Assembly: GCA_964566505.1 (NCBI GenBank)
Contig: CAZMIM010000002.1
Span: 46,529-110,528 of the forward strand
Reading direction: 5' to 3'
DNA from: an uncultured Candidatus Saccharibacteria bacterium
Lineage (GTDB): Bacteria; Patescibacteriota; Minisyncoccia; Phycocordibacterales; PCTT01
DNA: 64,000 nt
In this document: positions 1-64,000 of the stretch, piece by piece
Position numbering within the stretch: position 1 is the stretch's first letter
Layout of the letters: the number at the start of each line of letters is the position of its first letter
The notes under the pieces: generated by a model
What the model saw: only the letters and a program-made list of their open reading frames with translations
Database searches by the model: none
Told to the model about the DNA's origin: nothing
Program-made: the position numbers and the translations under genes

Positions 1-44
1 TAGATTTGTGTCATTTCTTCTTTTGTTCCTAGTAGAAACTTCAT
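1..44 (-). CDS. rplC: 50S ribosomal protein L3, N-terminal fragment (gene runs off the window start)
   Basis: The minus-strand ATG at 42-44 translates to MKFLLGTKEEMTQI..., which matches the conserved L3 N-terminus (G-x-K-x-GMTQ). It is absent from the ORF track only because the window edge truncates it. Confidence 0.45.
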   Translation of the reverse strand, partial: MKFLLGTKEEMTQI

Positions 45-141
45 TGAAAATAAAAATATCACAGCCAAGCACTGTGATACACGATAGTGTGTCCAGTGGT
101 CCGAAATGAGTAATTTCGTACATGGCGTATTTGTAGGAGGT

Positions 142-169
142 ACTATACACTATTCCTTTTTTTATGCAA
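142..169 (-). promoter_or_regulatory. sigma70-like promoter upstream of rplC (TTGCAT-N16-TATAGT on the minus strand)
   Basis: Reverse complement reads ttgcat aaaaaaaggaatagtg tatagt, about 95 nt upstream of the rplC ATG. Confidence 0.3.
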
Positions 170-171
170 GC

Positions 172-195
172 AAAAACCGCCCGAAGGCGGTTTTT
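172..195. terminator. rho-independent terminator (bidirectional hairpin)
   Basis: aaaaaccgcccgaaggcggttttt: a GC stem flanked by an A-run and a T-run, between rpsJ and rplC. Confidence 0.55.
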
Positions 196-308
196 GTTAA
201 TCAATAGATTATTATTGATTATATTCTAGTGAAGCGAGCGTACACAAGTTTACTTGTGATACCGAGCGAACGACGAATATATAAATCGTTATAATTGCTA
301 AGCAACAT

Positions 309-332
309 AAAAACCCCTTTAAGGGGTTTTTA
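309..332. terminator. rho-independent terminator immediately downstream of rpsJ
   Basis: aaaacccctttaaggggtttt: a perfect hairpin with flanking A/T runs, 30 nt past the rpsJ stop. Confidence 0.6.
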
Positions 333-361
333 TGAAAAGCTATTGCTTTTTATAACGATTT

Positions 362-700
362 CTACATCATCTTCACATCGATGTTAACACCTGATGGAAG
401 TGATAGGTTTGTAAGTGCATCGATAATCTTTGCACCTGGGTTCACGATATCAATGAGTCGCTTGTGTGTTCGCATCTCAAATTGCTCTCGCGCATCTTTG
501 TGCACAAACGTTGAGCGATTCACTGTGTGCTTTTTGATTTCAGTTGGAAGCGGAACAGGACCTCGCACATGAGCATTAAGCTTCATAGCTGTATCCATAA
601 TCTGCTTCACTGAAGCATCGAGAATCTTGCTGTCGTATGCGCGTACACGCATTCGTAGCAATTGGGTTACTTCTTCTTTTTTCTTAGTAGCTGCGGTCAT
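362..700 (-). CDS. rpsJ: 30S ribosomal protein S10
   Basis: The 112-aa ORF carries the conserved S10 motifs (RIRL.AYD...VRGPVPLPT...HKDAREQFE.RTHKRLIDI). Confidence 0.9.
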   Translation of the reverse strand: MTAATKKKEEVTQLLRMRVRAYDSKILDASVKQIMDTAMKLNAHVRGPVPLPTEIKKHTVNRSTFVHKDAREQFEMRTHKRLIDIVNPGAKIIDALTNLSLPSGVNIDVKMM

Positions 701-728
701 AAATAATTCTTCGAGTGAAACGAGTTAG

Positions 729-777
729 AGATTATTTATCCGCCTTAGTTTTATCTTTGATAAAAGTATGTGCGGAT
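729..777 (-). promoter_or_regulatory. conserved 5'-leader hairpin of the rpsJ transcript (shared with the rplJ leader)
   Basis: attatttatccgcc...gtgcggattctct is a hairpin ATCCGC/GCGGAT sitting just downstream of a TTGTGA-N16-TATTAT promoter. A near-identical block lies at 5105-5150 upstream of rplJ. Confidence 0.45.
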
Positions 778-783
778 TCTCTA

Positions 784-811
784 TAATATTTTACCATTGT
801 TGCCCTCACAA
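784..811 (-). promoter_or_regulatory. sigma70-like promoter for rpsJ (TTGTGA-N16-TATTAT on the minus strand)
   Basis: Read on the reverse complement, the -35 and -10 hexamers are correctly spaced and sit immediately upstream of the leader hairpin. Confidence 0.35.
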
Positions 812-873
812 ATTTTCGCTCCGCGAAACTTAGGAGGGCCTGTAAATTATGGTCGTTTCAACTCCCTAATTTA

Positions 874-2073
874 CTAGGCAACAACCTTTGTTACTACTCC
901 AGCCCCTACAGTCTTACCACCCTCTCGGATAGCAAACCGTTGCTTCTCTTCAAGCGCAACTGGTGCGATAAGTTTTACTTTGAAAGTAATAGTATCACCA
1001 GGCATAACCATCTCTGTTCCATCTGGAAGGGTTACGTCTCCTGTTACGTCTGTTGTTCGAATGTAGAACTGTGGCTTATATCCAGAGAAGAATGGTGTGT
1101 GTCGTCCTCCTTCTTCTTTAGAAAGAATATACACCTCTGCTTCAAACTCTGTGTGAGGATTTACTGAGCCAGTCTTTGCAAGAACCTGTCCTCGTGTAAC
1201 GTCCTCTTTCTTGAGACCTCGTAGAAGAATTCCTGCGTTGTCTCCTGCCATACCTTCTTGAAGTTGTTTGTTGAACATCTCCACTCCAGTAACAGTTGTT
1301 TTCATTGTGTCCTTGATTCCAACAATCTCAATCTCTTCTCCTACCTTTACGATTCCTCGCTCGATACGACCAGTTACTACTGTTCCTCGTCCTTCGATTG
1401 AGAATACGTCCTCGATAGGCATCAAGAATGGCTTATCAGTCTCTCGTTCTGGTGTTGGAATGTACTCGTCGATTGCCTTTGCAAGGTCAAGTACTTTCTG
1501 TGCCCACTCATCGTTGATGTCAGTTGCCTCAAGAGCCTTGAGTGCTGAACCTTTGATGATTGGTGCGTTCTCACCATCGAACTCGTACTTAGAAAGAAGT
1601 TCTCGAATCTCTTCTTCCACCAAGTCTACAAGCTCAGGGTCATCAACCATATCTACCTTGTTGATGAATACAATAATTTTTGGCACACCTACTTGTCGTG
1701 CAAGAAGGATGTGTTCTCGGGTTTGTGGCATCAAACCGTCTGTAGCAGCCACCACAAGTACGGCACCGTCCATCTGCGCGGCACCAGTAATCATGTTTTT
1801 AATGTAGTCTGCGTGACCTGGCGCATCAACGTGCGCGTAGTGTCGTGAAGGTGTTTGGTACTCTACGTGCGCAAGCGCAATAGTAATACCTCGAGCTTTC
1901 TCTTCAGGAGCGTTGTCGATTGCGTCAACACCCTTTCCTTGTGAAGAGTACCCGTCTCCAGCTATGTTAAGTACATTAAGAATAGCTGCAGTAAGTGTGG
2001 TCTTTCCATGGTCAACGTGGCCGATTGTACCTACGTTCACGTGTGGCTTTGACCGATCAAATGCATCTGCCAT
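874..2073 (-). CDS. tuf: elongation factor Tu
   Basis: The 399-aa ORF has the [14 protein letters not shown]1 motif, DCPGH, and NKVD; the match to EF-Tu is full length. Confidence 0.97.
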
Positions 2074-2264
2074 AACTAAACAATTAATTTAATAAAACTG
2101 CCACATAGCAACACGAGAGCGCGCGAGATGCCTCTCGCGTTGCTGTGTGTAATGTGTACCTCGCCTTCTATGAAGGTGTACGCCTAGATTAAAAAGACGC
2201 ACAATCTCGTGTACGTGTCCGTATCATAACAAATATCTTAGGTGCGTCAACACTTTTTATGAAC

Positions 2265-2293
2265 AAAAACCGCCCTATAAAGAGGCGGTTTTT
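2265..2293. terminator. rho-independent terminator downstream of the 2318-3004 gene
   Basis: aaaaaccgccctataaagaggcggttttt. Confidence 0.6.
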
Positions 2294-2317
2294 GAAATCA
2301 AAGGATTTTTGAGTTCC

Positions 2318-3004
2318 TTATCGGTGTGAAATCTCTTTTCGAAGATTTTCAACATAGTCTGCAGCAGCTTTTTGACCACCAAGACCAAATGAAAGTCCGA
2401 ATGCAAGTGCAAGTGCAATTATCACTCCTGTGAATAGAGTTTGGATAAATGCAGCTGCAACACCAAGTTGGAATAGTGCAGCAAGAGCAGCAAATATCCA
2501 AATCGCCCATCGTGTGAGCGCTCCTAGGAAGTTTGCTGACCGCATGTGTGCGGCACGTGCTGAACCAACTACAACATTCTCCATTGCCTCAGCAATAACT
2601 GCGGCAACAAGCATGATAAGTACTGCAACGATTACCTTAGGAAGGAATAGAAGCACTACTTGTTGTAGGAATACATTGACTTGGCTGAGTCCAAGAACAT
2701 CCAATGAAGCAACGAGAAATACTACAATTACGAACCATTTTACGAGTGCTCCTAGGAATGCTCCAGAATCAAGCTTCATACCTGCTCGTGAAACTGCAGA
2801 TTCAAAACCTGCGCTTCGTAGTGCATTATCAAGCTTCAATGAGTGAATGATTTGAGCTACCGCTCGTCCAAGAACAGCACCAATTACCCATCCAAGGATG
2901 AAGATAATGATTGCTACTACTAGAGCTGGAATAAATTCAACTACTCCTACCCATAGATCTTGAAATGAACGTGTCAGAACGTCACTCCATGTATTAATAA
3001 GCAT
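2318..3004 (-). CDS. polytopic membrane protein with conserved-TM-helix repeats (MscS-associated-type TM repeat family, unclear function)
   Basis: The 228-aa ORF has four or more hydrophobic helices and a repeated FLxxVVxxxIxxxL-type pattern. It has no catalytic motifs. Confidence 0.5.
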   Translation of the reverse strand: MLINTWSDVLTRSFQDLWVGVVEFIPALVVAIIIFILGWVIGAVLGRAVAQIIHSLKLDNALRSAGFESAVSRAGMKLDSGAFLGALVKWFVIVVFLVASLDVLGLSQVNVFLQQVVLLFLPKVIVAVLIMLVAAVIAEAMENVVVGSARAAHMRSANFLGALTRWAIWIFAALAALFQLGVAAAFIQTLFTGVIIALALAFGLSFGLGGQKAAADYVENLRKEISHR

Positions 3005-3140
3005 AATATCTAGACATTATTAGTAATGATTTAAAATTACGACCTATTTTGACTATATCGTAATGATATGGGGATATAATAGCACTCTAGAGCAATCTCT
3101 ACACAACACAAAATGTGGATAATCATTAGTCTTGGACTGA

Positions 3141-3165
3141 AAAAGCCCTATTACAAGGGCTTTTT
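3141..3165. terminator. rho-independent terminator
   Basis: aaaagccctattacaagggcttttt, downstream of the 3171-3788 gene. Confidence 0.55.
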
Positions 3166-3170
3166 GACAT

Positions 3171-3788
3171 CTAAATACCTATCTTATTTAGTACTTTCTC
3201 ATGTGGAAACTCAAGAACATCTCGCACAAGCTTGTCATATACATTCATACGATACTGAAACTCATCAGTAGAAAATACTGCATACCTTAGCTCCTTCCCT
3301 ATCTCTGATTCTATCTTTCGAACGACCCTATCGAGAGCACCCTTCTTTATTTTGTCTCCCACAATAAGAAGGTCTACTCGTGAATCTGGAATCTGAAGAA
3401 ATACTCCTGAGATAATAACAAGCTTTGGAGCACCTGCTGGCTTAATACGGTCCAAAACCTCGAGTCTTTCATTTCGTCTTCCTTGTATAAGAAGCTTATG
3501 AAGCCCTGAAAGATACGGAAATGTTTTATCAAGCATGAAGCCATTTGTCTTTTGCTTCTTTGTTACCACTTCTTTTCCTTTCTTTTTCTTTACCTCTTTA
3601 TAAAATACCTTTGGTTTTATAAGACCAACCGATTTAAGCATGTTTACAACACGGCGTACCATATCAGTCTTCACCTGAGTTTTCTTTGAAATCATTTTGA
3701 TGTCATATGCTGTGCCCGGGTTAGACATAAAAAGTCGCATTATCTTCACTCGCGATACTCCACCAAATAGTTTTGCTAGTATTTCCAT
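3171..3788 (-). CDS. hypothetical protein, N-terminal winged-helix-like region; possible DNA-binding protein
   Basis: The 205-aa ORF has a basic N-terminal HTH-like segment (RVKIMRLFMSNPGTAYDIKMISKKTQV...). Its C-terminal half has a DxD-like VDLLIVGD segment, and it is not assignable to a family. Confidence 0.4.
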   Translation of the reverse strand: MEILAKLFGGVSRVKIMRLFMSNPGTAYDIKMISKKTQVKTDMVRRVVNMLKSVGLIKPKVFYKEVKKKKGKEVVTKKQKTNGFMLDKTFPYLSGLHKLLIQGRRNERLEVLDRIKPAGAPKLVIISGVFLQIPDSRVDLLIVGDKIKKGALDRVVRKIESEIGKELRYAVFSTDEFQYRMNVYDKLVRDVLEFPHEKVLNKIGI

Positions 3789-3986
3789 CCCGATAGTGAT
3801 AGGAACCGCTTATTAAGCGTTTCCGAAAATTAGTTTGTAAATTAAGTTTTTCATAAGACTTTAACTTATCCCGATATTTTGAGTATTCAAAAATAACTCA
3901 ATCACTATCGGGACCATATGTTTTGAGTATACACACGAGCACAGTGCTCTAAAAGTAGACAGCGTGTCTATATCAGTTTTTAATTC

Positions 3987-4012
3987 AAAAACCGCCCATT
4001 TGGGCGGTTTTT
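3987..4012. terminator. rho-independent terminator downstream of rplL
   Basis: aaaaaccgcccatttgggcggttttt. Confidence 0.6.
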
Positions 4013-4059
4013 GTCTGGTCGGTGTGTAGTGTAGTTCTCAAATTACCCAACCTACAGGA

Positions 4060-4581
4060 TTATTTAAGATTTACTGTACCTCCTGCTTCCTCAACAGCTG
4101 ACTTAATAGCCTCTGCGTCATCCTTTGATGCTCCTTCCTTGAGTGCAACAGGTGCTCCTTCTACAAGGTCTTTTGCCTCCTTGAGACCAAGACCAAGTGC
4201 AGCCTTAACGGCTTTGATAACACCAATCTTTGAATCACCAAATGATGCAAGCTCTACAGTGAATGAGTCTTTCTCTTCCCCTGCGTCACCTCCTGCACCT
4301 GGTGCAGCTACTGCAACAGCGGCAGCTGATACTCCAAACTTCTTCTCAAGTACTTTTACAAGTGAGTGAAGCTCGAGCACTGACATTGCTTCAATTTTTG
4401 AAACAATCTCTTCAAATTCTTTTGGAATCTCTACCTCTTCCTCTGCCTCTTCTGCAGGAGAGTCATCTGAAGATGTCTCTTCTGTAGCCTCAGCTGGAGC
4501 GGCTTCTTCTTCCTTTGTTTCTTCTGCAGTCTCGGGAGTAGTCTCCTCTACTGCTTCAGTGTTTGTGTTTTCTTCAGTCAT
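4060..4581 (-). CDS. rplL: 50S ribosomal protein L7/L12 with an about 55-aa acidic N-terminal extension
   Basis: The C-terminal 115 aa match the L7/L12 NTD, hinge and CTD ([30 protein letters not shown]...[31 protein letters not shown]). The first ~55 aa are E/T/A-rich low complexity, and no in-frame ATG or GTG lies just before the NTD. Confidence 0.8.
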
Positions 4582-4584
4582 AAT

Positions 4585-5073
4585 TTATGCCTTACTCTCA
4601 GCGATTGCATTGATTACTCGTGCAAAACCGCTAATTGGTGAATTAATAATCTGTACAAATTGTCCTCGTAGAACATCAAGACCTGGAATCTGTGCAATCT
4701 CTGTGATTTCCTCTTTTGAAAGAAGTTTCTTTTCAAATACTCCACCGACTAGTGCAATATTTTCCTTGTACTTCTTTTGGAACTCATAGATTTCGCGAGC
4801 AGAACCAGTTTCATCATCTGAGTATGCAATAGCAATCTCTCCATCAAGTGCTGGTGCCTCTCCTTCAAATGAAGTGTCAGCGAGCGCTCGGTGAATCAAA
4901 CTCTTCTTTGCAACATAGTATGATACTCCGCTATCTCGAAGCGCACCTCGCATAGCAGTTGTGTCATCTACATTAAGTCCGTGAAAGTTCACAAACGCAA
5001 TAGAAGTAGCATTCTCAAATATATCTTTGAGTTTTGAAACAATCTGTTCTTTTTTCTCTTTTGTAATTGCCAT
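4585..5073 (-). CDS. rplJ: 50S ribosomal protein L10
   Basis: The 162-aa ORF aligns with L10 over its full length and sits in the canonical position directly upstream of rplL. Confidence 0.9.
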   Translation of the reverse strand: MAITKEKKEQIVSKLKDIFENATSIAFVNFHGLNVDDTTAMRGALRDSGVSYYVAKKSLIHRALADTSFEGEAPALDGEIAIAYSDDETGSAREIYEFQKKYKENIALVGGVFEKKLLSKEEITEIAQIPGLDVLRGQFVQIINSPISGFARVINAIAESKA

Positions 5074-5104
5074 AAATAATTTCTTAATGAGCGAAGTGAA
5101 TTTA

Positions 5105-5150
5105 GAAATTATTTATCCGCCTAAGTTTCCGAAGGAAAATTTGTGCGGAT
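5105..5150 (-). promoter_or_regulatory. conserved 5'-leader hairpin of the rplJ transcript (second copy of the rpsJ-leader motif)
   Basis: attatttatccgcctaagttt...gtgcggattttct forms the same ATCCGC/GCGGAT hairpin and flanks as 729-777. Confidence 0.45.
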
Positions 5151-5176
5151 TTTCTAAAACACCTTTCACTCGAAAT

Positions 5177-5199
5177 TAAAAAACCTCTCGCAAGAGAGG
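5177..5199 (-). terminator. terminator or attenuator hairpin in the rplJ leader
   Basis: On the minus strand, cctctcttgcgagagg is followed by a T6 run, about 110 nt upstream of the rplJ start. Confidence 0.45.
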
Positions 5200-5295
5200 G
5201 TCAAAGCCATAATATGCAAAAAGCATAGTAGTTCGACCTAACACAGGATTTATATGTCCCGAGGGGTAACCTATGATCTCCGGCTTATGGGACAT

Positions 5296-5324
5296 ACAAT
5301 ACACAAAAGACATGTATAAGTCAA
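5296..5324 (-). promoter_or_regulatory. sigma70-like promoter, TTGACT-N17-TATTGT (minus strand)
   Basis: The same TTGAC(C/T)-N17-TATTGT architecture recurs at 24352-24380 and 24729-24757. It would drive a ~100-nt leader or sRNA that ends at the 5177-5199 hairpin, or reads through into rplJ. Confidence 0.35.
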
Positions 5325-5341
5325 CGACTTCTCTTTAAAAC

Positions 5342-5378
5342 AAAAAAAAAAGCGCGGTTCTCGAGTCGAGAACCGCGC
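5342..5378 (-). terminator. strong rho-independent terminator (27-nt hairpin plus T10) on the minus strand
   Basis: gcgcggttctcgagtcgagaaccgcgc is followed on the minus strand by ten T residues. Confidence 0.65.
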
Positions 5379-5379
5379 C

Positions 5380-5640
5380 GGCTAGCGCAGGGCTAGATTT
5401 TAACCCCAGGAAGCTGAGGCCGACCATCTTGCTTCATCTCTGGGGAGATGGTCATAAGGTGTTGTGAAAAGAATATCAAACATTTGTAGTTCCTGTACCC
5501 CATAGGGTGCTACCTCCTGTTCGATACGCTGACCTGTCTGGTCAGTCTTTCCAGCTCTTTTAATGTACGAATCTATAAATAGTATAGCGCATACAAGATA
5601 TTTGTCAAGCGATTTTATCTTTTCTTTTTTAAAAAACTAA
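5380..5640 (-). ncRNA. candidate structured non-coding RNA (unidentified) ending at the 5342-5378 terminator
   Basis: The 670-nt stretch between rplJ and the SIMPL gene has no ORF of 60 aa or more. It contains several nested stems (ccccag...ctgggg, gaccatct...agatggtc, gctgacc...ggtcagt), and a strong terminator ends it on the minus strand. Confidence 0.2.
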
Positions 5641-5665
5641 AAAACAGCTTTGTTGAGCCATCAAA

Positions 5666-5690
5666 ACGGCTCACTTTTAAAGTGAGCCGT
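5666..5690. terminator. rho-independent terminator downstream of the 5748-6554 gene
   Basis: acggctcacttttaaagtgagccgt; nearly the same hairpin recurs at 63717-63749. Confidence 0.55.
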
Positions 5691-5747
5691 TGAATATACT
5701 TAGTCTTTACCCACGAGCTCCAAGTTCTGAGCTCTGAGCACCAATAC

Positions 5748-6554
5748 TTAACGAATTTGGTATGTAATTGTTACTGTTGAACGAATTGTATTCTCTCCAA
5801 CAGGGATATTTGCTGTCGGATAAGAAACCGCACCGTCCATCATCGCATCTCCTCCATATGCTCGTGATTCTGCATACATCACACCTGGATACCCCCTATC
5901 TTCATAAAAGCTAGCTACTCTTACAATCCTTACACCAAGATCTTTTGCAAGTCGCTTTGCTTTTTCTTCCGCATCTTCAATCGCCTGCTCTCTTGCATCC
6001 GCTTTTAGTGTGTCCTCGTCATCAATTGAGAAATTGATTCCTGAAACATTATCAGCCCCTTCATTTCCTACAAGTGATAGCAAATTACCAACCGCTTCAG
6101 TGTCTCGAACTTTTACTTGTACAGCATGATTTACCTCATATCCGCGAAGCTCTTCTCGTCCTGGCTCACATGGATATGTAATACACTGAATTCTAATGTA
6201 GTCGTATTGTGGGTAAATGTTGTAGCTAAGAGTTTTGATGTCTTTTTCTTCTACATCATTCTCTTTAAGCAAATCAAGAATTGCATTCATTTCTCTTGTA
6301 ACAACCTCTTGTGCTGAAGCAACATCCTTTGCCTCTTCTCGCACAGTGAATGTAAATGTTGCTACATCTGGAATAGCCACCACTTCCCCTTCTCCTGTAA
6401 CACTAATAGTGTTTTGATACGCAAACTCAGAACCGATAAATCGAGTCTCTTTTGCTTCATTAATAAACTTAAATAGCACAAACAACGAAAGAACAGTTAG
6501 GAGCAAAAGTCCCATGTTTACAAGCTGTTTTGTTTTATTCTCTGGAATAATCAT
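5748..6554 (-). CDS. SIMPL-domain (DUF541/YggE-like) secreted or membrane-anchored protein
   Basis: The 268-aa ORF has an N-terminal TM or signal segment, then ISVTGEGEVVAIPDVATFTFTV and the rest of the SIMPL-family pattern. Confidence 0.65.
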   Translation of the reverse strand: MIIPENKTKQLVNMGLLLLTVLSLFVLFKFINEAKETRFIGSEFAYQNTISVTGEGEVVAIPDVATFTFTVREEAKDVASAQEVVTREMNAILDLLKENDVEEKDIKTLSYNIYPQYDYIRIQCITYPCEPGREELRGYEVNHAVQVKVRDTEAVGNLLSLVGNEGADNVSGINFSIDDEDTLKADAREQAIEDAEEKAKRLAKDLGVRIVRVASFYEDRGYPGVMYAESRAYGGDAMMDGAVSYPTANIPVGENTIRSTVTITYQIR

Positions 6555-6721
6555 ATGTATATATGGTTATTATCTTTATAATCACCCGTAGTATAACACC
6601 CTTATATAAATAAGAAACTCTTTTGTATAAAAGGCATCTAATTGTTGACCATAGTGTATTTTTATGGTATCTTCCCGACGGAATTGAAACTAAACAACCA
6701 ACCATCTTTTGAGGTAATTCA

Positions 6722-7852
6722 ATGAAAAAGATTCTTTGGTGGATTGCACTCTTGGCACTCGTGCCGATGTTTGCAACCGCCCAGCAGATGGAGTACACCA
6801 GCACGGAAAAATTTCCTGTCGGTGAACACGAAGCTCCTGTAAGCCTCAGGACAGAACTGCGCGACGCTGTGTGCGGAGAAATCCGTGGCGAAGCGCACGT
6901 TATTGTACGAGGACACTACGACAGTCGTGAATACCCACTGGACAACCATGATCAGCAGTTCTTTTTAGGGCTCAGACGTGGTGCTGATGTAGCTCAATAC
7001 ATGGAACGCGTGTGCGCAATGCACAGAAGCAACTTCTCAGTACAGAGCTCATTTGCGCCCGGTGATCCGGACGACCCTCAAGGGAACGAGTCCAGAACAG
7101 TCACAATCATTTGGGGATTCTCAGATACTTCAGACTTCCAAACGGCTCAAGACTCCTACAACATGGACCTGGAGGACTTCTTCAACGAATTCCTCAATCC
7201 TTGGAAGGAGCTTGATCTTGCAAACCAGGCAGAAATGCTTGAGATTATGCGTTCTGTTGATGAGAAAATGATTGCATCGCAACTACAGCTTGCAAACATC
7301 TCTCGTCAAATCGATGAGCTTGCAGCCATGTCATGGAAACTCCCTCGCTGGAGCTTCCAGACCGGCATGCAGTTCTCGAGCAAATTTGGAACTGGCTTCA
7401 CCTTCTCGCTTTGTCGTAACTACTTTGACCAGAACATCGACTTCTGCCTCAAAGCATTTGCGGAAAACGAAAGCCACGAAGCACAAGCACTGCACCGCCC
7501 CTACCCTAATCAAGAAGTTCTTCATTGGGGAAAGTGGTACAGTGCCTCACTCATCATCAGGCCGTACCTGAAGAGCTTGGGCGAAAGTGCTCGAATCTTC
7601 ATGGACCTCGGTATCGGAGTAGCTCACGTGAACTACAATGGACCTCCGGACAAAAGCATCGGATACAACACTACCGGCATCATGCCCTCGATCGGATTTG
7701 GTCTCAAAACCAGATGGCGTTCGTGGGGGCTGGAGTTCGTAGGTACCGAGGAAGTCTGGATGTTCCCACAAGGCGTGGTGCTCCCGTCTTTCGAAGATGG
7801 TGACTACCATGTGAGCCTAGCTGGCTCTTTTGCTCTTTCGTATCATTTCTAG
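6722..7852 (+). CDS. OmpA-like domain protein with a C-terminal OMP-type beta-barrel; anomalously GC-rich
   Basis: The 376-aa ORF has a signal peptide (MKKILWWIALLALVPMFATAQQ) and an OmpA_C-like segment (VIVRGHYDSREYPLDNHDQQFFLGLRRGADVAQYM). Its C-terminal 150 aa are alternating-hydrophobic beta-strand sequence ending in ...SLAGSFALSYHF, a terminal aromatic typical of BamA substrates. The gene's GC looks 10 or more points above its flanks. Confidence 0.6.
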   Translation: MKKILWWIALLALVPMFATAQQMEYTSTEKFPVGEHEAPVSLRTELRDAVCGEIRGEAHVIVRGHYDSREYPLDNHDQQFFLGLRRGADVAQYMERVCAMHRSNFSVQSSFAPGDPDDPQGNESRTVTIIWGFSDTSDFQTAQDSYNMDLEDFFNEFLNPWKELDLANQAEMLEIMRSVDEKMIASQLQLANISRQIDELAAMSWKLPRWSFQTGMQFSSKFGTGFTFSLCRNYFDQNIDFCLKAFAENESHEAQALHRPYPNQEVLHWGKWYSASLIIRPYLKSLGESARIFMDLGIGVAHVNYNGPPDKSIGYNTTGIMPSIGFGLKTRWRSWGLEFVGTEEVWMFPQGVVLPSFEDGDYHVSLAGSFALSYHF

Positions 7853-7874
7853 GAAGTACCGCTTCCTATACAAA

Positions 7875-7903
7875 ACGCCCCGTTGCAGAATGCAACGGGG
7901 CGT
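7875..7903. terminator. bidirectional rho-independent terminator
   Basis: acgccccgttgcagaatgcaacggggcgt lies between two convergent genes. Confidence 0.6.
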
Positions 7904-7917
7904 CTTTCGTTTAATCT

Positions 7918-15048: not shown

Positions 15049-15930
15049 TTACAGCAAAAGTACACCAATTGCTGAGGTAAACAGTGGCATGTGGTTGTGA
15101 TGAATCGGTGGTACATCAGTGCTGGTATACCCAACATGCTCAAGAGGGTTTGGCACACGAAGTGTGTATGGAAGTTGCGATACGAGCGTATTATATAGCG
15201 CGCCTCCCCGAACTATATCTCCCGAAAGGAAAAGAGCACCGACGCTACCTTCTTCAAAAGCCCCCTCAAAAAAACTCAATCTTTCTATTAACTCATGTAT
15301 ACATCGTTTTATATCGGTATAAGAATCGAACGCGCTCCCAAAAGGTATTTGTGAGCGATACAAACACACTCCATTTTTTACAACATAAACATATGAATAC
15401 ACCGGACCAACATCCAAAACTGCGATAGGGCTCTCCTCTCTAGGTAACGCTGAAGAAACTGCCTTATGATGAAGCTCTATTGCAGATGGAGTAATACCAG
15501 CTTCTTCGAAAATGTTTATATACTCTTCCACCATAGTCTCTGGAACCAAAGACACATTAAAGCGAGCTTTGTCTTCACCAATAAATACTGGGGTTATGTC
15601 CATTGCATATGCATCTAGTTGTATCTCTGGATGCTCTTTAGAAAGTGCCTCATATATATAGTGCTCGCTATATTCCCCCACATTTGGTATCTCCACAGTA
15701 ATAACAAGTGCATACGGGTCATAAAGAGAAACCTTTGCATCACGAATACCCGAATCAAGACGAAGGGTCCGTAGTGCATCAAAAAGACCTTCTTTGTCGC
15801 GCACTACACCATGCTCCAAAACTCCTTCAGGCATCTTCATGTCTTGGAAATGAGTAACTATATACGTGCTTCCTTTTGGAGCCAAACACACAAGTCGTAA
15901 TGAATTGTCAGAAATAGAAATACCGTTCAT
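15049..15930 (-). CDS. PilM-like actin-fold type IV pilus assembly protein
   Basis: The 293-aa ORF's N-terminal strand pattern (LRLVCLAPKGSTYIV...) and a central DVGPVYSYVYVVKNG...IPFG segment resemble PilM/FtsA-type sugar-kinase folds. The assignment is tentative. Confidence 0.45.
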   Translation of the reverse strand: MNGISISDNSLRLVCLAPKGSTYIVTHFQDMKMPEGVLEHGVVRDKEGLFDALRTLRLDSGIRDAKVSLYDPYALVITVEIPNVGEYSEHYIYEALSKEHPEIQLDAYAMDITPVFIGEDKARFNVSLVPETMVEEYINIFEEAGITPSAIELHHKAVSSALPREESPIAVLDVGPVYSYVYVVKNGVCLYRSQIPFGSAFDSYTDIKRCIHELIERLSFFEGAFEEGSVGALFLSGDIVRGGALYNTLVSQLPYTLRVPNPLEHVGYTSTDVPPIHHNHMPLFTSAIGVLLL

Positions 15931-15937
15931 GTCTTTA

Positions 15938-16513
15938 TTATATAAGAAAGATTAAAAGAACAAGAAAAACAACCACCAAAGAAAGTATATTGAAATACTT
16001 AACCACAAAATCGTGGGCTCTCTCTCCAAAATGTTTCATTGCATATCCTTCTACAAAAAAGCGAATTCCCCGCCCCAAAACAGAAGCGATAACAAAGACG
16101 AGAAAGTTAATCTTGAATACACCAGCAGCTATGGTAAATACCTTGTATGGAATAGGTGTAAATGCGGACACAAACACCGAAATGAATGCGTTGTTTGCAT
16201 ATAGTGTCTGCACATGCGCAAAATCTTCAACCAAGTTATATGTAGTAAGGACCCACTCACCAAACGCATCAAAAAGAAAATACCCTATCGCATATCCAAA
16301 CACACCTCCAAGTACAGAAAAAATAGTTGTTATTGATGAGTATGTAACCCACCTATGTGGCACATAAAGAAGTATAGCTACCAAAAATACATCAGGTGGA
16401 ATAAGAAAAAATGACGCCTCAGAAAACGCCACAAGAGCAAGAATCACTCGTGAACGAGTTGAATCTGCATATTTCTCTATTGAACTTAAAAGATGTTCCT
16501 TGATGGTGTCCAT
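15938..16513 (-). CDS. DedA/YqaA-family (SNARE-associated-like) membrane protein
   Basis: The 191-aa ORF has the ...FSEASFFLIPPDVFLVAIL... signature of the DedA/YqaA family and multiple TM helices. Confidence 0.6.
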   Translation of the reverse strand: MDTIKEHLLSSIEKYADSTRSRVILALVAFSEASFFLIPPDVFLVAILLYVPHRWVTYSSITTIFSVLGGVFGYAIGYFLFDAFGEWVLTTYNLVEDFAHVQTLYANNAFISVFVSAFTPIPYKVFTIAAGVFKINFLVFVIASVLGRGIRFFVEGYAMKHFGERAHDFVVKYFNILSLVVVFLVLLIFLI

Positions 16514-16521
16514 ACCATCTA

Positions 16522-16848
16522 TTATCCCACACGAGCTCCAGGACTCACATCAATATGTGGATGAAGAAGTGCAAATGTATCACCTCCTACGGCAAGTATC
16601 ATTCCATTACTCTCTATACCTCTAATCTCTCGTGGCTCTAGGTTTGTCACAAATGGAACTTGTTTCCCTACCAAATCTTCAGGTGAGACGTGCTCGCGAA
16701 TGCCTGAAACAATTGTTCTCTCTTCCTCTTCTCCAAGATTTACAGAGAGCTTAAGCAGCTTATCTGCGTCTTCTACAATTTCTGCAGATGTAATGGTTCC
16801 GATTTGAATATTTATTGATTTGAATTGGTCGATGTTTATTTTAGTCAT
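16522..16848 (-). CDS. tRNA-binding (CsaA/Trbp111/EMAP-like OB-fold) protein
   Basis: From the internal Met the sequence reads MTKINIDQFKSINIQIGTI...VGKQVPFVTNLEPREIRGIESNGMIL, the classic tRNA-binding-domain pattern. Confidence 0.7.
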   Translation of the reverse strand: MTKINIDQFKSINIQIGTITSAEIVEDADKLLKLSVNLGEEEERTIVSGIREHVSPEDLVGKQVPFVTNLEPREIRGIESNGMILAVGGDTFALLHPHIDVSPGARVG

Positions 16849-18037
16849 TGTTTTGTAGTTTAGTTGCAAGCTTATTCTCATTGGCAGAAGAAAGGATTGA
16901 TGATTTAAATGTTCTCGTGATTCTTTTTCGCTCTTTGTGAGAACGAAACGCTTGTGATATTAAATCATCCAGAAGTGTCTTTAGCTCTACCCCACTTTCT
17001 TTCCATAAATGATGATAAAGAGTACCCGGTATTGTATTTACTTCGTTTGCAAAAAGCTCTCCCGATTCTTTATTGTAGAGAAAATCAACTCTGGCCATTC
17101 CTTCGCAACCAAGCATATTAAAAATGTCTTTAGATATTTGCTGTGTTTTCTCTGTTATATCACTTGGGATATCTGCTGGTATTACAAAACCTTTTTCATT
17201 TGTGCCTGTCTGCGTTCCACCATCATTTATGTATTTATCTTCATAAGAAAATAACCCTTCTGTATAAAGAGACTGCTGTACAAACGATGCCTCAAGCCCC
17301 ATATCTGCCTCTCTCACGGCACAAGTAAGGTCTACAAGATTATCAACTGCACGCTCAATCAACACTTTTGAATCATAATGAAATGCAACTTCAATAGCTG
17401 TTTCCAGATCATTTGTATTATCAACTTTTGTAATACCAATAGACGAACCGGCTCGAGCAGGCTTAACAAAAACAGGAAGGCCTATTGAATCCACGTGTGA
17501 GAGAATCGCATCTTTATGCGCTTCCCACTTTGCTTTTGTTACAGCGGTATAAGGTGCGGTTTTTATCTCTTGTGCTGTATATAGCTCTTTTGTAAGCTCT
17601 TTATCCATTGAAATTGAAGAGGAAGCAACGCCACAACCAACATATGGCACACCAAGCATCTCAAACATTCCTTGTATTGTTCCGTCTTCGCCAAACTCTC
17701 CATGAAATACTGGGAATGCGACATCAATCTCCACCTTCTTAGAGAAAAGACCTCCTTTTTCAAGAGTCATTTTCTCTGATGTATCAGCGTACACCTTCCA
17801 TCCTCCATGTTTTCTCAAGTTGTCTATGTGGTCTTCGTTTTTGAAAAAAGAAATATCACCAAGCTCGTCTGAAACATACCAAAGACCTTCCCTGTCGATA
17901 TACACAGGAACCACTTCATATCCAGACTTCTTTAGTCCTTTTATTACTAGTTGTGCTGAGATTATAGAGACATCATGCTCTGGGGTTCGAGAGCCAAAAA
18001 ATACTCCCACTTTGCTTTTAGTATTCATAGTACCCAT
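16841..18037 (-). CDS. ddl: D-alanine--D-alanine ligase
   Basis: The 398-aa ATP-grasp ORF has the FPVFHGEFGEDGTIQG motif and Ddl-type N and C domains. Confidence 0.9.
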   Translation of the reverse strand: MGTMNTKSKVGVFFGSRTPEHDVSIISAQLVIKGLKKSGYEVVPVYIDREGLWYVSDELGDISFFKNEDHIDNLRKHGGWKVYADTSEKMTLEKGGLFSKKVEIDVAFPVFHGEFGEDGTIQGMFEMLGVPYVGCGVASSSISMDKELTKELYTAQEIKTAPYTAVTKAKWEAHKDAILSHVDSIGLPVFVKPARAGSSIGITKVDNTNDLETAIEVAFHYDSKVLIERAVDNLVDLTCAVREADMGLEASFVQQSLYTEGLFSYEDKYINDGGTQTGTNEKGFVIPADIPSDITEKTQQISKDIFNMLGCEGMARVDFLYNKESGELFANEVNTIPGTLYHHLWKESGVELKTLLDDLISQAFRSHKERKRITRTFKSSILSSANENKLATKLQNND

Positions 18038-18043
18038 TCTATA

Positions 18044-19504
18044 TTAGAGGTAGTTATCAGGCCAATCGTTTTGATACAAAACTACATCACCTGAAACAAG
18101 TTCTTTTGCAACCCGAGTATGCATCTCTTTTGAGTTTTGTGAAATATTAATATTTCTCTCTGGGAAATTTTTCTCTTGTAGACCTGTGTGAATATAGTCT
18201 GACACAGAATTCTCTACAAGAAACACAAGGTCAGCAACTTCTGCTATTTGGTTCCCAAGAATTCGATGCACAGCCTCCGTCTCACTTCCCATCTCTACGA
18301 GGCCTGGAGTAACATATATTTTTCGTCTATTTTCAAACTGTGAAAGCACAGAAAGAGCCTCTTTTGCTCCAGCGGGATTACCGTTGTAACTGTCATCTAC
18401 AACCACAATATTATTTGGAGTTCGCGCAGAAGATAGTCTGTGTGGTGCAGGGGCGACACCAAGAAGTGCGCTCCTAATCTGTGCGTCAGAAAGGCCAAAC
18501 TCTTTACCAACAATAAATCCAGCAACTGCATTTCCTATCACATATGAAGCAAGTATTTTTGTTCGTATTTCTCCAACCAGGTTTTTGTCGCGAAGAAGTG
18601 TGAAATGAAGCCCTCCTCCGTCTTGGTCAAATATTTTATTTGTATATGTATATCGAGAGAGTGAATTATTATCACTGCTGTAATAATGTGTGATTTGATT
18701 TCCTATAAACTCTCTCGCGCTTTTCACAACACGCATATCATCAGCATTAAGAATCACAACCCCGTCTGGTGCACACTCTGTCACAATCTCAAACTTGGTC
18801 TTTATAGTGGTAGAAATACTTCCAAAACGCTCTAGGTGAGCCTCGTTTATGCCTGTAAGAATAGATATGTCAGGTCGTGCAATCTGGCAAAGCTCTTTGA
18901 TATCCCCTGCCTCATGTGCGCCCATCTCCACTACAAAAACTTCTGTGTCCTTATCTATCTCTCTTAGAATCTGTTCTGATATCCCAAGTGGTGTATTAAA
19001 GTTCTCTTTTGTTTTTACAACATTAAAGTGTGGCTCAAGAACGCGAGCTACCATCTCCTTCATGGTTGTTTTCCCATAGCTTCCCGTGATTGCAACTACC
19101 TTTATGTTTGGAAAGCTTTCAAGCCTTTTTCGTGCCTTTCGCACAATCGACTCTTTCAAAATCAAATCAAGAGGAGAAAGAATCACTGTCGCAAGCGCGA
19201 GTGGGATTGCATACAAAAACGAGAGTAGGAATGGAGCAATCCATATCAATATCATGCTGTAATACGAAAGTGGCAATATCCAAGTAATCAGTGAAAATAT
19301 TCCATATACATACCCAACAATCGAGATGATGAGTACTGCGTACATTTTTGGAGTCCAGACTATTTCTTTGTTTTGTTTTCGCCCAAAACCAAGACGAGTT
19401 TCTTTTAAAACATTAAAAAAGCGCTCTAGGTCATAGTTCTCTAGTTGCAATATATAGAGCGCGTATCGAAAGAAATGAGTGATTTGTTTTTCTATTGGAG
19501 TCAT
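18044..19504 (-). CDS. murF: UDP-MurNAc-tripeptide--D-Ala-D-Ala ligase (MurF-type Mur ligase) with an N-terminal membrane anchor
   Basis: The ORF has the VVAITGSYGKTTMKEM P-loop and Mur-ligase central and C domains. The first ~120 aa carry about three TM helices instead of the canonical soluble N-domain. Confidence 0.75.
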   Translation of the reverse strand: MTPIEKQITHFFRYALYILQLENYDLERFFNVLKETRLGFGRKQNKEIVWTPKMYAVLIISIVGYVYGIFSLITWILPLSYYSMILIWIAPFLLSFLYAIPLALATVILSPLDLILKESIVRKARKRLESFPNIKVVAITGSYGKTTMKEMVARVLEPHFNVVKTKENFNTPLGISEQILREIDKDTEVFVVEMGAHEAGDIKELCQIARPDISILTGINEAHLERFGSISTTIKTKFEIVTECAPDGVVILNADDMRVVKSAREFIGNQITHYYSSDNNSLSRYTYTNKIFDQDGGGLHFTLLRDKNLVGEIRTKILASYVIGNAVAGFIVGKEFGLSDAQIRSALLGVAPAPHRLSSARTPNNIVVVDDSYNGNPAGAKEALSVLSQFENRRKIYVTPGLVEMGSETEAVHRILGNQIAEVADLVFLVENSVSDYIHTGLQEKNFPERNINISQNSKEMHTRVAKELVSGDVVLYQNDWPDNYL

Positions 19505-20262
19505 GATGATATGAATTGTCTCAAGCTGTCACAAAATTGTGGCAGTGAATCATTAAAAACGTAGTGTCCTGCAGAATCTATGACAGTTAGTGTTGATTGG
19601 GGTATCACTTCGTTGAGTGAGCGTGCTATTGATACAGGGACCGCTTTGTCATCCCTACCCCAAATCAGCAATGTTGGTATCTGTATGTGAGAATACGCCA
19701 GAGTATCATCAATGGCAAGGCTTTTTCTAAATGTACCTTCTAGATCGGGCCGAAGTGTGTAGTCAGAGCCAGCAAGCTTGTAAAGCTTTTTCTTCGCTCG
19801 TTTTGGTACAACTCTCTTAAACAAACGAGAAACAAACCCCACCCCTTTCTTTATTTGAATGTTTTCTCGTACTCCAGATGAGCCTACCAAAACGAGCGAA
19901 CGCACCTCTGGCACAGAACCGTCTGAAAGTCGTGCTGCAACACGACCACCAAATGAGTGTCCCACCACCACAATATTATTAAGACCAAGACGCTTTATAA
20001 ATGCTTTTACTACACGCGCATAATCTTCTGGAGAAAAATCCTCTCTAGGATTTTCTGAATCACCAAAACCAGGCAAATCGATTGTATATATAGACGAAAC
20101 CTCGTCATTACATGCATTTATCACACCATACCAACAACGTGAATCTGAGCCCCAACCATGAAGCAAAAGAAGTTCTGGTCCATTTTCATTTCCACCACCA
20201 AAAACCCTATAAGATACAAGTTGGTCCTCTGCAATAATTTGTTTTATGTTGCTACTCTGCAT
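19501..20262 (-). CDS. alpha/beta-hydrolase-fold protein
   Basis: The ORF has LLLLHGWGSD and the nucleophile elbow VVVGHSFGGRVA. Confidence 0.7.
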   Translation of the reverse strand: MQSSNIKQIIAEDQLVSYRVFGGGNENGPELLLLHGWGSDSRCWYGVINACNDEVSSIYTIDLPGFGDSENPREDFSPEDYARVVKAFIKRLGLNNIVVVGHSFGGRVAARLSDGSVPEVRSLVLVGSSGVRENIQIKKGVGFVSRLFKRVVPKRAKKKLYKLAGSDYTLRPDLEGTFRKSLAIDDTLAYSHIQIPTLLIWGRDDKAVPVSIARSLNEVIPQSTLTVIDSAGHYVFNDSLPQFCDSLRQFISS

Positions 20263-20638
20263 TGTTTTTTGAATCTAAATACGACTGCAAAATTATTGCC
20301 GCAGCTGAAGCATCAAGTTGTGTGTTGTGTGGGTTCTCTTTTGAAGCTTGGTGTGAAGAAAGAAACTCTGGTTCATACACAATATCAATATCAAATCGGT
20401 GCTCTAACTCTTTTTTAAACCGCTCGATTGAGTCCATTATTGGATTATCACTTCCATCAAATCTTTTTGATTCACCAAGCACCACAGTACTTATCCTGTG
20501 TGTTTCCAAAAGCTCTCTTAGATCTCTGTATAAAAACTTATCATTCGGAAGCGTAGCTTTAGGAAATGCGATTGTTCCATTTTTGTCTGAGAGCGCTATA
20601 CCAATACGCTTAGCGCCATAATCAATTCCCATATACAT
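20252..20638 (-). CDS. ruvX: YqgF/RuvX-family putative pre-16S rRNA nuclease (Holliday-junction-resolvase-like)
   Basis: The ORF begins MYMGIDYGAKRIGIALSD..., the typical YqgF N-terminus. Confidence 0.8.
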   Translation of the reverse strand: MYMGIDYGAKRIGIALSDKNGTIAFPKATLPNDKFLYRDLRELLETHRISTVVLGESKRFDGSDNPIMDSIERFKKELEHRFDIDIVYEPEFLSSHQASKENPHNTQLDASAAAIILQSYLDSKNNAE

Positions 20639-20708
20639 ACTAAAAGCGTATCACAAAATAGCTCCTTTTATATAGGCGGATAACTCTATTACTGATATAC
20701 TCTGTATT

Positions 20709-20969
20709 ATGATCACAGAAACACTTACAAACGCAGGTACTCTCGCAATGATTTTCTTTGTGTTGTTTATGATTTGGAGTCTCTTCTGGAAGGGTTGGGC
20801 ACTATGGGTCTCAGCTCGAAACGGAAACAAAAAGTGGTTTATTGCACTTTTGATTCTAAACACACTTGGAATACTAGAGATTCTCTACATCTTTTACTTC
20901 TCACGAAAAAAAGGAGAGGATAATAAAGAGGAAGAGAAAGTACTTGAAGTTGAGATAGAAAGAGGATAA
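20709..20969 (+). CDS. small membrane protein with a charged tail (hypothetical)
   Basis: The 86-aa ORF has two hydrophobic helices followed by a K/E-rich tail. It competes with an overlapping minus-strand ORF that looks less gene-like. Confidence 0.3.
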   Translation: MITETLTNAGTLAMIFFVLFMIWSLFWKGWALWVSARNGNKKWFIALLILNTLGILEILYIFYFSRKKGEDNKEEEKVLEVEIERG

Positions 20970-21012
20970 CAACACACAAAAATGTGTTGTTATTTTATGG
21001 TATAATGGATTA

Positions 21013-21468
21013 GTGGAAAAGTATAAAAGAAATCCAAATACAAAATGTACAATTTGTGACAAGGAAATCTACAAAAGACCTGGCCAGATCAAACAAAATA
21101 AAGGTAATGTTTTTTGCGGTCAAAAGTGTTACGGAATTTATTGTAGAAAAGAGATTCCTTGTTTGGTTTGTAATAAGCCCATACTAGCTGGTTTAAATAA
21201 AAAAACATGCAGTCGCTCATGCGCAAACAAAAACCGTGCTGGCAACAATTATAAAACCGGTAGAAAGAGAGATAAAGTTAAATCTCAAAAATTTATCAAA
21301 AAGAGGTTATTGGAGGATCGTGGTAAAAAATGTGAGCGTTGTGGTTTTTCAAATCCAAATATTTTACACACCCATCACAAGGACCGTGATAGAAGGAATA
21401 ATAAAATGAGCAATTTAGAACTACTCTGTCCAAACTGCCACGCCATAGAGCACTTACAAAAAATTTAA
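21013..21468 (+). CDS. HNH endonuclease with an N-terminal Cys-rich zinc-ribbon region
   Basis: The C-terminal HNH motif reads CERCG...LHTHHKDRDRRNN...LELLCPNCHAIEH, and several CxxC pairs lie upstream. The gene sits immediately 5' of tRNA-Ser. Confidence 0.7.
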   Translation: MEKYKRNPNTKCTICDKEIYKRPGQIKQNKGNVFCGQKCYGIYCRKEIPCLVCNKPILAGLNKKTCSRSCANKNRAGNNYKTGRKRDKVKSQKFIKKRLLEDRGKKCERCGFSNPNILHTHHKDRDRRNNKMSNLELLCPNCHAIEHLQKI

Positions 21469-21495
21469 ATCGTGATACTATACGCCAGTATACAG

Positions 21496-21580
21496 GGAGA
21501 GGTGCCGGAGTGGTCGAACGGACTTGTCTTGAAAACAAGCGTAGGGCAACCTACCGTGGGTTCGAATCCCACCCTCTCCG
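21496..21580 (+). tRNA. tRNA-Ser (anticodon TGA), long variable arm
   Basis: GGAGAGG...CTTGT-CTTGAAA-ACAAG...V-arm...GGGTTCGAATCCC...CCTCTCC-G. Confidence 0.85.
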
Positions 21581-21596
21581 CACAATATAAAAGGTT

Positions 21597-21621
21597 CCAA
21601 TGTTTTGCATTGGGATTTTTT
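21597..21621 (+). terminator. rho-independent terminator of tRNA-Ser
   Basis: ccaatgttttgcattgg is followed by gattttttg. Confidence 0.55.
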
Positions 21622-21634
21622 GTTTTGTATATAT

Positions 21635-21751
21635 GGGATTCGAACTGGAAGAGGGGTCGGGAGAAACTCTAGTTTCTCCCGTGGAGGAAAGCATTGAAAA
21701 CCGAGAGGTTTTTAAGGAGCGAAGCGACGTGAGATTCCCACCCTCTCCGCA
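21635..21751 (+). repeat. tRNA-linked repeat element, copy C (partner tRNA-Ser)
   Basis: This 117-nt element has distal 15 nt (cccaccctctccgca, 21737-21751) that exactly repeat 21568-21582, the tRNA-Ser 3' end. Its proximal GGGATTCGAAC is the reverse complement of the tRNA-Ser T-loop (TTCGAATCCC). Its core, GGGGTCGGGAGAAACTCTAGTTTCTCCCGTGGAGGA, is shared with copies A and B. Confidence 0.65.
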
Positions 21752-21787
21752 TTAAAGATAAAGTGTCGGAGTAGCCTAGTCTATTTA

Positions 21788-22549
21788 TTATTGATGTAAT
21801 TTTTTTAACTCCACCTCATTCATTCCTAGTTGGGTAATCATATACTTACTTCCATTAAAGTGTAAGTGGGCGTTATCGTGTACTAGTCTATGTAGTGTTC
21901 GTCTAAGATTTTTTTTCATAGATGGCTTGATCCATTTTTCTATCTCTTCATAAGTTGCGCCTAAATCGCCTCGTTCATATAACAACAACAAAATATATTG
22001 GCTAGCTTTAAGATTAGGTTTTAAGATTTTTAAAAACCCATCAAAATTTTGAATTGCCGGAATACGTCTTATCACTAAACTATTAATGATTTTCTGAGCT
22101 TCGTCAGCAGCACATCCATGATATAAACGCACAAATTCAGCAAGAGTCCAATCAATTCCAGAGACGACAATTGTTGCGTCTTGCATACTTGGATCTATGT
22201 CATCAGAGAGATGTGCCGCATCTCTATTATTGCGTATATCATAAATTACTCTTAATGTACGAGGAATATGTAAGCGGATTGAATCAGAATGTAAATGCTT
22301 TGGGGTGTTTGAAAGATTAATTGCCAATTTCTCAACGTCTAATTGTCTTCCCAGCGGCGTAAAACTACCAGTCGTTATTTGTTCTAGTAAACGAAAGGCA
22401 GCTTCACAAAATCGTCCACCCTCCACAGCATTCAATCTCAGACCACCAACTTGAAATTCTTGCTTTGCCTCTATATAGGATTCCAAAAGCTCATCAACTA
22501 ATGAGTGGTCAAAATGAGCGTAAAGGCTGGATTGAATAACGGTAAACAT
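21788..22549 (-). CDS. Abi-like (AbiD/AbiF-type, HEPN-superfamily) protein; putative abortive-infection or toxin RNase
   Basis: The 253-aa ORF carries IYDIRNNRDAAHL, which fits the Rx4-6H HEPN motif in an Abi_2-like context. It is coupled to the upstream 22570-23112 ORF. Confidence 0.4.
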   Translation of the reverse strand: MFTVIQSSLYAHFDHSLVDELLESYIEAKQEFQVGGLRLNAVEGGRFCEAAFRLLEQITTGSFTPLGRQLDVEKLAINLSNTPKHLHSDSIRLHIPRTLRVIYDIRNNRDAAHLSDDIDPSMQDATIVVSGIDWTLAEFVRLYHGCAADEAQKIINSLVIRRIPAIQNFDGFLKILKPNLKASQYILLLLYERGDLGATYEEIEKWIKPSMKKNLRRTLHRLVHDNAHLHFNGSKYMITQLGMNEVELKKLHQ

Positions 22550-22569
22550 AAGCCTGTATTCATTATTTG

Positions 22570-23112
22570 TTACTTGCTAGTTTTCTTTTTTCTTTTAGCC
22601 GAATATTTCTTTCGCTTAACTTTATTCTTTTCTATGGCTTTTTTTACCTCTTCTCGGTCAGGGAGTGCTTCTACCACAGCTTCTCCTAAAACTGACATTT
22701 GTTTATTACCTGCTCCAGCTTTGGCAAAATATCCATCTCTTTCTGCATTTCGAACAAATACGGCAGTGTTTGAGAAATCTGGTTGTGCGGCATCCCGATT
22801 TAGCTTTGTAATATTTTTAGTTTTAAAATGTGGGGTATCAGCATAGTGAGATAGATAATATCCAAGACATGTCACCCTCTCAACCTCAGAAGAAGGCTTT
22901 TTAAGAGACATGAAATCCTTAGGCGTCAAAGGCTGACCATTTTTAGTATTTGGATTATCATTACCAAGCAAATCTGAGCTTGCTTTTAACCCTCCGCCCA
23001 TAATCAACAAGATGACTTCTCGTGCAACTTTCTCTGTAATACTTTTGTCTTTTATTGTTATATCTCCTCCTGATAAATTTAATTTATATAATGGTTGTTT
23101 TTCGTTTTCCAT
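22570..23112 (-). CDS. hypothetical protein with a basic C-terminal tail, the upstream partner of the Abi-like gene
   Basis: The 180-aa ORF has no recognisable family. It sits 20 nt upstream of the HEPN-like gene on the same strand. Confidence 0.4.
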   Translation of the reverse strand: MENEKQPLYKLNLSGGDITIKDKSITEKVAREVILLIMGGGLKASSDLLGNDNPNTKNGQPLTPKDFMSLKKPSSEVERVTCLGYYLSHYADTPHFKTKNITKLNRDAAQPDFSNTAVFVRNAERDGYFAKAGAGNKQMSVLGEAVVEALPDREEVKKAIEKNKVKRKKYSAKRKKKTSK

Positions 23113-23380
23113 ATATGCTAAATTAGTCTAATAAATCATAAAGTTAGTCTACATATGACTTTTATGACTGTCAAGTATAAAAATTTATGAAATTTACCAT
23201 TTAACACGAACACTTCAAATCTTTTCTAGAAAAAAATTTCCCCATAAAACCTTCTGTTGTTTTGTATTACTTAGCGCTTAACCCGAAGTGGTTCGCATTA
23301 AAACAACCCGAATTATCGGGTTGTTTTTATTCCCATAAATATTGTTTTTACAAATCTCTGGGATGTTACAATAACAATAT

Positions 23381-23788
23381 ATGAAAAGAGGTTTTACGCT
23401 CATAGAACTCCTTGTTGTAATAGCAATTATCGCAGTGCTCACATCTGTTGCACTTGCTTCATTTGAGCAAGCAAAAATAAAAGCACGAGACGCACGAAGA
23501 ATGTCTGATCTTGGTGAAATCGAAAACGCACTCAACCTATATTTCACAGAACACAATCTATTCCCTATTGAACCTTCGGTTGTCACAATCACAGGAGAAG
23601 ATGATTTCTCAACAACCCTCGAAACAGGAGGACACATCAGCGAAACTCCAATAGATCCATTTTCTCCAACATACGACTATACATATGTATCAAACTCTTC
23701 AGGAACGACATATACAATTACATTTTGTCTTGAGGGAACATCTATCGCGAGTTATGCTCAAGGATGTAGTAACACACTCACACCATAA
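23381..23788 (+). CDS. type IV pilin / pseudopilin (prepilin-type N-terminal cleavage/methylation domain)
   Basis: MKRGFTLIELLVVIAIIAVL is the class III signal with G-1/F+1/E+5. Confidence 0.8.
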   Translation: MKRGFTLIELLVVIAIIAVLTSVALASFEQAKIKARDARRMSDLGEIENALNLYFTEHNLFPIEPSVVTITGEDDFSTTLETGGHISETPIDPFSPTYDYTYVSNSSGTTYTITFCLEGTSIASYAQGCSNTLTP

Positions 23789-23790
23789 TT

Positions 23791-24234
23791 ATGTTTCAAT
23801 GGCGCACAGCAGAATATGACCTTATAGAAAAAGGAGTTGATTGGTTTATTGCCGTGTTTGTGATTGCGATTTCTATCGCAGTTAGCGCATTTATGTTTGG
23901 AAATATTTTGTTTGGAGTGTTTGTAATTGTTGCAGCCATTGCGCTATCGCTCCAAGGTGCTAGAGATCCAGATATTCTCGATGTTGAAGTAAATGAACGA
24001 GGTATTTCTATAAATGAGAAGTTTCTTGCATATAAAGATCTAAATGCTTTTTGGGTAGAATATGACTCGCAGCTACTTCTAATTCGAACACAAAAATTAT
24101 TTCATCCACATATAGTTCTCCCTGTCACAGATGTAGATAGCGACGAACTCGCCGAGTATTTGTCTAACTTTCTAGAAGAGGAAGAAATGGAAGAATCTCT
24201 CTTTCATAAGATTTTGGAATACTTGGGATTTTAA
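23791..24234 (+). CDS. hypothetical two-TM membrane protein
   Basis: The 147-aa ORF starts 3 nt after the pilin stop and has two hydrophobic helices followed by an acidic C-terminus. Confidence 0.45.
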   Translation: MFQWRTAEYDLIEKGVDWFIAVFVIAISIAVSAFMFGNILFGVFVIVAAIALSLQGARDPDILDVEVNERGISINEKFLAYKDLNAFWVEYDSQLLLIRTQKLFHPHIVLPVTDVDSDELAEYLSNFLEEEEMEESLFHKILEYLGF

Positions 24235-24238
24235 TTTG

Positions 24239-24310
24239 TGCTCTCGCCAAGAATCGAACTTGGATCACAGGTTCCGCAAACCTGTATTCTATCCATTAAA
24301 CTACGAGAGC
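24239..24310 (-). tRNA. tRNA-Arg (anticodon GCG, unusual)
   Basis: The minus strand reads GCTCTCG...CAGGT-TTGCGGA-ACCTG...AAGTTCGATTCTT...CGAGAGC-A, a clean cloverleaf. The anticodon-loop reading gives GCG. Confidence 0.65.
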
Positions 24311-24351
24311 GTGTGTTGAGTATATCTAAAAAAAACACATTGTTAAACACG

Positions 24352-24380
24352 TTGACCCAAAATACATATAACTGTATTGT
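24352..24380 (+). promoter_or_regulatory. sigma70-like promoter, TTGACC-N17-TATTGT
   Basis: This lies upstream of the 24417-24680 gene. The same architecture and a similar leader (..aaacaaa..agagg..ATG) recur at 24729-24757. Confidence 0.45.
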
Positions 24381-24416
24381 CTTAAATAGAAACTCAAACA
24401 AAACAAGAGGTTTATA

Positions 24417-24680
24417 ATGCACCAACTAAAAGCGCTCGAGGAAAAAGTTTTAGCTGAATTCCCAGAAGCCACCACAGAACTCGACCTTGCAGATAATCCA
24501 AATGGACGTTCTTTTCTTGATATTAATTGGAAAGAAAATTTTGCAACGGTCGGATGGCAGCAAGAACACGGCTTTGCTGTCTGGGAAGAACTAAATACGG
24601 TTTTCGGACAAGGTCCTGACAAGAAAGTTACAAGCCTGGAAGAAGCGTTTGACGAAGTGAAGCGCCTTTTCTCCAGCTAG
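24417..24680 (+). CDS. small hypothetical protein
   Basis: The 87-aa ORF has its own promoter-like site and a terminator (24690-24722 hairpin cccttctcacgaagggg). Confidence 0.35.
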   Translation: MHQLKALEEKVLAEFPEATTELDLADNPNGRSFLDINWKENFATVGWQQEHGFAVWEELNTVFGQGPDKKVTSLEEAFDEVKRLFSS

Positions 24681-24728
24681 TATCTTAGCCCACTTAAAGC
24701 CCCTTCTCACGAAGGGGTTTTGTTTTTA

Positions 24729-24757
24729 TTGACTCAAAACCACTAGGGCTGTATTGT
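24729..24757 (+). promoter_or_regulatory. sigma70-like promoter, TTGACT-N17-TATTGT
   Basis: This lies upstream of the 24789-25121 gene and is a paralogous copy of the 24352-24380 promoter and leader. Confidence 0.45.
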
Positions 24758-24788
24758 CTAGAAGGAAACACACAAACAAAGAGGAGTC

Positions 24789-25121
24789 ATGAATACAGAA
24801 CTTCAATATTCTCCTGAATTGGAAAAAGCTATTGAATCAGGCTCGATGCCGATGGAAACCCTTGAATTGGTACAGGAATTCATAAGGAGCGTACATGCGC
24901 AAAAGAGCGGTTTTGACTGCTTTGACAAGGTTGATCTTGAAAAAATTACTCGTATCTATTCACTGATTGGTTTCGAGGATGAAACCAAAACAGTTGTGGC
25001 GCTACGTGTTGAAATTTTCAATGGAGACATTGCTCATCCGCTTAGTATAGTGACCGTTGGTTTCAATGCCGACATGTCAGGCGTAAACGGATTCTCGCTC
25101 ACAAACAAAGAACTTGTGTAG
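24789..25121 (+). CDS. small hypothetical protein
   Basis: The 110-aa ORF has no recognisable motifs. Confidence 0.35.
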   Translation: MNTELQYSPELEKAIESGSMPMETLELVQEFIRSVHAQKSGFDCFDKVDLEKITRIYSLIGFEDETKTVVALRVEIFNGDIAHPLSIVTVGFNADMSGVNGFSLTNKELV

Positions 25122-25125
25122 CAAC

Positions 25126-25172
25126 AAAAAGCCCGCCAAAGTTTTGTTTTACAAAATTTAGGCGGGCTTTTC
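25126..25172. terminator. bidirectional terminator (agcccgcc...ggcgggct stem)
   Basis: An 8-bp GC stem with A/T-rich flanks lies between the convergent 24789-25121 gene and rpsT. Confidence 0.45.
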
Positions 25173-25436
25173 TTATTGATTGTTTTTGATGAATGCTGAG
25201 AGTCGTGATTTCTTTCGTGCTGCTGTGTTTTTCTTAATGATTCCTCGTTTTGCAGCCTTATCAATTGCTTTGTATGCTTCGTTTAGCTTTTCGTTTGCTT
25301 CCTTTGTCTTTTTGTCTGTTGCAAGAGTCTTTACTTCCTTAACCACGCTATTCATTGCTCGCTTTCTTCGCAGGTTAAAAACGCGCTTCCGATCTGCGCT
25401 TCTGATTGCTTTTTTTGCTCCTTTTGTAATAGCCAT
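25173..25436 (-). CDS. rpsT: 30S ribosomal protein S20
   Basis: The 87-aa basic protein reads MAITKGAKKAIRSADRKRVFNLRRK..., the S20 pattern. Confidence 0.85.
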   Translation of the reverse strand: MAITKGAKKAIRSADRKRVFNLRRKRAMNSVVKEVKTLATDKKTKEANEKLNEAYKAIDKAAKRGIIKKNTAARKKSRLSAFIKNNQ

Positions 25437-25557
25437 AATTAATTTGTGTGTTGTCGGAAATATATCCGACTACTGAGTGAGCATAATACCATGAAATCAC
25501 CCATGTGCAAGAGAAATATCGTTAATCTCTTGTCAATAAAGGGGTATACTATAGATA

Positions 25558-26133
25558 ATGATAAGGAAAATTAAGGGTACAGTAGAAGAAGTTACTGACA
25601 AACTCGCAATTATAGCCACACAATCAGGGCTTTCATACGGGGTGTATTGCTCTCCAGCAACTCTATCTTCCCTTTCTGTTTCGGAAAAAGAAGTTTCATT
25701 GTGGACAGATTTGGCGGTTCGAGAGAATTCACACGAACTATACGGATTCAACACACACGAAGAACTTTCTTTCTTTGAACTTTTGATTGGAATCTCTGGG
25801 ATTGGCCCAAAAGGCGCTGTGGGAATTCTGTCTGTTGCAGACATAAAGACACTGCGAACTGCTATTGCTTCTGGCGACACATCATATCTCACAAAAGTAT
25901 CAGGTATTGGAAAGAAAAGCGCAGATAAAATAGTGCTAGAGCTTCGGGACAAGATTGGATTGATTGAATCAGACTATACAGATACACTCAAAGAAGACAC
26001 CGAGGCAATAGAGGCACTAAAATCTCTTGGATACACACACATACAAGCACGAGATGCGCTAAAAGAGATTTCTGAAGAAACAAGCGGCGTGTCTGAGCGT
26101 GTGCGCGAAGCGCTAAAATATTTAGGATCATAA
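25558..26133 (+). CDS. ruvA: Holliday junction branch-migration protein RuvA
   Basis: The ORF has an OB-fold N-terminus, a tandem HhH (LIGISGIGPKGAVGIL.../VSGIGKKSADKIVLEL) and a C-terminal domain III. Confidence 0.85.
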   Translation: MIRKIKGTVEEVTDKLAIIATQSGLSYGVYCSPATLSSLSVSEKEVSLWTDLAVRENSHELYGFNTHEELSFFELLIGISGIGPKGAVGILSVADIKTLRTAIASGDTSYLTKVSGIGKKSADKIVLELRDKIGLIESDYTDTLKEDTEAIEALKSLGYTHIQARDALKEISEETSGVSERVREALKYLGS

Positions 26134-26134
26134 T

Positions 26135-27406
26135 ATGGAAAAAATTCTCCGAACAATAAAAAACATAGTCCCAGAGTGGATTCTTAATATTGTATTGCCT
26201 ACATACCATTTTGTTTTGGCGTTTATAAGTGCACTTGTGTATTGGTTCCCTTCTCGGAGGGTCACAGTAATTGGAATCACCGGAACAAAAGGAAAAACAA
26301 GTACCACAGAGATACTCAGTGCAATACTCGAAGAAGCTGGTTACAAAACAGCCGTTGCCGGTACGCTTCGTTTTAAAATCGGAAATGAGGTAACAGAAAA
26401 TAAATACAAAATGACAATGCCTGGTCGCTTCTTTTTACAGCGCTTTATGAGAAAGGCACAAAAAGCAGAATGTCAGTTTGTGATACTTGAAATGACTTCA
26501 CAAGGAGTGCTCCAGTCTCGTCATCGTTTTATTTCTCTTGATGCGCTTATATTCACAAACCTTGCGCCAGAACACATCGAAGCACATGGTTCATATGAAA
26601 ATTATAGAGATGCAAAACTAAAACTCGCCAAACTTCTTGAGCGCTCAAGAAAAAAGAGTCGTGCAATGATTTCAAATGTGGATGATAAAGAAGGAGAGAG
26701 GTTTCTTTCTGTGCGTGTGCCATACAAATACCCCTATTCACTAAAAGACGCAGAACCATACACTCTTCTAAAAGACGGTTCAGAAATGACTGTTGATGAA
26801 ACGCCTATTCATACACACCTTGCGGGAGCGTTTAATATATACAACATGCTCGCAGCTATAAGATGTGCACAACACTTTGGTGTAACAATACAATCTGCAA
26901 AAGACGCGCTTGAAAACTTTAAAGGCATCCGCGGTCGCCTTGAATATATCGATGAGGGACAAGACTTTAATGTGATTGTTGACTATGCACACACACCAGA
27001 CTCTCTTGAGAAGGTATATGAAGTGTTCCAAACCTCAAAAAAGATCTGCGTTCTTGGAAACACTGGAGGAGGGCGTGATAAATGGAAACGAAAAGAGATG
27101 GCCAAAATAGCAGAAAAGCACTGCTCTACAATAATCCTTACCAATGAAGACCCTTACGATGAAAACCCTCAGGACATTGTGGATGAAATGGCTCGAGCAA
27201 TTTCAATACCAAAATACAGAATCATTATGGACAGAAGAGAAGCTATAAAAGAGGCTATAAATATTGCAGAAACTGGAGATACTGTTTTGATTACCGGAAA
27301 AGGTACTGACCCATACATCATGGGACCAAATGGGACGAAAATGGACTGGGATGATGCAATGGTGGCACGAGAAGAGCTTGGGGCTCGCGGTGGTGAGAAT
27401 AAATAA
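26135..27406 (+). CDS. Mur-ligase-family protein (MurE-like) with an N-terminal hydrophobic segment
   Basis: The ORF has the VIGITGTKGKTSTTEIL P-loop and Mur-ligase middle and C domains (..TNEDPYDENPQDIV..). The canonical N-domain is replaced by a short TM-like segment (ILNIVLPTYHFVLAFISALVYWF). Confidence 0.65.
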   Translation: MEKILRTIKNIVPEWILNIVLPTYHFVLAFISALVYWFPSRRVTVIGITGTKGKTSTTEILSAILEEAGYKTAVAGTLRFKIGNEVTENKYKMTMPGRFFLQRFMRKAQKAECQFVILEMTSQGVLQSRHRFISLDALIFTNLAPEHIEAHGSYENYRDAKLKLAKLLERSRKKSRAMISNVDDKEGERFLSVRVPYKYPYSLKDAEPYTLLKDGSEMTVDETPIHTHLAGAFNIYNMLAAIRCAQHFGVTIQSAKDALENFKGIRGRLEYIDEGQDFNVIVDYAHTPDSLEKVYEVFQTSKKICVLGNTGGGRDKWKRKEMAKIAEKHCSTIILTNEDPYDENPQDIVDEMARAISIPKYRIIMDRREAIKEAINIAETGDTVLITGKGTDPYIMGPNGTKMDWDDAMVAREELGARGGENK

Positions 27407-27425
27407 TTATTAGTAATATTAGGTT

Positions 27426-28358
27426 ATGAAAGATTTAAAGTGGTTTATCGGAGTACTTATAGCACTTGGTGTCGTCTGGTTTATCACAGGCGGTCCTGAG
27501 CGTGCGTCTTCTCGCGACCCTTTTATTCATCAACCAAACCCAATTGGAGAAGGTGGAACATACAATCATGGTGGTCTCTTCCGAAACTTCTCTATCTTCC
27601 CTTCTTCTGGTTTAAATGTTCCCCAAGACAACAATGAGCTCGAGGATATTATTGAAGATTCAAATGTAAATACTGTATCTCCTTATAGCAATGGAGTAAC
27701 CATGTCTACATCGGGCGCACGAGCCGATGAAGCAGATGATGAATACATAACACTACGAATTGCACAAAATATATCAGAGCCAGTACTTCTAGATGGCTGG
27801 AGACTACGAAGCACCGTAACTGGAACAGATGTTTTGATTAGCGGTGCATCATATCTACCTAGACTTGGTGGAAACAATCAAGAATATACAATCAGAGCAA
27901 ACCCTGGCGACGAGATTATTATCACTACAGGTCGTTCGCCTATTGGAGTTTCATTCAGAACAAATGAGTGTATTGGATACTTAGAGCAGTTCCAAGATTT
28001 TTATCCAAGACTTCCACAACAATGTCCGTATGCAGAAGATGAAATACCGGCTCAATATGAATTTGGCTCAGGCCCGAATGCATTCAACGAGGAGTGTATG
28101 GATATTGTAGAGCGAATTGGACGATGTGAAATAAATACACAAACACTTCCTATTGATATTCAACCTCAATGTAGAGAATTTATAAATAAATCACTCAACT
28201 ACAACGGGTGTGTGGACCTTCATAGTAATGATTCTGATTTTTATGGAGACGAATGGCGAGTATATCTAGGGCGCACACAAGAGCTGTGGAAAGAGCGTCG
28301 AGAAGTTATTGAGCTTGTAGACGCAAACAACCGCGTTATTGACTCTGTTTCATATTAG
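27426..28358 (+). CDS. membrane-anchored lamin-tail-domain (LTD) protein with a Cys-rich C-terminal region
   Basis: The ORF has an N-terminal TM and an LTD-like segment (DDEYITLRIAQNISEPVLLDGWRLRS), then a C-terminal domain with about ten Cys. Confidence 0.45.
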   Translation: MKDLKWFIGVLIALGVVWFITGGPERASSRDPFIHQPNPIGEGGTYNHGGLFRNFSIFPSSGLNVPQDNNELEDIIEDSNVNTVSPYSNGVTMSTSGARADEADDEYITLRIAQNISEPVLLDGWRLRSTVTGTDVLISGASYLPRLGGNNQEYTIRANPGDEIIITTGRSPIGVSFRTNECIGYLEQFQDFYPRLPQQCPYAEDEIPAQYEFGSGPNAFNEECMDIVERIGRCEINTQTLPIDIQPQCREFINKSLNYNGCVDLHSNDSDFYGDEWRVYLGRTQELWKERREVIELVDANNRVIDSVSY

Positions 28359-28806
28359 AGAATAAAACTATTCCCGCCGTCACTGAGACGTTGAGTGACT
28401 CTTTTTCTCCAAACATTGGTATTTCAAGTATTGCGTCTGAATTTTTGAGGATTTCATCACTTACACCATCTACTTCATTACCTAAAACATAAAGTTGGTT
28501 CTTTTTTTGAGGTTTAAAATCATACAAAGACACAGAGTTCTTGTCCTGCTCAACAGAAATCACCTCACAATCTTTCTCTAACAACCCCAAGACTTCTTTT
28601 GAATCTTTTAAATATTCCCACTCCACAGACTCTTCTGCGCCGAGGGCTACTTTATGAAAATCTTTTCTCTTGTTCCCAAACCTGTCTAACGGACATGGAG
28701 TATTGCCACAAAGATATATCTTTTTTACACCACGAGCGTCTGCTGTTCTGAAAATCGAACCTACATTATGAACGCTCCTAATGTTTTCAAGTAGAATAAA
28801 AATCAT
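28336..28806 (-). CDS. SpoU/TrmH-family RNA 2'-O-methyltransferase (TrmL-like)
   Basis: The ORF has ENIRSVHNVGSIFRTADA, LVLGNEVDGVS and SLNVSVTAGIVLF, the SPOUT motifs. Confidence 0.8.
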   Translation of the reverse strand: MIFILLENIRSVHNVGSIFRTADARGVKKIYLCGNTPCPLDRFGNKRKDFHKVALGAEESVEWEYLKDSKEVLGLLEKDCEVISVEQDKNSVSLYDFKPQKKNQLYVLGNEVDGVSDEILKNSDAILEIPMFGEKESLNVSVTAGIVLFSNMKQSQ

Positions 28807-28845
28807 ACAAAGTGAATATACATACTCCGTGATACAATTACAACC

Positions 28846-29250
28846 ATGTTAGCACTCTTTCCTTCCCTTCTTGATTTCTCAATACTTGCACCAGTACTAC
28901 TTCGATTAGTTGTAGGGCTTTTGTTTGTGCGATATGGGGTACACAAACTAAATTCAAAAAGACATTCTTTTTATAGAAAAGGTATTGATAAAGAAAAGCA
29001 GGTTTCATCTATGGCTCTTCGCATCATTGGAATGCTCGAGGTGCTCGGTGGAGTATTTTTGGTTCTTGGTCTGTACACACAGCTTGTTTCTCTTGTCCTT
29101 ATTGTGATTGTGTTTATGGCGCTTATTTCAAAACGCTCTGGCAAGATTTCAACAACATTTCCTCAAGAACACTATATTCTTCTTATCGCCGTCCTATTGT
29201 CATTAATGTTTTTAGGTGCGGGAATATTCGCATTTGATATCCCTCTCTAG
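28846..29250 (+). CDS. DoxX-family membrane protein
   Basis: The 134-aa ORF has four TM helices and a DoxX-like pattern. Confidence 0.5.
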   Translation: MLALFPSLLDFSILAPVLLRLVVGLLFVRYGVHKLNSKRHSFYRKGIDKEKQVSSMALRIIGMLEVLGGVFLVLGLYTQLVSLVLIVIVFMALISKRSGKISTTFPQEHYILLIAVLLSLMFLGAGIFAFDIPL

Positions 29251-29291
29251 TAGACTTAAAGCCATATTTGCGATATATTTTTGACTACTAT

Positions 29292-29364
29292 CCGCCCGTA
29301 GCTCAGCTGGTAGAGCAGCAGCCTTTTAAGCTGACGGTCGAAGGTTCGAGTCCTTCCGGGCGGA
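29292..29364 (+). tRNA. tRNA-Lys (anticodon TTT)
   Basis: CCGCCCG-TA-GCTC...GCAGC-CTTTTAA-GCTGA...GAAGGTTCGAGTCCTTC-CGGGCGG-A; a rho-independent terminator follows (29376-29397). Confidence 0.8.
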
Positions 29365-29396
29365 CATTGATAATAAAAACTCCCTTTTGGGAGTTT

Positions 29397-30110
29397 TTAT
29401 ATTGAAAGAATCACCTCTTCTATTCCCTCTTCAAGATTTAATAATCGTCTTCTGGCTTCGTGGTAAGTGTTACTTAAATCTGTATATACACTCTGTATAG
29501 ACTCCTCACCAAATTTACCCAAAGCACGTTTTGATTTGTTATATACAAAAGGTTTTAGACCTGCCCCATTAGGAGTTTGTGCTTTTCCTGATTGAATCAT
29601 GCTCTTTATCTGCCACAACAACATTGAATGTATCTCTTCTGGTGACACACCTCTACTTAAAGCTTTTTGATACTCAACCCATGCGCCTTGTGCATCTTTT
29701 TGTGCAAAAGCGTCAGTCAAAGGAAAGAGTGTGGGTGCTTTTTTCTTCTCTATTTGTTTTGAATATTCTTTTATCTTAAGAGCGTGTTTTTCAAGCTTTT
29801 TTAGAACCGCTTTAGTTAGAGACTCTTCTTCTAAAACAAAAATATTTTCTGACGAAGCAATGTCTGCGATATTATCAATAAATATTTCTCTTGTGTTTTT
29901 ATCACTGCACACAGAATCAAGCACAATAATATATCGCTTCTCAAAAAGTCCCTGACCAGATATTTTATCTTTTAAAACATCCTCACTAATTGTCTCTGGA
30001 GTAACACGAAACATATTAGAGTCTGGCTTTTTCTCTAAAAGAGCGTCAACAAGTAGCCTTGTCTGCTCCCTAACCTTGTCTATGTCTGTGCCATACATTA
30101 CATACAACAT
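29397..30110 (-). CDS. DNA polymerase III delta-subunit-like (HolA-like) protein
   Basis: The 237-aa ORF's N-terminus (LYVMYGTDIDKV...) and length fit a minimal clamp-loader delta. It lies adjacent to and upstream of polA. The similarity is weak. Confidence 0.4.
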   Translation of the reverse strand: MLYVMYGTDIDKVREQTRLLVDALLEKKPDSNMFRVTPETISEDVLKDKISGQGLFEKRYIIVLDSVCSDKNTREIFIDNIADIASSENIFVLEEESLTKAVLKKLEKHALKIKEYSKQIEKKKAPTLFPLTDAFAQKDAQGAWVEYQKALSRGVSPEEIHSMLLWQIKSMIQSGKAQTPNGAGLKPFVYNKSKRALGKFGEESIQSVYTDLSNTYHEARRRLLNLEEGIEEVILSI

Positions 30111-30114
30111 ATAT

Positions 30115-32532
30115 CTACTCTATTTCTTTTAAGTCACCCCAGTGTGGCCCCACGCCAGCATTTGCAATAAATGTAATGCCCTCTGTGTCTTCTGTTGGAA
30201 TCACGTCCTCCATTATTTCTTTTAGTGCCTTTGCGTGCTTTTCTGCCTTTTCTGTTGGAATCTCAAAAACAAGCTCATCGTGCACCTGAAGAAGCATTTT
30301 TATTTCACCAGAAAGATCTTCTTTTTGAATATGCTCATCAATTTTTATCATTGCCCGCTTTATAATGTCTGCTTGCGTACCCTGAATTGGTGCATTTATT
30401 GCCATTCTTTCTGCTTGTGCACGCACAAATGGAAGTTTTGAATCAATTCCTTCAAAATATCTTCGTCTACCAAACAATGTTTCTGTGTATCCATTTTTAT
30501 GAGCAAATGCTTTTTGCTCATCTATAAATTTTGAAATACCAGTAAAAGTCTTGAAGTATCTGTCGTAGAAATCCCGTGCTTCTTTTTGTGTACTTCCAAT
30601 ATTTTTCTTCAAAGCATTTACACCCATCCCATAAAGAATTCCAAAGTTAATTGTTTTTGCTTTAGCACGCATTCCTTTATCAACCTCTTCAGGCGACACT
30701 CCAAACACCTCTGCAGCTACTTGTGAGTGAATATCCTCGTTGTTTTTAAATATCTCAAGAAGCTTCTCGTCTTTTGAAAGAACCGCTGCAATACGAAGCT
30801 CTATTTGAGAGTAGTCTATAGCCACCAAGCTAGATCCTTTGGGTGCAGTAAATGCATTTCTGATAATTCTTCCTTTCTCTGTACGAATTGGAATATTTTG
30901 TACATTTGGATTTTGTGATGAGAGCCTTCCTGTAGATGTTCCTGTTTGAACAAATGTAGCGTGGAGTCTGTCTTCTTCATCAAGTTGCTCGGGAAGGGTG
31001 TCTATATATGTAGAAAGTAGTTTTTGAAGCTCTCTATACTCAAGTATTTCTTTAATTATAGTGTGTTTATCAGATAGTTTTTGGAGCTCTGATTCACGTG
31101 TAGAATACGAGCCTGTAGAGGTCTTTTTTATCTTTGCATCTCCTTGTATCTGCATTTTCCCAAACAAGATTTCTCCAAGTTGTTTAGGAGAATTGAGGTT
31201 AAAAGTCTCACCTGCTTGTTTGAAAATGCTTGTTTGTATCTCGGCAAGCTCCTCATGATATTTCTTTGATATGTTTTTCAAAAAATCTTTGTCTATAAGT
31301 ACACCTTCTTTTGTCATCTTCTTTAAGATAGGTATGAGTGGCAACTCTATCTTTTCATACACATACATAAGTTGCTTTTCATGAAGCTCTTGGAGAATCT
31401 GCTCTTTTGCCTTTTTAAAGTCTCGAGTCGATGCGTAGCGTAATATGTCATCAAGTGTTGGGTTTGAGATTGTAGAATCCAAAAGCCAGAGAGCTATACC
31501 AACACGCTCAATCTCACCATCGTCTACCTTTTCTTTTATTTCGTTTAGACTTTGTTGCCTGGCTTTTCCTCTGTCCTCAAGAGAAAACATCTCCTCTACA
31601 CGAGCTCCGAGAGTTCTAAAAGTGAGCTCGTCAAAAAGGTTGAGAATATTTTCTGGAGATACTTCTTCTTTCCATTCTTTTTCTGGTAGAGAAAAATCAA
31701 CTGGTGCATCGAGACGAATTGTTGCAAGTGTTTTAGAAAAACGAGCGTCTTCTTCTCCTTCTTTTAGAAGGTTTATAATCCGTGGAGTAAGCCCCGCGCT
31801 CTTAAACGCTTCTTCGTCTTTAGCTAATTTTTTGTATATATCTTCAACAGAACCAAAAGAAGTAATAAGAGTTGTTGCTGTTTTTTCTCCAATCCCTTTA
31901 ATTCCTTTTATATTGTCTGATGGGTCACCCCGAAGACCTTTATAGTCAGGAAGAAGTTCAGGCCCAAAAGAAAATCTCTCTTCTACCGCATCTTCGTTGT
32001 ATATGATTGTGTCTTTTATGCCTCGTTTGAGAGTGTAAACACGCACCCTATCCCCTTTTACAAGCTGTAGTGTGTCCATATCACCTGAAGCAATCACCAC
32101 ATCGTGTTCTGTGTTGTTATGCAAATCATTTGCAATCGTCCCTAAAACATCATCTGCTTCAAAACCTTCTGCTTCATATATAGGAATAGAAAATGCCTCG
32201 AAAAGGTCTCTAGAACGATCTATTTGTGTCACCAAGGCGTCGTCTGTTTCTTTTCTGCCCGCTTTATATTCTTCATAAACTTCGTGCCTGTGTGTTGGAC
32301 CTTTTAGATCAAAGGTTGCAATAATATAGTCAGGCTTTAGCTCACCAATAATTTTAATAAGCATTGTTGAAAGCCCAAAAAGCGCACCTGTTGGCTCTCC
32401 TGTGTTTGAAACAAAGTCAGGAAGTGCGTGGTATGCACGATGAATGATTGCGTGTGTGTCTAAAATAACTATTGTTTTTTTCTCTTTCTTTTTAGCCATT
32501 GTGTGTATATGTAATTTCGCGTGCTGTTTCAT
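30115..32532 (-). CDS. polA: DNA polymerase I
   Basis: The 805-aa ORF has a 5'-3' exonuclease domain and a polymerase domain with motif A (DYSQIELR), motif B (RRxAKxxNFGxxYG) and motif C (QVHDELV). Confidence 0.95.
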   Translation of the reverse strand: MKQHAKLHIHTMAKKKEKKTIVILDTHAIIHRAYHALPDFVSNTGEPTGALFGLSTMLIKIIGELKPDYIIATFDLKGPTHRHEVYEEYKAGRKETDDALVTQIDRSRDLFEAFSIPIYEAEGFEADDVLGTIANDLHNNTEHDVVIASGDMDTLQLVKGDRVRVYTLKRGIKDTIIYNEDAVEERFSFGPELLPDYKGLRGDPSDNIKGIKGIGEKTATTLITSFGSVEDIYKKLAKDEEAFKSAGLTPRIINLLKEGEEDARFSKTLATIRLDAPVDFSLPEKEWKEEVSPENILNLFDELTFRTLGARVEEMFSLEDRGKARQQSLNEIKEKVDDGEIERVGIALWLLDSTISNPTLDDILRYASTRDFKKAKEQILQELHEKQLMYVYEKIELPLIPILKKMTKEGVLIDKDFLKNISKKYHEELAEIQTSIFKQAGETFNLNSPKQLGEILFGKMQIQGDAKIKKTSTGSYSTRESELQKLSDKHTIIKEILEYRELQKLLSTYIDTLPEQLDEEDRLHATFVQTGTSTGRLSSQNPNVQNIPIRTEKGRIIRNAFTAPKGSSLVAIDYSQIELRIAAVLSKDEKLLEIFKNNEDIHSQVAAEVFGVSPEEVDKGMRAKAKTINFGILYGMGVNALKKNIGSTQKEARDFYDRYFKTFTGISKFIDEQKAFAHKNGYTETLFGRRRYFEGIDSKLPFVRAQAERMAINAPIQGTQADIIKRAMIKIDEHIQKEDLSGEIKMLLQVHDELVFEIPTEKAEKHAKALKEIMEDVIPTEDTEGITFIANAGVGPHWGDLKEIE

Positions 32533-32929
32533 TTAAATGAGCAAAAGAAAGACAGTGCGCATTCTCTGGTATTGCATCTTTTATCTTTTCTGGCCATTCA
32601 ATAAATATAATTGTTTTGGAATCTAGTAATAATTTATCCCAACCAAGACTTTTGATGTCTTCTGAGTCCTCAAGACGATAAGCGTCTATGTGAACAAGCT
32701 TGTCAAAAGGCTTGTTTGTGAGAGGGTATGTTTTTTGTATTACAAATGTGGGGCTTGTTATAGGTTCTTTGATACCAAAATATGTTCCCACGGATTGAGT
32801 AAAAGTAGTTTTTCCTGAGCCTAAATCACCTGAAAGCGCTACAACAGTTGCACCCTCTTTTGGCTGTAGTTTTTCACAAAAATCTTGTGCAAATTCTTCT
32901 ATATCCTCTCGTTCTATCACCTTTTTCAT
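32492..32929 (-). CDS. tsaE: tRNA threonylcarbamoyladenosine biosynthesis ATPase TsaE
   Basis: The 145-aa ORF carries the P-loop GDLGSGKTTFTQ and fits the TsaE/YjeE family in size and motifs. Confidence 0.85.
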   Translation of the reverse strand: MKKVIEREDIEEFAQDFCEKLQPKEGATVVALSGDLGSGKTTFTQSVGTYFGIKEPITSPTFVIQKTYPLTNKPFDKLVHIDAYRLEDSEDIKSLGWDKLLLDSKTIIFIEWPEKIKDAIPENAHCLSFAHLNETAREITYTHNG

Positions 32930-33071
32930 CCCGTAGTAAAAAATTAGTTTGATTAATTAGACAAGTTGGTTTCGACACAACCAAGTCTATCTCTCATTTC
33001 CCGTAAGTATGTCTAATTAATCTCTGTTGAAGTAGTTAGCACTACTTCAACGAACTAATTTATACTACGGG
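32930..33071. other. nested inverted-repeat structured element in the tsaE upstream region
   Basis: Outer IR cccgtagtaaaaaattagtt / aactaatttatactacggg; inner IR gattaattagaca / tgtctaattaatc; plus hairpins ttggtttcgacacaaccaa and gttgaagtagttagcactacttcaac. Confidence 0.4.
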
Positions 33072-33097
33072 ATTCATACATAAATAGTACCACGAAA

Positions 33098-33135
33098 AGA
33101 AAAAAGGCCGACGAAATTGGATTTCGTCGGCCTTT
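33098..33135 (-). terminator. rho-independent terminator downstream of the lipoprotein gene
   Basis: On the minus strand, aggccgacgaaatccaatttcgtcggcct is followed by a T-run. Confidence 0.55.
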
Positions 33136-33152
33136 CATGGTTTCTTCTACTA

Positions 33153-33587
33153 CTAGTAAGGCGTGACCTTAACTCCCAGCAGACCGTTGTAGTGGCGATA
33201 AACGCTCACATCAACCATTGCGCACCCTGAATTTCTGTCGAAGCGGCTTGCTTTAACAGATACAGGATCGGCGCGGACAGTTCGATTTTCCGAATCAATG
33301 AGATTCACATAGACATTCACTCGCGCGTCTGCTATGTACCTCCCATATTCATCAGAGAGCCTGTCTCTGTCGATGGTATGGCGTGAGTAACCAAGATACG
33401 GCACATTGACAAAATTGTCCTCCTGGCCGGTCTTGGCACGAACTGTCATCCCTTCCTCGGTTGAGTTGAAGACTTCTACGCACCCAGCGTAATGGGCGTC
33501 GAAATATCCCCCTTCTTCAGTGAGAGAGTCAACGACACCGCACCCTGTCAAAAACACAACAGAGCAGATCAAGAAAATACGTTTCAT
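33153..33587 (-). CDS. lipoprotein (hypothetical), anomalously GC-rich
   Basis: From the internal Met the sequence reads MKRIFLICSVVFLTGC, a lipobox. The body of the gene is visibly GC-rich relative to its flanks. Confidence 0.5.
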   Translation of the reverse strand: MKRIFLICSVVFLTGCGVVDSLTEEGGYFDAHYAGCVEVFNSTEEGMTVRAKTGQEDNFVNVPYLGYSRHTIDRDRLSDEYGRYIADARVNVYVNLIDSENRTVRADPVSVKASRFDRNSGCAMVDVSVYRHYNGLLGVKVTPY

Positions 33588-33730
33588 CGTATTATGCTCT
33601 AAAGAGCGGTTGGTGATACTTCTATATATATTATACCATTTTATATACCTATTTGTCAAGAACGACTATATAGCTTCTATCCCCTATTTAAGCCACATAA
33701 TCCACTTGGCTAATGTTACAATAGGCTTAT

Positions 33731-35410
33731 ATGGTTGAGTTCAACGAAGAAGAACATATTAAAAAACTACAACAAATACGCTCTCAAGAGGAAGAGGATT
33801 TGGCGCGGGTGCTTTCAGAGAAATATGGAGTTTCATACGCAGACCTTTCTGGTATAGGAATCGATACAGACGCTCTTAAAATGGTTCCGGAAGAAACTTC
33901 TAGGGAAAATGAAGTTGCTCTTTTTGATATTGTAGGAAAAAAGCTGGCGCTTGCCGCTCGCTCACCCCAAAAGGAATCTACTAAGAAAATGATCTCTGAA
34001 CTACAGTCAAAAGGATACGAAGTGACTGTATATATGGTGTCTCAAAAAAGTCTTGAGAAAGCGTGGGGGCGATACAAAGACATAAACTTTACCACAGAAA
34101 CCTCTGTAGGTCTTTTGGATATATCAAATGAAGAAATTGAGTCGTTTGTAGAAAAACACAAAACACCAGACGAGGTTCGAACGCTTATACAAGAAGTTCT
34201 TTCTCTAAAAAAGGGTCAGAGAGTTACAAGAATAGTTGAGACTATTGTTGCAGGAGGAATCGCACTCTCAGCATCAGATGTTCATATTGAACCACAAGAT
34301 GATGAGGTTGAAATAAGAATGCGTCTTGATGGTATCTTGGTGCCATTTATTTCTTTTGACTATGACACCTACAAACTTCTTCTATCTAGAGTAAAACTTC
34401 TTTCAGGTCTAAAGCTAAATATTACCGAGAATGCACAAGACGGAAGATTTAGTATCCATATAGCAGATACAGAGATCGAAATCCGAACATCAATACTTCC
34501 AGGAAACTATGGTGAGTCTATTGTGCTTCGTATCCTAAACCCAGACACAATATCACTTGAGCTATCTGACTTGGGAATGAGTGATGTTCTGCAAGAGCAA
34601 GTTAAAAAAGATCTTGCTCGACCAAATGGAATGATCTTAAACACAGGACCAACGGGCTCAGGAAAGACAACCACACTTTACGCATTCCTCAAACACATAT
34701 ACAAACCGGGTATTAAAATCATAACCATTGAGGACCCTATCGAATATCACCTTGAAGGGATCACACAAACACAAGTTGATCGCTCAAAAGGCTACACATT
34801 CCTAGAGGGCTTGCGAAGCGCTCTTCGACAAGACCCTGATGTAATCATGGTTGGTGAGATTAGAGATGAGGAAACCGCAAAAACTGCTGTGAATGCCGCC
34901 CTCACAGGACACCTCGTGCTATCAACCCTTCACACAAACAACGCATCGGGCACTTTCCCACGCCTTGTAGACCTTGGGGTAAATCCTCACACACTTGGCT
35001 CTGCTCTTCAGTTAGTAATTGCCCAACGACTTGTAAGAAAAATTCGGCCTGAGTGCAAAACATCTGTTCCAACAAATGAATCTGATCGTGAATTAATACA
35101 AAAAACACTCAATTCACTTTCTGCAAAAGACCAGAGCACACAAACACTCGATCCTCTGACTGTTTCTGATATAAAAAATGAGTGTGCCTCTCGTGATGAT
35201 GGTGGGTACAGTGGTCGTGTCGGTATCTTTGAAGCAATACACATGGATACAGGGCTTGAAGAACTTCTTAAAAACTCTCCTGGCGAACGAGAGGTGGCAC
35301 AATCCCCTTCTGTTTCAAAAAATATAACACTCCAAGAAGACGGAGTTCGAAAGGTTCTCGAAGGAGTTACAACACTCGAGGAACTTCGTCGTGTTGTGGA
35401 CGTATCATAA
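33731..35410 (+). CDS. pilB: type IV pilus assembly / type II secretion ATPase (PilB/GspE family)
   Basis: The 559-aa ORF has a GspE N-domain, Walker A (GPTGSGKTT), Asp box, Walker B and His box (LVLSTLHTNNA). Confidence 0.9.
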   Translation: MVEFNEEEHIKKLQQIRSQEEEDLARVLSEKYGVSYADLSGIGIDTDALKMVPEETSRENEVALFDIVGKKLALAARSPQKESTKKMISELQSKGYEVTVYMVSQKSLEKAWGRYKDINFTTETSVGLLDISNEEIESFVEKHKTPDEVRTLIQEVLSLKKGQRVTRIVETIVAGGIALSASDVHIEPQDDEVEIRMRLDGILVPFISFDYDTYKLLLSRVKLLSGLKLNITENAQDGRFSIHIADTEIEIRTSILPGNYGESIVLRILNPDTISLELSDLGMSDVLQEQVKKDLARPNGMILNTGPTGSGKTTTLYAFLKHIYKPGIKIITIEDPIEYHLEGITQTQVDRSKGYTFLEGLRSALRQDPDVIMVGEIRDEETAKTAVNAALTGHLVLSTLHTNNASGTFPRLVDLGVNPHTLGSALQLVIAQRLVRKIRPECKTSVPTNESDRELIQKTLNSLSAKDQSTQTLDPLTVSDIKNECASRDDGGYSGRVGIFEAIHMDTGLEELLKNSPGEREVAQSPSVSKNITLQEDGVRKVLEGVTTLEELRRVVDVS

Positions 35411-35553
35411 GGCTTGTTTGACATAGCCGAGTCACAATTTTGTGCTGGTTGTTTGTCGTGGTCTTTCAATTACTTGTGTGTATAATCGAATACAGAGAAA
35501 CAAAACAAAAAACACCCGCGTTAACGGATGTTTGTTCCTTCAATCGAACACAT

Positions 35554-35676
35554 AAACCTCTAAGTAATGCTAGATGCAAGAAATAGCCCTATGTTTTCTA
35601 AGGATAGAGTCAGTTTATATATAAAAAATATACATACCCAATTCGTCCTCGAAAGCCATAAATTACTTAGAGGTTT
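35554..35676 (+). other. about 120-nt hairpin closed by a 15-bp stem in the ruvB 5' leader
   Basis: aaacctctaagtaat (35554-35568) pairs with attacttagaggttt (35662-35676). It lies between a TG-extended -10 (tgtgtataat, 35476-35485) and the ruvB start. Confidence 0.35.
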
Positions 35677-35773
35677 ATATGTTTGATTTTCAAAATATCT
35701 CTCAACAAAAGCGTTTTATTGCTGTTGCAGATCTCACAAGAAATCGGGTAAAGTTTAGCATAAAATAGATATC

Positions 35774-36808
35774 ATGTCAATACCCTCAAACAACCCGTCT
35801 CAAGAGCCCAAAAACGACACTGTTTCAATGTCTTTGGACTCAACATTGCGCCCACACACATGGGATGACTATGTAGGACAAGAAACAATCAAGAAAAACC
35901 TAAAAATACTATTAAAGGCAGCCCAAGAACGTGGTCACGTGCCCGAACACCTGCTGTTTTATGGGCCCCCTGGACTTGGCAAAACCACTCTTGCTCATCT
36001 TATTGCAAAAGAGTTTGGTGCACAGATGAAAATCACCTCAGGACCTGCGATTGAAAAGGTTGGAGACCTTGCTTCTATACTTACAAACCTCTCGCCAGGA
36101 GACATTTTATTTATAGATGAGATACACAGACTTAATAAATCTATTGAGGAGGTACTCTACCCCGCTATGGAGTCACGGGTTCTCGATATTATTATTGGCA
36201 AAGGCCCATCTGCACGAACAATCCAGCTTGAGCTTCCTCCTTTTACACTTATTGCAGCAACAACACAGATAGCACTTCTCTCTTCCCCCCTTCGTTCTCG
36301 ATTTTCTGGTGGTGTATTTCGACTTGAGTTTTATACAGAAGAAGAAATAGCACGAATACTCTCACGGTCTTCTAATTTACTTAATATAGAGACAGACAAA
36401 GAAGCACTTTCTGAAATTTCTAAACGAAGCAGGTTCACTCCACGAACGGCAAACTACTTTTTGAAGAGATGTCGTGACTTTGCTCAAGTTCACAAAGAAT
36501 CAATGTCTCCTGATGTTGTTGTAAAAGCGCTTTCACTTCTTGAGATTGACGAGAAAGGTCTTAATGCGTACGACAGAAAGATACTTGAAATGATTATAGA
36601 TACTTTTGGGGGCGGGCCTGTAGGTCTTGGGACACTAGCAGCAGCAATCTCTGAAGAACGCTCTACTCTTGAAGAGGTTCATGAACCTTATTTAATGAGA
36701 CTTGGTTTTATAGAACGAACACCAAGGGGTCGTGTAGCAACACCACGTGGCTATGAGCATTTAGGATATACAATACCTCAAGATTCCCAGAAATCTCTTG
36801 ATTTGTAA
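35774..36808 (+). CDS. ruvB: Holliday junction DNA helicase RuvB
   Basis: The ORF has LLFYGPPGLGKTTLAHLIA and Walker B FIDEIHRL, and matches RuvB at full length. Confidence 0.95.
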   Translation: MSIPSNNPSQEPKNDTVSMSLDSTLRPHTWDDYVGQETIKKNLKILLKAAQERGHVPEHLLFYGPPGLGKTTLAHLIAKEFGAQMKITSGPAIEKVGDLASILTNLSPGDILFIDEIHRLNKSIEEVLYPAMESRVLDIIIGKGPSARTIQLELPPFTLIAATTQIALLSSPLRSRFSGGVFRLEFYTEEEIARILSRSSNLLNIETDKEALSEISKRSRFTPRTANYFLKRCRDFAQVHKESMSPDVVVKALSLLEIDEKGLNAYDRKILEMIIDTFGGGPVGLGTLAAAISEERSTLEEVHEPYLMRLGFIERTPRGRVATPRGYEHLGYTIPQDSQKSLDL

Positions 36809-36848
36809 GCTTGTTTTCTATAATCTATTTTTAAATAACAAATAAAAA

Positions 36849-37379
36849 ATGGCAGGACATAATAAATGGTCAAAAATTAAACATAAAAAAGCGGCAACCG
36901 ACGCACAAAAGAGCAAGATTTTTTCAAAACTTGTTCGTCTTATTCAGGTTGAGTCAAAAAGATGTGGTGGAGATGAGAACGATCCAGGACTAAGAGCAGT
37001 AATTGATAAAGCAAAGAAAGAAAACATGCCTAAAGACAACATCGAGCGCGCAATTAAAAAGGGCGCTGGTGGTGATTCAAGCGATTTAGAAAAGATTACA
37101 TACGAAAGCTATGGCCCAGGAGGTGTTGCTATGATTATTGAAGTTCTTACTGACAGCAGAAACCGAGCTGCCGCAGAAATACGACATATTCTTTCAAAAA
37201 ACAACCTAGAACTTGCAAGTCCTGGATCTGCAACATGGGCGTTTGAAAGATCTGGAACAGACTGGGTTCCTCACACAAACACACCACTCTCAGATGAAGA
37301 TATTGAAAAGCTGTCTGTTGTTGTAGAGGCGCTTGAAGAACACGACGACGTCCAAGAAGTCTTCACTAACGCAGAATAA
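36849..37379 (+). CDS. YebC/PmpR-family probable transcriptional regulator (short form)
   Basis: MAGHNKWSKIKHKKAATDAQKSKIFSKL is the hallmark N-terminus. At 176 aa the protein is shorter than the typical ~240. Confidence 0.7.
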   Translation: MAGHNKWSKIKHKKAATDAQKSKIFSKLVRLIQVESKRCGGDENDPGLRAVIDKAKKENMPKDNIERAIKKGAGGDSSDLEKITYESYGPGGVAMIIEVLTDSRNRAAAEIRHILSKNNLELASPGSATWAFERSGTDWVPHTNTPLSDEDIEKLSVVVEALEEHDDVQEVFTNAE

Positions 37380-37855
37380 TGCGCGTTATTGCTTTTGACC
37401 CTGGATACGATAGATGTGGGGTCGCTATTTTAGAGAAACAAAAAGGAAAAGAGGTTGTTTTGTTTTCAGGTTGTATAGAAACAAACAGAAAGGATTCTTT
37501 AGATGTTCGTGTTTCTGATATAGGAAAAGAGGTCGAGGAGCTTATTTTAAAACATAAACCCTCTCACCTTGCTCTTGAAACACTCTTTTTTAATATAAAC
37601 AAAAAGACGGCAATTGATGTTGCCCAAGCACGAGGTGTTTTGCTTTACCTTGGTGGCAAACATAGTCTTCGTGTTTGTGAATACACACCTTCTGCAATAA
37701 AAGTTGCTGTTACAGGACACGGTAGAAGCGATAAAAAGCAGATTATTTCAATGATTCCTCGCTTAGTTTCAATAGAAAAGAAAATACAACACGACGACGA
37801 ATGGGATGCCATCGCGGTGGGTATTACATGTATTGCGAGTGAAAAAGAGTATTAA
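37379..37855 (+). CDS. ruvC: crossover junction endodeoxyribonuclease RuvC
   Basis: MRVIAFDPGYDRCGVAILE is the catalytic N-terminus; the ORF is 158 aa. Confidence 0.85.
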   Translation: MRVIAFDPGYDRCGVAILEKQKGKEVVLFSGCIETNRKDSLDVRVSDIGKEVEELILKHKPSHLALETLFFNINKKTAIDVAQARGVLLYLGGKHSLRVCEYTPSAIKVAVTGHGRSDKKQIISMIPRLVSIEKKIQHDDEWDAIAVGITCIASEKEY

Positions 37856-39114
37856 GAAATAACAACTTTAATAAAGCGTGTTTTCCCTATTTTGTATACA
37901 CCACTTTCTTGAATGGTGTATTTTTTGTTTGTTATTTTTTCGTTATTGTCTGTATTTTTTACAGCCCCTTGATCAACCAGTCTATTGAATTCTGATTTTG
38001 ATGAAACAAGTTCTTTCTTAAGAGCAACATCACAAAGCATAGCCCCTTTTTCTACACTTACTTCTTCTATGTCTTCTGGTACACCACCTTGAGCAAATGT
38101 ATTCTCAAAATCGTCTCGTGCATTATCAGCATCTTTTGAAGAGTGATAAAAAGAAACAATTTCGTGAGCTAGTCTAACTTTTAGGTCTTTTGGGTTTACT
38201 CCGCTTTCAAGGTCTTTTTTGACCTCCTCAACCTCTTGTATAGACACAAAAGTTAACAGCTCAAAACCAGACACAATCATGTCATCACTCCAGCTCATTA
38301 TTTTTCCAAACATTTCTTGTGGGGAGTCTTGGAACGTAACCATGTTACCTGTTGTCTTCCCCATTTTTTTACCTTCTTTATCCGCAAAGAGTTTTGTGGT
38401 TATCACAAACTTCTCTTTATCACTCATTTGCTTCATAAGCGTTCGCCCTGCAAGCATATTAAATGTTTGATCATTGCCTCCAATTTCTCCATCAACATCC
38501 ATATGTACGCTGTCATACCCTTGCATAAGAGGATACATAAACTCATGAATATATAGAGGTGTTCCAGAGTCAATTCTTCGCTTAAACAGGTCTCGTTTAA
38601 TCATTTGCTCAACAGTAAAGTGAGATGCAATGTTTATAACATCAGAAAAAGATAGTTTCGAAAGCCATTTATTGTTGTTTTTTAGTATTGCTTTATTTCT
38701 ACCAGAAAAAGATAGAAATTTTGACGCTTGTTTTTTGTATAGTCGAGCATTTTCTTTTACCAACTTAGGAGTAAGTCGTTCTCGAACCTCTGTTTTATCA
38801 GGATCTCCTGAGAGCGCTGTAAAATCTCCAATAAGAAGGATAATCTCATGTCCCATGTCTTGAAGTTCTTTTAGTTTTTTCAAAACAATCGCGTGTCCGA
38901 AATGAAGCGTTGGACCTGTTGGATCAATGCCGAGATACACCTTCAACCTCTTACCTGAAGTAAGCTCTTTTTCTACAAACTCTTTGTTTGGATATACATT
39001 CTCGACTCCTCGAGAAAGAAACTCTTCTATATTGGTCTTCATAATTGTTATTTTAGAATATATATGTATCATACCAAACCACAGAAAATCGTGTATCTTG
39101 TACTGAAATATCAT
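37852..39114 (-). CDS. tyrS: tyrosine--tRNA ligase
   Basis: The ORF has a HIGH-like region (GIDPTGPTLHFGHAIV), KMGKT (the KMSKS motif) and a C-terminal S4-like domain. Confidence 0.9.
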   Translation of the reverse strand: MIFQYKIHDFLWFGMIHIYSKITIMKTNIEEFLSRGVENVYPNKEFVEKELTSGKRLKVYLGIDPTGPTLHFGHAIVLKKLKELQDMGHEIILLIGDFTALSGDPDKTEVRERLTPKLVKENARLYKKQASKFLSFSGRNKAILKNNNKWLSKLSFSDVINIASHFTVEQMIKRDLFKRRIDSGTPLYIHEFMYPLMQGYDSVHMDVDGEIGGNDQTFNMLAGRTLMKQMSDKEKFVITTKLFADKEGKKMGKTTGNMVTFQDSPQEMFGKIMSWSDDMIVSGFELLTFVSIQEVEEVKKDLESGVNPKDLKVRLAHEIVSFYHSSKDADNARDDFENTFAQGGVPEDIEEVSVEKGAMLCDVALKKELVSSKSEFNRLVDQGAVKNTDNNEKITNKKYTIQESGVYKIGKTRFIKVVIS

Positions 39115-39142
39115 TCATTGCGATGTATACTTAACACTACAT

Positions 39143-41650
39143 ATGTCTAAATACAAACGTAAAAATCGAAAAACTCGTGCACTGACTGATTTGTTTAAAA
39201 TTGTTCTTATTTTTGGTCTTTTTTGTTTTGGTGTTGTTGTTTTTTGGATAACAACATTTGATGTTCCAGACCTTAAATCTTTCGAAGAACGAAAGGTTCT
39301 ACAATCTACAAAAATTTATGATAATACTGGGGAAATTCTTCTCTATGAGTTCAATAACAACGATATAAAGCGCTCTATTGTTGAGTTTGATGAAATCTCT
39401 CGACATATAAAAAATGCAACAATAGCGATTGAGGATGCCGAATTTTATGACCATCACGGAATCAAGCCAAGAGCTATTATTCGTGCGGTGTTTGTAAACC
39501 TTACTTCACTTGAATTCTCACAAGGAGGTTCAACAATTACACAACAGGCTATTAAGAACTCTGTTCTAATACAAGACAAAAAGATCTCAAGAAAGCTAAA
39601 AGAATGGGTCCTTGCTTTAAGGTTAGAACAAATCATTTCAAAAGAAGCTATTTTGACACTTTATCTTAACGAAGTTCCATATGGAGGAAGTGTTTATGGT
39701 GTACGAGAAGCAACACAACTATTCTTTGGAAAAGAGCCAAATGAAGTAACACTAGCAGAGTCTGCATACATAGCAGCAATTCCACAAGCTCCTACTTTTT
39801 ACTCTCCATACGGAAGCAACACAGACAGGCTTGAGGTACGAAAAAACCTTGTTCTCGAGAAAATGCTTGAAAATGGATTTATTACAGAAGAACAATACGA
39901 AGAAGCTAAAGATGAGGATGTTGAATTCAAACCTCGCGCAACACTGGGTATTCGAGCCCCCCATTTTGTTTTCTTTATAAGTGAATACCTTGAAAACAAA
40001 TATGGTTCGAGAGTTCTGGAAGAAGGAGGTTTGAGCGTTACAACAACTCTTGATTATTCTCTTCAAGAAAAAGCTGAAGAAATTGTAAAACGATATGCTC
40101 TTTCAAATGAAGAAAACTTTAATGCAAGCAACGCTTCATTGGTTGCAGTAGAACCTGAAACCGGTCACATAAAAGTAATGGTTGGTTCTCGTGATTATTT
40201 TGATGAAGAAATAGATGGAAACTTTAATGTTGCAGTAAGTCACAGACAACCAGGTTCTGCTTTTAAGCCTTTTGTTTATGCAACCGCATTCAAGAAAGGA
40301 TATACCCCTGAGACAGCCGTATTTGACGTAGAAACAGAGTTTTCAACCGAATGTAGTCCTGACAGCAAACCACTTCGTTCTGACGCTGTATGTTATCGCC
40401 CAGGAAACTATGACGGAAACTTCCAAGGTCCTATAACTCTTCGAAATGCCCTAGCTCAATCAGTAAACATCCCCGCTATTAAAGCCCTTTATTTGGCTGG
40501 ATTAAATAGCTCCCTGAGAACAGCTCGTGATATGGGAATTGAAAGTCTTACAAACGTTGATCAATATGGTCTTACTCTTGTTCTTGGAGGTGGTGAAGTT
40601 TCTCCTCTTGAAATATCGTCTGCATATTCTGTTTTTGCAAATGACGGAATACGAAATGAACCAACTGGTGTAATAAGAATCGAAGATAGTAATGGAAATG
40701 TTCTTGAAGAGTATAAAAAACGATCAACAAGAGCTCTTGATGAAAATGTTGCACGTCTTATCTCAGACGTACTTTCAGACAACGAAGCGCGTACACCTGC
40801 TTTTGGAGCAAACTCCCCTCTTTATTTCCCTAATAGAGATGTTGCTGCTAAAACAGGTACCACAAACGATTACCGAGACGCTTGGACTGTTGGATACACA
40901 CCAAACCTAGCTGTTGCTGCTTGGGCAGGAAACAACGACAACTCTTCTATGGATAAAAAGGTAGCTGGTTTTATTATCACACCACTATGGAGAGAATTTA
41001 TGGATGTGGCACTATCTCAAATAGAAGATAAAAGATTTAAAATTCCTGAAACAGTTAAAAAAGAATCTCTTCCTCCACAACTTCGTGGTGTTTGGCAAGG
41101 TGGGCTAGTTTATACAGTAGACCAACTATCAGGTGGTCTTGCTACAGAATTCACTCCAGAAGAAACAAAACAAGAGAAAGTTGTTTTTGATCCGCATACA
41201 ATTCTTCATTGGGTAGACAAAGATAATCCGCAAAGTGGAGATATTCCAAATAATCCAAGTGATAAATATTCTCAATATGATTTGTGGGAATACGCTGTTT
41301 CTAAGTGGGTAGCAGACACAAACCTTACTAGAGAAGATGAGTCTGTTATTCCAAATTTCTCAGATAACCTTCATACAAAAAACTCACAACCTCGTTTGGT
41401 TGTAAGTGGACTTTCTACTACATATTCGCCAGGTTCAAGAATCTCATTCTCTGTAACAAATCAAAACTCATATCCACTACGTAAAATAGAAGTATTCTTT
41501 AACAACAAATACATCGGAGAAGATACAACCGCTCCGTTCTCGTTTTCATTCACTCCAGATAATCCTCAAGAAAATAATACACTTATGATTATTGGAACTG
41601 ATTCAATATACAACCAAGAAGAGTTTGAATATCAAATTCCTCTACAATAA
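39143..41650 (+). CDS. bifunctional class A penicillin-binding protein (transglycosylase and transpeptidase), PBP1A-type
   Basis: The ORF has an N-terminal TM, GT51 motifs (EDAEFYDHHG, GGSTITQQ), the transpeptidase motifs SAFK, SVN and KTGT, and a long C-terminal extension. Confidence 0.9.
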   Translation: MSKYKRKNRKTRALTDLFKIVLIFGLFCFGVVVFWITTFDVPDLKSFEERKVLQSTKIYDNTGEILLYEFNNNDIKRSIVEFDEISRHIKNATIAIEDAEFYDHHGIKPRAIIRAVFVNLTSLEFSQGGSTITQQAIKNSVLIQDKKISRKLKEWVLALRLEQIISKEAILTLYLNEVPYGGSVYGVREATQLFFGKEPNEVTLAESAYIAAIPQAPTFYSPYGSNTDRLEVRKNLVLEKMLENGFITEEQYEEAKDEDVEFKPRATLGIRAPHFVFFISEYLENKYGSRVLEEGGLSVTTTLDYSLQEKAEEIVKRYALSNEENFNASNASLVAVEPETGHIKVMVGSRDYFDEEIDGNFNVAVSHRQPGSAFKPFVYATAFKKGYTPETAVFDVETEFSTECSPDSKPLRSDAVCYRPGNYDGNFQGPITLRNALAQSVNIPAIKALYLAGLNSSLRTARDMGIESLTNVDQYGLTLVLGGGEVSPLEISSAYSVFANDGIRNEPTGVIRIEDSNGNVLEEYKKRSTRALDENVARLISDVLSDNEARTPAFGANSPLYFPNRDVAAKTGTTNDYRDAWTVGYTPNLAVAAWAGNNDNSSMDKKVAGFIITPLWREFMDVALSQIEDKRFKIPETVKKESLPPQLRGVWQGGLVYTVDQLSGGLATEFTPEETKQEKVVFDPHTILHWVDKDNPQSGDIPNNPSDKYSQYDLWEYAVSKWVADTNLTREDESVIPNFSDNLHTKNSQPRLVVSGLSTTYSPGSRISFSVTNQNSYPLRKIEVFFNNKYIGEDTTAPFSFSFTPDNPQENNTLMIIGTDSIYNQEEFEYQIPLQ

Positions 41651-42748
41651 CTATTTGTTCATCGGCATTGCGATGTAGATAAAACTAGAATCCCCTACCC
41701 CTTGAACATAAATAGGTTTTCCAGGCCCTATTTTAAAAACCAAACTGTCTGTCGTTATTGATTGAAAACAATCAAAGACATTACGATAACTAAAACTAAC
41801 TGTCTGCGGGTCTCCTGAGAGCGCTGCAGAGACATTAATTGAGCTTTCTCCAAGCTCTTTATTGCTTGTTTTTATAATAAACTTTTTCTCTTTTGGTTTT
41901 ACCTCGAATGTAATTCTATTGAATTTGTCTGAGAAAATATTTGCCTGCTTCATAACATCAATAACATCTTGTTTTAGAACCACACACTCTGTTTCATACT
42001 CTTTTGGAATAATCTGCCTATAATCAGGAAATACTCCATCAACAACTCTTGATGTTACATACAAATCACCAATAGAAAATCCTATTTGATTTTGAGTAAT
42101 ACTTATCTCAACTTCACCTTTAATATCATCAAAAACCTTAATAACATCTGAAACATTTTTGAATGGAATCAAAATTGATTCAAAATCATCAAGTGATTTA
42201 AATGAAACACTCTTTTCTGCAAGTCTAAATGAATCTGTTGCAGCAAACACAACAGAACCTGACTCGTTATATATATAAACACTCGCAAGCTCTGGTTTCA
42301 TACTTTGCGGTGAAGCACTGTACCAAACAGATTTTAGACCATGAATAAATTTATCAATAGGAAGTTTTAGTGTTTTATCAGACACAACACGAGGAATAGA
42401 AGGAAATTCTTCATGAGGATATGTTTTTACTTTTGTTTGTGAATTATTTGTAGTTACAAGAAGAGTATTATCTTTTGTTTCGAGAGTAATTTTTGAATCT
42501 TGAGTTATGTTCCCAATAAAACTCTTGAGAAGCTCGGCAGGAACAGCTACTGTGCCCTCTTCTTCAACTTTTACAGGTATTTTTATCTCAACTCCCAGAT
42601 CAAGATTTGTTGCTCGAATAGTGAGAGTGTTATTTTTTGCTACAAGCAAAATATATTTCAATACAGGTAACGTAACATTTTTACTTGTTACCTTATCTGC
42701 TTTTGAAATTGCATTCTCTATTTTTTCTTTTAAACATTCTAACTTCAT
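41651..42748 (-). CDS. dnaN: DNA polymerase III beta sliding clamp
   Basis: The 365-aa ORF has the three-domain clamp pattern and sits directly downstream of dnaA. Confidence 0.9.
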   Translation of the reverse strand: MKLECLKEKIENAISKADKVTSKNVTLPVLKYILLVAKNNTLTIRATNLDLGVEIKIPVKVEEEGTVAVPAELLKSFIGNITQDSKITLETKDNTLLVTTNNSQTKVKTYPHEEFPSIPRVVSDKTLKLPIDKFIHGLKSVWYSASPQSMKPELASVYIYNESGSVVFAATDSFRLAEKSVSFKSLDDFESILIPFKNVSDVIKVFDDIKGEVEISITQNQIGFSIGDLYVTSRVVDGVFPDYRQIIPKEYETECVVLKQDVIDVMKQANIFSDKFNRITFEVKPKEKKFIIKTSNKELGESSINVSAALSGDPQTVSFSYRNVFDCFQSITTDSLVFKIGPGKPIYVQGVGDSSFIYIAMPMNK

Positions 42749-43012
42749 GGTTGTGTATTATTTTCTTTTTTAAATATATTATTACTATTATTAGGGCTGT
42801 TGATATGTGGGAAAGTTGTAAATATAAATCTATATAAGGATGTATTTGAAAATATTTTTTGTGAAAAACACTGCTTATATGAGGATTAATGGTGATAATT
42901 TGGTTAATAACTTTGACTGATTGATACTTATTAAATACTTTCAACATTTACTTTCTTTTTTATACCTAAGTTATTCATATTTGAAATCACCACCTATGCA
43001 CATATTTATCCC
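42749..43012. other. AT-rich dnaA-dnaN intergenic region with DnaA-box-like 9-mers (possible oriC-associated sequence or DUE)
   Basis: The 264-nt stretch looks more than 75% AT and contains tgtgggaaa, ttatcccct, and cttatctggtggat. Confidence 0.3.
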
Positions 43013-44359
43013 CTATAACATATTTCTTATCTGGTGGATTTCTTGAGATAACACACTGTCTGTCTCTAACTCTTTCTTTATCTTTTCATACGAGTGAATT
43101 ACTGTTGTATGGTCCCTACCCCCAAGTTTCTGGCCAATTGTTGGGTATGCGATGTTATAGTCTTCACGAAGTATATACATAATAATTTGCCGAGGTTTTA
43201 CCACTTCTTTCTTTCTAGTCTTTTTATAAACATTCTCCTCTTCTATATTGTAAAAATCAGTAATGATTCGAATAATATCCTCAATAGGAGCTGTTCTTTT
43301 TGATTTAATACTGTTTCGTACAAGATGTTTTACCTCATTTAAAGAAAGTTCTCTATCTTTTAGTTGTGATTGAACAACAACAACATTAAATACCCCCTCA
43401 AGTTCTCGGATGTTGCTCCCAATCATAGATGCAAGATAATCAAGAACCTCTGGGTTTAGAGTTATGTTGTGTTGTTTTGATTTTGCTTGAAGAATCGCAA
43501 CTCTAGATTCGTGGTCTGGTGGAGAAATATCAACTACCATACCTGCGCTAAATCGAGATTTAAGTCTATCTTCCATATTTTGAAGATAGTTTGGGTGCAT
43601 GTCAGACGAGAAAATAATCTGCTTGTTGTTGTCGTATAGAGTATTGAATAGATGAAACAGCTCTTCTTGGCTCTTCTCTTTCTTAGAAAGAAACTGAATA
43701 TCATCCATAATCAAAACATCGTATTTTCTATACTTTTCTTTAAAGAGGTTCATTTTATTTTGACGAATTGCATTTGTTACATCAACAACAAACTTCTCAG
43801 ATGTCATATAAAACACTTTTATATTCGAATATGACTTCTTTAGGTGGTTTCCTACAGACTGAATAAGGTGTGTTTTACCACAACCAGTGCGTCCATATAC
43901 AAAAAGAGGGTTATATACCACACCAGGACTCTTTATGATTGCCTGAGAGGCTGCATATGCAAGCTCATTGAATGGTCCAACAATAAAAGAATCAAAAGTA
44001 TATCGAGGGTTAAGGTTGTCTTCCCTGTTTATGTATACATCACTTAGTGGTAGAGCTCCTTTTGTGAGATCAAGGTCACTTGAGTGTTCTGCTATTTCTT
44101 TTGCTTCAGGTTTTTCTCTTGTTACAACGTACTCAACACTTCGCACATGCTCTACAAGTTCTCTAAGGGTTTTGAGAATAAACTTATGATATTTCTCAGA
44201 TAGCCATGTTTTTACAAATTCATTTGGTACTCCTATATATACAACTCCATCTTCTTCCTTTAAAATATATGTCTCGCTAAACCATGTGTTAAATGTTGCT
44301 TTTGTTACATTTAGTTCTGCTTCTACGAGTACGTTTTCCCAAAGTTGTTTTGTATCCAT
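43013..44359 (-). CDS. dnaA: chromosomal replication initiator DnaA
   Basis: The start is taken at the internal MDTKQLWENV. The ORF has AAA+ Walker A (GRTGCGKTHL), sensor motifs, and a C-terminal DnaA-box-binding HTH (..KLGGRDHTTVIH..). Confidence 0.9.
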   Translation of the reverse strand: MDTKQLWENVLVEAELNVTKATFNTWFSETYILKEEDGVVYIGVPNEFVKTWLSEKYHKFILKTLRELVEHVRSVEYVVTREKPEAKEIAEHSSDLDLTKGALPLSDVYINREDNLNPRYTFDSFIVGPFNELAYAASQAIIKSPGVVYNPLFVYGRTGCGKTHLIQSVGNHLKKSYSNIKVFYMTSEKFVVDVTNAIRQNKMNLFKEKYRKYDVLIMDDIQFLSKKEKSQEELFHLFNTLYDNNKQIIFSSDMHPNYLQNMEDRLKSRFSAGMVVDISPPDHESRVAILQAKSKQHNITLNPEVLDYLASMIGSNIRELEGVFNVVVVQSQLKDRELSLNEVKHLVRNSIKSKRTAPIEDIIRIITDFYNIEEENVYKKTRKKEVVKPRQIIMYILREDYNIAYPTIGQKLGGRDHTTVIHSYEKIKKELETDSVLSQEIHQIRNML

Positions 44360-44581
44360 GTCTAAAAAGTTAGTGTGTCTATTATATAATGATGGGGAAA
44401 ACGCTATAACTTGTGGAAAGTATGTAAATATGTTAATAATGTGTGGATACAATACCAGGATTAGTATATAAAAGTATGTCAACAACCCCATACCAGAGCA
44501 AAGCACGGTACAGGGCGAGAAATAGACAAAAACATACTCCTAGTATATAGTCTTAAGGTAAAAACTTGTAAATAATACGTT
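44360..44581. other. candidate oriC: dnaA-rpmH intergenic region with DnaA-box-like sites
   Basis: The region contains ttgtggaaa (44411-44419) and tgtggatac (44442-44450). It sits at the canonical position between divergent dnaA and rpmH. Confidence 0.4.
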
Positions 44582-44716
44582 ATGTCAACAACATATCAGC
44601 CCAAAAAAAGAAAAAGAAGTAAAACACACGGGTTTTTAACTCGTTCAAAAACAACTTCTGGGAAAAATATTCTCAAAAGTCGTCGAAGAAAAGGCCGAAA
44701 GAAGCTTTCAGTGTAA
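44582..44716 (+). CDS. rpmH: 50S ribosomal protein L34
   Basis: The 44-aa product [44 protein letters not shown] was translated manually. It is below the 60-aa ORF-track cutoff. Confidence 0.85.
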
Positions 44717-44721
44717 ATACT

Positions 44722-45057
44722 ATGTCAACACACAAGCACAGAGTTTCATCAAAAGACTTCTCTGTAGTTGTTTCAACTGGAAAAACAGTTAGAAACGGTG
44801 TGTGTACTCTTAAATATATAGAAAATGAGACACCACAATCCCCTACTTTGGTGTCTTTTTCTATACCAAAATCAGTTGAAAAAGGTGTAGTAAAAAGAAA
44901 TAAGCTAAAAAGAGTGGGTCGAGAAGTCCTTCGTTCTGTATATAAAGATATAAAACCAGGTTTTGTTTGTGTGGTTTTTTGTTATAGCAACAACAAAGAA
45001 GACATAACAATAGACATGGTTAGAGAGCTTTTTGAAAAAGCAGAGCTTCTAAATTGA
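44722..45057 (+). CDS. rnpA: ribonuclease P protein component
   Basis: The 111-aa basic protein lies directly after rpmH and carries the RNR-like motif ..RNKLKRVGREVLR. Confidence 0.8.
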   Translation: MSTHKHRVSSKDFSVVVSTGKTVRNGVCTLKYIENETPQSPTLVSFSIPKSVEKGVVKRNKLKRVGREVLRSVYKDIKPGFVCVVFCYSNNKEDITIDMVRELFEKAELLN

Positions 45058-45087
45058 AAAGAAGCTTAAATCAGGTACAATAACACA

Positions 45088-45858
45088 ATGATTGGATCAA
45101 TTTGGAACACTATTATATATAATCCGTTGTACAACGGATTCATTTTTTTAGCGGACATTCTACCATGGGCAGACCTTGGTGTGATTATTATCCTATTTAC
45201 TCTTGTTATTAAGCTTATTCTCTTCCCTCTTTCAATTCGCGCAACAAAAACACAACAAGCGGTGCGAACTATTGAACCAGAGATTAAAAAGCTCCGAGAA
45301 AAATATAAAAATGATAAACAAACACAAGCTCTCGAGGTTATGGAGCTCTATAAAGAGCACAATATAAAGCCTTTTTCTGGATTTCTTACTATTTTGATAC
45401 AAATTCCTATTATTTTTGGATTGTATTTTATTTTCCTACGAGGTGGACTACCAATGGTTAACGCAGACATATTATATTCCTTTGTTAAAGTTCCAGAGAT
45501 GATAAATACCACATTTCTCGGAGTGATGAATGTTACAGGAAAGAGCATTATATTGGCCCTGTTGACAGGTATAACTCAATTTTTCCATACAAAAATATCA
45601 TTTAAGAATCAAGACGATTTAAATGATAAAAAACTCGGAGAAGGTTCTTTGAAGGATGATTTTGTAAAGACAATGAAACTACAAATGAAATACGTGCTAC
45701 CTGTTTTTGTAGCGGTTATTTCATACACACTTTCAGCTGCAATCGCACTGTATTGGACAACAAGTAATATTTTTCATATAGTACAAGAGCTATATGTGGA
45801 GCGGATGGTACGTAATCCTAAGAAAAAGGATGAGTCCCCTGCCCCACAAAGCTCTTAG
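45088..45858 (+). CDS. yidC: membrane protein insertase YidC (short form)
   Basis: The 256-aa ORF has five TMs and the 60-kDa-IMP family core (..ILFPLSIRATKTQQAV..EHNIKPFSG..). Confidence 0.85.
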   Translation: MIGSIWNTIIYNPLYNGFIFLADILPWADLGVIIILFTLVIKLILFPLSIRATKTQQAVRTIEPEIKKLREKYKNDKQTQALEVMELYKEHNIKPFSGFLTILIQIPIIFGLYFIFLRGGLPMVNADILYSFVKVPEMINTTFLGVMNVTGKSIILALLTGITQFFHTKISFKNQDDLNDKKLGEGSLKDDFVKTMKLQMKYVLPVFVAVISYTLSAAIALYWTTSNIFHIVQELYVERMVRNPKKKDESPAPQSS

Positions 45859-45859
45859 T

Positions 45860-46339
45860 ATGAATGAAATCCAACAAATAAAACAACTTATAGAGGAAAC
45901 ACTAAATAAGATGGGTATTTCATACACATCAGTATCTGTTGTTGATACAGAGCTTCCTGACTACACTAAGTTTGATATTGAAACACAAGAGAGTGGAATG
46001 CTTATAGGAAAAGATGGAGAACACCTGTCAGCGCTATCTTTTGTTTTGAGAAAGATGCTTGAGAAGCAGTTTGATACCCAAGAAACACCACGATTTTATA
46101 TTGATATTGGAGGATACCAAAAAACAAAAATTGAGAAGATTCAAAAAGTTGCAAAGATTATGGCAGAAAGAGCAACTTCGTTTAAGCGAGATATAGAACT
46201 CCCACCAATGACAGCGTACGAGAGAATGGTTATACATTCTACTCTCAAAGAAATGCCAAACATTGAGACAGAATCACAAGGAAAAGGAAGAGATAGAAGG
46301 ATTTATGTTCGCTTCAAAGAAGAAACACCCATTATTTAA
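45860..46339 (+). CDS. Jag/KhpB-like RNA-binding protein (KH plus R3H domains)
   Basis: The start is taken at the internal MNEIQQIK. The C-terminal R3H-like segment reads ELPPMTAYERMVIHSTLKE. It follows yidC as in canonical origin clusters. Confidence 0.7.
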   Translation: MNEIQQIKQLIEETLNKMGISYTSVSVVDTELPDYTKFDIETQESGMLIGKDGEHLSALSFVLRKMLEKQFDTQETPRFYIDIGGYQKTKIEKIQKVAKIMAERATSFKRDIELPPMTAYERMVIHSTLKEMPNIETESQGKGRDRRIYVRFKEETPII

Positions 46340-46362
46340 AAAACCGCCAGAGGCGGTTTTTT
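46337..46362. terminator. bidirectional rho-independent terminator
   Basis: aaaaaaccgccagaggcggtttttt lies between the convergent jag and the 46361-47575 gene. Confidence 0.6.
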
Positions 46363-47575
46363 AGAGCTCTATTCCCCACGCACTTAAGTCTCTTTTGTTT
46401 ATGAAGTAAAGATAATTTTCATCTTCATTGATAATAAGATTTGTTCCATCTATAAATTGAGAAACATCTTCTTGTGGGGTCATGATTTTGTCTGTAGCAA
46501 AACTGTTTATATCAACTTTCCAAAATACGTCATTAAAGAAAAACTCTCCTTTGTACCAATCATCAGGATAGAGTGCTTGTTGTATAAACTCAGGGACAGC
46601 ACAGTATAGTGATTCTTCTTCGAACCACGTACATTTCTCAGGAAGTGTTGTTATTGGAAGCTCCTGTGAGGTGTCTTCTGAGACATTGTACAGATATGTA
46701 TCGAAGCCACCAAAGATGTTTGTTCGTGCATACAAAACAAAAGAGCCTTCTGGTGATACGAGTGTTGTAAGGCCATCTGCAGACAGGATTTTATTAAATG
46801 AGCGGGATGAAACAGAGAAAAAATATAGTGAACCGTGTGTGTTTGCGGTTGGCGCGCTTGTGAATGCTATTTGGTTTGGGCTAAACCACTGCAGGTTCCA
46901 GTTTTTGTAAGAAGAGTTAAAGATATTTCGAGTGTTTCCGGTTGTTTGTGTGTAGTCTATACCAACAACATCCAAAACACGATCTATTAAGTAGAAATAT
47001 TTATTCCCTGCTGGTGATACAGCCACAGAAGAAATGTTGTTTGGTAAAAATTCTGTTTCAACACCGTTCTCATTAAGCACTCCCCACACACTCTCGATAC
47101 TTTCATAATCTGTATTTATATATTGATACAACACAGAGCCATTTTCACCTACAAGCGCTCTTTGAGAGCTTGGTACGGTTGTGTTCGAAACACGTTCTGT
47201 TTGTTTTGAGCTTGTGTCGTGCTCATATATATGACCGGTTGCCCTATTTACTATATATACACCATTTTCAGAAAGTCCAATTCCAGATGATGGTTGGTTG
47301 TGGGCTTTAAATACATTTTTAGCACTTCCACCGCTTACCCCAACAGAAGAAACAGCGCCTGAGTTTGTGCTCTCAAAAGGATCTTGTGTGGACTGGCCAC
47401 CTCCTCTATCGGTGTTCTCAGTTGGTTCTCCAAAAGGAAACAAGTCTACAGAGTCGTCTTGTCCCATTAAATCAATATTGTTATTTCCACCAATTCCACG
47501 AATTACAAAGAACCCCACAAGAGCAAGGATGAGAATGACAAGTATTAGAATTATAAAAAATCGCTTTTGGAACAT
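46361..47575 (-). CDS. membrane-anchored protein with a predicted extracytoplasmic beta-propeller-like domain (last gene of the T4SS-like operon)
   Basis: The start is taken at the internal MFQKRFFIILILVILIL (a TM anchor). The rest is beta-rich with repeated aromatic and Gly patterns. It is translationally coupled to the upstream gene. Confidence 0.4.
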   Translation of the reverse strand: MFQKRFFIILILVILILALVGFFVIRGIGGNNNIDLMGQDDSVDLFPFGEPTENTDRGGGQSTQDPFESTNSGAVSSVGVSGGSAKNVFKAHNQPSSGIGLSENGVYIVNRATGHIYEHDTSSKQTERVSNTTVPSSQRALVGENGSVLYQYINTDYESIESVWGVLNENGVETEFLPNNISSVAVSPAGNKYFYLIDRVLDVVGIDYTQTTGNTRNIFNSSYKNWNLQWFSPNQIAFTSAPTANTHGSLYFFSVSSRSFNKILSADGLTTLVSPEGSFVLYARTNIFGGFDTYLYNVSEDTSQELPITTLPEKCTWFEEESLYCAVPEFIQQALYPDDWYKGEFFFNDVFWKVDINSFATDKIMTPQEDVSQFIDGTNLIINEDENYLYFINKRDLSAWGIEL

Positions 47576-47576
47576 A

Positions 47577-48824
47577 TTAATCGTTATATACGGAAAAGTG
47601 GTCTGCAGAAATATGTGTCCCAAAGAACTTTATTTCTCCACCGCCGGGTATTGATATCCCCTCAAATGCTTCTAGTATTTTATCTGCTCTATTTCTTTCT
47701 CTTATTTCATACACAGCTCTTAACCCAGAATCGCTTGCAGCTTTAAAGAAAGACATCAGATATGCAACTTGTGTGTTTAAATCTGCAGTTTGAACCAGAA
47801 CAGCAGACTGGCCTGTGAAGTTCGCATCAAAACATGTTCCGTTGTAGTGACACTGACTCGCATGATTCCACTCTGGCGGGAAAGCCTCGGTTATTTGCCA
47901 CTGGATTTGCTGCTGACTCAGTGTTGTGTGTAAATTTTTAAGTTTTGGAATAAGATCTTTGTGGATACCCGTGTTCGAATCAGATTTTATAGGAAAATTA
48001 GCGTCTATTTCTTTAAAAATATCCAAACAATTATCTTCTCCTCCTAAGCACATTGCCCCAGAATCACTTGGCGACACAGCTTCATTTCCATCATCATCAA
48101 AATATATACAATCATCATAAACCTGAAAAAAGTTTTCTAGGTCAAGGTTTATAAAATTATTTGCCATAAGCGCGTATTGAGCGGTTTTACATTCTCCTTT
48201 GCTTTCAAAAGGTCCATATAAATCGTTTGTTAAGTGTACTCGAAAGTAAAAACCAGGGCCTCTGAATTGATTTTTGACCAGCGTTCCAAAGTTTGTTGTA
48301 GATGCTGTAGCCGGGCTGATACCCTTAAGTGAAGTGAGGTCTGGGTTTATTGTGTTTAGCAGCAGCACTGAAAGAAGAGCAATACCCAACCCCCAAAGAG
48401 CACGACGAACATCCGAAAGAGCATTGCTCTTCCCAGTAACAGAGCCTTGTGTCATATACTTTGCACCAGCAATAACAATCATAAGCACAGCAAAAGCAGA
48501 CGCGAGCCCGATTGATAGTTTGAGAATACTGTTTACAAAATCAGCAAATGAACGCTCGTCTCCGATTGGTAAAACAGAAACATATCTATTATTTTCTGCG
48601 TCAAAACGAAGTTCCTGGCCTTCTATATTTATAGGGGCTAGTAAAACATAATCAGATGTTCCATTTGGTGTTGTTCCATATATATATGCTTCACATTCAC
48701 TTTGAGAAAGACCCTGGTATAGCATACATTCTTCTATAACCGTTCTTTGTGCGAAAACAAAAAATGGGGTTAGTAGAAAATAAAATACAATAAAACTAAA
48801 TAAGATTTTTTTCATAATATTCAT
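47577..48824 (-). CDS. secreted/membrane protein with an internal VirB2/TrbC-pilin-like two-helix hairpin and a large Cys-rich C-terminal domain
   Basis: A signal peptide is followed by the FADFVNSILKLSIGLASAFAVLMIVIAGAKYMTQG...ALWGLGIALLSVLLLNTI hairpin, which is reminiscent of T4SS pilin subunits. About 250 aa of hydrophilic, Cys-containing domain follow. Confidence 0.4.
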   Translation of the reverse strand: MNIMKKILFSFIVFYFLLTPFFVFAQRTVIEECMLYQGLSQSECEAYIYGTTPNGTSDYVLLAPINIEGQELRFDAENNRYVSVLPIGDERSFADFVNSILKLSIGLASAFAVLMIVIAGAKYMTQGSVTGKSNALSDVRRALWGLGIALLSVLLLNTINPDLTSLKGISPATASTTNFGTLVKNQFRGPGFYFRVHLTNDLYGPFESKGECKTAQYALMANNFINLDLENFFQVYDDCIYFDDDGNEAVSPSDSGAMCLGGEDNCLDIFKEIDANFPIKSDSNTGIHKDLIPKLKNLHTTLSQQQIQWQITEAFPPEWNHASQCHYNGTCFDANFTGQSAVLVQTADLNTQVAYLMSFFKAASDSGLRAVYEIRERNRADKILEAFEGISIPGGGEIKFFGTHISADHFSVYND

Positions 48825-49516
48825 TATATATCACCAAATATTAGACGTAATTGCTGAGAAGCTCTAGAGAAAAGGTTGTTTTTATCACGAGCGGACAAAC
48901 TAATAGAAACAGAGCCTCCTACCCCACCATCTCGCAGAGTTATTTTTGGAGAATTATTATTTATTAAGTTTCTATTGATTTTCCACTCATAATCAACAAA
49001 ATAAGAATCTCTTTCTGAGGCAAAGAAGAACGGATACGCCTCGAGCGTAATTTCTGTGTCTGTTGTGTTTATCTCATCACCCCATGATTGTCCAAAAAGA
49101 GTTCCAAGAGCGGGGTTGTTTTTGTAAATATATATTTCTGGGTCTGATACTTGGAGAGAAATACTTTTATTTGAAATTACAGCGCCGTTCTCATCCACTA
49201 GCTCAAGCGTTACTGTATTATTTCTAGGAGAGCTTGTGAACACAAAAGTATCTTTACCAACACCAGATTGCTCAGCAATACCGTAGTTGTTAAATCTCCA
49301 TCGATAATTTAGTGATTGAGGATTTACCACATCAACAATCGCAACAACACGAACACTAGCGCCTACAGTAATAAGGGGTCGGCCTGTATAAAATGGCGGT
49401 GTATATGTTTCTGCTTCCCAAAGCAGATCAATATCATCTGCGGTCTGTGCACTTACTACATTAGAAAAAGAAAGAAAAACAAAAAGTATTATTGTTATGT
49501 AGAGTATTTTTTTCAT
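48824..49516 (-). CDS. secreted beta-rich protein (hypothetical)
   Basis: A signal peptide (MKKILYITIILFVFLSFSNVVSAQ) precedes an otherwise hydrophilic protein. Its stop overlaps the next start (TAATG). Confidence 0.4.
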   Translation of the reverse strand: MKKILYITIILFVFLSFSNVVSAQTADDIDLLWEAETYTPPFYTGRPLITVGASVRVVAIVDVVNPQSLNYRWRFNNYGIAEQSGVGKDTFVFTSSPRNNTVTLELVDENGAVISNKSISLQVSDPEIYIYKNNPALGTLFGQSWGDEINTTDTEITLEAYPFFFASERDSYFVDYEWKINRNLINNNSPKITLRDGGVGGSVSISLSARDKNNLFSRASQQLRLIFGDI

Positions 49517-49920
49517 TATGCTGCTCTATTTATAAGTCGCTCTTTTCTAGCAACTCGCTCTTGTTGGACACGAGAAAGTGTTTGGTTTGTTTTTTGTGCA
49601 CTTTGTTTCTCAGTATCCTCTTCTCGAGTTGCTTTGATGTTTAGAAATACTACTGTCGTAAGCTCAGGCAAAGCATTCACGATTGGTATAAGACCAACAA
49701 TCATTCCAACAACAGCTCCTTGCGCCATCTTTTTGTTTTGTGTGTATGGTGCGCCATTTATAATGAACCACACAGGAAATATTATCCAGCTCGCGAGCCA
49801 TGTTGCCCAGTTTGCAACAGTCCCTACCGCAAGGGCGGTAAGCAAAAGCTCTAGCAAGTCAATAAAGAGTGCTGTTCCGAGCATAAGCCATTTTGTGATG
49901 TCGCTGATTCGGTAGTCCAT
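49516..49920 (-). CDS. small polytopic membrane protein (hypothetical)
   Basis: The 134-aa ORF has about three TMs and is translationally coupled on both sides. Confidence 0.4.
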   Translation of the reverse strand: MDYRISDITKWLMLGTALFIDLLELLLTALAVGTVANWATWLASWIIFPVWFIINGAPYTQNKKMAQGAVVGMIVGLIPIVNALPELTTVVFLNIKATREEDTEKQSAQKTNQTLSRVQQERVARKERLINRAA

Positions 49921-51737
49921 TATTGTTGTGGGTTAACTGCGTCTTTTTGGTTCTTTATAGCCAAAAGCTGAGACGGGTCAGATGTAATTATTTGATCTTC
50001 TGTGTAAGAAGCAATAATCTTTATAGCCACATGCTTTAGACCTGCAAAGAATATTCCTTCCCCTACCCCAGATTCAAGGAGCAGATACTTTTCTTCGTCA
50101 GTTAGGTTGAAAGTTTTTTGCACTTCTTCAATGGCAGATGGACTTTGTTTTAGTAGTAGCTGTATAGAAGAGTTTGAGATAATAGGCATGCCGTATGGAG
50201 ATTTCAAAAAGTCGCCAACATCTTGTGTAATAGTTGAAAGCCCGAGGTAGTATTTTCGTCCTCGCTTTGCCATTCCAAACAGGAATGATGCAGTATCTTC
50301 TGAGCGCATCATCCACCACGCCTCATCAATTACCAAAAGCCGTTTCTTGAGCTCTTTTCGTACGGCGTTCCATATATAGTGGGTTACGATATGCATCGCT
50401 ACAGGCTTTAGCTCGTCTTCCATATCTCGTACTGAGAACACTACAAATTTCTTATCAATATCTACATTTGAAGCTTTATTAAGGAAGCCCGCCCATGTTC
50501 CTCGAGTGTATTTTGAAAGACGCTGTACAAGCGAGTCTGTTCCCTCTATTCCCGCAAGCACAAGCTCAAAATCAGATAGAAGCGGTGGCGAAATGTCTTT
50601 TAGGTCAGAGTCAGGGGTAATGTCTTTCAGCGCGTATGTTTCAGTTATAGCTTTGTCGATAATAGAATCCTCTTCTGGTGTAAGTCCACCGAGCATGATT
50701 CGCATAAGTCCCACAAGAGACACGATATGTGAACGAAGTACGTCTGCAGGAGACTCATCTTCTCGTGGTTTTGGAAGATCAAATGGGTTTATGTGGTGCT
50801 CTGATGTGAGTGAGATGTTGAAGTACCTACCGCCAGTAGATTCTGCTAGATATTCGTATTCTCTTTCTGGGTCAATAACAATTACATCAGTTCCAAACAT
50901 AAGTGAACGCAAAATCTCAAGCTTGGTAGCGTATGATTTTCCAGAACCAGCTTGCGCAAATGTTACAGAGTTATAGTTTTCCATTGAAAAACGGTCGAAG
51001 AGTATCAGGCTTGAGTTGTGTCGGTTGATTCCATAAAGTATTCCCCTATTTGATGTCAGGTCAAAAGAAATAAATGGGAACAAGCTAGATAGTGGTGATG
51101 AGTTTAGCTTTGAGTGCACTTTTAATGCATCGCTTGATATAGGAAGAACGCTTTTAAAGCCTTGCTCTTGCTGGAAGAGTGCTGGTTTTAGGTAGATAAG
51201 TTTTGATTCCAATACTGACTTAAGCTCTGACTCAATTTTATCGAGCTCATCTGAAGAGTCTCCATAAATAGTTATATAGAGCCCAACATCAAAGATGCGC
51301 TCTCGTGCTTGTTGTAGGTCATCTCGGAGCTGTTCAAGGTCTTGATAAGCTGTATCAAGCATTGGGTCTCGCACGAGTCCTTTTTCGTATCGTGTATTGA
51401 TTTGGCTTTCTACTTCAGCAACTTTTTTCTGGAACTTTTTTAGTATTTGGGCTGTGTCTATTGGGTTTACCACAATAGATACATCAAATTCCCTATCCAT
51501 GTTTACCACAGGAGAAAACCAACTATCAGAAAGAAACCGAGGGTACGAGATTACGAAAAATGTTCGAGCAACCTTGTCCCCCAGACCAAGCTCTTTTGAA
51601 GAAACTTTTAGTGCAGAAGGTGCAATAACATCTTGAAGCTCCAAAACCCCAGCCTCGTATATTTGCTGCGGAAGCACTGGTGTAATAGAAGGGTTTGCAG
51701 ACTCTTTATTCTTTTTTAGAAAATCAAATATGCCCAT
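49920..51737 (-). CDS. virB4: VirB4/TrbE/CagE-family T4SS ATPase, C-terminal ATPase portion
   Basis: The ORF has Walker A (FAQAGSGKSYATK) and Walker B (LLVIDEAWWMM) in a VirB4-type context. Its start follows the N-domain ORF's stop after a 1-nt gap. Confidence 0.8.
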   Translation of the reverse strand: MGIFDFLKKNKESANPSITPVLPQQIYEAGVLELQDVIAPSALKVSSKELGLGDKVARTFFVISYPRFLSDSWFSPVVNMDREFDVSIVVNPIDTAQILKKFQKKVAEVESQINTRYEKGLVRDPMLDTAYQDLEQLRDDLQQARERIFDVGLYITIYGDSSDELDKIESELKSVLESKLIYLKPALFQQEQGFKSVLPISSDALKVHSKLNSSPLSSLFPFISFDLTSNRGILYGINRHNSSLILFDRFSMENYNSVTFAQAGSGKSYATKLEILRSLMFGTDVIVIDPEREYEYLAESTGGRYFNISLTSEHHINPFDLPKPREDESPADVLRSHIVSLVGLMRIMLGGLTPEEDSIIDKAITETYALKDITPDSDLKDISPPLLSDFELVLAGIEGTDSLVQRLSKYTRGTWAGFLNKASNVDIDKKFVVFSVRDMEDELKPVAMHIVTHYIWNAVRKELKKRLLVIDEAWWMMRSEDTASFLFGMAKRGRKYYLGLSTITQDVGDFLKSPYGMPIISNSSIQLLLKQSPSAIEEVQKTFNLTDEEKYLLLESGVGEGIFFAGLKHVAIKIIASYTEDQIITSDPSQLLAIKNQKDAVNPQQ

Positions 51738-51738
51738 A

Positions 51739-52383
51739 TTATTTTAGTGGAATTGGTTTTTCTAGATCTCCAGGGTTGAATATTTTGTAATAAAGTTCGA
51801 TAAGCTCTTCTGTGCCAAGTCGTGCCACTTGTACTCCAGTACGAGAAAGACCTTGCTCTACTATTCCCACCCTTTGCTCAAGCTGTGAAAGGTATTCTTG
51901 GAATGTCTGATCATCATTTTGTGTGCTCTGACCCCCTTTTTTCTTTCCTGGAAGTAGTGATGTGATACCTCCCTTTTGTTTTATAACAGGAGGAGTATAA
52001 GGAACCACAACAAAGAAAGATTTTGACATAATATCTGACCCTTCAGTGAACTTTTTGATGAAGTTTATATATTCCTGGGTCTGAATCTTCATCAAATCAT
52101 TACTTTGTTTTGTTTGGAGCTCTTCTAGAAGCGCTATATACGGTCTGATATCAAGCTCTCGAGATTGGATGAAGAACTGCACAGAGAAATCTAGCGAGTT
52201 TAGGAAGTTTTGAAACTGGAACAATACAGACTCCTGCTCATCACGAGATTTAAGTGCAAGGTTTATAGACGAAGCCATCAAAACAGCCCTAAGCGACTTG
52301 TCTTTAAGTACCACAACGCCGCCTCGAATCTCCTCGATAGGTACAAAATTTTGTGCTGATTGTGCGTTTTGTGTAGTAGCCAT
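51739..52383 (-). CDS. VirB4/TrbE N-terminal domain protein (split from the ATPase portion)
   Basis: FVPIEEIRGGVVVLKDKSLRAVLMASSINLALKSRDEQES matches the CagE_TrbE_VirB N-domain pattern. Its stop at 51739-51741 is immediately followed by the ATG of the ATPase ORF. Confidence 0.55.
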   Translation of the reverse strand: MATTQNAQSAQNFVPIEEIRGGVVVLKDKSLRAVLMASSINLALKSRDEQESVLFQFQNFLNSLDFSVQFFIQSRELDIRPYIALLEELQTKQSNDLMKIQTQEYINFIKKFTEGSDIMSKSFFVVVPYTPPVIKQKGGITSLLPGKKKGGQSTQNDDQTFQEYLSQLEQRVGIVEQGLSRTGVQVARLGTEELIELYYKIFNPGDLEKPIPLK

Positions 52384-52385
52384 AG

Positions 52386-52829
52386 TTATCTAATGGTATC
52401 AGGTTTTTTATTTTGTGCTTCTTGTGAATACATGCTGTCTTTTACCCCCAAACTCCATGCAATATCTTTTAGCTTGCTATCAGATAGACGAGGAACAGTG
52501 ACCTGTTCTATTGCTGTTTTTGCAGAAGCGCTTTTTTGTGTCGGTTTTTTCTGATTTTTCTTCCAAATATAGAGCTTCCCCCCAAACGAATACTTTATAG
52601 CTGACTCCATAATCTCAATAAATGGTTTTCCATTGATTTTGTAGAAAGCGAGCGCAAGCGCCAAGCCAACAATGGGAACAATAAGAAGTATTGCAATGAT
52701 TGTTGGCAGGACTTGCCAGATAACAAACGCAATACCTCCCCCACCAGCAACATACACAAATTGTTTGAATGTGAGTGGGCCAAAGATTTTGTCTTCAACC
52801 TCGATAAATTGTGGTACTTGGAATTGCAT
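52386..52829 (-). CDS. VirB3-like / PrgI-family small membrane protein
   Basis: MQFQVPQFIEVEDKIFGPLTFKQFVY followed by two TM helices is the typical VirB3/PrgI pattern. It sits directly upstream of VirB4, as in canonical systems. Confidence 0.5.
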   Translation of the reverse strand: MQFQVPQFIEVEDKIFGPLTFKQFVYVAGGGGIAFVIWQVLPTIIAILLIVPIVGLALALAFYKINGKPFIEIMESAIKYSFGGKLYIWKKNQKKPTQKSASAKTAIEQVTVPRLSDSKLKDIAWSLGVKDSMYSQEAQNKKPDTIR

Positions 52830-52834
52830 AATAA

Positions 52835-53413
52835 TTATTCTACTGATTCTCGATATGGATCCGATGATTTTTGTGGGACATTTTGTTTCGGCTGAGGTGC
52901 TTTCTTTGTCTGGTTCTTAATCACAACAGGCTCATTTAGTTTTGAGCCAACAACAGCGTTTGTTTTCTGTGGTTTCTCTATTTCTTTTAGAAGCTCATCT
53001 GACACAGATGGTCTTGGCGCTTGGGTTTTCAGCTCTTGTGCGCTCGGGTGTTCTACTGGTTTTATTTTTTCTGCCGGCATAGGCTCGCTAACAGCTTGTC
53101 TTTTTGGTGCTATTAGGTGCTGTCTTATTGGTTGGAATATTTGTGAATCCACATCAGAGATTATTTGATTAATTTTTTCTTCAGGAAGTTGTAAGGCACT
53201 TTTTAGGTTTTTAGGAAAATCATTTGGTTGTGTAAACCCAAGGATAACCAAACTAATTTGGTCTGCCAAAAGCCCTGATTGCTCAATGTTTAGGCCGTGT
53301 TTTTCTTGAATTCCAGAGAGCGTTTCAATGGCGATATCTGTTGTGAGCGAGTCTTTAAGCTCTTGTGGAAGCTCTCCAAATCGCTCTATTCTTTTGTCTT
53401 TAGGAACACTCAT
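52835..53413 (-). CDS. hypothetical protein with a P/Q/K-rich low-complexity C-terminus
   Basis: The 192-aa ORF has no TMs and no recognisable family. Confidence 0.35.
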   Translation of the reverse strand: MSVPKDKRIERFGELPQELKDSLTTDIAIETLSGIQEKHGLNIEQSGLLADQISLVILGFTQPNDFPKNLKSALQLPEEKINQIISDVDSQIFQPIRQHLIAPKRQAVSEPMPAEKIKPVEHPSAQELKTQAPRPSVSDELLKEIEKPQKTNAVVGSKLNEPVVIKNQTKKAPQPKQNVPQKSSDPYRESVE

Positions 53414-53416
53414 TTT

Positions 53417-56014
53417 TTAGAAGTTATATTGACCGTACCCTTTTGTCAGCCAGTCGTTAACATTTATTTGTGCCTCAGTAGCAACTTTCCTATCAACAAG
53501 GTCTTTGAATAGTTGACGAATCTCAGCTTTATCTTTCGCATCAAGCTTCTTTGCCAAAGCTATAAATCTAGTTGAATCGAGCTGTTTTTGGAATTCTTTG
53601 TCAGTAAGAATGTCTCTCTCTAGCTTTGCAAGGTCCTCAGGGTCTCCGATATCCCTTATTGCGTCTCTTATTACATCACCAAAACCTGATTTAAGGGCTT
53701 TTCTTAAGGGCTTAACTCTAGACTCTTTTATTTGTTTTTTTAGCGCCCCATCAACATCTTTCCTATCAAGAAGTGTTTTGTATTGTCCCCCACTCATGTT
53801 TGCCACCATTACATCAACTAGTTTTGGATCACCAAGAATTTCATTGCCAATATTTTCAACATCCTTACTTGTAAGTGTGTTTAAGGCGTCTTTAACATCT
53901 TTTTTTGCACCACTTTTTAGGGCAGTAGATAGTGTATTTAGATAGGTTTCTCTTACTTTTGATTTATCTTTTTCAGATTTTTTATCCAAACTTAGGAATT
54001 TGTTGAAATGCGACGAATTCATAAAAGGCGTTATTTTTTCTAGTAGTTCGTCACCAATTTTATCGAAGTTTCCGCTGTGTCTTCCATCTAGAAGATTTCT
54101 AATATCAGTTTGTGGTGTATTTGTTTCTCCTTTTCCATCTAGGGCATCCTTTAGATCACTAAAGAAAGCTGTTCTAAGAGATTTCTTTTCATTTGAATTA
54201 AGGTCTCCTTTTTCAGCTGCCTCAAGTTGTCCACCATTCATATACGGGGCAAGTTTTTCTAGTTGCTCTAGTGACATGTTCTCAAAGTCTTTGTTTGAGA
54301 AAGTTTTAAGAACATTTTTAAGTTCTTCGATTGCACCCTTAACATTATTTGAGATGTCTTCGAGAGGTTTATTAACTCTCTCCATGTATGCTTTTTGAAT
54401 CTTTTTCTTCTCACCCTCTGATTTGTCGCTCTTATCAATCGCTTCCATTTGCTTGGCATTAAGAAGTGGTGCAATTTTTGATAGAGCTCCAGTACTTAGA
54501 TCGGAAACTTCTTTATTTGTCATACTGCCAATAATACTCTTTATGTCTTTATGAATTTGATCCTTACGCGCGTCATATTCTGGCTGAGTAAATAAACCTC
54601 CAGAAAACTGTTCGTTGAGCTTGTCGAGTTTTTTTGCAAGAGCCGTAAGCTCAGAAGCCCTTGCGCTTTTTGTTCGTGATGCGTCTTCTGCTCTTTTTCG
54701 CTTATCTTGCTCTTTTAGGTTCATTGAGCCACCAAATTTTGAGTCTTCAACAGACTGAATTCCTCGTCTTACAGCTCTGCTTCCGGCATCTGTTACGGCT
54801 GCAATTCCAGTATATTTTGTGAGTGGTTTGTATATTTTTCCAAGAGGGTGAGTCGATGGTTTTGCGGTTCTAAATCGCTCGTCATATCTGTCATAAACTT
54901 TTCCAGCACGTTTTGCTAGCCTGCCCGCCACATTTCTTCCAACCCAACTTCGTGTGCTGTTTCCCCAACCTATTACTGTTTGGGCTCCAGTGGCGCCAAC
55001 CTGCTTTGAGATAACAAGTGCACCAATCATGAAGCCGCTAATTATTGTAAATACCAATATTAAGTCTAATCCGCCAGCTGGGTTTTTTAGAGTTTCGGCA
55101 AAAGTTTGTGAGTTTCCCAGAAAACGCAGTTGGAATGTCGGGTGTGTAACAATTTTTGCAGTTAGCCATATCATTGCAAAGTATATAGGCGCAAAGAACG
55201 CTTGTTCTAATAAGACTTTCTTCCACTTGTTCCAATATGATTTTGTGTTCGGAAGTATCATGGCCACGAACGCAAGCGGTGAGAGAATCATCAGAAATAC
55301 AAGCACCACAAATCTCGTAATCAAAAGGGCGGCGCCCGCAAAGAAAATAAACCCTGTTATAAGAAGGAATATTGAACCAAACACTCCAATGATAATTATC
55401 TCTGTGTGCCCTAGAGCTGGGTCGTCTGTAACACTGCTTCCATCTGGTTTATATATACTTTGGATTTTCATTGCATTTGCGAAAACACCAGCAATTCCTC
55501 CTTCTCTAACCCCACTTGTAGGGTCTATTGTTTCTCCGGTTATGCCATCTTGTACCTCGACTGCATTATAGAACTGTAGAGAAACTATATTTGCAACATC
55601 TATAACTACTTTTGTGAAAAATAAGCTGAAGTTTATTAAAAGACCTACTATCACTACATTTAGAATTATTTTCTTTGCATTGAAGCTTGGAATATTTAAT
55701 ACGGTCGCAATAGATGCATAGATTAAAAAGAAAATAAATAACACATTTGCAAAGTCGCGGAATGTCTCCCACCCTATTGTCACAGCCCCAAGGCTATCTA
55801 CGGTCGGTGCCATATTTACTACAAGACGCTCAATTGCAATGTTAAACAAAAGGCCTCCAATACCCATAATCCAACCGCTTATGGTTAGGAAAACGTTTGC
55901 AACAGTGGCCATAACTCCCTCACCAAGAGCAAAGGCAAACTCAGAACCCACAGGAGAGAATGCTCCTGCGAGTACAAAGAATATGAAGATTATGAATATA
56001 TATTTTCTCTTCAC
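53417..56014 (-). CDS. VirB6/TrbL-like polytopic membrane protein with a about 450-aa C-terminal repetitive coiled-coil-like domain
   Basis: The N-terminal 400 aa have about eight TMs, typical of VirB6 homologues of Gram-positive-type T4SS. The C-terminal half has at least three ~60-aa repeats (..L.KIAPLLNAKQMEAIDKSDKSEGEKKK.. / ..LEKLAPYMNGGQLEAAEKGDLNSNEKKS.. / ..LEKITPFMNSSHFNKFLSLDKKSEKDKS..). Confidence 0.5.
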   Translation of the reverse strand: MKRKYIFIIFIFFVLAGAFSPVGSEFAFALGEGVMATVANVFLTISGWIMGIGGLLFNIAIERLVVNMAPTVDSLGAVTIGWETFRDFANVLFIFFLIYASIATVLNIPSFNAKKIILNVVIVGLLINFSLFFTKVVIDVANIVSLQFYNAVEVQDGITGETIDPTSGVREGGIAGVFANAMKIQSIYKPDGSSVTDDPALGHTEIIIIGVFGSIFLLITGFIFFAGAALLITRFVVLVFLMILSPLAFVAMILPNTKSYWNKWKKVLLEQAFFAPIYFAMIWLTAKIVTHPTFQLRFLGNSQTFAETLKNPAGGLDLILVFTIISGFMIGALVISKQVGATGAQTVIGWGNSTRSWVGRNVAGRLAKRAGKVYDRYDERFRTAKPSTHPLGKIYKPLTKYTGIAAVTDAGSRAVRRGIQSVEDSKFGGSMNLKEQDKRKRAEDASRTKSARASELTALAKKLDKLNEQFSGGLFTQPEYDARKDQIHKDIKSIIGSMTNKEVSDLSTGALSKIAPLLNAKQMEAIDKSDKSEGEKKKIQKAYMERVNKPLEDISNNVKGAIEELKNVLKTFSNKDFENMSLEQLEKLAPYMNGGQLEAAEKGDLNSNEKKSLRTAFFSDLKDALDGKGETNTPQTDIRNLLDGRHSGNFDKIGDELLEKITPFMNSSHFNKFLSLDKKSEKDKSKVRETYLNTLSTALKSGAKKDVKDALNTLTSKDVENIGNEILGDPKLVDVMVANMSGGQYKTLLDRKDVDGALKKQIKESRVKPLRKALKSGFGDVIRDAIRDIGDPEDLAKLERDILTDKEFQKQLDSTRFIALAKKLDAKDKAEIRQLFKDLVDRKVATEAQINVNDWLTKGYGQYNF

Positions 56015-56028
56015 GAATTAATTAATGA

Positions 56029-58476
56029 TTATTGGCCACCTGTTCCCTCATCACCCCCGCTTTTGTCTGGGTCGTCCGATCCACCACGAGAACCAAAGAA
56101 GTCTCTGCTTCCTGTTACTGGCCCACCGCCAGAGCCTGGCTGTGATGGACATGTGATAGTGAGCCGGTAATCTCCATCATGATATAGAACCACTCCGTAT
56201 GCACTGCTTTGTACCGCGCTTCTAATATCTGCCCCTCCATATGAGCTTCTGTCACTTCTATATACTATTTGATATCTTTCTCCACCAAGCCCCTCAAATG
56301 TTGCTGGTTGCCCAGAGCTTTTGTTTATAAACTCACCTGTACATGTGCCCGTGCTTTGTATTTCTGTGTATGACCAGTCTACATAAGATGCATATCGTGG
56401 TGATGCTCCTTCTCCAAGGTCTGTGTACTCAACATCACTTATTTGAATTGTTGGTCGAAGAACAGAACAACTTCCTGTGATACTTGAACGGAAGTGTGAG
56501 ATTTGTTGTACGAGTTGTAGCATTCTCACCGCCTCACCAGCAAGATCGCCAACATTTGGCACGCTATTTATTAGTGCGCGATGTCGTGTATCAATATCAT
56601 TTATCTCTTCTTCGTCTGCACCAGAAATTTCATCAAGTTCATCAAGTAGTGCTCCAGCGTCTTCAATACTCTCTTCTACTACAGATATTAGATTTAAGTA
56701 TGTGTAGTAGTCTGCTCCGTCTCTAACAAGACTTCGTGTGTTGTATGAGTCTCGGAGCTCTTCATAGCTTGCTCTTGCAATTGTACTTTGTTGAGTTGTA
56801 CCACACGCATTTAGGTCAAGATATATATCGCTGAGATTTATTTCATCATTTTGGAAAGCTCCAATATCTAGTGTGTATGGCTCACAAACATCACCCCTGT
56901 CATCATCTGGATCGCCAGTGTACTCACCCGCATCATATGTCTCACACGCTTGAACTGGCGAAAGCGCGCTTCCAAATTCATTAAACAGATCCTGAACATC
57001 ATCCATTGTGAAATAATAGGCAGATATTGGTATACCAATATTTCCTTTTGTTCTATTGAATTGCGCTACAGCAAGTAGATCCCTCAAGTTAGTAATTGTT
57101 TCTACCAAAGAAGCTCTGATTTGTGCAATTCGAAGTGAGTTTGCTGAGCTTGGTGGAGTGCTTCCACTCCCTGCATATCGTAGACCTCTTTCTGGGTCTT
57201 GTATTTTGCCAAAGAGTGAATCTGCAAAGCCAGAAACAATCTCATTCATTTCATCAGCATATATAGCTCTTTCATAATCACCTATTGCAACCTTTTCTAC
57301 AATTGCTCCTACAAGGTTTCCAGGGGTAATTACTTCTGGGTATCGTCCGTCAGCACATCTTCCTATGGAGCTTGGCTGAGAACCATCTTCACATCGAAGT
57401 TCTGGCAAGTATCCGTTGCCGTATCGGAGCTGTTCAAGCTCATAGTCGCGTGACTCATCGATAAACTGAGAAAGTTTTTCTGTTTGATCTATATATGCTG
57501 TATATGGGTTGCTTCCAGGATCTTCAAGTAGTGCAAACCATGCATTCCAACCACCCCTTTGGAAGTTCTCACTTAGGAAAACATCTGTATTTCCTCGTCC
57601 TAGTACATCCTCAAGCGCACATGTTTGTTGTCCGTACCCCCAAATACCTCGAGGCGCTATATATCCAGAGTATCCGCTTGGTCGGTAGTACGAACGATAG
57701 TAGTCGTTATATAGCGATGCTGAAATTCCATCACGATATGTTGTACAAATAGTGTTAAATGTCTCGCTGTCACCCATGAAGTCAGCAAATGCTTGGTCGG
57801 CTCTAAGTCTTAGCTGTGCTCCAAGGTTTGTAACGAAACGAGGGTTTCCAGCACGCGCGATTCCTTGTACCCATTTTCGTGTTTCGTCAGACATTGTTGC
57901 AAGTATTCTGTCTGCTGCTTCTCGTGCAAGCGCGTCATAACACTGCTCTTTTTTGTATGCGGCCTCCATTGCCTGTCTTAGTCCTGGCTCATACACTTCC
58001 TGTGGTCCTTTTTTCTTTCCTCCAAAAAATCCAGACACCAACCCCCCTACTATTCCACCTACTCCAGGAATATCTTCTATAAACTCTGCAGCCTGACCAA
58101 TTTTTTCTACCAAAGATGTGTCCTCAAGCAGGTCAACAACTCCGTTTACCGCAATTTCAAGACCTTGATCTACTCCTTCTGACACAGCGTCAGTGATAAC
58201 GCTTCCACTACATGCGTCTAGTATATAAATTCCTTCTCTAATTCTATTTACCCTATCTCCACCACCGAAAGGCACTCCAGGATTGAGTATTATGTTTGTG
58301 AAAATGTCAGAGATATTGTCATTTACATCAATATCAGACCCTCTATTGTTTGAATCACAAAGACCTGGGTCTAGGTCACAAATATCGCTTTGCGCCAATG
58401 CGTTGTTTGGCGTTATAAAAAATAAAGCAAAAACTGAAAGAAGAAATATAGCAAAATAGAGTGGTGTTTTTTTCAT
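56029..58476 (-). CDS. large secreted protein (815 aa, Cys-containing, Gly-rich C-terminus); putative surface or adhesin component of the T4SS-like locus
   Basis: A signal peptide (MKKTPLYFAIFLLSVFALFFITPNNALAQ) is followed by no TMs. The C-terminus reads GSGGGPVTGSRDFFGSRGGSDDPDKSGGDEGTGGQ. Confidence 0.45.
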   Translation of the reverse strand: MKKTPLYFAIFLLSVFALFFITPNNALAQSDICDLDPGLCDSNNRGSDIDVNDNISDIFTNIILNPGVPFGGGDRVNRIREGIYILDACSGSVITDAVSEGVDQGLEIAVNGVVDLLEDTSLVEKIGQAAEFIEDIPGVGGIVGGLVSGFFGGKKKGPQEVYEPGLRQAMEAAYKKEQCYDALAREAADRILATMSDETRKWVQGIARAGNPRFVTNLGAQLRLRADQAFADFMGDSETFNTICTTYRDGISASLYNDYYRSYYRPSGYSGYIAPRGIWGYGQQTCALEDVLGRGNTDVFLSENFQRGGWNAWFALLEDPGSNPYTAYIDQTEKLSQFIDESRDYELEQLRYGNGYLPELRCEDGSQPSSIGRCADGRYPEVITPGNLVGAIVEKVAIGDYERAIYADEMNEIVSGFADSLFGKIQDPERGLRYAGSGSTPPSSANSLRIAQIRASLVETITNLRDLLAVAQFNRTKGNIGIPISAYYFTMDDVQDLFNEFGSALSPVQACETYDAGEYTGDPDDDRGDVCEPYTLDIGAFQNDEINLSDIYLDLNACGTTQQSTIARASYEELRDSYNTRSLVRDGADYYTYLNLISVVEESIEDAGALLDELDEISGADEEEINDIDTRHRALINSVPNVGDLAGEAVRMLQLVQQISHFRSSITGSCSVLRPTIQISDVEYTDLGEGASPRYASYVDWSYTEIQSTGTCTGEFINKSSGQPATFEGLGGERYQIVYRSDRSSYGGADIRSAVQSSAYGVVLYHDGDYRLTITCPSQPGSGGGPVTGSRDFFGSRGGSDDPDKSGGDEGTGGQ

Positions 58477-58479
58477 AAA

Positions 58480-59430
58480 TTAGTTTGATAATTCTGCCAG
58501 GATTTCTCCGAGCTGTTGATAAATGTCAAAGTTTGAGTTACTTAGTGTTTTAAACCGCTCAATACCAGCAAGGCCTACAAGAGGGTCATCAAAAATTTTC
58601 TGCATCTCTTCTATTGCAAGAGCCAAATTGGCGTAGTTGTTTATGAGCGTTACGTGCTCTTGACTGAATTCTGATGGCGCAGGCAAAAGTAATAGTCTTG
58701 ATTTAACTGCATTATAAAAAGTTATATTGTCTTCCAGCCGTTCAAGCATTAGTGGGTTCTGGTCTGTTATAACTTCCGCAAGAAGTTGTGTTTCGTTTGC
58801 TACTGCATTTAATTTCTCGGCCTCAATAGTAATAATATCGAGAATTGATCTAATATATTCGAACTGCTTTTCCGATGTATTGGTTGTGGTCTTAATATCT
58901 TGTGATGTATATTCTGGAACTCCTGTGCTTAGTGACTCTGCAACAGATGAAGAAAGTGAGTCTAGGTCATATGAGCTATCTTGGAGAGCTTCTCCAGTAA
59001 TATTTGCATCTGATTGCACCAAAATACTTGGGAGTGCTTGCTCAAAAACACTTTGTGTTTGATTTATTGAAAGTGAGTCTTGGATTTGGAGTTGTGTATG
59101 GATACGCCCGAGGTGGCTTTCTGTAATCGCGTCATTTGGACCAGGTATCGCAGGGTGTGTACCTTGTGTTATCTCTTCCCCATCATCAACACCGTCTCCA
59201 TCTGTGTCAGGATTTCGAATATCGCTGTCCCATAGTATTTCTTCCCAATCAAAAAGCCCGTCACCATCGGTGTCGTCTTGGTTTTTTTCATAGAAATCGC
59301 TTTGAAGGACAGTAACTCCCTCTTCTTGCGTTTGATCGTTCGTTCGTGGTGTTGTATCGAGGACAATAACTGCAATAAGGACAATAGCGATACCTATAAA
59401 AATAGAGACTGTGATTTTCTTATTCAACAT
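58480..59430 (-). CDS. membrane-anchored protein with thrombospondin-type-3-like Ca-binding repeats; first gene of the operon
   Basis: An N-terminal TM is followed by DTDGDGLFDWEE and DTDGDGVDDGEE (Dx[DN]xDG Ca-binding motifs). Confidence 0.45.
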   Translation of the reverse strand: MLNKKITVSIFIGIAIVLIAVIVLDTTPRTNDQTQEEGVTVLQSDFYEKNQDDTDGDGLFDWEEILWDSDIRNPDTDGDGVDDGEEITQGTHPAIPGPNDAITESHLGRIHTQLQIQDSLSINQTQSVFEQALPSILVQSDANITGEALQDSSYDLDSLSSSVAESLSTGVPEYTSQDIKTTTNTSEKQFEYIRSILDIITIEAEKLNAVANETQLLAEVITDQNPLMLERLEDNITFYNAVKSRLLLLPAPSEFSQEHVTLINNYANLALAIEEMQKIFDDPLVGLAGIERFKTLSNSNFDIYQQLGEILAELSN

Positions 59431-59460
59431 ACACTTCTCCCCTCAATATATAGAAATTAT

Positions 59461-59487
59461 AACAAACAAAGCGCCCCATGAGCGCTT
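59461..59487 (-). terminator. rho-independent terminator downstream of rsmA
   Basis: On the minus strand, aagcgctcatggggcgctt is followed by tgtttgtt. Confidence 0.4.
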
Positions 59488-59556
59488 ACTGACCTGCTTT
59501 CTTGTGGATAAAAAAGGGCTTATTTTCAATATATCTCGGGAAAATCAACCTCTATA

Positions 59557-60339
59557 CTAAAGGCATAAATTGTCGTATAGCGATAGCCACTGCTCTACTG
59601 AAAGATCTTCTGCGCGCACTGTTTCTGGCACCCCTATTCTCTCAATGGCTTTACTGAGCTGTGCTTTGTCAAATACATCAGAAAGATTCCCTTTCAACTG
59701 CTTTCTTTTATGAGCAAATCCAAGCTTCACAAGCTCAAAGAATTGCTCGATATTTCTGCCCTCAAAGTTCTTGTGCGAAATATCTTTTATAGACAAAACA
59801 ACAGAATCTACATTGGGTACAGGTGAAAAAAGATTTCTTGAGACATTTCTTTCTATTTTTGGAGTGCCAAATACATGAACAGAAACAGACAAGATGCTGT
59901 GTTTCCCATCTTTTAAAATTACTCGCTCACCTACCTCTTTTTGCACCATCAGTATCATTGAGTTGGGCGGAGTTTCTGATTCTAGAAAGCGTTTTATTAT
60001 GGCGCCGGTGATGTTGTAGGGGATATTCGCAACTACTTTGTAGTCGTCTGCCACAAGTGTCGAGATTGGAAGCTCCAAAATGTCTCCATGTATTAGTGTG
60101 AACTGCCCACTTACAATTTCTTGTTCAAATCGCTCTGTTAAGCCCTTATATAGCTCATCATCTTTCTCGACAGCAACCACATCGACATCTGTTTTTAGTA
60201 GTGCGTGAGTGAGTTTTCCCTTTCCTGGTCCAATCTCAAGCACGGTATCAGAGTCTTTTATGTCTGAGGCTCTAATGATGTCTTTTACTACATCTGATGA
60301 GGTGAGAAAGTTTTGTCCAAGTGAGCGTTTTGCGCGCAT
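59557..60339 (-). CDS. rsmA: 16S rRNA (adenine1518/1519-N6)-dimethyltransferase RsmA/KsgA
   Basis: MRAKRSLGQNFL... and EIGPGKGKLT, the SAM-binding motif. Confidence 0.9.
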   Translation of the reverse strand: MRAKRSLGQNFLTSSDVVKDIIRASDIKDSDTVLEIGPGKGKLTHALLKTDVDVVAVEKDDELYKGLTERFEQEIVSGQFTLIHGDILELPISTLVADDYKVVANIPYNITGAIIKRFLESETPPNSMILMVQKEVGERVILKDGKHSILSVSVHVFGTPKIERNVSRNLFSPVPNVDSVVLSIKDISHKNFEGRNIEQFFELVKLGFAHKRKQLKGNLSDVFDKAQLSKAIERIGVPETVRAEDLSVEQWLSLYDNLCL

Positions 60340-60341
60340 AG

Positions 60342-62282
60342 CTAGTCGAGATAAATAGTTTTAATTGGGCGGTGTGCATTTACATCTTCATTTTCAATCA
60401 ACTCTTCATCGAGTTCAAGTAAAAATTCTGATGGAACGGTAAAGTTTCGTGAACCAAAAATAATTCGCGACGAGGCGTGTGAGAGGAATACCTTTTTCCT
60501 TGCTCGTGTGAGTGCTACATAGAAAAGTCGTCTCTCCTCTTCTCGCTCTTCCAGAGTCGCATCGTCTCTTTCTTGTGGGAAGAGACCGTCTTCTAGTCCG
60601 GTGATGAACACATAGTCAAACTCGAGTCCTTTGGATGCATGAACGGTCATGAGACGCACACCACCTTTTTCATTATTGAGTGTATCTTGATCAGACACGA
60701 GAGCGATTTCTTCCATCATTTTCTCCACTCCACTTTCTCCATAATCATCAAAACGAGTAGCGTATGAAACAAGCTCTTTTAGGTTGTCTATACGTTCTTT
60801 GTCATCCTCGTTTTTACTATTATAGCTCTCAACAAGGCCAGATTTTTCAAGGACTGTTTTCATTATAGTACTTGGCTTTTCGCTCTCTATTGCTTGCTGT
60901 ATCTCCTCTATTATTTGCCAAAATGTATCAACTTTTTTCTGAGTCGCGGGAGTAAGTGATGGTCCGTTTTCAAGGACAATTTTTGCTAATGTTGCTTTCC
61001 CGATTCCACGTCTTGGTGTGTTTATGACACGAGTGAGATCGGTAATACTTTTTGGATTTAGCGCGAGTCTGATGTATGAGAGAGCATCTTTCACTTCCTT
61101 TCTGTCGAAAAATCTCGTCCCCAAAAGTTCATATGGAATATTGTTTCGAAGCATCGCGTCTTCAAGTACGCGCGACTGAAAATTGGTTCGATATAAAATC
61201 GCAATCTCCTGAGGAGACACATCTTTGTCTAAAAGATTTTGTATGTGACCCGCGATTATCTCTCCCTCATGCGCTTCATCGATTGCTACAAGTGCTGAGA
61301 GCTTCTCACCCTCGTGGTTGTTGGTGAAAAGAGTCTTTTCTTTTCGCAGTGTATTTTTTTGGATAATATCTTGGGCTGCTCTAATGATGTTTTGGGTAGA
61401 ACGGTAGTTTTCCTCGAGCAAAACTGTTCTCGCGTTTGGAAAATCGTTCTCAAAGTCTAAAATGTTTTGAATATTTGCTCCCCGCCATGTGTAAATTGAC
61501 TGGTCTGCATCTCCTACAACACAAATATTGTTCGCTGGTCCCAAAAGGAGCTGTCCAAATGTGTATTGGATGGTGTTGGTGTCCTGATACTCATCGATGT
61601 GAAGGTATTTCCAACGATTTTGATACGAGCGCTTTATTTCAGGGTTTTTTTGGAGTATTGAAACTGCTTTTACCAAAAGATCATCGAAATCCAGCGCACC
61701 CTCTTTGTTTTTTATCTTCTCATATTCATTCCACACAGGCTTTACGACACTTCGAACGAATGAAAACTCATTACTGTTTCCATATTCATGTGCATGTACT
61801 CCTTTCCCCTTCTCTTTTGAGATTATAGAGATTATTTTTCTAGGTTCCCACTGTTTTGGGTCTATGTCGTGTACCTTCATTGCCCTTTTGATGATAGATA
61901 TTGAGTCGCTTCTATCAAGAATAGTGAAATATTTGGGTAGCCCTAGCGTGTGAGCGTGCTCTTTGAGTATATGTACGCCAAGTGAGTGGAATGTGCTCAC
62001 AAAAGGAGTAGCTTGTGTGCTTTGAAACACTGGTCTGTTTACATTTGTGTTTTTTGAAAGGGCTTGCTCCACACGCTCTTTCATTTCTTTTGCTGCTTTG
62101 TTGGTAAATGTAATAGCAAGTACCTCATTAGGTGACACTCCTTCATGAATAAGGTGAATAATACGAGATACAATTACTCGTGTTTTCCCTGCTCCAGCAC
62201 CAGCAAGTACCAAAAGAGGTCCTTGTGTATGCAATACAGCTTCTTTTTGTTGGGGATTGAGTCCTTCTAGGTGTTCACTCAT
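60342..62282 (-). CDS. pcrA: ATP-dependent DNA helicase PcrA/UvrD
   Basis: The start is taken at the internal MSEHLEGLNPQQKEAV. The ORF has Walker A (AGAGAGKTRV) and the SF1 helicase motifs throughout. Confidence 0.9.
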   Translation of the reverse strand: MSEHLEGLNPQQKEAVLHTQGPLLVLAGAGAGKTRVIVSRIIHLIHEGVSPNEVLAITFTNKAAKEMKERVEQALSKNTNVNRPVFQSTQATPFVSTFHSLGVHILKEHAHTLGLPKYFTILDRSDSISIIKRAMKVHDIDPKQWEPRKIISIISKEKGKGVHAHEYGNSNEFSFVRSVVKPVWNEYEKIKNKEGALDFDDLLVKAVSILQKNPEIKRSYQNRWKYLHIDEYQDTNTIQYTFGQLLLGPANNICVVGDADQSIYTWRGANIQNILDFENDFPNARTVLLEENYRSTQNIIRAAQDIIQKNTLRKEKTLFTNNHEGEKLSALVAIDEAHEGEIIAGHIQNLLDKDVSPQEIAILYRTNFQSRVLEDAMLRNNIPYELLGTRFFDRKEVKDALSYIRLALNPKSITDLTRVINTPRRGIGKATLAKIVLENGPSLTPATQKKVDTFWQIIEEIQQAIESEKPSTIMKTVLEKSGLVESYNSKNEDDKERIDNLKELVSYATRFDDYGESGVEKMMEEIALVSDQDTLNNEKGGVRLMTVHASKGLEFDYVFITGLEDGLFPQERDDATLEEREEERRLFYVALTRARKKVFLSHASSRIIFGSRNFTVPSEFLLELDEELIENEDVNAHRPIKTIYLD

Positions 62283-62410
62283 ATAAATAGTGTACCTCAG
62301 CACGAGATATGTGAATATAAACTATACCACATTTGCTATTTTAGGAATTTTTATTGGTGATAGTGTAATATCTCGTTTTAGGGCTAAAAATAGCCCTAAA
62401 ATACTATTGA

Positions 62411-62439
62411 CATAAATATATTAAATTAGTATAATTGGG
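62411..62439 (+). promoter_or_regulatory. near-consensus sigma70 promoter TTGACA-N17-TATAAT
   Basis: ttgacataaatatattaaattagtataat lies upstream of the LysM-M23 peptidase gene. A second TTGACA-N17-TATAGT follows at 62465-62493. Confidence 0.5.
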
Positions 62440-62585
62440 TATCCACAATCAATTATTTAATCCATTGACAGTATATATGCTTTGGATTATAGTCGATTGT
62501 ACATAGCTTGATATAACGATTTGTACGGAATATGTGGCTCAACAAAGCCACATTGATATTTGACCGCTCAACATAGGAACGATTA

Positions 62586-63701
62586 TTGGCTAATCATTGG
62601 CTTATACCATTTAGAAAAACGAATACCAACTTACAGTCAGATTCTGATGACGGAGGTAATAAACAGGGTTGGTTCTCAATAAACACACATTCAAGGCTCG
62701 TAATCGAGCTTGTTCTTCTATTTTTTGTGTTGGTATTCCCTGCCGCAGCTCATGCAGGTGTTTTTTCATTTCTAGGAGCAATCTTTGCTGATACTCAAAC
62801 GGTAATAAACCAAACACTCGACACAACTCAAAACTCACAAAATATGGCACTTCTTCGTGCTGCTGTGAACCCAAACCCAGATCCAGCCAAAGGAGGCGGT
62901 GATATTACTATTGTTGGTGATATGGCGCTTCTTTCAGAGGCAGGACCATCAGGAACAATCGCTGATATTGATGAATATAAGCAGTCTTCAGGACAGATTT
63001 CTCTTTATGTAGTACGTGAGGGCGATACTCTTTCACAAATTGCGACCATGTTTGGTGTTTCTGTAAACACAATTATGTGGGCAAATGGCACAGAGCGCGC
63101 TTCTCTTATTGCACCAGGAGAGACACTTATTATTCTGCCTGTTTCAGGTATACGACACACAGTTAAATCAGGAGAGACACTTGCAGGTATTGTAAAGAAA
63201 TACAAAGGACACTTTGAAGAGGTTCTAGAGTATAACGGCCTAAAAGCAAACGCGAAGCTTGCTGTTGGTGATGTGGTGGTGATTCCAGATGGAGAAATTG
63301 CTGCACCAAAGATAACAACATCATCTGTTGCTCGAGGCACAAGTGGTCCTTCATATGATGGATACTATATGCGACCAGTTTCTGGTGGTACAAAGACTCA
63401 AGGAATTCACGGATATAACGCTATCGATATTGGTGCACCATTTGGAACTCCTATTCTTGCATCTGCATCAGGTACTGTGATTATTTCACGAGACTGGGGA
63501 TGGAACGGAGGTTATGGTAATTATGTTGTTATAAAGCACAACAACGGTACGCAAACTCTTTACGCCCACAACTCACGAAACATTGTTTCTTCAGGGCAAA
63601 GCGTGGTTCAAGGACAAGTAATTGGATACGTTGGTTCAACTGGTAAGTCTACTGGTAACCACCTTCACTTTGAGATTCGAGGTGCGAAAAACCCATTTTA
63701 A
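62586..63701 (+). CDS. LysM-domain M23-family peptidoglycan metalloendopeptidase
   Basis: The ORF has two LysM repeats (YVVREGDTLSQIATMFGVSVNTIMWAN; HTVKSGETLAGIVKKY) and an M23 core (HGYNAIDIGAP...GNYVVIKHNNGTQTLYAHNS...STGNHLHFEIR). Confidence 0.85.
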   Translation: MANHWLIPFRKTNTNLQSDSDDGGNKQGWFSINTHSRLVIELVLLFFVLVFPAAAHAGVFSFLGAIFADTQTVINQTLDTTQNSQNMALLRAAVNPNPDPAKGGGDITIVGDMALLSEAGPSGTIADIDEYKQSSGQISLYVVREGDTLSQIATMFGVSVNTIMWANGTERASLIAPGETLIILPVSGIRHTVKSGETLAGIVKKYKGHFEEVLEYNGLKANAKLAVGDVVVIPDGEIAAPKITTSSVARGTSGPSYDGYYMRPVSGGTKTQGIHGYNAIDIGAPFGTPILASASGTVIISRDWGWNGGYGNYVVIKHNNGTQTLYAHNSRNIVSSGQSVVQGQVIGYVGSTGKSTGNHLHFEIRGAKNPF

Positions 63702-63716
63702 TAAGAATTCAGTAAA

Positions 63717-63749
63717 AGCAACGGCTCACTTTGAAAGTGAGCCGTTGCT
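63717..63749. terminator. bidirectional rho-independent terminator
   Basis: agcaacggctcactttgaaagtgagccgttgct has the same hairpin core as 5666-5690. Confidence 0.55.
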
Positions 63750-63774
63750 TTTTGGCTATACAGAGCCGTTGAAA

Positions 63775-64000
63775 TTAAACCGCTTCTTTAAACCTATATT
63801 GGAGTGCTTCGTGTATGTGTGGCACACCAAGCTCCTCGCTTCCCTCAAGGTCTGCAATGGTGCGTGCAAGTTTTATAATACGATGATACGAGCGAGCAGA
63901 GAGACTGTGTGCACTTCCTGCTTTTTCTAAAACATCTTTCACCTCTTTTGAGAGTTCTACAAGTTCCAATAGTTCTCTGGAATTCATGTCGCTGTTCTTT
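63775..64000 (-). CDS. YifB/ComM-family Mg-chelatase-like ATPase, C-terminal fragment (gene continues past the window end)
   Basis: The ORF ends ...RSYHRIIKLARTIADLEGSEELGVPHIHEALQYR, the conserved ComM/YifB C-terminus. The N-terminal part lies beyond 64000. Confidence 0.55.
   Translation of the reverse strand, partial: KNSDMNSRELLELVELSKEVKDVLEKAGSAHSLSARSYHRIIKLARTIADLEGSEELGVPHIHEALQYRFKEAV

Follow-up and report, generated by a model that had tools for sequence, protein, structure and literature searches.

The window analysed here, a stretch of 64,000 nucleotides from an uncultured Patescibacteria (CPR) genome with a G+C content of 39%, carries near-identical blocks 5' of two ribosomal-protein genes, rpsJ (S10) and rplJ (L10). 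We favour, with moderate confidence, the view that a small palindromic repeat of the MITE/ERIC/Correia/REP-like type, specific to this lineage, has its core in the shared block and lies upstream of both genes. This palindromic repeat is best filed as a new one of MITE/ERIC/Correia-like kind, not as a leader common to the S10 and L10 operons, and it may modulate the two mRNAs. For the present it counts as an ordinary type of element whose host is unusual: Patescibacteria have tiny genomes, yet lineage-specific palindromic insertions are found here beside essential ribosomal-protein genes. If the element modulates mRNA processing or access to the start codon, it would show how a repeat can rewire the expression of ribosomal proteins in a genome that is largely leaderless. 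The case also carries a caution, namely that similarity between paralogous leaders is easily over-read as evidence of a shared regulator.

The genes concerned lie on the minus strand in the order SIMPL-family gene, rplJ, rplL, two unrelated genes, tuf and rpsJ, and this order is kept in relatives. The next-best relatives show 64-72% identity in L10 and 85-91% in S10; named ones include Candidatus Campbellbacteria and Parcubacteria. Two terminators (310-333 and 170-195) stand 3' of rpsJ, which therefore does not seem to be joined to rplC-rplD in the window.

362..700, minus strand: rpsJ (S10), from its ORF and Pfam
2073..874, minus strand: tuf, stop codon 876-874, from Pfam
5073..4585, minus strand: rplJ (L10), followed by rplL
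4581..4060, minus strand: rplL, directly 3' of rplJ

Few genes of the window have a Shine-Dalgarno sequence, and many have a TAnAAT-like hexamer 6-8 nt 5' of the start codon (for example at 15049-15930, 20709, 21013, 23381, 25558, 28846, 33731 and 45088). The position of these hexamers suggests that leaderless mRNAs may be widespread in this genome. The rpsJ genes of the relatives L005 and L007 begin with TATAAT-N7-ATG.

Elsewhere in the window, the presence of dnaA, dnaN, rnpA and yidC at 41.6-45.9 kb suggests a replication origin region. A minus-strand cluster at 46361-56014 looks like a type IV secretion or conjugation-like locus; it includes a TraG/VirB4-like P-loop ATPase (49920-51737), a PrgI-family protein (52386-52829), a weak match to a T4SS pilin (47577-48824) and several large unannotated ORFs. 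The 659-aa ORF at 9809-11788 is a repeated-domain surface protein, within which two (partly three) tandem 294-nt repeats, 80% identical, span 10331-10918.

Core hairpins and inverted-repeat ends

The near-identical blocks that a sequence-only reading had reported 5' of rpsJ and rplJ are real, and the strings it quoted stand on the plus strand where it placed them. The 15-mer ATTATTTATCCGCCT occurs only at 731 and 5108 in the window against 0.16 occurrences expected, and none of 100 shuffles held two matches to it. The two copies, A before rpsJ and B before rplJ, are 85% identical over 65 columns, and local alignment of the two leaders scores 55-61, compared with a maximum of 25 among shuffles. 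Both copies have the same orientation and the same distance to the AUG. The elements of the two units are as follows.

701..725, minus strand: ACUCGUUUCACUCGAAGAAUUAUUU, the tail or right inverted-repeat end of the tuf-rpsJ unit, running up to the rpsJ AUG (700)
702..875, minus strand: tuf-rpsJ unit, the whole 173-nt spacer (MFE -49.8 kcal/mol, z -5.9)
726..783, minus strand: copy A, the core hairpin before rpsJ (covariance model R1, 90.7 bits), with basal stem UAGAGA/UCUCUA, 3' internal loop AAAUAA, mid stem AUCCGC/GCGGAU and apical stem UUUUAUC/GAUAAAA
784..799, minus strand: C-A linker, 16 nt, with -10-like TGGTAAAAT and TATTAT
800..849, plus strand: copy C, an inverted core directly after the tuf stop (E 0.002 with the two-copy model)
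851..875, minus strand: UAAAUUAGGGAGUUGAAACGACC, the left inverted-repeat end of the tuf-rpsJ unit, directly against the tuf stop (876-874)
5078..5185, minus strand: B unit, ~105 nt, one long imperfect palindrome (MFE -33.8 kcal/mol, z -5.8)
5101..5158, minus strand: copy B, the core hairpin before rplJ (covariance model, 85.7 bits), with basal stem UUUAGAAA/UUUCUAAA, internal loop and mid stem as in copy A, and apical stem UUUCC/GGAAA

Copies A and B share one fold, in which the basal stem is followed by an internal loop of 6 nt on the 3' side (AAAUAA), the mid stem (AAUCCGC/GCGGAU(U)) and the apical stem, with an A bulge and 1x1 loops around two A-U pairs between the mid and apical stems. 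Fold energies are -17.6 kcal/mol for A and -16.3 kcal/mol for B (z -5.3 and -4.3), and no shuffle among 200 was equally stable. Every stem difference between the two is compensated (G-C to A-U in the basal stem; U-A to A-U; U-A to C-G), and the apical stems (UUUUAUC/GAUAAAA and UUUCC/GGAAA) keep their pairing with wholly different sequences. The hairpin proposed for both leaders exists and is structurally maintained.

The similarity continues beyond the cores into terminal inverted repeats, which enclose a short non-coding unit in both cases and pair with each other in the MFE folds. The tuf-rpsJ unit adopts a closed Y-shaped fold whose outer stem encloses two hairpins, the reverse complement of C and A; in this stem, the tuf stop region pairs with the region just 5' of the rpsJ AUG, 701-725 with 851-875. 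The left end of the spacer matches the reverse complement of the A tail (P 0.014). The B unit begins at the terminator U-tract of the L10 leader and stops 5 nt short of the rplJ AUG; TTCGAGTGAAA in its left arm (5174-5164) is the A tail in reverse complement. To the left of the rplJ core stands TAATTTCGAGTGAAAGGTGTT, and the tail of which it is an inverted copy, AACTCGTTTCACTCGAAGAATTA, stands 3' of the rpsJ core; aligned as an inverted copy, the left flank of B reads TAAT--TTCGAGTGAAAGGTGTT against TAATTCTTCGAGTGAAACGAGTT in the A tail (P<0.001 against shuffles). AATT is readable at both junctions of both units, in AT-rich DNA and with boundaries set post hoc, and a target-site duplication (possibly AATT) is indistinguishable from the AT-rich background at both units. 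No transposase or RAYT-like gene was found among the window ORFs scanned.

A covariance model built from A and B and run unfiltered over the window found copy C, which lies head to head with A at a distance of 16 nt. Its mid stem, GCCCUC/GAGGGC (802-807/834-839), is fully compensated, and its interior, CACAAAUUUUC..GAAACUUAGG (CACAAAUUUUCGC-UCC-GCGAAACUUAGG), is nearly identical to that of copy B. Across the three paralogous copies all 15 pairs are kept, 7 of them with double changes, and none is broken. Covariation of this kind would be expected equally of palindromic repeats and of functional RNAs. With the three-copy model a fourth core was found:

25129..25177, plus strand: copy D, a related core (E ~4e-6, three-copy model)

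Copy D has GCCCGC/GCGGGC and CAAAG..UUUAG pairings, an AU-rich apical stem, and an A-run and a U-run as flanks; it is a predicted bidirectional terminator between an ORF at 24789-25121 (plus strand) and rpsT at 25436..25173 (minus strand). A hairpin with an immediate U-tract, as in an intrinsic terminator, is found only in D; on their sense strand A, B and C lack such a tract, and the terminator scan did not call them. The element had been described as leader-specific, a description that the inverted core after the tuf stop and the terminator of rpsT do not support. In the 64 kb, two full units and four related cores are seen. The cores adjoin translation genes in all four cases (rpsJ, tuf, rplJ and rpsT); with 3 of 53 intergenic regions bearing cores and 9 of 53 touching translation genes, the post hoc probability is ~0.004.

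Other repeats are present in the window. A ~59-nt repeat, 90% identical, at 8999-9057, 14815-14873 and 21652-21679, adjoins tRNA-His, tRNA-Arg and tRNA-Ser; it contains GGGGAAACUAGAGUUUCCCC and a T-arm-like GTTCGATTCC, and may be a tRNA-derived fragment or the remnant of an integration site. On the plus strand at 20674-20688, AGGCGGATAA-CTCTA resembles the 3' arm of the core plus the tail, without a partner arm, and is either a half-copy or a chance match; it lies ~20 nt 5' of TGATATACT-N7-ATG, the start of a small membrane ORF (20709-20969). Terminators form near-identical families, with AACCCCGTCTGTGTGTCTACACAGACGGGGTT at 9765-9801 and 11857-11893, AACGGCTCAC..GTGAGCCGTT at 5665-5709 and 63702-63746 (also in L001 and L101), and AAAAACCGCC..GGCGGTTTTT at 171-204 and 3980-4013.

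Relatives and the separate rplJ leader

The leader had been called conserved, and a lack of conservation in related genomes had been named in advance as evidence against the proposal. None of the relatives examined (L001, L003, L005, L006, L007/9, L010, L100, L101 and 80 metagenome loci) has the element upstream of rpsJ or rplJ, and a pattern scan of GTDB species genomes gave no copy of it. Judged by the standards set beforehand, this absence and the cores found elsewhere weaken the regulatory-motif reading. The three-copy covariance model returned nothing below E 0.5 in 613 kb from 88 related loci, and its unfiltered application to L100 and L101 gave no match, bringing the relatives covered to ~90 loci and ~630 kb. 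Where both leaders are available (L003, L007 and L009), those of rplJ and rpsJ share nothing. The exact pattern ATCCGCACA-N10-35-AGGCGGATAAAT had three chance matches in 185,579 GTDB genomes (one per species), one in a peptidase-like coding ORF of Falkowbacteria and two in unrelated phyla, none with the apical stem; a looser pattern had only six chance matches in IMG/VR. Rfam gave no match to the hairpins over the whole window at gathering thresholds. At E<=10 on 1-6000, 690-880, 5060-5340 and 5335-5615 it matched neither the hairpins nor the L10 leader, and its hits were terminator-driven. Nothing relevant was found in the literature on CPR ribosomal leaders and palindromic repeats.

Orthologous sites in relatives are "empty" or occupied by something else. 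The tuf-rpsJ spacer measures 9 nt in L100 and 16 nt in L010, and the gap from terminator to ATG before rplJ is ~20 nt in L001; in L007 the tuf-rpsJ spacer is 62 nt long and holds unrelated CGCAGAC repeats. In the nearest relatives by S10 (91% and 88%), the place is taken by CGCAGAT repeats, an unrelated hairpin and TATAAT-N7-ATG. Upstream of rplJ, L101 (the closest L10 relative, at 72%) has a GIY-YIG ORF, while other hairpins fill ~230 nt in L007 and ATCTGCG repeats are found in L003. One hairpin upstream of rplJ in L007 (CCGCC-TGCT-GGCGG, then AAATAAT..TTCTAAA) was considered as a homologue and rejected, as the covariance model gave it no score. Unrelated insertions occupy the same two sites in L003, L007, L025, L036 and L066, besides the GIY-YIG ORF of L101, and to judge from these comparisons the sites upstream of rpsJ and rplJ appear to be permissive for insertions.

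The gap between the L10 leader and rplJ is a recurrent insertion site (L101 2048-2287, L007 5270-5497, L025, L036 and L066), and what it receives includes the GIY-YIG ORF, runs of hairpins and AACCTATAACCTA-type repeats. Relatives also carry direct heptamers, CGCAGAT/CGCAGAC or their complement, with a 10-11 nt period and often beside a GC-rich hairpin. These look like a protein-binding DNA motif or another repeat family, and lie around the rplJ and rpsJ starts as follows.

L003, 6735-6770 and 6930-7000: CGCAGAT/CGCAGAC repeats
L005, 30-85 and 445-520: CGCAGAT/CGCAGAC repeats
L006, 700-790: CGCAGAT/CGCAGAC repeats
L007, 9945-9975: CGCAGAT/CGCAGAC repeats

The proposal that the element stands in place of the known L10 and S10 leaders does not hold for rplJ, which retains a conserved leader of its own farther upstream.

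5178..5310, minus strand: conserved L10-type leader (AAGCCGGAGAUCAUAGG...CCUGUGUUAGGUCGAAC...GGCUU), outside the repeat and upstream of the B unit

This leader ends in a terminator (5199-5184) with a U-tract. The same L10-type leader precedes rplJ in L001 (2186-2292), L007 (5136-5272) and L101 (1885-1995), and a version with GACAG..GAGGUC..GGUCGA precedes it in most of 82 Patescibacteria loci, as established by direct reading and a crude motif count. A six-sequence structural alignment of L10 leaders from distant loci was of poor quality and was dropped. In Bacillus subtilis, the L10(L12)4 autoregulatory leader is of the attenuation type. By analogy, the upstream rplJ RNA would be an L10(L12)4 autoregulatory leader of this type, because it has a terminator and a resemblance, judged by eye against the E. 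coli sequence, to 23S helix 42. It receives no score from Rfam's L10_leader model under lax filters either, and the rplJ leader of Patescibacteria may be an uncatalogued L10 leader variant.

The only good promoter of rplJ, TTGACT-17-TATTGT (5324..5296), lies upstream of this leader. Since the promoter and the leader with its terminator come before it, hairpin B is an additional module that separates the L10 leader from the rplJ start, and it does not form the mRNA's 5' end as had been supposed. At rpsJ, a promoter-like site, TTGTGA-17-TATTAT (811..783), would place the transcription start near the hairpin base; such matches near rpsJ are no commoner than in shuffles, and the supposed 5'-end position is not borne out there either. 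The claim of a similar ribosome-binding context is not supported: that context is largely the right terminal repeat of the unit (AAGAA(A)TTA, then TTTATG), and another portion is shared with two genes that have no hairpin, rplS, which is preceded by the same AATTATTTAT(A)TG-type context, and rpsT, preceded by a similar one. As for a lineage-specific motif under a common regulator, the motif does occur in one lineage only, before both genes and with the same orientation and distance; a common regulator is neither needed nor indicated.

A stand-alone unit of ~230 nt lies farther upstream on the minus strand at 5342-5608. It has a near-consensus promoter, TTGACA-16-TATACT (5608-5581), and a 13-bp terminator (5379-5351), folds at -82.5 kcal/mol (z -4.9) and has no Rfam match. 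A 36-codon ORF (5503..5393) follows AGGAGG, and L001 and L007 have no such unit at this place. An sRNA, a small protein or a combination of the two could be encoded here.

Possible effects and rival explanations

On the palindromic-repeat reading, one ~105-nt unit would have landed between the L10-leader terminator and the rplJ start codon, and a composite unit, with two inverted cores head to head closed by inverted-repeat ends, would fill the tuf-rpsJ spacer. The spacer with the unit must be transcribed for rplJ to be expressed, and probably also for rpsJ; transcription is likely to read through from tuf into rpsJ, since core C is no terminator. Lying inside transcribed spacers, the units would hence be copied into the rplJL and (tuf-)rpsJ mRNAs, where they would form long stable stem-loops beside the AUG. 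Their likely effect would be generic and structural, as a double-stranded target for RNase III type processing, as an obstacle to exonucleases, or as a partial cover over the start region, which is AU-rich and has no Shine-Dalgarno sequence. A closed basal stem would leave the start open, and pairing of AUAAAUAAUYUCU with AGA(A)AUUAUUUAU would mask the AUG, a competition that could tune translation. The alternative folds of A have energies of -18.5 kcal/mol (AUG free) and -17.5 kcal/mol (AUG paired), and for B the AUG-paired form is the MFE structure, at -19.2 kcal/mol. Binding of a shared autoregulatory protein is not likely as the mechanism; a separate upstream leader would provide for L10 autoregulation.

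An unlikely alternative, although one with several observations behind it, is that the element is a lineage-specific RNA exapted for cis-regulation of rpsJ and rplJL. AUAAAUAAUYUCU would pair either with the 5' basal strand, leaving the AUG free, or with AGA(A)AUUAUUUAU(G), masking it, and the balance of this bistable leader would be set by a common protein, temperature or an RNase; the sequence-only proposal is at its strongest in this form. Such a leader agrees with the two near-isoenergetic conformers in both leaders, with a complement to the start region that is perfect over 13 nt in B and extends over 9+3 nt (plus GCGG/CCGC) in A, and with the shared orientation, AUG distance and fully compensated stems. 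A long structured leader is also unusual here, where these genes have no Shine-Dalgarno sequence and most others look leaderless, and every core adjoins translation genes. However, the element is conserved in no relative examined, rplJ has its own regulator site upstream, and no rRNA mimicry was found by eye in a window without an rRNA gene. The inverted copy C, too, has this complement to the start region (GUAAAUUA...UAAUUUAC) as part of the palindrome of the unit; the complement is thus explained by the architecture of the element and is no argument by itself for an evolved switch. Moreover, where the basal stem changes from G-C to A-U with compensation, the alternative helix is lost at that position.

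The cores might instead derive from a family of terminator hairpins, as copies of a D-like terminator acting as insulators, which we consider quite improbable. Read on the plus strand, A and B would stop antisense transcription (GCGGAUUUUCU, GCGGAUUCUCUAUAAUAUUUU), and C on the minus strand would protect the tuf 3' end. D, to all appearance a bona fide bidirectional terminator, has the same core architecture; the terminators of this genome are near-identical repeats (the D17, I1 and I8 pairs are examples), AAAACCGCC occurs 8 times in intergenic DNA, and UUUUCU comes after B on the plus strand. Yet A, B and C have neither a sense-strand U-tract nor a call from the terminator scan, no plus-strand gene or promoter feeds A or B, and insulation leaves both the inverted-repeat ends and the similarity up to the AUG unexplained. 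A role at the DNA level, as a duplicated promoter or operator or as a protein site with inverted ATCCGC/GCGGAT half-sites, is very improbable. It could draw on AATAAT, a 5/6 match to the -10 box that follows the 3' arm in both copies, on the recurrence of GGCGGATAA ~25 nt upstream of the TGATATACT-N7-ATG gene at 20675, and on the CGCAGAT heptamers with a 10-11 bp period at the same sites in relatives, which resemble protein-binding DNA. Against it, the half-site spacing differs by 4-5 bp between A and B, and the intervening sequence varies so as to keep a hairpin and not a fixed sequence. A promoter in the shared block, with AATAAT as its -10, was rejected: no -35 stands at the right distance, and B lies downstream of a leader and terminator, where a promoter of its own is not needed. 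The BoxA consensus (NusB-NusE) is GCUCUUUAACAA-like; for a BoxA/nut-like site the resemblance (UCUCUAAC, UUUCUAAA) is weak, and the segment is the 3' strand of the basal stem.

As a separate matter, the perfect palindrome CTATATGTACAGTTAACTGTACAT occurs in two copies (12573-12596 and 13080-13103) that flank a Trp-repressor-like/HTH ORF (12635-13051) and are probably its operators.

Several counterpoints bear on the palindromic-repeat reading. The window shows just two full units and two further cores and, among the ORFs scanned, no transposase or RAYT-like gene, and A and B agree in orientation and in spacing to the AUG. The translation-gene flanks (~0.004, post hoc) are a hint in favour of selection or function over random insertion, and the perfect compensation of the stems could be a sign of functional RNA. 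There is a slim chance that a selfish palindrome has been co-opted as a common post-transcriptional module of rpsJ and rplJL, and perhaps of the tuf and rpsT 3' ends. If so, a bistable start mask or a processing stem would couple S10/NusE with L10-L12 expression, in a genome whose genes mostly appear to be leaderless and without Shine-Dalgarno sequences.

Likeness to known systems

Structured RNA in the 5' UTR near the starts of rplJ and rpsJ is a feature that the element has in common with the L10 leader (RF00557) and the L4-bound S10 leader. Unlike these, it has no Rfam match, no conservation among relatives and no demonstrated rRNA mimicry, and rpsJ here precedes terminators and not rplC-rplD (L4) as in the S10 leader system. 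The cores share a GC-rich lower stem and an AU-rich top with intrinsic (Rho-independent) terminators, and core D is one; A, B and C differ in having no U-tract on the sense strand.

REP/BIME sequences are imperfect palindromes, often arranged as inverted pairs with a short linker, that stabilise upstream mRNA segments. The window elements are likewise imperfect palindromes in transcribed intergenic DNA, and C and A form an inverted pair with a short linker. In contrast to REP/BIME, the window cores are longer, with internal loops and additional inverted-repeat ends; they have no conserved GTAG-type head, the window has no RAYT gene, and four cores are seen instead of hundreds.

Correia/NEMIS in Neisseria, ERIC/IRU in enterobacteria and RUP/BOX in pneumococci are palindromic repeats of the MITE type that are co-transcribed with genes. 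The window units differ from Correia, ERIC and RUP in that they have no sequence similarity to them, only two full units are seen in 64 kb, no target-site duplication or window transposase is demonstrable, and all copies lie by translation genes. They resemble them in being small (~105-173 nt), non-coding and AT-rich, in having inverted-repeat ends and a hairpin fold that spans the whole unit, and in lying within transcribed spacers next to genes, in either orientation, present or absent among related genomes.

What the first reader, a model, noticed from the sequence alone, without database searches (positions are those of the whole stretch)
21013..23112. tRNA-Ser islet: HNH endonuclease, tRNA-Ser, element copy C, then an Abi-like HEPN gene pair
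Copy C (21635-21751) ends in cccaccctctccgca, a repeat of the tRNA-Ser 3' end at 21568-21582. A free-standing HNH endonuclease with a Zn-ribbon N-terminus (21013-21468) lies immediately 5' of the tRNA. Directly 3' of the element lies a two-gene minus-strand module, 22570-23112 followed by 21788-22549. The second gene carries an Rx4-6H HEPN-type motif (IYDIRNNRDAAHL) in an AbiD/AbiF-like context. The first gene has no recognisable family. This looks like a small defence or addiction islet at a tRNA integration hotspot, and the unknown 180-aa partner could be a novel antitoxin or sensor.
Basis: partly seen in the sequence, partly recalled or inferred. Interest (0 to 1): 0.6.

Follow-up and report, generated by a model that had tools for sequence, protein, structure and literature searches.

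The report
HEPN toxin-like gene pair beside tRNA-Ser
Next to a serine tRNA gene in a candidate-phyla-radiation bacterium lies a horizontally spread, unannotated two-gene cassette (a predicted HEPN RNA-cutting toxin plus a DNA-binding partner); the neighbouring HNH gene is an ordinary conserved gene, and the small repeat belongs to a separate, phylum-wide and apparently undescribed tRNA-linked element.

Summary
They do not form one islet; the stretch has three unrelated layers.

1. The HNH gene and tRNA-Ser(UGA) are a conserved core unit of Patescibacteria. They are adjacent in 8 of 8 genomes examined, and the HNH protein has 857 homologues at about 60-70% identity. It is not a mobile homing endonuclease.

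2. Copy C is one of three window copies of an element about 130 nt long. Its core occurs at 120 or more sites in Patescibacteria genomes and is not in Rfam. Each copy has an arm that is the reverse complement of the neighbouring tRNA's T-loop region, and it ends in a direct copy of that tRNA's 3' end. It is not an att scar bracketing the gene pair.

Most likely it is a toxin-antitoxin or abortive-infection-type module.

The parts
21013..21468 (+). Zn-ribbon + HNH protein (151 aa). A conserved Patescibacteria core-like gene that is always followed by tRNA-Ser(UGA). It is not part of the cassette.
   Evidence: Pfam HNH E 6.7e-5, PHROG HNH 6e-14. 857 homologues at about 60-70% identity. The RuvX-(DUF5652)-HNH-tRNA-Ser(tga) synteny holds in 8/8 genomes.
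21496..21581 (+). tRNA-Ser (anticodon UGA). No CCA is encoded; the discriminator G is followed by CA.
   Evidence: ARAGORN; Rfam tRNA 60.4 bits.
21587..21623 (+). Terminator-like hairpin with a T-run between the tRNA and element copy C.
   Evidence: Consensus scan. Copies A and B have analogous hairpins of unrelated sequence.
21634..21751 (+). Element copy C, in order:
- 5' arm TGGGATTCGAAC, the reverse complement of tRNA-Ser positions 21560-21571 (T-loop and T-stem 3' strand)
- a linker
- the conserved core GGGGTC, hairpin P1, GTGGAGGA and hairpin P3 (model match 21647-21720)
- a 3' direct copy, TCCCACCCTCTCCGCA at 21736-21751, of the tRNA 3' end
   Evidence: I7, D1; 68.1 bits, E 8e-17. Covariation in P1 and P3. 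Family-wide architecture.
21788..22549 (-). HEPN-wHTH protein (253 aa), the predicted RNase toxin or effector.
- N-terminal HEPN bundle, about residues 1-157, with E49-x3-R53 and R106-N107-x5-H113
- C-terminal winged helix, about residues 160-250
22570..23112 (-). Partner protein (180 aa), the predicted antitoxin or repressor.
- low-confidence N-terminal beta-hairpin and helix
- linker
- winged helix, residues about 61-160
- Lys/Arg-rich C-terminal helix
23116..23174 (-). Promoter-like site TTGACA-17-TAGACT. A direct repeat TAGACTAAyTTw (23151-23139 and 23128-23116) precedes the partner's ATG and is a possible operator.
   Evidence: Consensus scan (10/12 match); sequence read. The operator role is inference only.
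8925..9057 (-). Element copy A, downstream of tRNA-His (9112-9184, -). The 5' arm GGGAATCGAAC is the reverse complement of the tRNA-His T-loop region. The 3' end TCCCGGTGGTCGCCCA is a copy of the tRNA-His 3' end.
   Evidence: 66.1 bits.
14746..14875 (-). Element copy B, downstream of tRNA-Arg(tct) (14930-15002, -). The 5' arm GCCAGGAATCGAAC is the reverse complement of the tRNA-Arg T-loop region. The 3' end TCCTGGCGGGGGCGCA is a copy of the tRNA-Arg 3' end.
   Evidence: 58.2 bits.

Best explanation
The 2.1-kb stretch is a composite of three independent layers, not one integrated islet.

1. HNH + tRNA-Ser(UGA) is a conserved, vertically inherited unit of Patescibacteria.

2. Copy C is a member of a Patescibacteria-wide family of structured elements about 130 nt long that sit 3' of tRNA genes. 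Their two ends are copied from that tRNA: an antisense T-loop arm at the 5' end and a sense T-stem/acceptor strand at the 3' end.

3. The minus-strand pair is a horizontally spread two-gene cassette. It most likely works as a type II-like toxin-antitoxin or abortive-infection module.
- The downstream 253-aa protein is an active HEPN ribonuclease fused to a winged helix.
- The upstream, faster-evolving 180-aa winged-helix protein binds and masks the HEPN protein and represses the shared promoter.
- Loss or displacement of the partner, for example on phage infection or loss of the cassette, would free the RNase to cut cellular RNA and stop growth.

Shown: the gene pairing, the HEPN fold and motifs, the winged-helix folds, the accessory and horizontal distribution, and the tRNA-proximal bias.

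Inferred: RNase activity, toxicity, neutralisation by the partner, autoregulation and the trigger.
For: HEPN identity:
- In a 67-sequence alignment at 25-52% identity, H113 and E49 are invariant and R106 and R109 are at least 90% conserved.
- R106-N107-x5-H113 sits at the end of the helix spanning residues 89-112 and the start of the following loop. E49-x3-R53 sits in the helix spanning 43-60. These are the positions and motifs that define catalytic HEPN domains (PMC3710099).

Pairing:
- A partner-profile hit ends between -1 and 36 nt from the HEPN start in 60/70 loci.
- The gap in the window is 20 nt.
- The partner folds as a winged helix.
- A precedent for a winged-helix protein neutralising a HEPN toxin is Retron-Kva2 (bioRxiv 10.64898/2026.07.14.738597).

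Accessory and mobile character:
- 1426 homologues and 1109 clusters at 50% identity.
- Host GC ranges from 35 to 72%.
- Flanking genes are unrelated from locus to locus. Neighbours include EcoRI restriction-modification, a TOTE primase-helicase, an integrase and a Y1 transposase.
- Flanking direct repeats of 13 nt or more occur in 3/35 loci, against 1% in shuffles.
- A convergent tRNA lies within 700 nt downstream in 4/36 loci.
- The pair is absent from L016, L213, L214, L216, L224 and L225, which all keep HNH-tRNA-Ser.

Independence of the layers:
- The element core occurs at 120 or more sites with no HEPN or partner hit in 841 kb of flanks.
- HNH-tRNA-Ser is adjacent in 8/8 genomes.
Against: - No curated profile (Pfam, PADLOC 2.0, NCBIfam, PHROGs) matches either protein at E <= 1. 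Only a sub-threshold Abi_C match appears, in 4 of 67 family members (best E 0.02).
- The HEPN protein is unusually conserved for a conflict gene, at 57-71% identity across very different hosts.
- About half of the contexts have only housekeeping neighbours.
- The family is absent from phage and IMG/VR collections, and nearly absent from plasmids.
- No toxicity, RNase or interaction data exist, and no complex was modelled.
- In this window there is no integrase, no significant flanking repeat and no GC deviation (36.1% against 39.6 +/- 3.4%).
Confidence: 0.6

Rival explanations
1. One small defence or addiction islet integrated at a tRNA-Ser hotspot. The HNH endonuclease is a mobile component, and the tRNA 3'-end repeat in copy C is the attachment-site scar of the islet.
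For: - A 16-nt exact repeat of the tRNA 3' end lies 169 nt downstream of the original.
- The cassette is accessory and, elsewhere, lies beside tRNA 3' ends more often than expected.
- The segment between HNH and S20/RuvA varies among relatives.
Against: - The repeat brackets only the element (21583-21751). The gene pair lies outside it.
- The same element, with repeats specific to the local tRNA, occurs at tRNA-His and tRNA-Arg in this window and at 60 or more other tRNA loci without the pair.
- HNH-tRNA-Ser(UGA) is conserved in 8/8 genomes at 60-70% protein identity.
- There is no integrase next to the pair and no significant direct repeat around it.
Confidence: 0.07
2. The pair is a regulatory or RNA-metabolism module rather than a toxin system. 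It would consist of two winged-helix DNA- or RNA-binding proteins. The HEPN domain would act as a sensor or dimerisation domain, as in the HEPN-related regulator MtlR, or as a tightly controlled processing RNase.
For: - Sequence conservation of the HEPN-wHTH protein is very high (mean column identity 68%).
- Many loci have purely housekeeping neighbours.
- The family is absent from phages and nearly absent from plasmids.
- Both proteins carry winged helices.
- Non-catalytic HEPN regulators are known (MtlR row of Table 1 in PMC3710099).
Against: - The catalytic-type R-N-x5-H and E-x3-R motifs are invariant or nearly so across the family, whereas non-catalytic HEPN domains typically lose them.
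- The distribution is patchy and horizontal, across hosts of 35-72% GC, and the pair is missing from close synteny relatives.
- Some loci have flanking repeats or defence and mobile neighbours.
Confidence: 0.22
3. The pair works together with the adjacent structured element as a three-part system. This would resemble the type IX retron layout of ncRNA + HEPN + winged-helix protein but lack a reverse transcriptase. Alternatively the element could act as a tRNA-mimicking decoy for the RNase.
For: - The element and the pair are adjacent: the element ends 36 nt from the HEPN stop codon.
- Type IX retrons combine an ncRNA, a HEPN toxin and a winged-helix protein.
- The element's ends can form a mimic of the tRNA acceptor/T-arm.
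Against: - The two do not co-occur. There is no HEPN or partner hit in 841 kb around 120 element loci.
- The element is restricted to Patescibacteria, whereas most cassette loci are high-GC: 76 of 92 have GC of 50% or more, median 55%. The element was not searched for directly in the cassette loci.
- The element and the pair are convergent, so they are not one transcript.
- No reverse transcriptase gene is nearby.
Confidence: 0.03

Closest known systems
HEPN-MNT (HepT-MntA) toxin-antitoxin systems
   Same: A two-gene operon in which a small HEPN RNase with an Rx4-6H motif is the toxin. Both are widespread, horizontally mobile and sometimes defence-linked.
   Different: The partner here is a winged-helix protein, not a minimal nucleotidyltransferase, so neutralisation by AMPylation is not expected. 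The HEPN protein carries its own C-terminal winged helix. There is no match to Pfam HEPN (PF05168) or DUF86 profiles.
Type IX retron effectors (Retron-Kva2 HEPN + WH proteins)
   Same: A HEPN toxin whose toxicity is mitigated by a separately encoded winged-helix protein. That HEPN toxin cleaves rRNA and tRNA, causing growth arrest.
   Different: No reverse transcriptase or msDNA-forming ncRNA accompanies the pair in any locus examined. Kva2 HEPN lacks the canonical Rx4-6H motif, which this family keeps.
   Same: Membership of the HEPN superfamily and an R...H motif.
   Different: No Abi_2 profile match for the window protein or for 66 family members. Abi_2 proteins are single-gene systems with a different architecture.
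AbiJ-type proteins (Pfam Abi_C, PF14355, a C-terminal HEPN domain)
   Same: A DNA-binding domain combined with a HEPN domain in one protein. This is the only curated HEPN family that gives any signal: 4 of 67 members, best E 0.02.
   Different: The signal is below threshold. The domain order is reversed, with HEPN N-terminal here. AbiJ has no obligatory winged-helix partner gene.
AbiE (AbiEi winged-helix antitoxin + AbiEii nucleotidyltransferase toxin)
   Same: A bicistronic module with an upstream winged-helix antitoxin or repressor. It behaves both as an abortive-infection and as a toxin-antitoxin system (PMC3985639, listed; details from my own knowledge).
   Different: The toxin is a nucleotidyltransferase, not a HEPN RNase. 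No profile similarity was detected.
tRNA-targeting integrative elements and guide-type RNAs (att sites of genomic islands, IS110 bridge RNA, TnpB omega RNA, retron a1/a2 stems), as comparators for element copy C
   Same: A duplicated tRNA 3' end, as at attL/attR. RNA segments that match both strands of a target, as in bridge RNA. A 3' segment identical to flanking DNA, as in omega RNA. Terminal complementary arms, as in a retron ncRNA.
   Different: The bracketed unit is only about 130 nt and encodes nothing. No recombinase, TnpB, IscB or reverse transcriptase is enriched within 8 kb of 120 copies. No Rfam family matches. The inner boundaries are fixed at the T-loop edges, which none of these systems predicts. 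All these resemblances are recalled analogies, not tested memberships.

Membership tests
HEPN superfamily (catalytic RNase type) | Four-helix up-down bundle of HEPN topology | tested here: met
HEPN superfamily (catalytic RNase type) | Conserved Rx4-6H motif with a polar residue after the R | tested here: met
   The motif is R106-N107-N-R109-D-A-A-H113. In the 67-sequence alignment at 25-52% identity, H113 is invariant and R106 and R109 are at least 90% conserved. A six-residue spacer and N after R are within the definition (PMC3710099).
HEPN superfamily (catalytic RNase type) | [quoted passage not shown] | tested here: met
   In the model, a helix spans residues 89-112, a loop spans 113-121 and the next helix spans 122-144. 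The local pLDDT is low at residues 110-117.
HEPN superfamily (catalytic RNase type) | Second conserved acidic residue in helix 2, typically Ex3[KR] | tested here: met
   E49 is invariant, and E49-A-A-F-R53 lies in the helix spanning residues 43-60.
HEPN superfamily (catalytic RNase type) | Significant profile match to a curated HEPN family | tested here: not met
   Pfam, NCBIfam, PADLOC and PHROGs give no hit at E <= 1 for the window protein. Only sub-threshold Abi_C matches appear, in 4/67 members. A PDB sequence profile search finds no HEPN chain.
HEPN superfamily (catalytic RNase type) | Metal-independent RNase activity that depends on the R and H residues | not testable with these tools
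   This needs biochemistry.
AbiD/AbiF (Abi_2, PF07751) | Profile match to Abi_2 | tested here: not met
   No Abi_2 hit for the window protein at E <= 1, nor for 67 family members at E <= 0.1.
Type II toxin-antitoxin module | Two small co-oriented genes, closely spaced, with conserved pairing across unrelated genomes | tested here: met
   The gap is 20 nt in the window. The partner lies directly upstream in 60/70 loci, with gaps of -1 to 36 nt in 58 of them. Flanking genes are unrelated between loci.
Type II toxin-antitoxin module | Toxicity of one product, neutralised by direct binding of the other | not testable with these tools
   No multimer prediction or experiment was available. The only support is the analogy with Retron-Kva2 HEPN and WH.
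Type II toxin-antitoxin module | Autoregulated promoter with operator repeats bound by the antitoxin | tested here: inconclusive
   A promoter-like site, TTGACA-17-TAGACT, and a direct repeat, TAGACTAAyTTw, lie upstream of the partner. The number of promoter-like sites in the region is no higher than in shuffles (8 against 8.7).
Known anti-phage defence systems (PADLOC-DB 2.0) | Match to any system component model | tested here: not met
   No PADLOC hit for either protein at E <= 1.
tRNA-integrated genomic island | Island bracketed by the tRNA gene and a direct repeat of its 3' end | tested here: not met
   The repeat (21736-21751) lies before the gene pair and closes only the element. Around the pair there is only an 11-nt T-rich repeat, which is not significant.
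tRNA-integrated genomic island | Integrase or recombinase gene within the island | tested here: not met
   Between 21582 and 23380 the only credible genes are the two cassette genes.
tRNA-integrated genomic island | Absent from related genomes at the same site | tested here: met
   L016, L213, L214, L216, L224 and L225 all keep HNH-tRNA-Ser(tga) but lack the pair. These relatives are distant, with 37-70% protein identity.
tRNA-integrated genomic island | Composition deviating from the host | tested here: not met
   The pair has 36.1% GC, against 39.6 +/- 3.4% for 33 window ORFs.
Free-standing (mobile) HNH homing endonuclease | HNH catalytic motif | tested here: met
   Pfam HNH scores above its cut-off, and several PHROG and PADLOC HNH models match.
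Free-standing (mobile) HNH homing endonuclease | Sporadic distribution and variable genomic position | tested here: not met
   There are 857 homologues at about 60-70% identity. The position is fixed, next to RuvX and immediately 5' of tRNA-Ser(tga), in 8/8 genomes.
Any Rfam RNA family (for element copy C) | Covariance-model match | tested here: not met
   Only tRNAs reach the gathering score in the window. Permissive searches of copies A and C give nothing credible over the element core.

The most novel reading that the evidence does not exclude
Copy C and its siblings A and B may belong to an undescribed, Patescibacteria-wide class of structured RNAs or miniature elements about 130 nt long, programmed by the neighbouring tRNA.

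Each copy carries a covarying two-hairpin core with invariant GGGGUC and GUGGAGGA joiners. The core is flanked at the 5' end by the reverse complement of the adjacent tRNA's T-loop and T-stem. It is flanked at the 3' end by a sense copy of that tRNA's T-stem/acceptor 3' strand. The inner boundaries are fixed exactly at the T-loop edges. This makes each copy either a guide-like RNA or mobile element that targets tRNA genes, or a mimic of the acceptor/T-arm minihelix of its cognate tRNA.

Separately, the HEPN-wHTH/wHTH cassette would be a new family of toxin-antitoxin or defence systems.
Probability: 0.4. Interest if true: 0.8.

Novelty: new variant of a known kind. Interest (0 to 1): 0.5.

Why it matters
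- If the cassette is a toxin-antitoxin or abortive-infection module, it adds a large, entirely unannotated family to the HEPN conflict systems. The family has at least 1100 clusters at 50% identity and occurs in hosts from 35% to 72% GC. Its architecture, HEPN fused to a winged helix plus a separate winged-helix partner, is missed by current defence-finding models.
- It would also be one of the few such modules seen in a Patescibacteria genome, where defence content is thought to be sparse (my own recollection, not checked here).
- The re-reading matters for annotation. An HNH gene next to a tRNA, together with a repeated tRNA 3' end, looked like an integration hotspot. Here these features are a conserved core gene pair and a phylum-wide element linked to tRNA genes.
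- That element is probably the more surprising object. It is not in Rfam, and I found nothing on it in the searchable literature. Its tRNA-templated ends pose a clear and testable question about how it arises and what it does.

Tried and rejected
Searches that found nothing useful:
- Profile searches of all three proteins against Pfam, PADLOC, NCBIfam and PHROGs found nothing for the pair.
- PDB sequence-profile searches with narrow and wide alignments found no HEPN chain.
- Foldseek against the PDB was not significant. The afdb50 library was unavailable.
- tblastn of the HEPN protein gave no match in phages and one weak match in plasmids, on Natronomonas PL131. IMG/VR gave none.
- An exact look-up of the window's own protein to name the source record was not on record. 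Cluster names gave only 'hypothetical protein' and one Methyloceanibacter entry.
- Rfam searches at the gathering score and at permissive E-values gave no family for the element.
- Four literature searches found nothing on the element. Group I introns in Patescibacteria tRNA genes sit at anticodon-loop position 35/36 and are a different thing.

Hypotheses tested on the gene pair:
- A conserved third gene upstream of the pair was rejected. Only a second winged-helix paralogue appears, in 9 loci.
- Homology between the two winged helices gave an in-register hhalign alignment that is not significant (probability 0.3%).
- For the 10 loci without a partner-profile hit, the same-sized upstream ORF was not detectably homologous.
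- Direct repeats and GC anomaly around the pair in the window were not significant.

Hypotheses tested on the element:
- Looking for a protein enriched near the element (recombinase, TnpB, reverse transcriptase) found only housekeeping neighbours.
- The seven matches to the element pattern in viral contigs are one GC-rich phage sequence, so they are chance matches.
- Whether the 5' arm tracks the tRNA or the 3' copy where the two differ gave 11 against 6 sites, too few to decide.
- Single-sequence folding of the copies does not stand out from shuffles (z -0.2 to -1.4). The structural evidence rests on covariation instead.


Full report
**Observation check**

- The ORF 21013-21468 (+, 151 aa, GTG start) has an HNH domain at residues 107-147. 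It matches Pfam PF01844 at E 6.7e-5, above the curated cut-off. It also matches PHROG HNH families down to 6e-14 and a PADLOC homing-endonuclease model at 2.5e-8. Cys-pair motifs lie N-terminal to the domain.
- tRNA-Ser(UGA) lies at 21496-21581.
- The 16-nt 3' end of the tRNA, TCCCACCCTCTCCGCA (21567-21582), is repeated exactly at 21736-21751, which closes 'copy C'.
- The two minus-strand ORFs, 22570-23112 (180 aa) and 21788-22549 (253 aa), are 20 nt apart. The 253-aa product contains IYDIRNNRDAAHL at residues 102-114.

**The HNH gene is core, not mobile**

- The protein has 857 homologues, the best 120 at about 60-70% identity over the full length. The sources that carry names are Parcubacteria or Patescibacteria.
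- I examined seven other genomes: L016, L213, L214, L216, L224, L225 and L215, the last being a duplicate of L214. In every one, a tRNA-Ser(tga) gene starts between -15 and +50 nt from the HNH stop codon on the same strand.
- RuvX, often with a DUF5652 protein or a tRNA_bind protein, lies on the other side. S20, RuvA and a Mur ligase lie a few kilobases away, as in the window.
- HNH + tRNA-Ser(UGA) is therefore conserved core synteny in this phylum. It says nothing about an integration hotspot.

**Copy C belongs to a phylum-wide element linked to tRNA genes**

Copies in the window:
- Copy A (8925-9057, -) follows tRNA-His and copy B (14746-14873, -) follows tRNA-Arg(UCU), each in the orientation of its tRNA.
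- In all three copies, the 3' end is a direct copy of the last 16-17 nt of that particular tRNA, through the discriminator plus CA.
- In all three, the 5' end is the reverse complement of that particular tRNA's T-loop and T-stem 3' strand. The arms are GGGAATCGAAC in A, GCCAGGAATCGAAC in B and TGGGATTCGAAC in C. The A/T difference tracks the tRNA.

Distribution:
Nearly all are Patescibacteria MAGs.
- In 62 of 123 occurrences ARAGORN finds a tRNA within 250 nt upstream on the same strand, representing 31 different anticodons. Of these, 44 carry a direct copy of the tRNA 3' end of 12 nt or more, and 54 carry an inverted arm of 9 nt or more, up to 25 nt.
- The same layout (X, loop, reverse complement of X, core, X) occurs at some non-tRNA sites such as L023 and L035.
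- Some sites scored as 'no tRNA' end in tRNA-like 3' sequences. These may be tRNA genes that the detector missed, for example genes containing introns. This is inference; PMC13011429 reports such introns.

Boundaries:
- The inner boundaries are sharp. The direct repeat starts at tRNA end -15, the T-loop/T-stem junction, as its mode. The inverted arm ends at -22, the first T-loop nucleotide, as its mode.
- The outer ends vary.
- The linker to GGGGTC is 5-6 nt, and the median length is 129 nt.

Structure:
- Two hairpins covary. On 49 sequences, 98.7% of cells are paired, against 89.5% in shuffles. Sixty-eight cells changed on both sides, against 17 in shuffles. Both measures collapse when the 3' partners are slid.
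- G·U pairs fit only the tRNA-sense strand.

Other tests:
- A covariance model built without copies A and B finds exactly the three window copies, and none after tRNA-Ser in L213, L214 or L216.
- No Rfam family matches.
- No recombinase, TnpB or reverse-transcriptase-like gene is enriched within 8 kb. The neighbours are housekeeping genes such as prfB and ftsEX.
- The only matches in viral contigs are chance.
- Four literature searches found nothing on it.

The tRNA-end repeat is therefore a built-in feature of this element. It is not the attR of an island that carries the gene pair, which lies outside the repeat.

What the element does is unresolved. Its ends could pair with each other, giving a closing stem with a median of 6 bp and up to 15 bp, which would be a partial mimic of the acceptor/T-arm minihelix. 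They could instead pair with both strands of the tRNA gene, or with the tRNA itself. I regard it as either a tRNA-templated small RNA or a non-autonomous insertion element that targets the T-arm. No test I could run separates these.

**The 253-aa protein is HEPN + winged helix**

- No curated profile matches it, and PDB sequence profiles are empty.
- It has 1426 homologues of constant length, 250-262 aa, at 57-71% identity. An exhaustive search finds 1109 clusters at 50% identity with E <= 1e-3, and 192 with E <= 1e-30.
- The AF2 model (pLDDT 84) shows a helical bundle over residues 1-157 and a winged helix over residues 160-250.
- Foldseek is not significant, but the same HEPN entries recur in its list.
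- In a 67-sequence alignment at 25-52% identity, E49, H113, D124, W134 and G242 are invariant, and R92, R106, R109, E138 and R141 are at least 90% conserved.
- Anantharaman et al. [quoted passage not shown] All are met here. R106-N107-x5-H113 ends the helix spanning residues 89-112, and E49-x3-R53 lies in the helix spanning 43-60.
- The only curated-family signal is a sub-threshold Abi_C match in 4 of 67 members. Abi_2 (AbiD/F) never appears.

**The 180-aa partner**

- Twelve direct homologues share a conserved C-terminal two-thirds and a variable N-terminus.
- A profile of the partner matches an ORF ending -1 to 36 nt before the HEPN gene in 58 of 70 loci with enough upstream sequence. In 2 further loci the hit ends 67 or 189 nt before it. 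The remaining 10 loci have an undetectable ORF of the same size in that position.

**The cassette is accessory and horizontally spread**

- Host loci range from 35% to 72% GC, and flanking genes differ from locus to locus.
- Some neighbours are conflict or mobility genes: an EcoRI restriction-modification system with a primase (L001), a Y1 transposase (L006), a TOTE primase-helicase (L156), an integrase (L175), and a DUF4145-like protein with a nucleoside deoxyribosyltransferase-like protein (L207). About half of the loci have only housekeeping neighbours.
- Three of 35 loci have flanking direct repeats of 13 nt or more, tightly bracketing the two genes, against 1% in shuffles.
- Four of 36 distinct loci with at least 700 nt of downstream sequence have a convergent tRNA gene 50-673 nt after the HEPN stop: Gln-CUG, Ser-GGA, Gln-UUG and Ser-UGA. 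About 0.6 would be expected. This is the same arrangement as in the window.
- The six relatives that keep HNH-tRNA-Ser lack the pair.
- In this window the pair shows no GC anomaly, no integrase and no significant flanking repeat.

**Mechanism proposed**

I propose a toxin-antitoxin or abortive-infection-type module.

- The HEPN domain, presumably a dimer with a composite R/H site as in other HEPN RNases (established knowledge, not tested here), is the effector.
- The upstream winged-helix protein is the labile neutraliser and repressor.
- A promoter-like TTGACA-17-TAGACT site, with a TAGACTAAyTTw direct repeat, lies just upstream of the partner and could be the operator (inference).
- The closest functional precedent is Retron-Kva2, in which a winged-helix protein alone mitigates the toxicity of a HEPN toxin. 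Here, however, no reverse transcriptase or ncRNA accompanies the pair.

The main rival is a non-toxic regulatory or RNA-processing role. It is favoured by the unusually strong conservation and by the absence from phages and near-absence from plasmids. It is disfavoured by retention of the catalytic motifs and by the patchy, horizontal distribution.

**Verdict**

The HEPN pair is a real accessory cassette with a tRNA-proximal bias. It is not AbiD/F-like, and neither the HNH gene nor the repeat is part of it.
- Novelty: a new variant of a known kind, namely a HEPN toxin-antitoxin or Abi-like module with an unannotated family and architecture.
- The element, and the HNH-tRNA-Ser(UGA) linkage, deserve their own follow-up.

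Noticed in passing
window 8925-9057 (-), 14746-14875 (-), 21634-21751 (+); loci L012-L131: A Patescibacteria-wide structured element about 130 nt long lies 3' of tRNA genes (31 anticodons) and at some other gene ends. The layout is: the reverse complement of the upstream tRNA's T-loop region, then the core (GGGGUC, hairpin P1, GUGGAGGA, an optional variable hairpin, then the AACCGWGGGUU hairpin P3), then a direct copy of the tRNA 3' end. It is not in Rfam, no associated protein was found, and no literature was found.
   Followed up: partly
window 21013-21581; L016, L213, L214, L216, L224, L225: The 151-aa Zn-ribbon HNH gene is immediately followed by tRNA-Ser(UGA) in 8 of 8 Patescibacteria genomes examined. 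In L225 the tRNA even overlaps the HNH stop by 15 nt. RuvX lies on the other side. This suggests co-transcription or a functional link between this HNH protein and that tRNA.
   Followed up: partly
L013 about 2290-2560; L116 about 7100-7330: In some genomes the duplication after the element extends beyond the tRNA end to include the tRNA's terminator. In L013 the spacer and the start of the element are repeated in tandem. This hints at a duplicative origin of the flanks.
   Followed up: no
L016 4280-4560 (- strand): In the relative with the same HNH-tRNA-Ser(UGA)-element synteny, the copy of the tRNA 3' end right after the core is only 8 nt. A second, imperfect copy (aatctcatcccatccgcc) lies about 180 nt further on. 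The right boundary of the element is therefore not uniform.
   Followed up: no
window 9112-9184, 14930-15002, 21496-21581: These tRNA genes do not encode CCA, yet each has 'CA' directly after the discriminator base. The element's direct repeat ends exactly after this CA in all three window copies.
   Followed up: no
window 10331-10918 and 10977-11043 (inside ORF 9809-11788, -): Tandem repeats of 294 nt at 80% identity, with a third partial unit, lie inside a 659-aa ORF. This looks like a repeat-domain surface protein.
   Followed up: no
window 9765-9801 and 11857-11893: Two nearly identical 37-nt GC-rich hairpins (AACAAAnCCCCGTCTGTGTGTCTACACAGACGGGGTT) flank the 659-aa gene. They are terminator-like repeats.
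   Followed up: no
L146 918-1314 and 8 other cassette loci: Nine cassette loci carry an additional upstream gene of about 130 aa. It shows the same N-terminal beta-hairpin plus C-terminal winged-helix design as the partner and is a possible paralogous second regulator.
   Followed up: partly
L002 5305-5324 and 6773-6792; L201; L172: Direct repeats of 20 nt (18/20 identical), 45 nt and 13 nt tightly bracket the two-gene cassette in three unrelated genomes. In L002 the downstream copy lies 20 nt from the 3' end of a convergent tRNA-Gln. This suggests the cassette inserts as a discrete unit of about 1.45 kb.
   Followed up: partly
window 23381-23788 (+); L016 1478-4273: Type IV pilin-like genes border the variable segment in both the window and L016, where PilB, PilC and a pilin are present. 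Their order and orientation differ, so synteny breaks right after the element.
   Followed up: no

Follow-up and report, generated by a model that had tools for sequence, protein, structure and literature searches.

Much of bacterial diversity is made up by Patescibacteria, which live in attachment to other microbes. The locus analysed here raises the question of what a cluster resembling a type IV secretion system (T4SS) is doing on such a chromosome: is it a conjugative element, or a fixed machine that serves another role, and does it differ from the systems already known in the phylum? A T4SS gene cluster is carried by nearly all ultra-small Patescibacteria (CPR) and was described between 2023 and 2025 (Wang 2023, PMC10633639; Quinonero-Coronel 2025, PMC12102498).

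Organisation of the gene cluster

ORF reading of the window, i.e. the whole 64-kb stretch of DNA analysed, showed 11 co-directional, tightly coupled genes on the minus strand between positions 46361 and 59430. A preliminary description of this DNA had counted twelve genes, although its own list also names 11; its coordinates and strand were correct for all the ORFs of the cluster. The intergenic junctions measure, in order, 3, 14, 3, 5, 2, 1, -1, -1, -1 and 1 nt, and the three TAATG overlaps among them agree with the tight coupling proposed earlier. The cluster is separated from ksgA by a gap of 126 nt, in which direct reading and pattern matching identified a terminator-like hairpin and a predicted promoter element (59456..59487, minus strand). 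The predicted hairpin, downstream of ksgA, spans 59487-59469 and is followed on its 3' side by an exact match to an extended -10 element, TGtTATAAT, at 59464-59456, then by the ribosome-binding site GAGGGGAG and the ATG at 59430. A TATAAT promoter had thus been rightly predicted, but about 10 nt away, at about 59468.

The VirB3, TrsD and VirB4 proteins

The 147-aa membrane protein encoded at 52386..52829 (minus strand) belongs to the VirB3/PrgI family, with a Pfam PrgI match at 6.6e-11 and 43 bits, above the gathering score of 27; its median identity across loci is 52%. This profile search supports the VirB3 assignment made from the sequence. The next gene (51739..52383, minus strand) codes for a TrsD-like protein of 214 aa, which corresponds to a separately encoded VirB4 N-terminal domain: it matches positions 99-233 of NCBIfam VirB4_plasma (4e-12) as well as TrsD (6e-7), and in BLASTP it aligns with residues 22-197 of a full-length Clostridium VirB4 (E 7e-8). 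It was matched by tblastn in 77 of the 80 loci compared, which are the best 80 of 559 relatives. The VirB4 ATPase itself, of 605 aa (49920..51737, minus strand), is a member of the NCBIfam CD1110 family (1.7e-110, 370 bits for a cutoff of 325), and its translation contains intact nucleotide-binding motifs, Walker A (AQAGSGKS) and Walker B (LLVIDE), by which the cluster qualifies as a T4SS. NCBIfam and BLASTP therefore agree with the VirB4 split between an N-domain ORF and an ATPase ORF that had been suggested.

A candidate extended VirB6 of 865 aa, g3, is encoded at 53417..56014 (minus strand). Hydropathy indicated a polytopic membrane domain at residues 1-340, with at least 5 hydrophobic segments, followed by a hydrophilic C-terminal half with repeats at residues ~480-630 (DNA 54125-54574), whose local score is 106 compared to 24 ± 5 for shuffles. 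The polytopic protein with C-terminal repeats that had been announced is thus confirmed, except that the repeats are of ~70 aa and not ~60. Its identity as VirB6/TrbL is weakly supported. The protein is polytopic, it occupies the VirB6 position, ahead of PrgI and separated from it by g4, and eight of its 59 orthologs match Pfam TrbL (best 1.3e-4); the window protein itself gave no Pfam match. On the other side, comparison by hhalign with the Firmicute CD1112-type VirB6 was negative, with a very low probability (prob 0.3), and the g3 profile matched R388 TrwI at an E value of 0.0024, no better than the spurious GPCR matches of the same search. These data suggest, weakly, that g3 is a VirB6 homologue. 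In sequence-profile searches, none of the 11 proteins matched a VirB8-like (PrgL/TraM) or canonical VirB1 (SLT/CHAP) family; structural modelling covered the whole of g10 and the g2 core, and a VirB8 recognisable by its fold may occur among the other proteins.

Chromosomal setting and relation to conjugative systems

The cluster is flanked by dnaN, dnaA, rnpA, yidC and jag on one side and by ksgA, uvrD and a LysM-M23 gene on the other, which confirms its origin-proximal location between housekeeping genes and is the neighbourhood (dnaA, dnaN, rnpA, ksgA) of the T4SS of Paceibacteria and Microgenomatia. In a collection where each species is represented by a single genome, we confirmed 559 relatives and compared the best 80 loci. 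The order uvrD-ksgA-[cluster]-jag-yidC-rnpA-dnaA-dnaN is common to these 80 Paceibacteria genomes, and their VirB4 orthologs, from Paceibacteria/Parcubacteria MAGs, are 74-81% identical to the window protein. The synteny sought in the preliminary description is therefore present.

A conjugative element that has integrated here, intact or degraded to a remnant, would be compatible with this core if VirD4, the relaxase and the integrase lay outside the window, which covers half of the contig (64 of 127.6 kb). The VirB4, PrgI and TrsD families are typical of Firmicute conjugative elements, and the order of the genes is colinear with that of the CTn2/CD1110-type T4SS of the Clostridium botulinum plasmid pCDC3875 (VirB6-PrgI-x-VirB4-small membrane protein-cell-wall hydrolase), in which VirB6 lies directly upstream of PrgI. 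The two systems share the CD1110 VirB4 family and PrgI, but their VirB4 proteins are only ~32% identical, and pCDC3875 exhibits features of its own: VirD4 (CD1115), a MOBP relaxase typing, a one-piece VirB4 of 797 aa, a short VirB6 of 260 aa and an SLT+NlpC/P60 hydrolase. The DNA-transfer parts of the plasmid are missing from the window. The trs system of pGO1/pSK41 (MPF-FATA, TrsC-TrsD-TrsE) has, as here, a separate TrsD between VirB3 (TrsC) and VirB4 (TrsE), a likeness based on the NCBIfam TrsD match and on the description in PMC12102498; however, it is plasmid-borne and conjugative, with the TrsK coupling protein and a relaxase, and descriptions of it include no pilin-like protein.

Profile searches detected no VirD4, VirB11, relaxase or integrase among the proteins of the cluster and its flanks, nor among 20 further ORFs of 158-805 aa, so that the absence of these families noted from the sequence holds throughout the 64-kb window, and the T4SS is accompanied there by neither a relaxase nor a VirD4/TcpA-type coupling protein. 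Of the features that betray an ICE (an integrase, att repeats, insertion at a tRNA or another site, a patchy distribution), none was observed: the cluster has the same GC content as its flanks, with no compositional break, no tRNA lies closer than ~17 kb, and the repeats beside the cluster are short, imperfect and not att-like. Relaxases are rare in the phylum, with 109 in 3,035 genomes (PMC12102498). Together with the conservation of the same housekeeping-flanked locus in 80 species, these observations largely refute the conjugative element, which we consider highly improbable. In many Patescibacteria VirD4-like genes are located far from virB4 (PMC12102498), so that a distant coupling protein may exist elsewhere in the genome.

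We conclude instead that the cluster is very probably a chromosomal, vertically inherited T4SS of a Paceibacteria bacterium, monoderm and MPF-FATA-related, which no longer serves conjugation. A chromosomally fixed, non-conjugative machine, such as a small-genome episymbiont might use to contact its host, had been deduced from the sequence, and synteny, neighbours and gene content all speak for it; the same interpretation is already published for the phylum (PMC12102498, PMC10633639). From VirB4 similarity we infer that the system probably belongs to the Patescibacteria clade, the closest plasmid VirB4 proteins among the matches listed, from Firmicutes and Actinobacteria, being at most 36% identical; the gene order colinear with pCDC3875 also points to a monoderm affinity. 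The Paceibacteria arrangement of the Patescibacteria-clade T4SS (PMC12102498, PMC10633639) likewise combines VirB4 and a separate TrsD with a PrgI-type VirB3 and, close to virB4, a candidate VirB6 and a VirB2-like pilin, and it has the same probable MPF-FATA affinity. Also on record are its lack of a relaxase and its dnaA/ksgA/rnpA context (PMC12102498), as well as the absence of an adjacent coupling protein and the position beside dnaN. Nothing essential sets our cluster apart: it is an already known system and not a new kind. It differs by its single pilin-like gene, where arrays of 2-11 genes are common in Saccharimonadia and Microgenomatia, and by a predicted Hedgehog-like LAS peptidase on the pilin.

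A pilin-like hairpin bound to a predicted zinc peptidase

This peptidase is carried by g10, a protein of 415 aa (47577..48824, minus strand) composed of a signal peptide, a VirB2-like hairpin, a linker and a LAS domain. The hairpin (residues 92-160, DNA 48345-48551), already recognised in the preliminary description as VirB2/TrbC-pilin-like, matches PF18895 in 34 of 37 aligned sequences (the window protein and 36 orthologs; best 2.4e-10) and TrbC/VirB2 (PF04956) in 3 of them; the window copy taken singly scores 3e-4 and 21.2 bits, below the gathering score of 26.6. It is thus across the ortholog alignment that PF18895 identifies a VirB2-like pilin near virB4. In the AF2 model the hairpin consists of two helices, H93-125 and H129-158, with a block-mean pLDDT of 81-90 over residues 101-150 and of 66-72 at the ends. 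The following linker of ~100 residues is modelled with low confidence and is probably disordered. Residues 270-415 (DNA 47580-48017) are predicted to adopt a Hedgehog/DD-peptidase (LAS, M15-like) zinc-peptidase fold, with a conserved, putatively metal-binding H-x6-D motif and a conserved distal histidine; no Pfam model recognised this domain. What distinguishes the g10 domain from the known LAS peptidases (Hedgehog N-domain, VanX, MepA; MEROPS M15A-like; PMC6027127, PMC8052667) is its fusion to a T4SS pilin hairpin through the long linker. HMMs of the CPR pilin and of the LAS domain gave no match in the Clostridium plasmid, and the LAS fold at the end of g10 is absent from the main texts on the Patescibacteria T4SS.

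The LAS domain may replace VirB1, the canonical form of which may be missing because the peptidase is tethered to the pilin-like subunit. This leads to the question of whether a pilus is formed. The protein could be simply a membrane-anchored wall hydrolase acting as VirB1 (cf. PrgK, TraG, TcpG), its hairpin being merely an anchor, in a short channel of the Gram-positive type. Its gene lies downstream of VirB4, at the position of the SLT/NlpC-P60 hydrolase in the Clostridium plasmid, the operon offers no other VirB1 candidate, and homologues carry VanY, M15_4, M23, NlpC/P60, SLT, YkuD or subtilase domains in place of the LAS domain. Among 73 pilin-like ORFs, 43 continue for 100 aa or more at the C-terminus, and such bulky domains would be hard to accommodate in a VirB2-type helical filament. 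However, 18 of the 73 have almost no extension, the hairpin belongs to a T4SS pilin family across the alignment, arrays of such T4SS pilins are essential in Saccharibacteria (PMC10633639), and the low-confidence linker might give the domain room to project from a filament. A channel devoid of pilus therefore appears possible but somewhat unlikely, and we retain g10 as a pilin-like subunit.

Accessory envelope proteins

The operon was initially termed a minimal apparatus. Its VirB3/VirB4 core is indeed present, but the wording falls short of the whole system, since conservation extends beyond the core to seven accessory envelope proteins. The accessory genes g1, g2, g4, g8, g9 and g11 are uncharacterised in the main texts (PMC12102498, PMC10633639).

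The first protein, g1 (316 aa, 58480..59430, minus strand), has an N-terminal TM anchor, TSP3-type Ca-binding repeats at residues 52-105 (DNA 59116-59277) and a helical C-terminal domain. The repeats, expected from the earlier reading, match Pfam TSP3_bac (2.7e-5), and the ortholog profile matches the Ca-binding repeats of Bap (7c7r, 3e-7). Matches to g1 were obtained by tblastn in 27 of the 80 loci compared (best 80 of 559).

The second, g2 (815 aa, 56029..58476, minus strand), begins with a signal peptide, in agreement with the secreted protein proposed, followed by a conserved all-helical domain at residues ~175-440 (DNA 57157-57954), outside known families, and by a variable C-terminal region. 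With a single sequence or a 34-sequence alignment, g2 retrieved only itself and one other protein; an exhaustive search of representatives revealed a family of ~1,600 cluster representatives, which share the helical domain and differ by variable adhesin-like tails. This large family is also absent from the main texts on the Patescibacteria T4SS. No solved structural relative of the modelled helical core was found. A role as VirB5-type pilus-tip protein was considered and rejected, since its structure did not resemble the helical fold of VirB5/TraC.

The 192-aa g4 protein (52835..53413, minus strand) showed no hydrophobic segment in a hydropathy scan. Its alignment with orthologs displays a conserved N-terminal region of ~100 aa, a Pro-rich middle of low conservation and, at the C-terminus, a DPYRE motif that hardly varies, and profile searches returned neither a family nor a PDB relative. 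Downstream of VirB4, g8 (134 aa, 49516..49920, minus strand) is the small TM protein foreseen, with 2-3 hydrophobic segments by hydropathy, and is poorly conserved among the compared loci. The secreted beta-rich protein, g9 (230 aa, 48824..49516, minus strand), proved to be Ig-like, its profile matching the Ig-like domains of T4 Hoc (2e-4). Its relatives are of ~340 aa and carry an additional N-terminal domain. That g8 and g9 might be one split gene was discarded: the additional domain of the longer relatives is a secreted domain and not g8 sequence, and these relatives retain a separate small membrane protein. The last gene, g11 (404 aa, 46361..47575, minus strand), codes for an N-terminal TM anchor and a TolB-like beta-propeller, as had been supposed; the ortholog profile matches 12 TolB structures (best 1.9e-5), and tblastn matches were found in 66 of the 80 loci (best 80 of 559). 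The ATG at 47575 is a more likely start than the TTG at 47623, which would give 420 aa.

Proposed role of the system

The operon products thus comprise VirB4, TrsD, VirB3/PrgI, a polytopic protein at the VirB6 position, a pilin-hairpin protein with an extracellular LAS C-terminus, five envelope proteins (g1, g2, g8, g9 and g11) and g4, which has no hydrophobic segment. In the mechanism that we propose, VirB3 would dock VirB4/TrsD onto the VirB6-like channel, where VirB4/TrsD would power the assembly of a wall-spanning conduit or a short pilus made of the pilin-like subunit. Peptide links of the peptidoglycan would be cut by the tethered peptidase, which would allow the structure to cross the cell's own wall, that of the host, or both, and the variable surface proteins would bind the host. 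The T4SS is essential in Southlakia, for epibiotic growth on its host (PMC10633639). In cultures of Paceibacterales, proteins with a T4SS pilin domain are listed with the function-unknown genes of highest expression (PMC10936435). Since the cluster has no coupling protein or relaxase beside it and an ortholog is essential in this saccharibacterium, the most likely role would be host contact and transfer of proteins or other molecules, and not DNA conjugation.

Alternatively, the system could serve for uptake, in the manner of the Helicobacter ComB or the Sulfolobales Ced, and import host DNA or nucleotides that the cell cannot make. Patescibacteria are unable to synthesise nucleotides, and such an import function has been suggested for their T4SS (PMC11665869); like ComB, the cluster has no adjacent coupling protein or relaxase, and VirB4 shows a weak partial match to NCBIfam CedB (4e-7). 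This match is limited to the shared P-loop region, with 29 bits for a cutoff of 700, and the operon encodes no DNA-binding family detectable by profile search. Moreover, in Southlakia deletion of comEC abolishes transformation and leaves the cells viable, and the need for the T4SS does not depend on competence (PMC12857230). DNA or nucleotide uptake is therefore quite unlikely, and host contact with molecular transfer remains the preferred role.

Its near-universal presence in the phylum and its essentiality in the single species tested make this T4SS a prime candidate for the apparatus by which resources are drawn from the host. The cluster offers a clean and complete Paceibacteria example, with a domain-level description for every gene, and two leads: a predicted peptidoglycan peptidase tethered to a pilin-like subunit, and a large surface-protein family that combines a conserved helical domain of no known fold with variable binding domains. 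A tentative extension, which we regard as rather unlikely, is that Paceibacteria pilin-like subunits carry interchangeable wall-cutting heads and the g2 family interchangeable adhesin or glycan-binding tails, forming a host-specific drill-and-grapple driven by the T4SS through the host wall and opening a feeding junction; head diversity would then track host range.

Organisation and genomic context of the cluster

Eleven minus-strand ORFs of the same direction, from g1 at the 59430 end to g11 at the 46361 end, were read across window positions 46361-59430; twelve had been counted in the preliminary description, whose own list also names eleven. The tight coupling described there was found again, with junctions of 3, 14, 3, 5, 2, 1, -1, -1, -1 and 1 nt and TAATG overlaps at three of them. 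For g11, the ATG at 47575 is a more plausible start than an upstream TTG. The spacer after ksgA is 126 nt long and contains a terminator-like hairpin (59487-59469). Behind it, an exact match to the extended -10 TGtTATAAT is followed by a ribosome-binding site (GAGGGGAG) and the ATG at 59430; by its pattern, this element would serve as the cluster promoter. The TATAAT proposed near 59468 is thus present before g1, but its exact site is 59464-59456.

The cluster lies between dnaN, dnaA, rnpA, yidC and jag at one end and ksgA, uvrD and a LysM-M23 peptidase gene at the other, in agreement with the housekeeping, origin-proximal location reported before. Its GC content (0.38-0.44) is the same as in the remaining window, the closest tRNA is about 17 kb away and no att-like repeats were found flanking it. 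In a collection with a single genome for each species, a scan confirmed 559 relatives of VirB4; the best 80 showed 74-81% identity and carried titles of Kaiser-, Campbell-, Taylor-, Zambryski-, Nomura-, Adlerbacteria, Paceibacterota and similar groups. Wherever the fetched loci were long enough to include the flanks, the order uvrD-ksgA-[g1-g2-g3-g4-VirB3-TrsD-VirB4-(g8)-g9-g10-g11]-jag-yidC-rnpA-dnaA-dnaN was kept. This synteny contradicts a decayed ICE, which we consider very improbable. Across the loci, the envelope proteins had median identities of 24-34%, against 52% for PrgI, 60% for TrsD and 77% for VirB4; the motor evolves slowly and the surface fast.

No tested window ORF matched relaxase, VirD4, VirB11 or integrase families, and the absence of these genes noted previously therefore holds for the tested ORFs of the 64-kb window. 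The sole T2SSE ATPase (33731-35410) is of PilB type with a MshEN domain, a type IV pilus part, and a PilM-like protein (15049-15930) lies likewise among housekeeping genes; both are scattered, unclustered type IV pilus parts and not VirB11.

We found also that many of the 80 related Paceibacteria loci with near-identical synteny and 74-81% VirB4 identity are titled 'uncultured Candidatus Saccharibacteria', other titles being Kaiser-, Campbell-, Taylor- or Zambryskibacteria or Paceibacterota. On these third-party (TPA) assemblies, the name Saccharibacteria seems to be a generic mislabel. The LysM and M23 gene (62586-63701) is divergent, just past uvrD, and occupies the same position in nine related loci. 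M23 and LysM are described as additional domains in some VirB1 homologues (PMC12102498), and the gene may function with the T4SS or independently of it.

VirB3, VirB4 and a VirB6 candidate

VirB3 is represented by the 147-aa protein, a member of the PrgI family (Pfam 6.6e-11, which passes the threshold), and VirB4 by the 605-aa protein, a member of the CD1110 family (NCBIfam 1.7e-110, 370 bits for a cutoff of 325) with Walker A (AQAGSGKS) and Walker B (LLVIDE) motifs. The 214-aa protein upstream of VirB4 matched TrsD (NCBIfam), positions 99-233 of the mycoplasma VirB4 model and residues 22-197 of a Clostridium VirB4 encoded in one piece (797 aa; E 7e-8). The proposed split of VirB4 into N-domain and ATPase ORFs is therefore real and corresponds to the known TrsD arrangement, and the VirB3/PrgI assignment also stands.

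The 865-aa protein, g3, has at least five hydrophobic segments within its first 340 residues, and its hydrophilic C-terminal half contains repeats (score 106 versus 24 ± 5 for shuffles) of about 70 aa rather than the 60 aa first estimated. The protein itself had no Pfam match; TrbL was matched by 8 of 59 syntenic orthologs (best 1.3e-4). The ortholog profile aligned with R388 TrwI over the conserved TM3-TM4 with an E of 0.0024, a score equalled by unrelated GPCR matches, and hhalign with the Firmicute CD1112 VirB6 was negative. Homology to VirB6 is thus weak; the VirB6 assignment, favoured by position and topology, is inconclusive but leans towards yes.

A pilin-like protein with a predicted peptidase domain

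The VirB2/TrbC-pilin-like hairpin noticed in g10 (415 aa) was recovered in an alignment of the window protein and 36 syntenic orthologs, where 34 of 37 sequences matched Pfam T4SS_pilin (best 2.4e-10; window protein alone 3e-4) and 3 of 37 matched TrbC/VirB2. The part after the hairpin differs among orthologs. In ten aligned window-type sequences, it carries the motif W-x-ITEAfPP...H...CHyNGTC-x-D ... HFSVY, and in the PDB their profile matched nothing but N-terminal domains of Hedgehog (best 5e-3), the alignment covering TE...H...H-x6-D. The AlphaFold2 model (31 sequences) had block-mean pLDDT of 86-98 over residues 271-415; the hairpin helices reached 81-90 over residues 101-150 and 66-72 at the ends. 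The best Foldseek match was Desert hedgehog (prob 1.00). From the profile matches and the model, we conclude that the C-terminal domain has the fold of the LAS (Hedgehog/DD-peptidase, M15-like) zinc peptidases, a family described in PMC6027127 and PMC8052667.

In homologues of the pilin part from the databases, VanY, M15_4, M23, NlpC/P60, SLT or YkuD domains occur; subtilase or CHAP domains are found in two syntenic orthologs, and a C-terminal extension of 100 aa or more is present in 43 of 73 pilin-like ORFs in the fetched loci. The 2025 survey (PMC12102498) makes no mention of pilin-hydrolase fusions in its main text. Of the pilin-like orthologs in loci L078 (13293-15032) and L002 (13885-15303), one carries an inserted subtilase (S8) domain ahead of the hairpin and the other apparently two pilin hairpins, then a region with a lytic-transglycosylase-like ES-x-F motif; both are further cases of modular pilin-enzyme fusion.

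Accessory proteins and proposed mechanism

Profile searches bore out the surface cargo foreseen for the cluster: g1 (316 aa) combines a TM anchor with calcium-binding repeats of the TSP3 type; the secreted protein g9 (230 aa), previously called beta-rich, is Ig-like, its ortholog profile matching T4 Hoc (2e-4); and g11 is a membrane-anchored TolB-like beta-propeller (best 12 PDB matches all TolB, top 1.9e-5). The g2 (815 aa) family comprises 1,586 cluster representatives (exhaustive search, E<=1e-3) sharing residues ~175-440, with differing C-termini (discoidin, Ig-like, PKD, beta-helix, GH5, TSP3, LTD). The small membrane protein g8 is poorly conserved. Relatives of window g9 (48824-49516) exceed it by about 110 residues and have one additional N-terminal domain; syntenic orthologs (L002, L004, L007 and other loci) are mostly 320-365 aa, the extra domain being Ig-like. 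Window g9 either lost one domain or never had it. Profile searches found no known family for g4 (192 aa; 52835-53413), which lacks a hydrophobic segment and ends in a nearly invariant DPYRE motif. It is kept in 42 loci, with a poorly conserved proline-rich stretch before DPYRE; the DPYRE end may be a short motif by which another part of the T4SS docks. Elsewhere, a 659-aa protein (9809-11788) with dockerin type I repeats and several Ig-like domains (Kre9/KNH, Big_13, RibLong) is a putative adhesin on the surface of the episymbiont.

The following roles are deduced from established T4SS biology. VirB4, its detached N-domain (TrsD) and VirB3 would dock on the VirB6-like channel, and VirB4 would supply the energy to extract the pilin-like subunit and assemble it into a structure that crosses the wall. 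The LAS peptidase tethered in g10 would cleave peptide bonds of the peptidoglycan, either in the wall of the cell itself, standing in for VirB1, or in that of the host, or in both. The proteins g1, g2, g9 and g11 would make up or decorate the part outside the cell and attach to the host. A pilus-less Gram-positive-type channel, with g10 only an anchored hydrolase, is possible though rather unlikely.

Relation to known systems

Quinonero-Coronel et al. (2025) surveyed 3,035 Patescibacteria genomes and described a monophyletic VirB4 clade nested in MPF-FATA with TrsD as most abundant partner, PrgI-type VirB3, VirB6 and VirB2-like pilins near virB4, relaxases almost absent, coupling-protein genes rarely adjacent to T4SS, and T4SS adjoining dnaA, dnaN, rnpA, ksgA and rpmH in Paceibacteria and Microgenomatia (PMC12102498). 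By Tn-seq, the orthologous Southlakia cluster SEML1_0006-0019 and pilins were essential for epibiotic growth, with no coupling protein or relaxase recognised (Wang et al. 2023, PMC10633639). For Paceibacterales enrichment cultures, proteins with a T4SS pilin domain are listed with the most strongly expressed genes whose function is unknown (PMC10936435). A review and a perspective call the T4SS function unknown and speculate on effector delivery or nucleotide/DNA uptake (PMC12857230, PMC11665869); an uptake machine seems to us a distinctly unlikely reading of the present cluster. The observation of the cluster was confirmed and its interpretation as a chromosomally fixed VirB3/VirB4/VirB6-type machine supported; since a system of this kind is already described in Patescibacteria, both re-derive published knowledge from the raw sequence. 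What is new beyond this is the description of Paceibacteria accessory proteins at the level of domains, above all the fusion of a pilin with a Hedgehog-like peptidase and the g2 family.

Among the plasmid VirB4s listed, the nearest came from Firmicutes and Actinobacteria and reached at most 36% identity. The Clostridium botulinum plasmid pCDC3875 has its genes in a colinear order, VirD4-x-VirB6-PrgI-x-VirB4-small protein-SLT/NlpC-P60 hydrolase. Just upstream of its VirB6 (8791-9126), a 111-aa protein has a signal peptide, a GG...GK motif and a two-helix hairpin resembling the CPR pilin hairpin, unrecognised by Pfam and by the CPR-derived pilin HMM. The NCBIfam 'pilin-like conjugal transfer protein' model (Mycoplasma ICEs) weakly matched g10 (0.0029). 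Together, these two observations suggest that pilin-like hairpins may not be unique to Patescibacteria among monoderm T4SSs.
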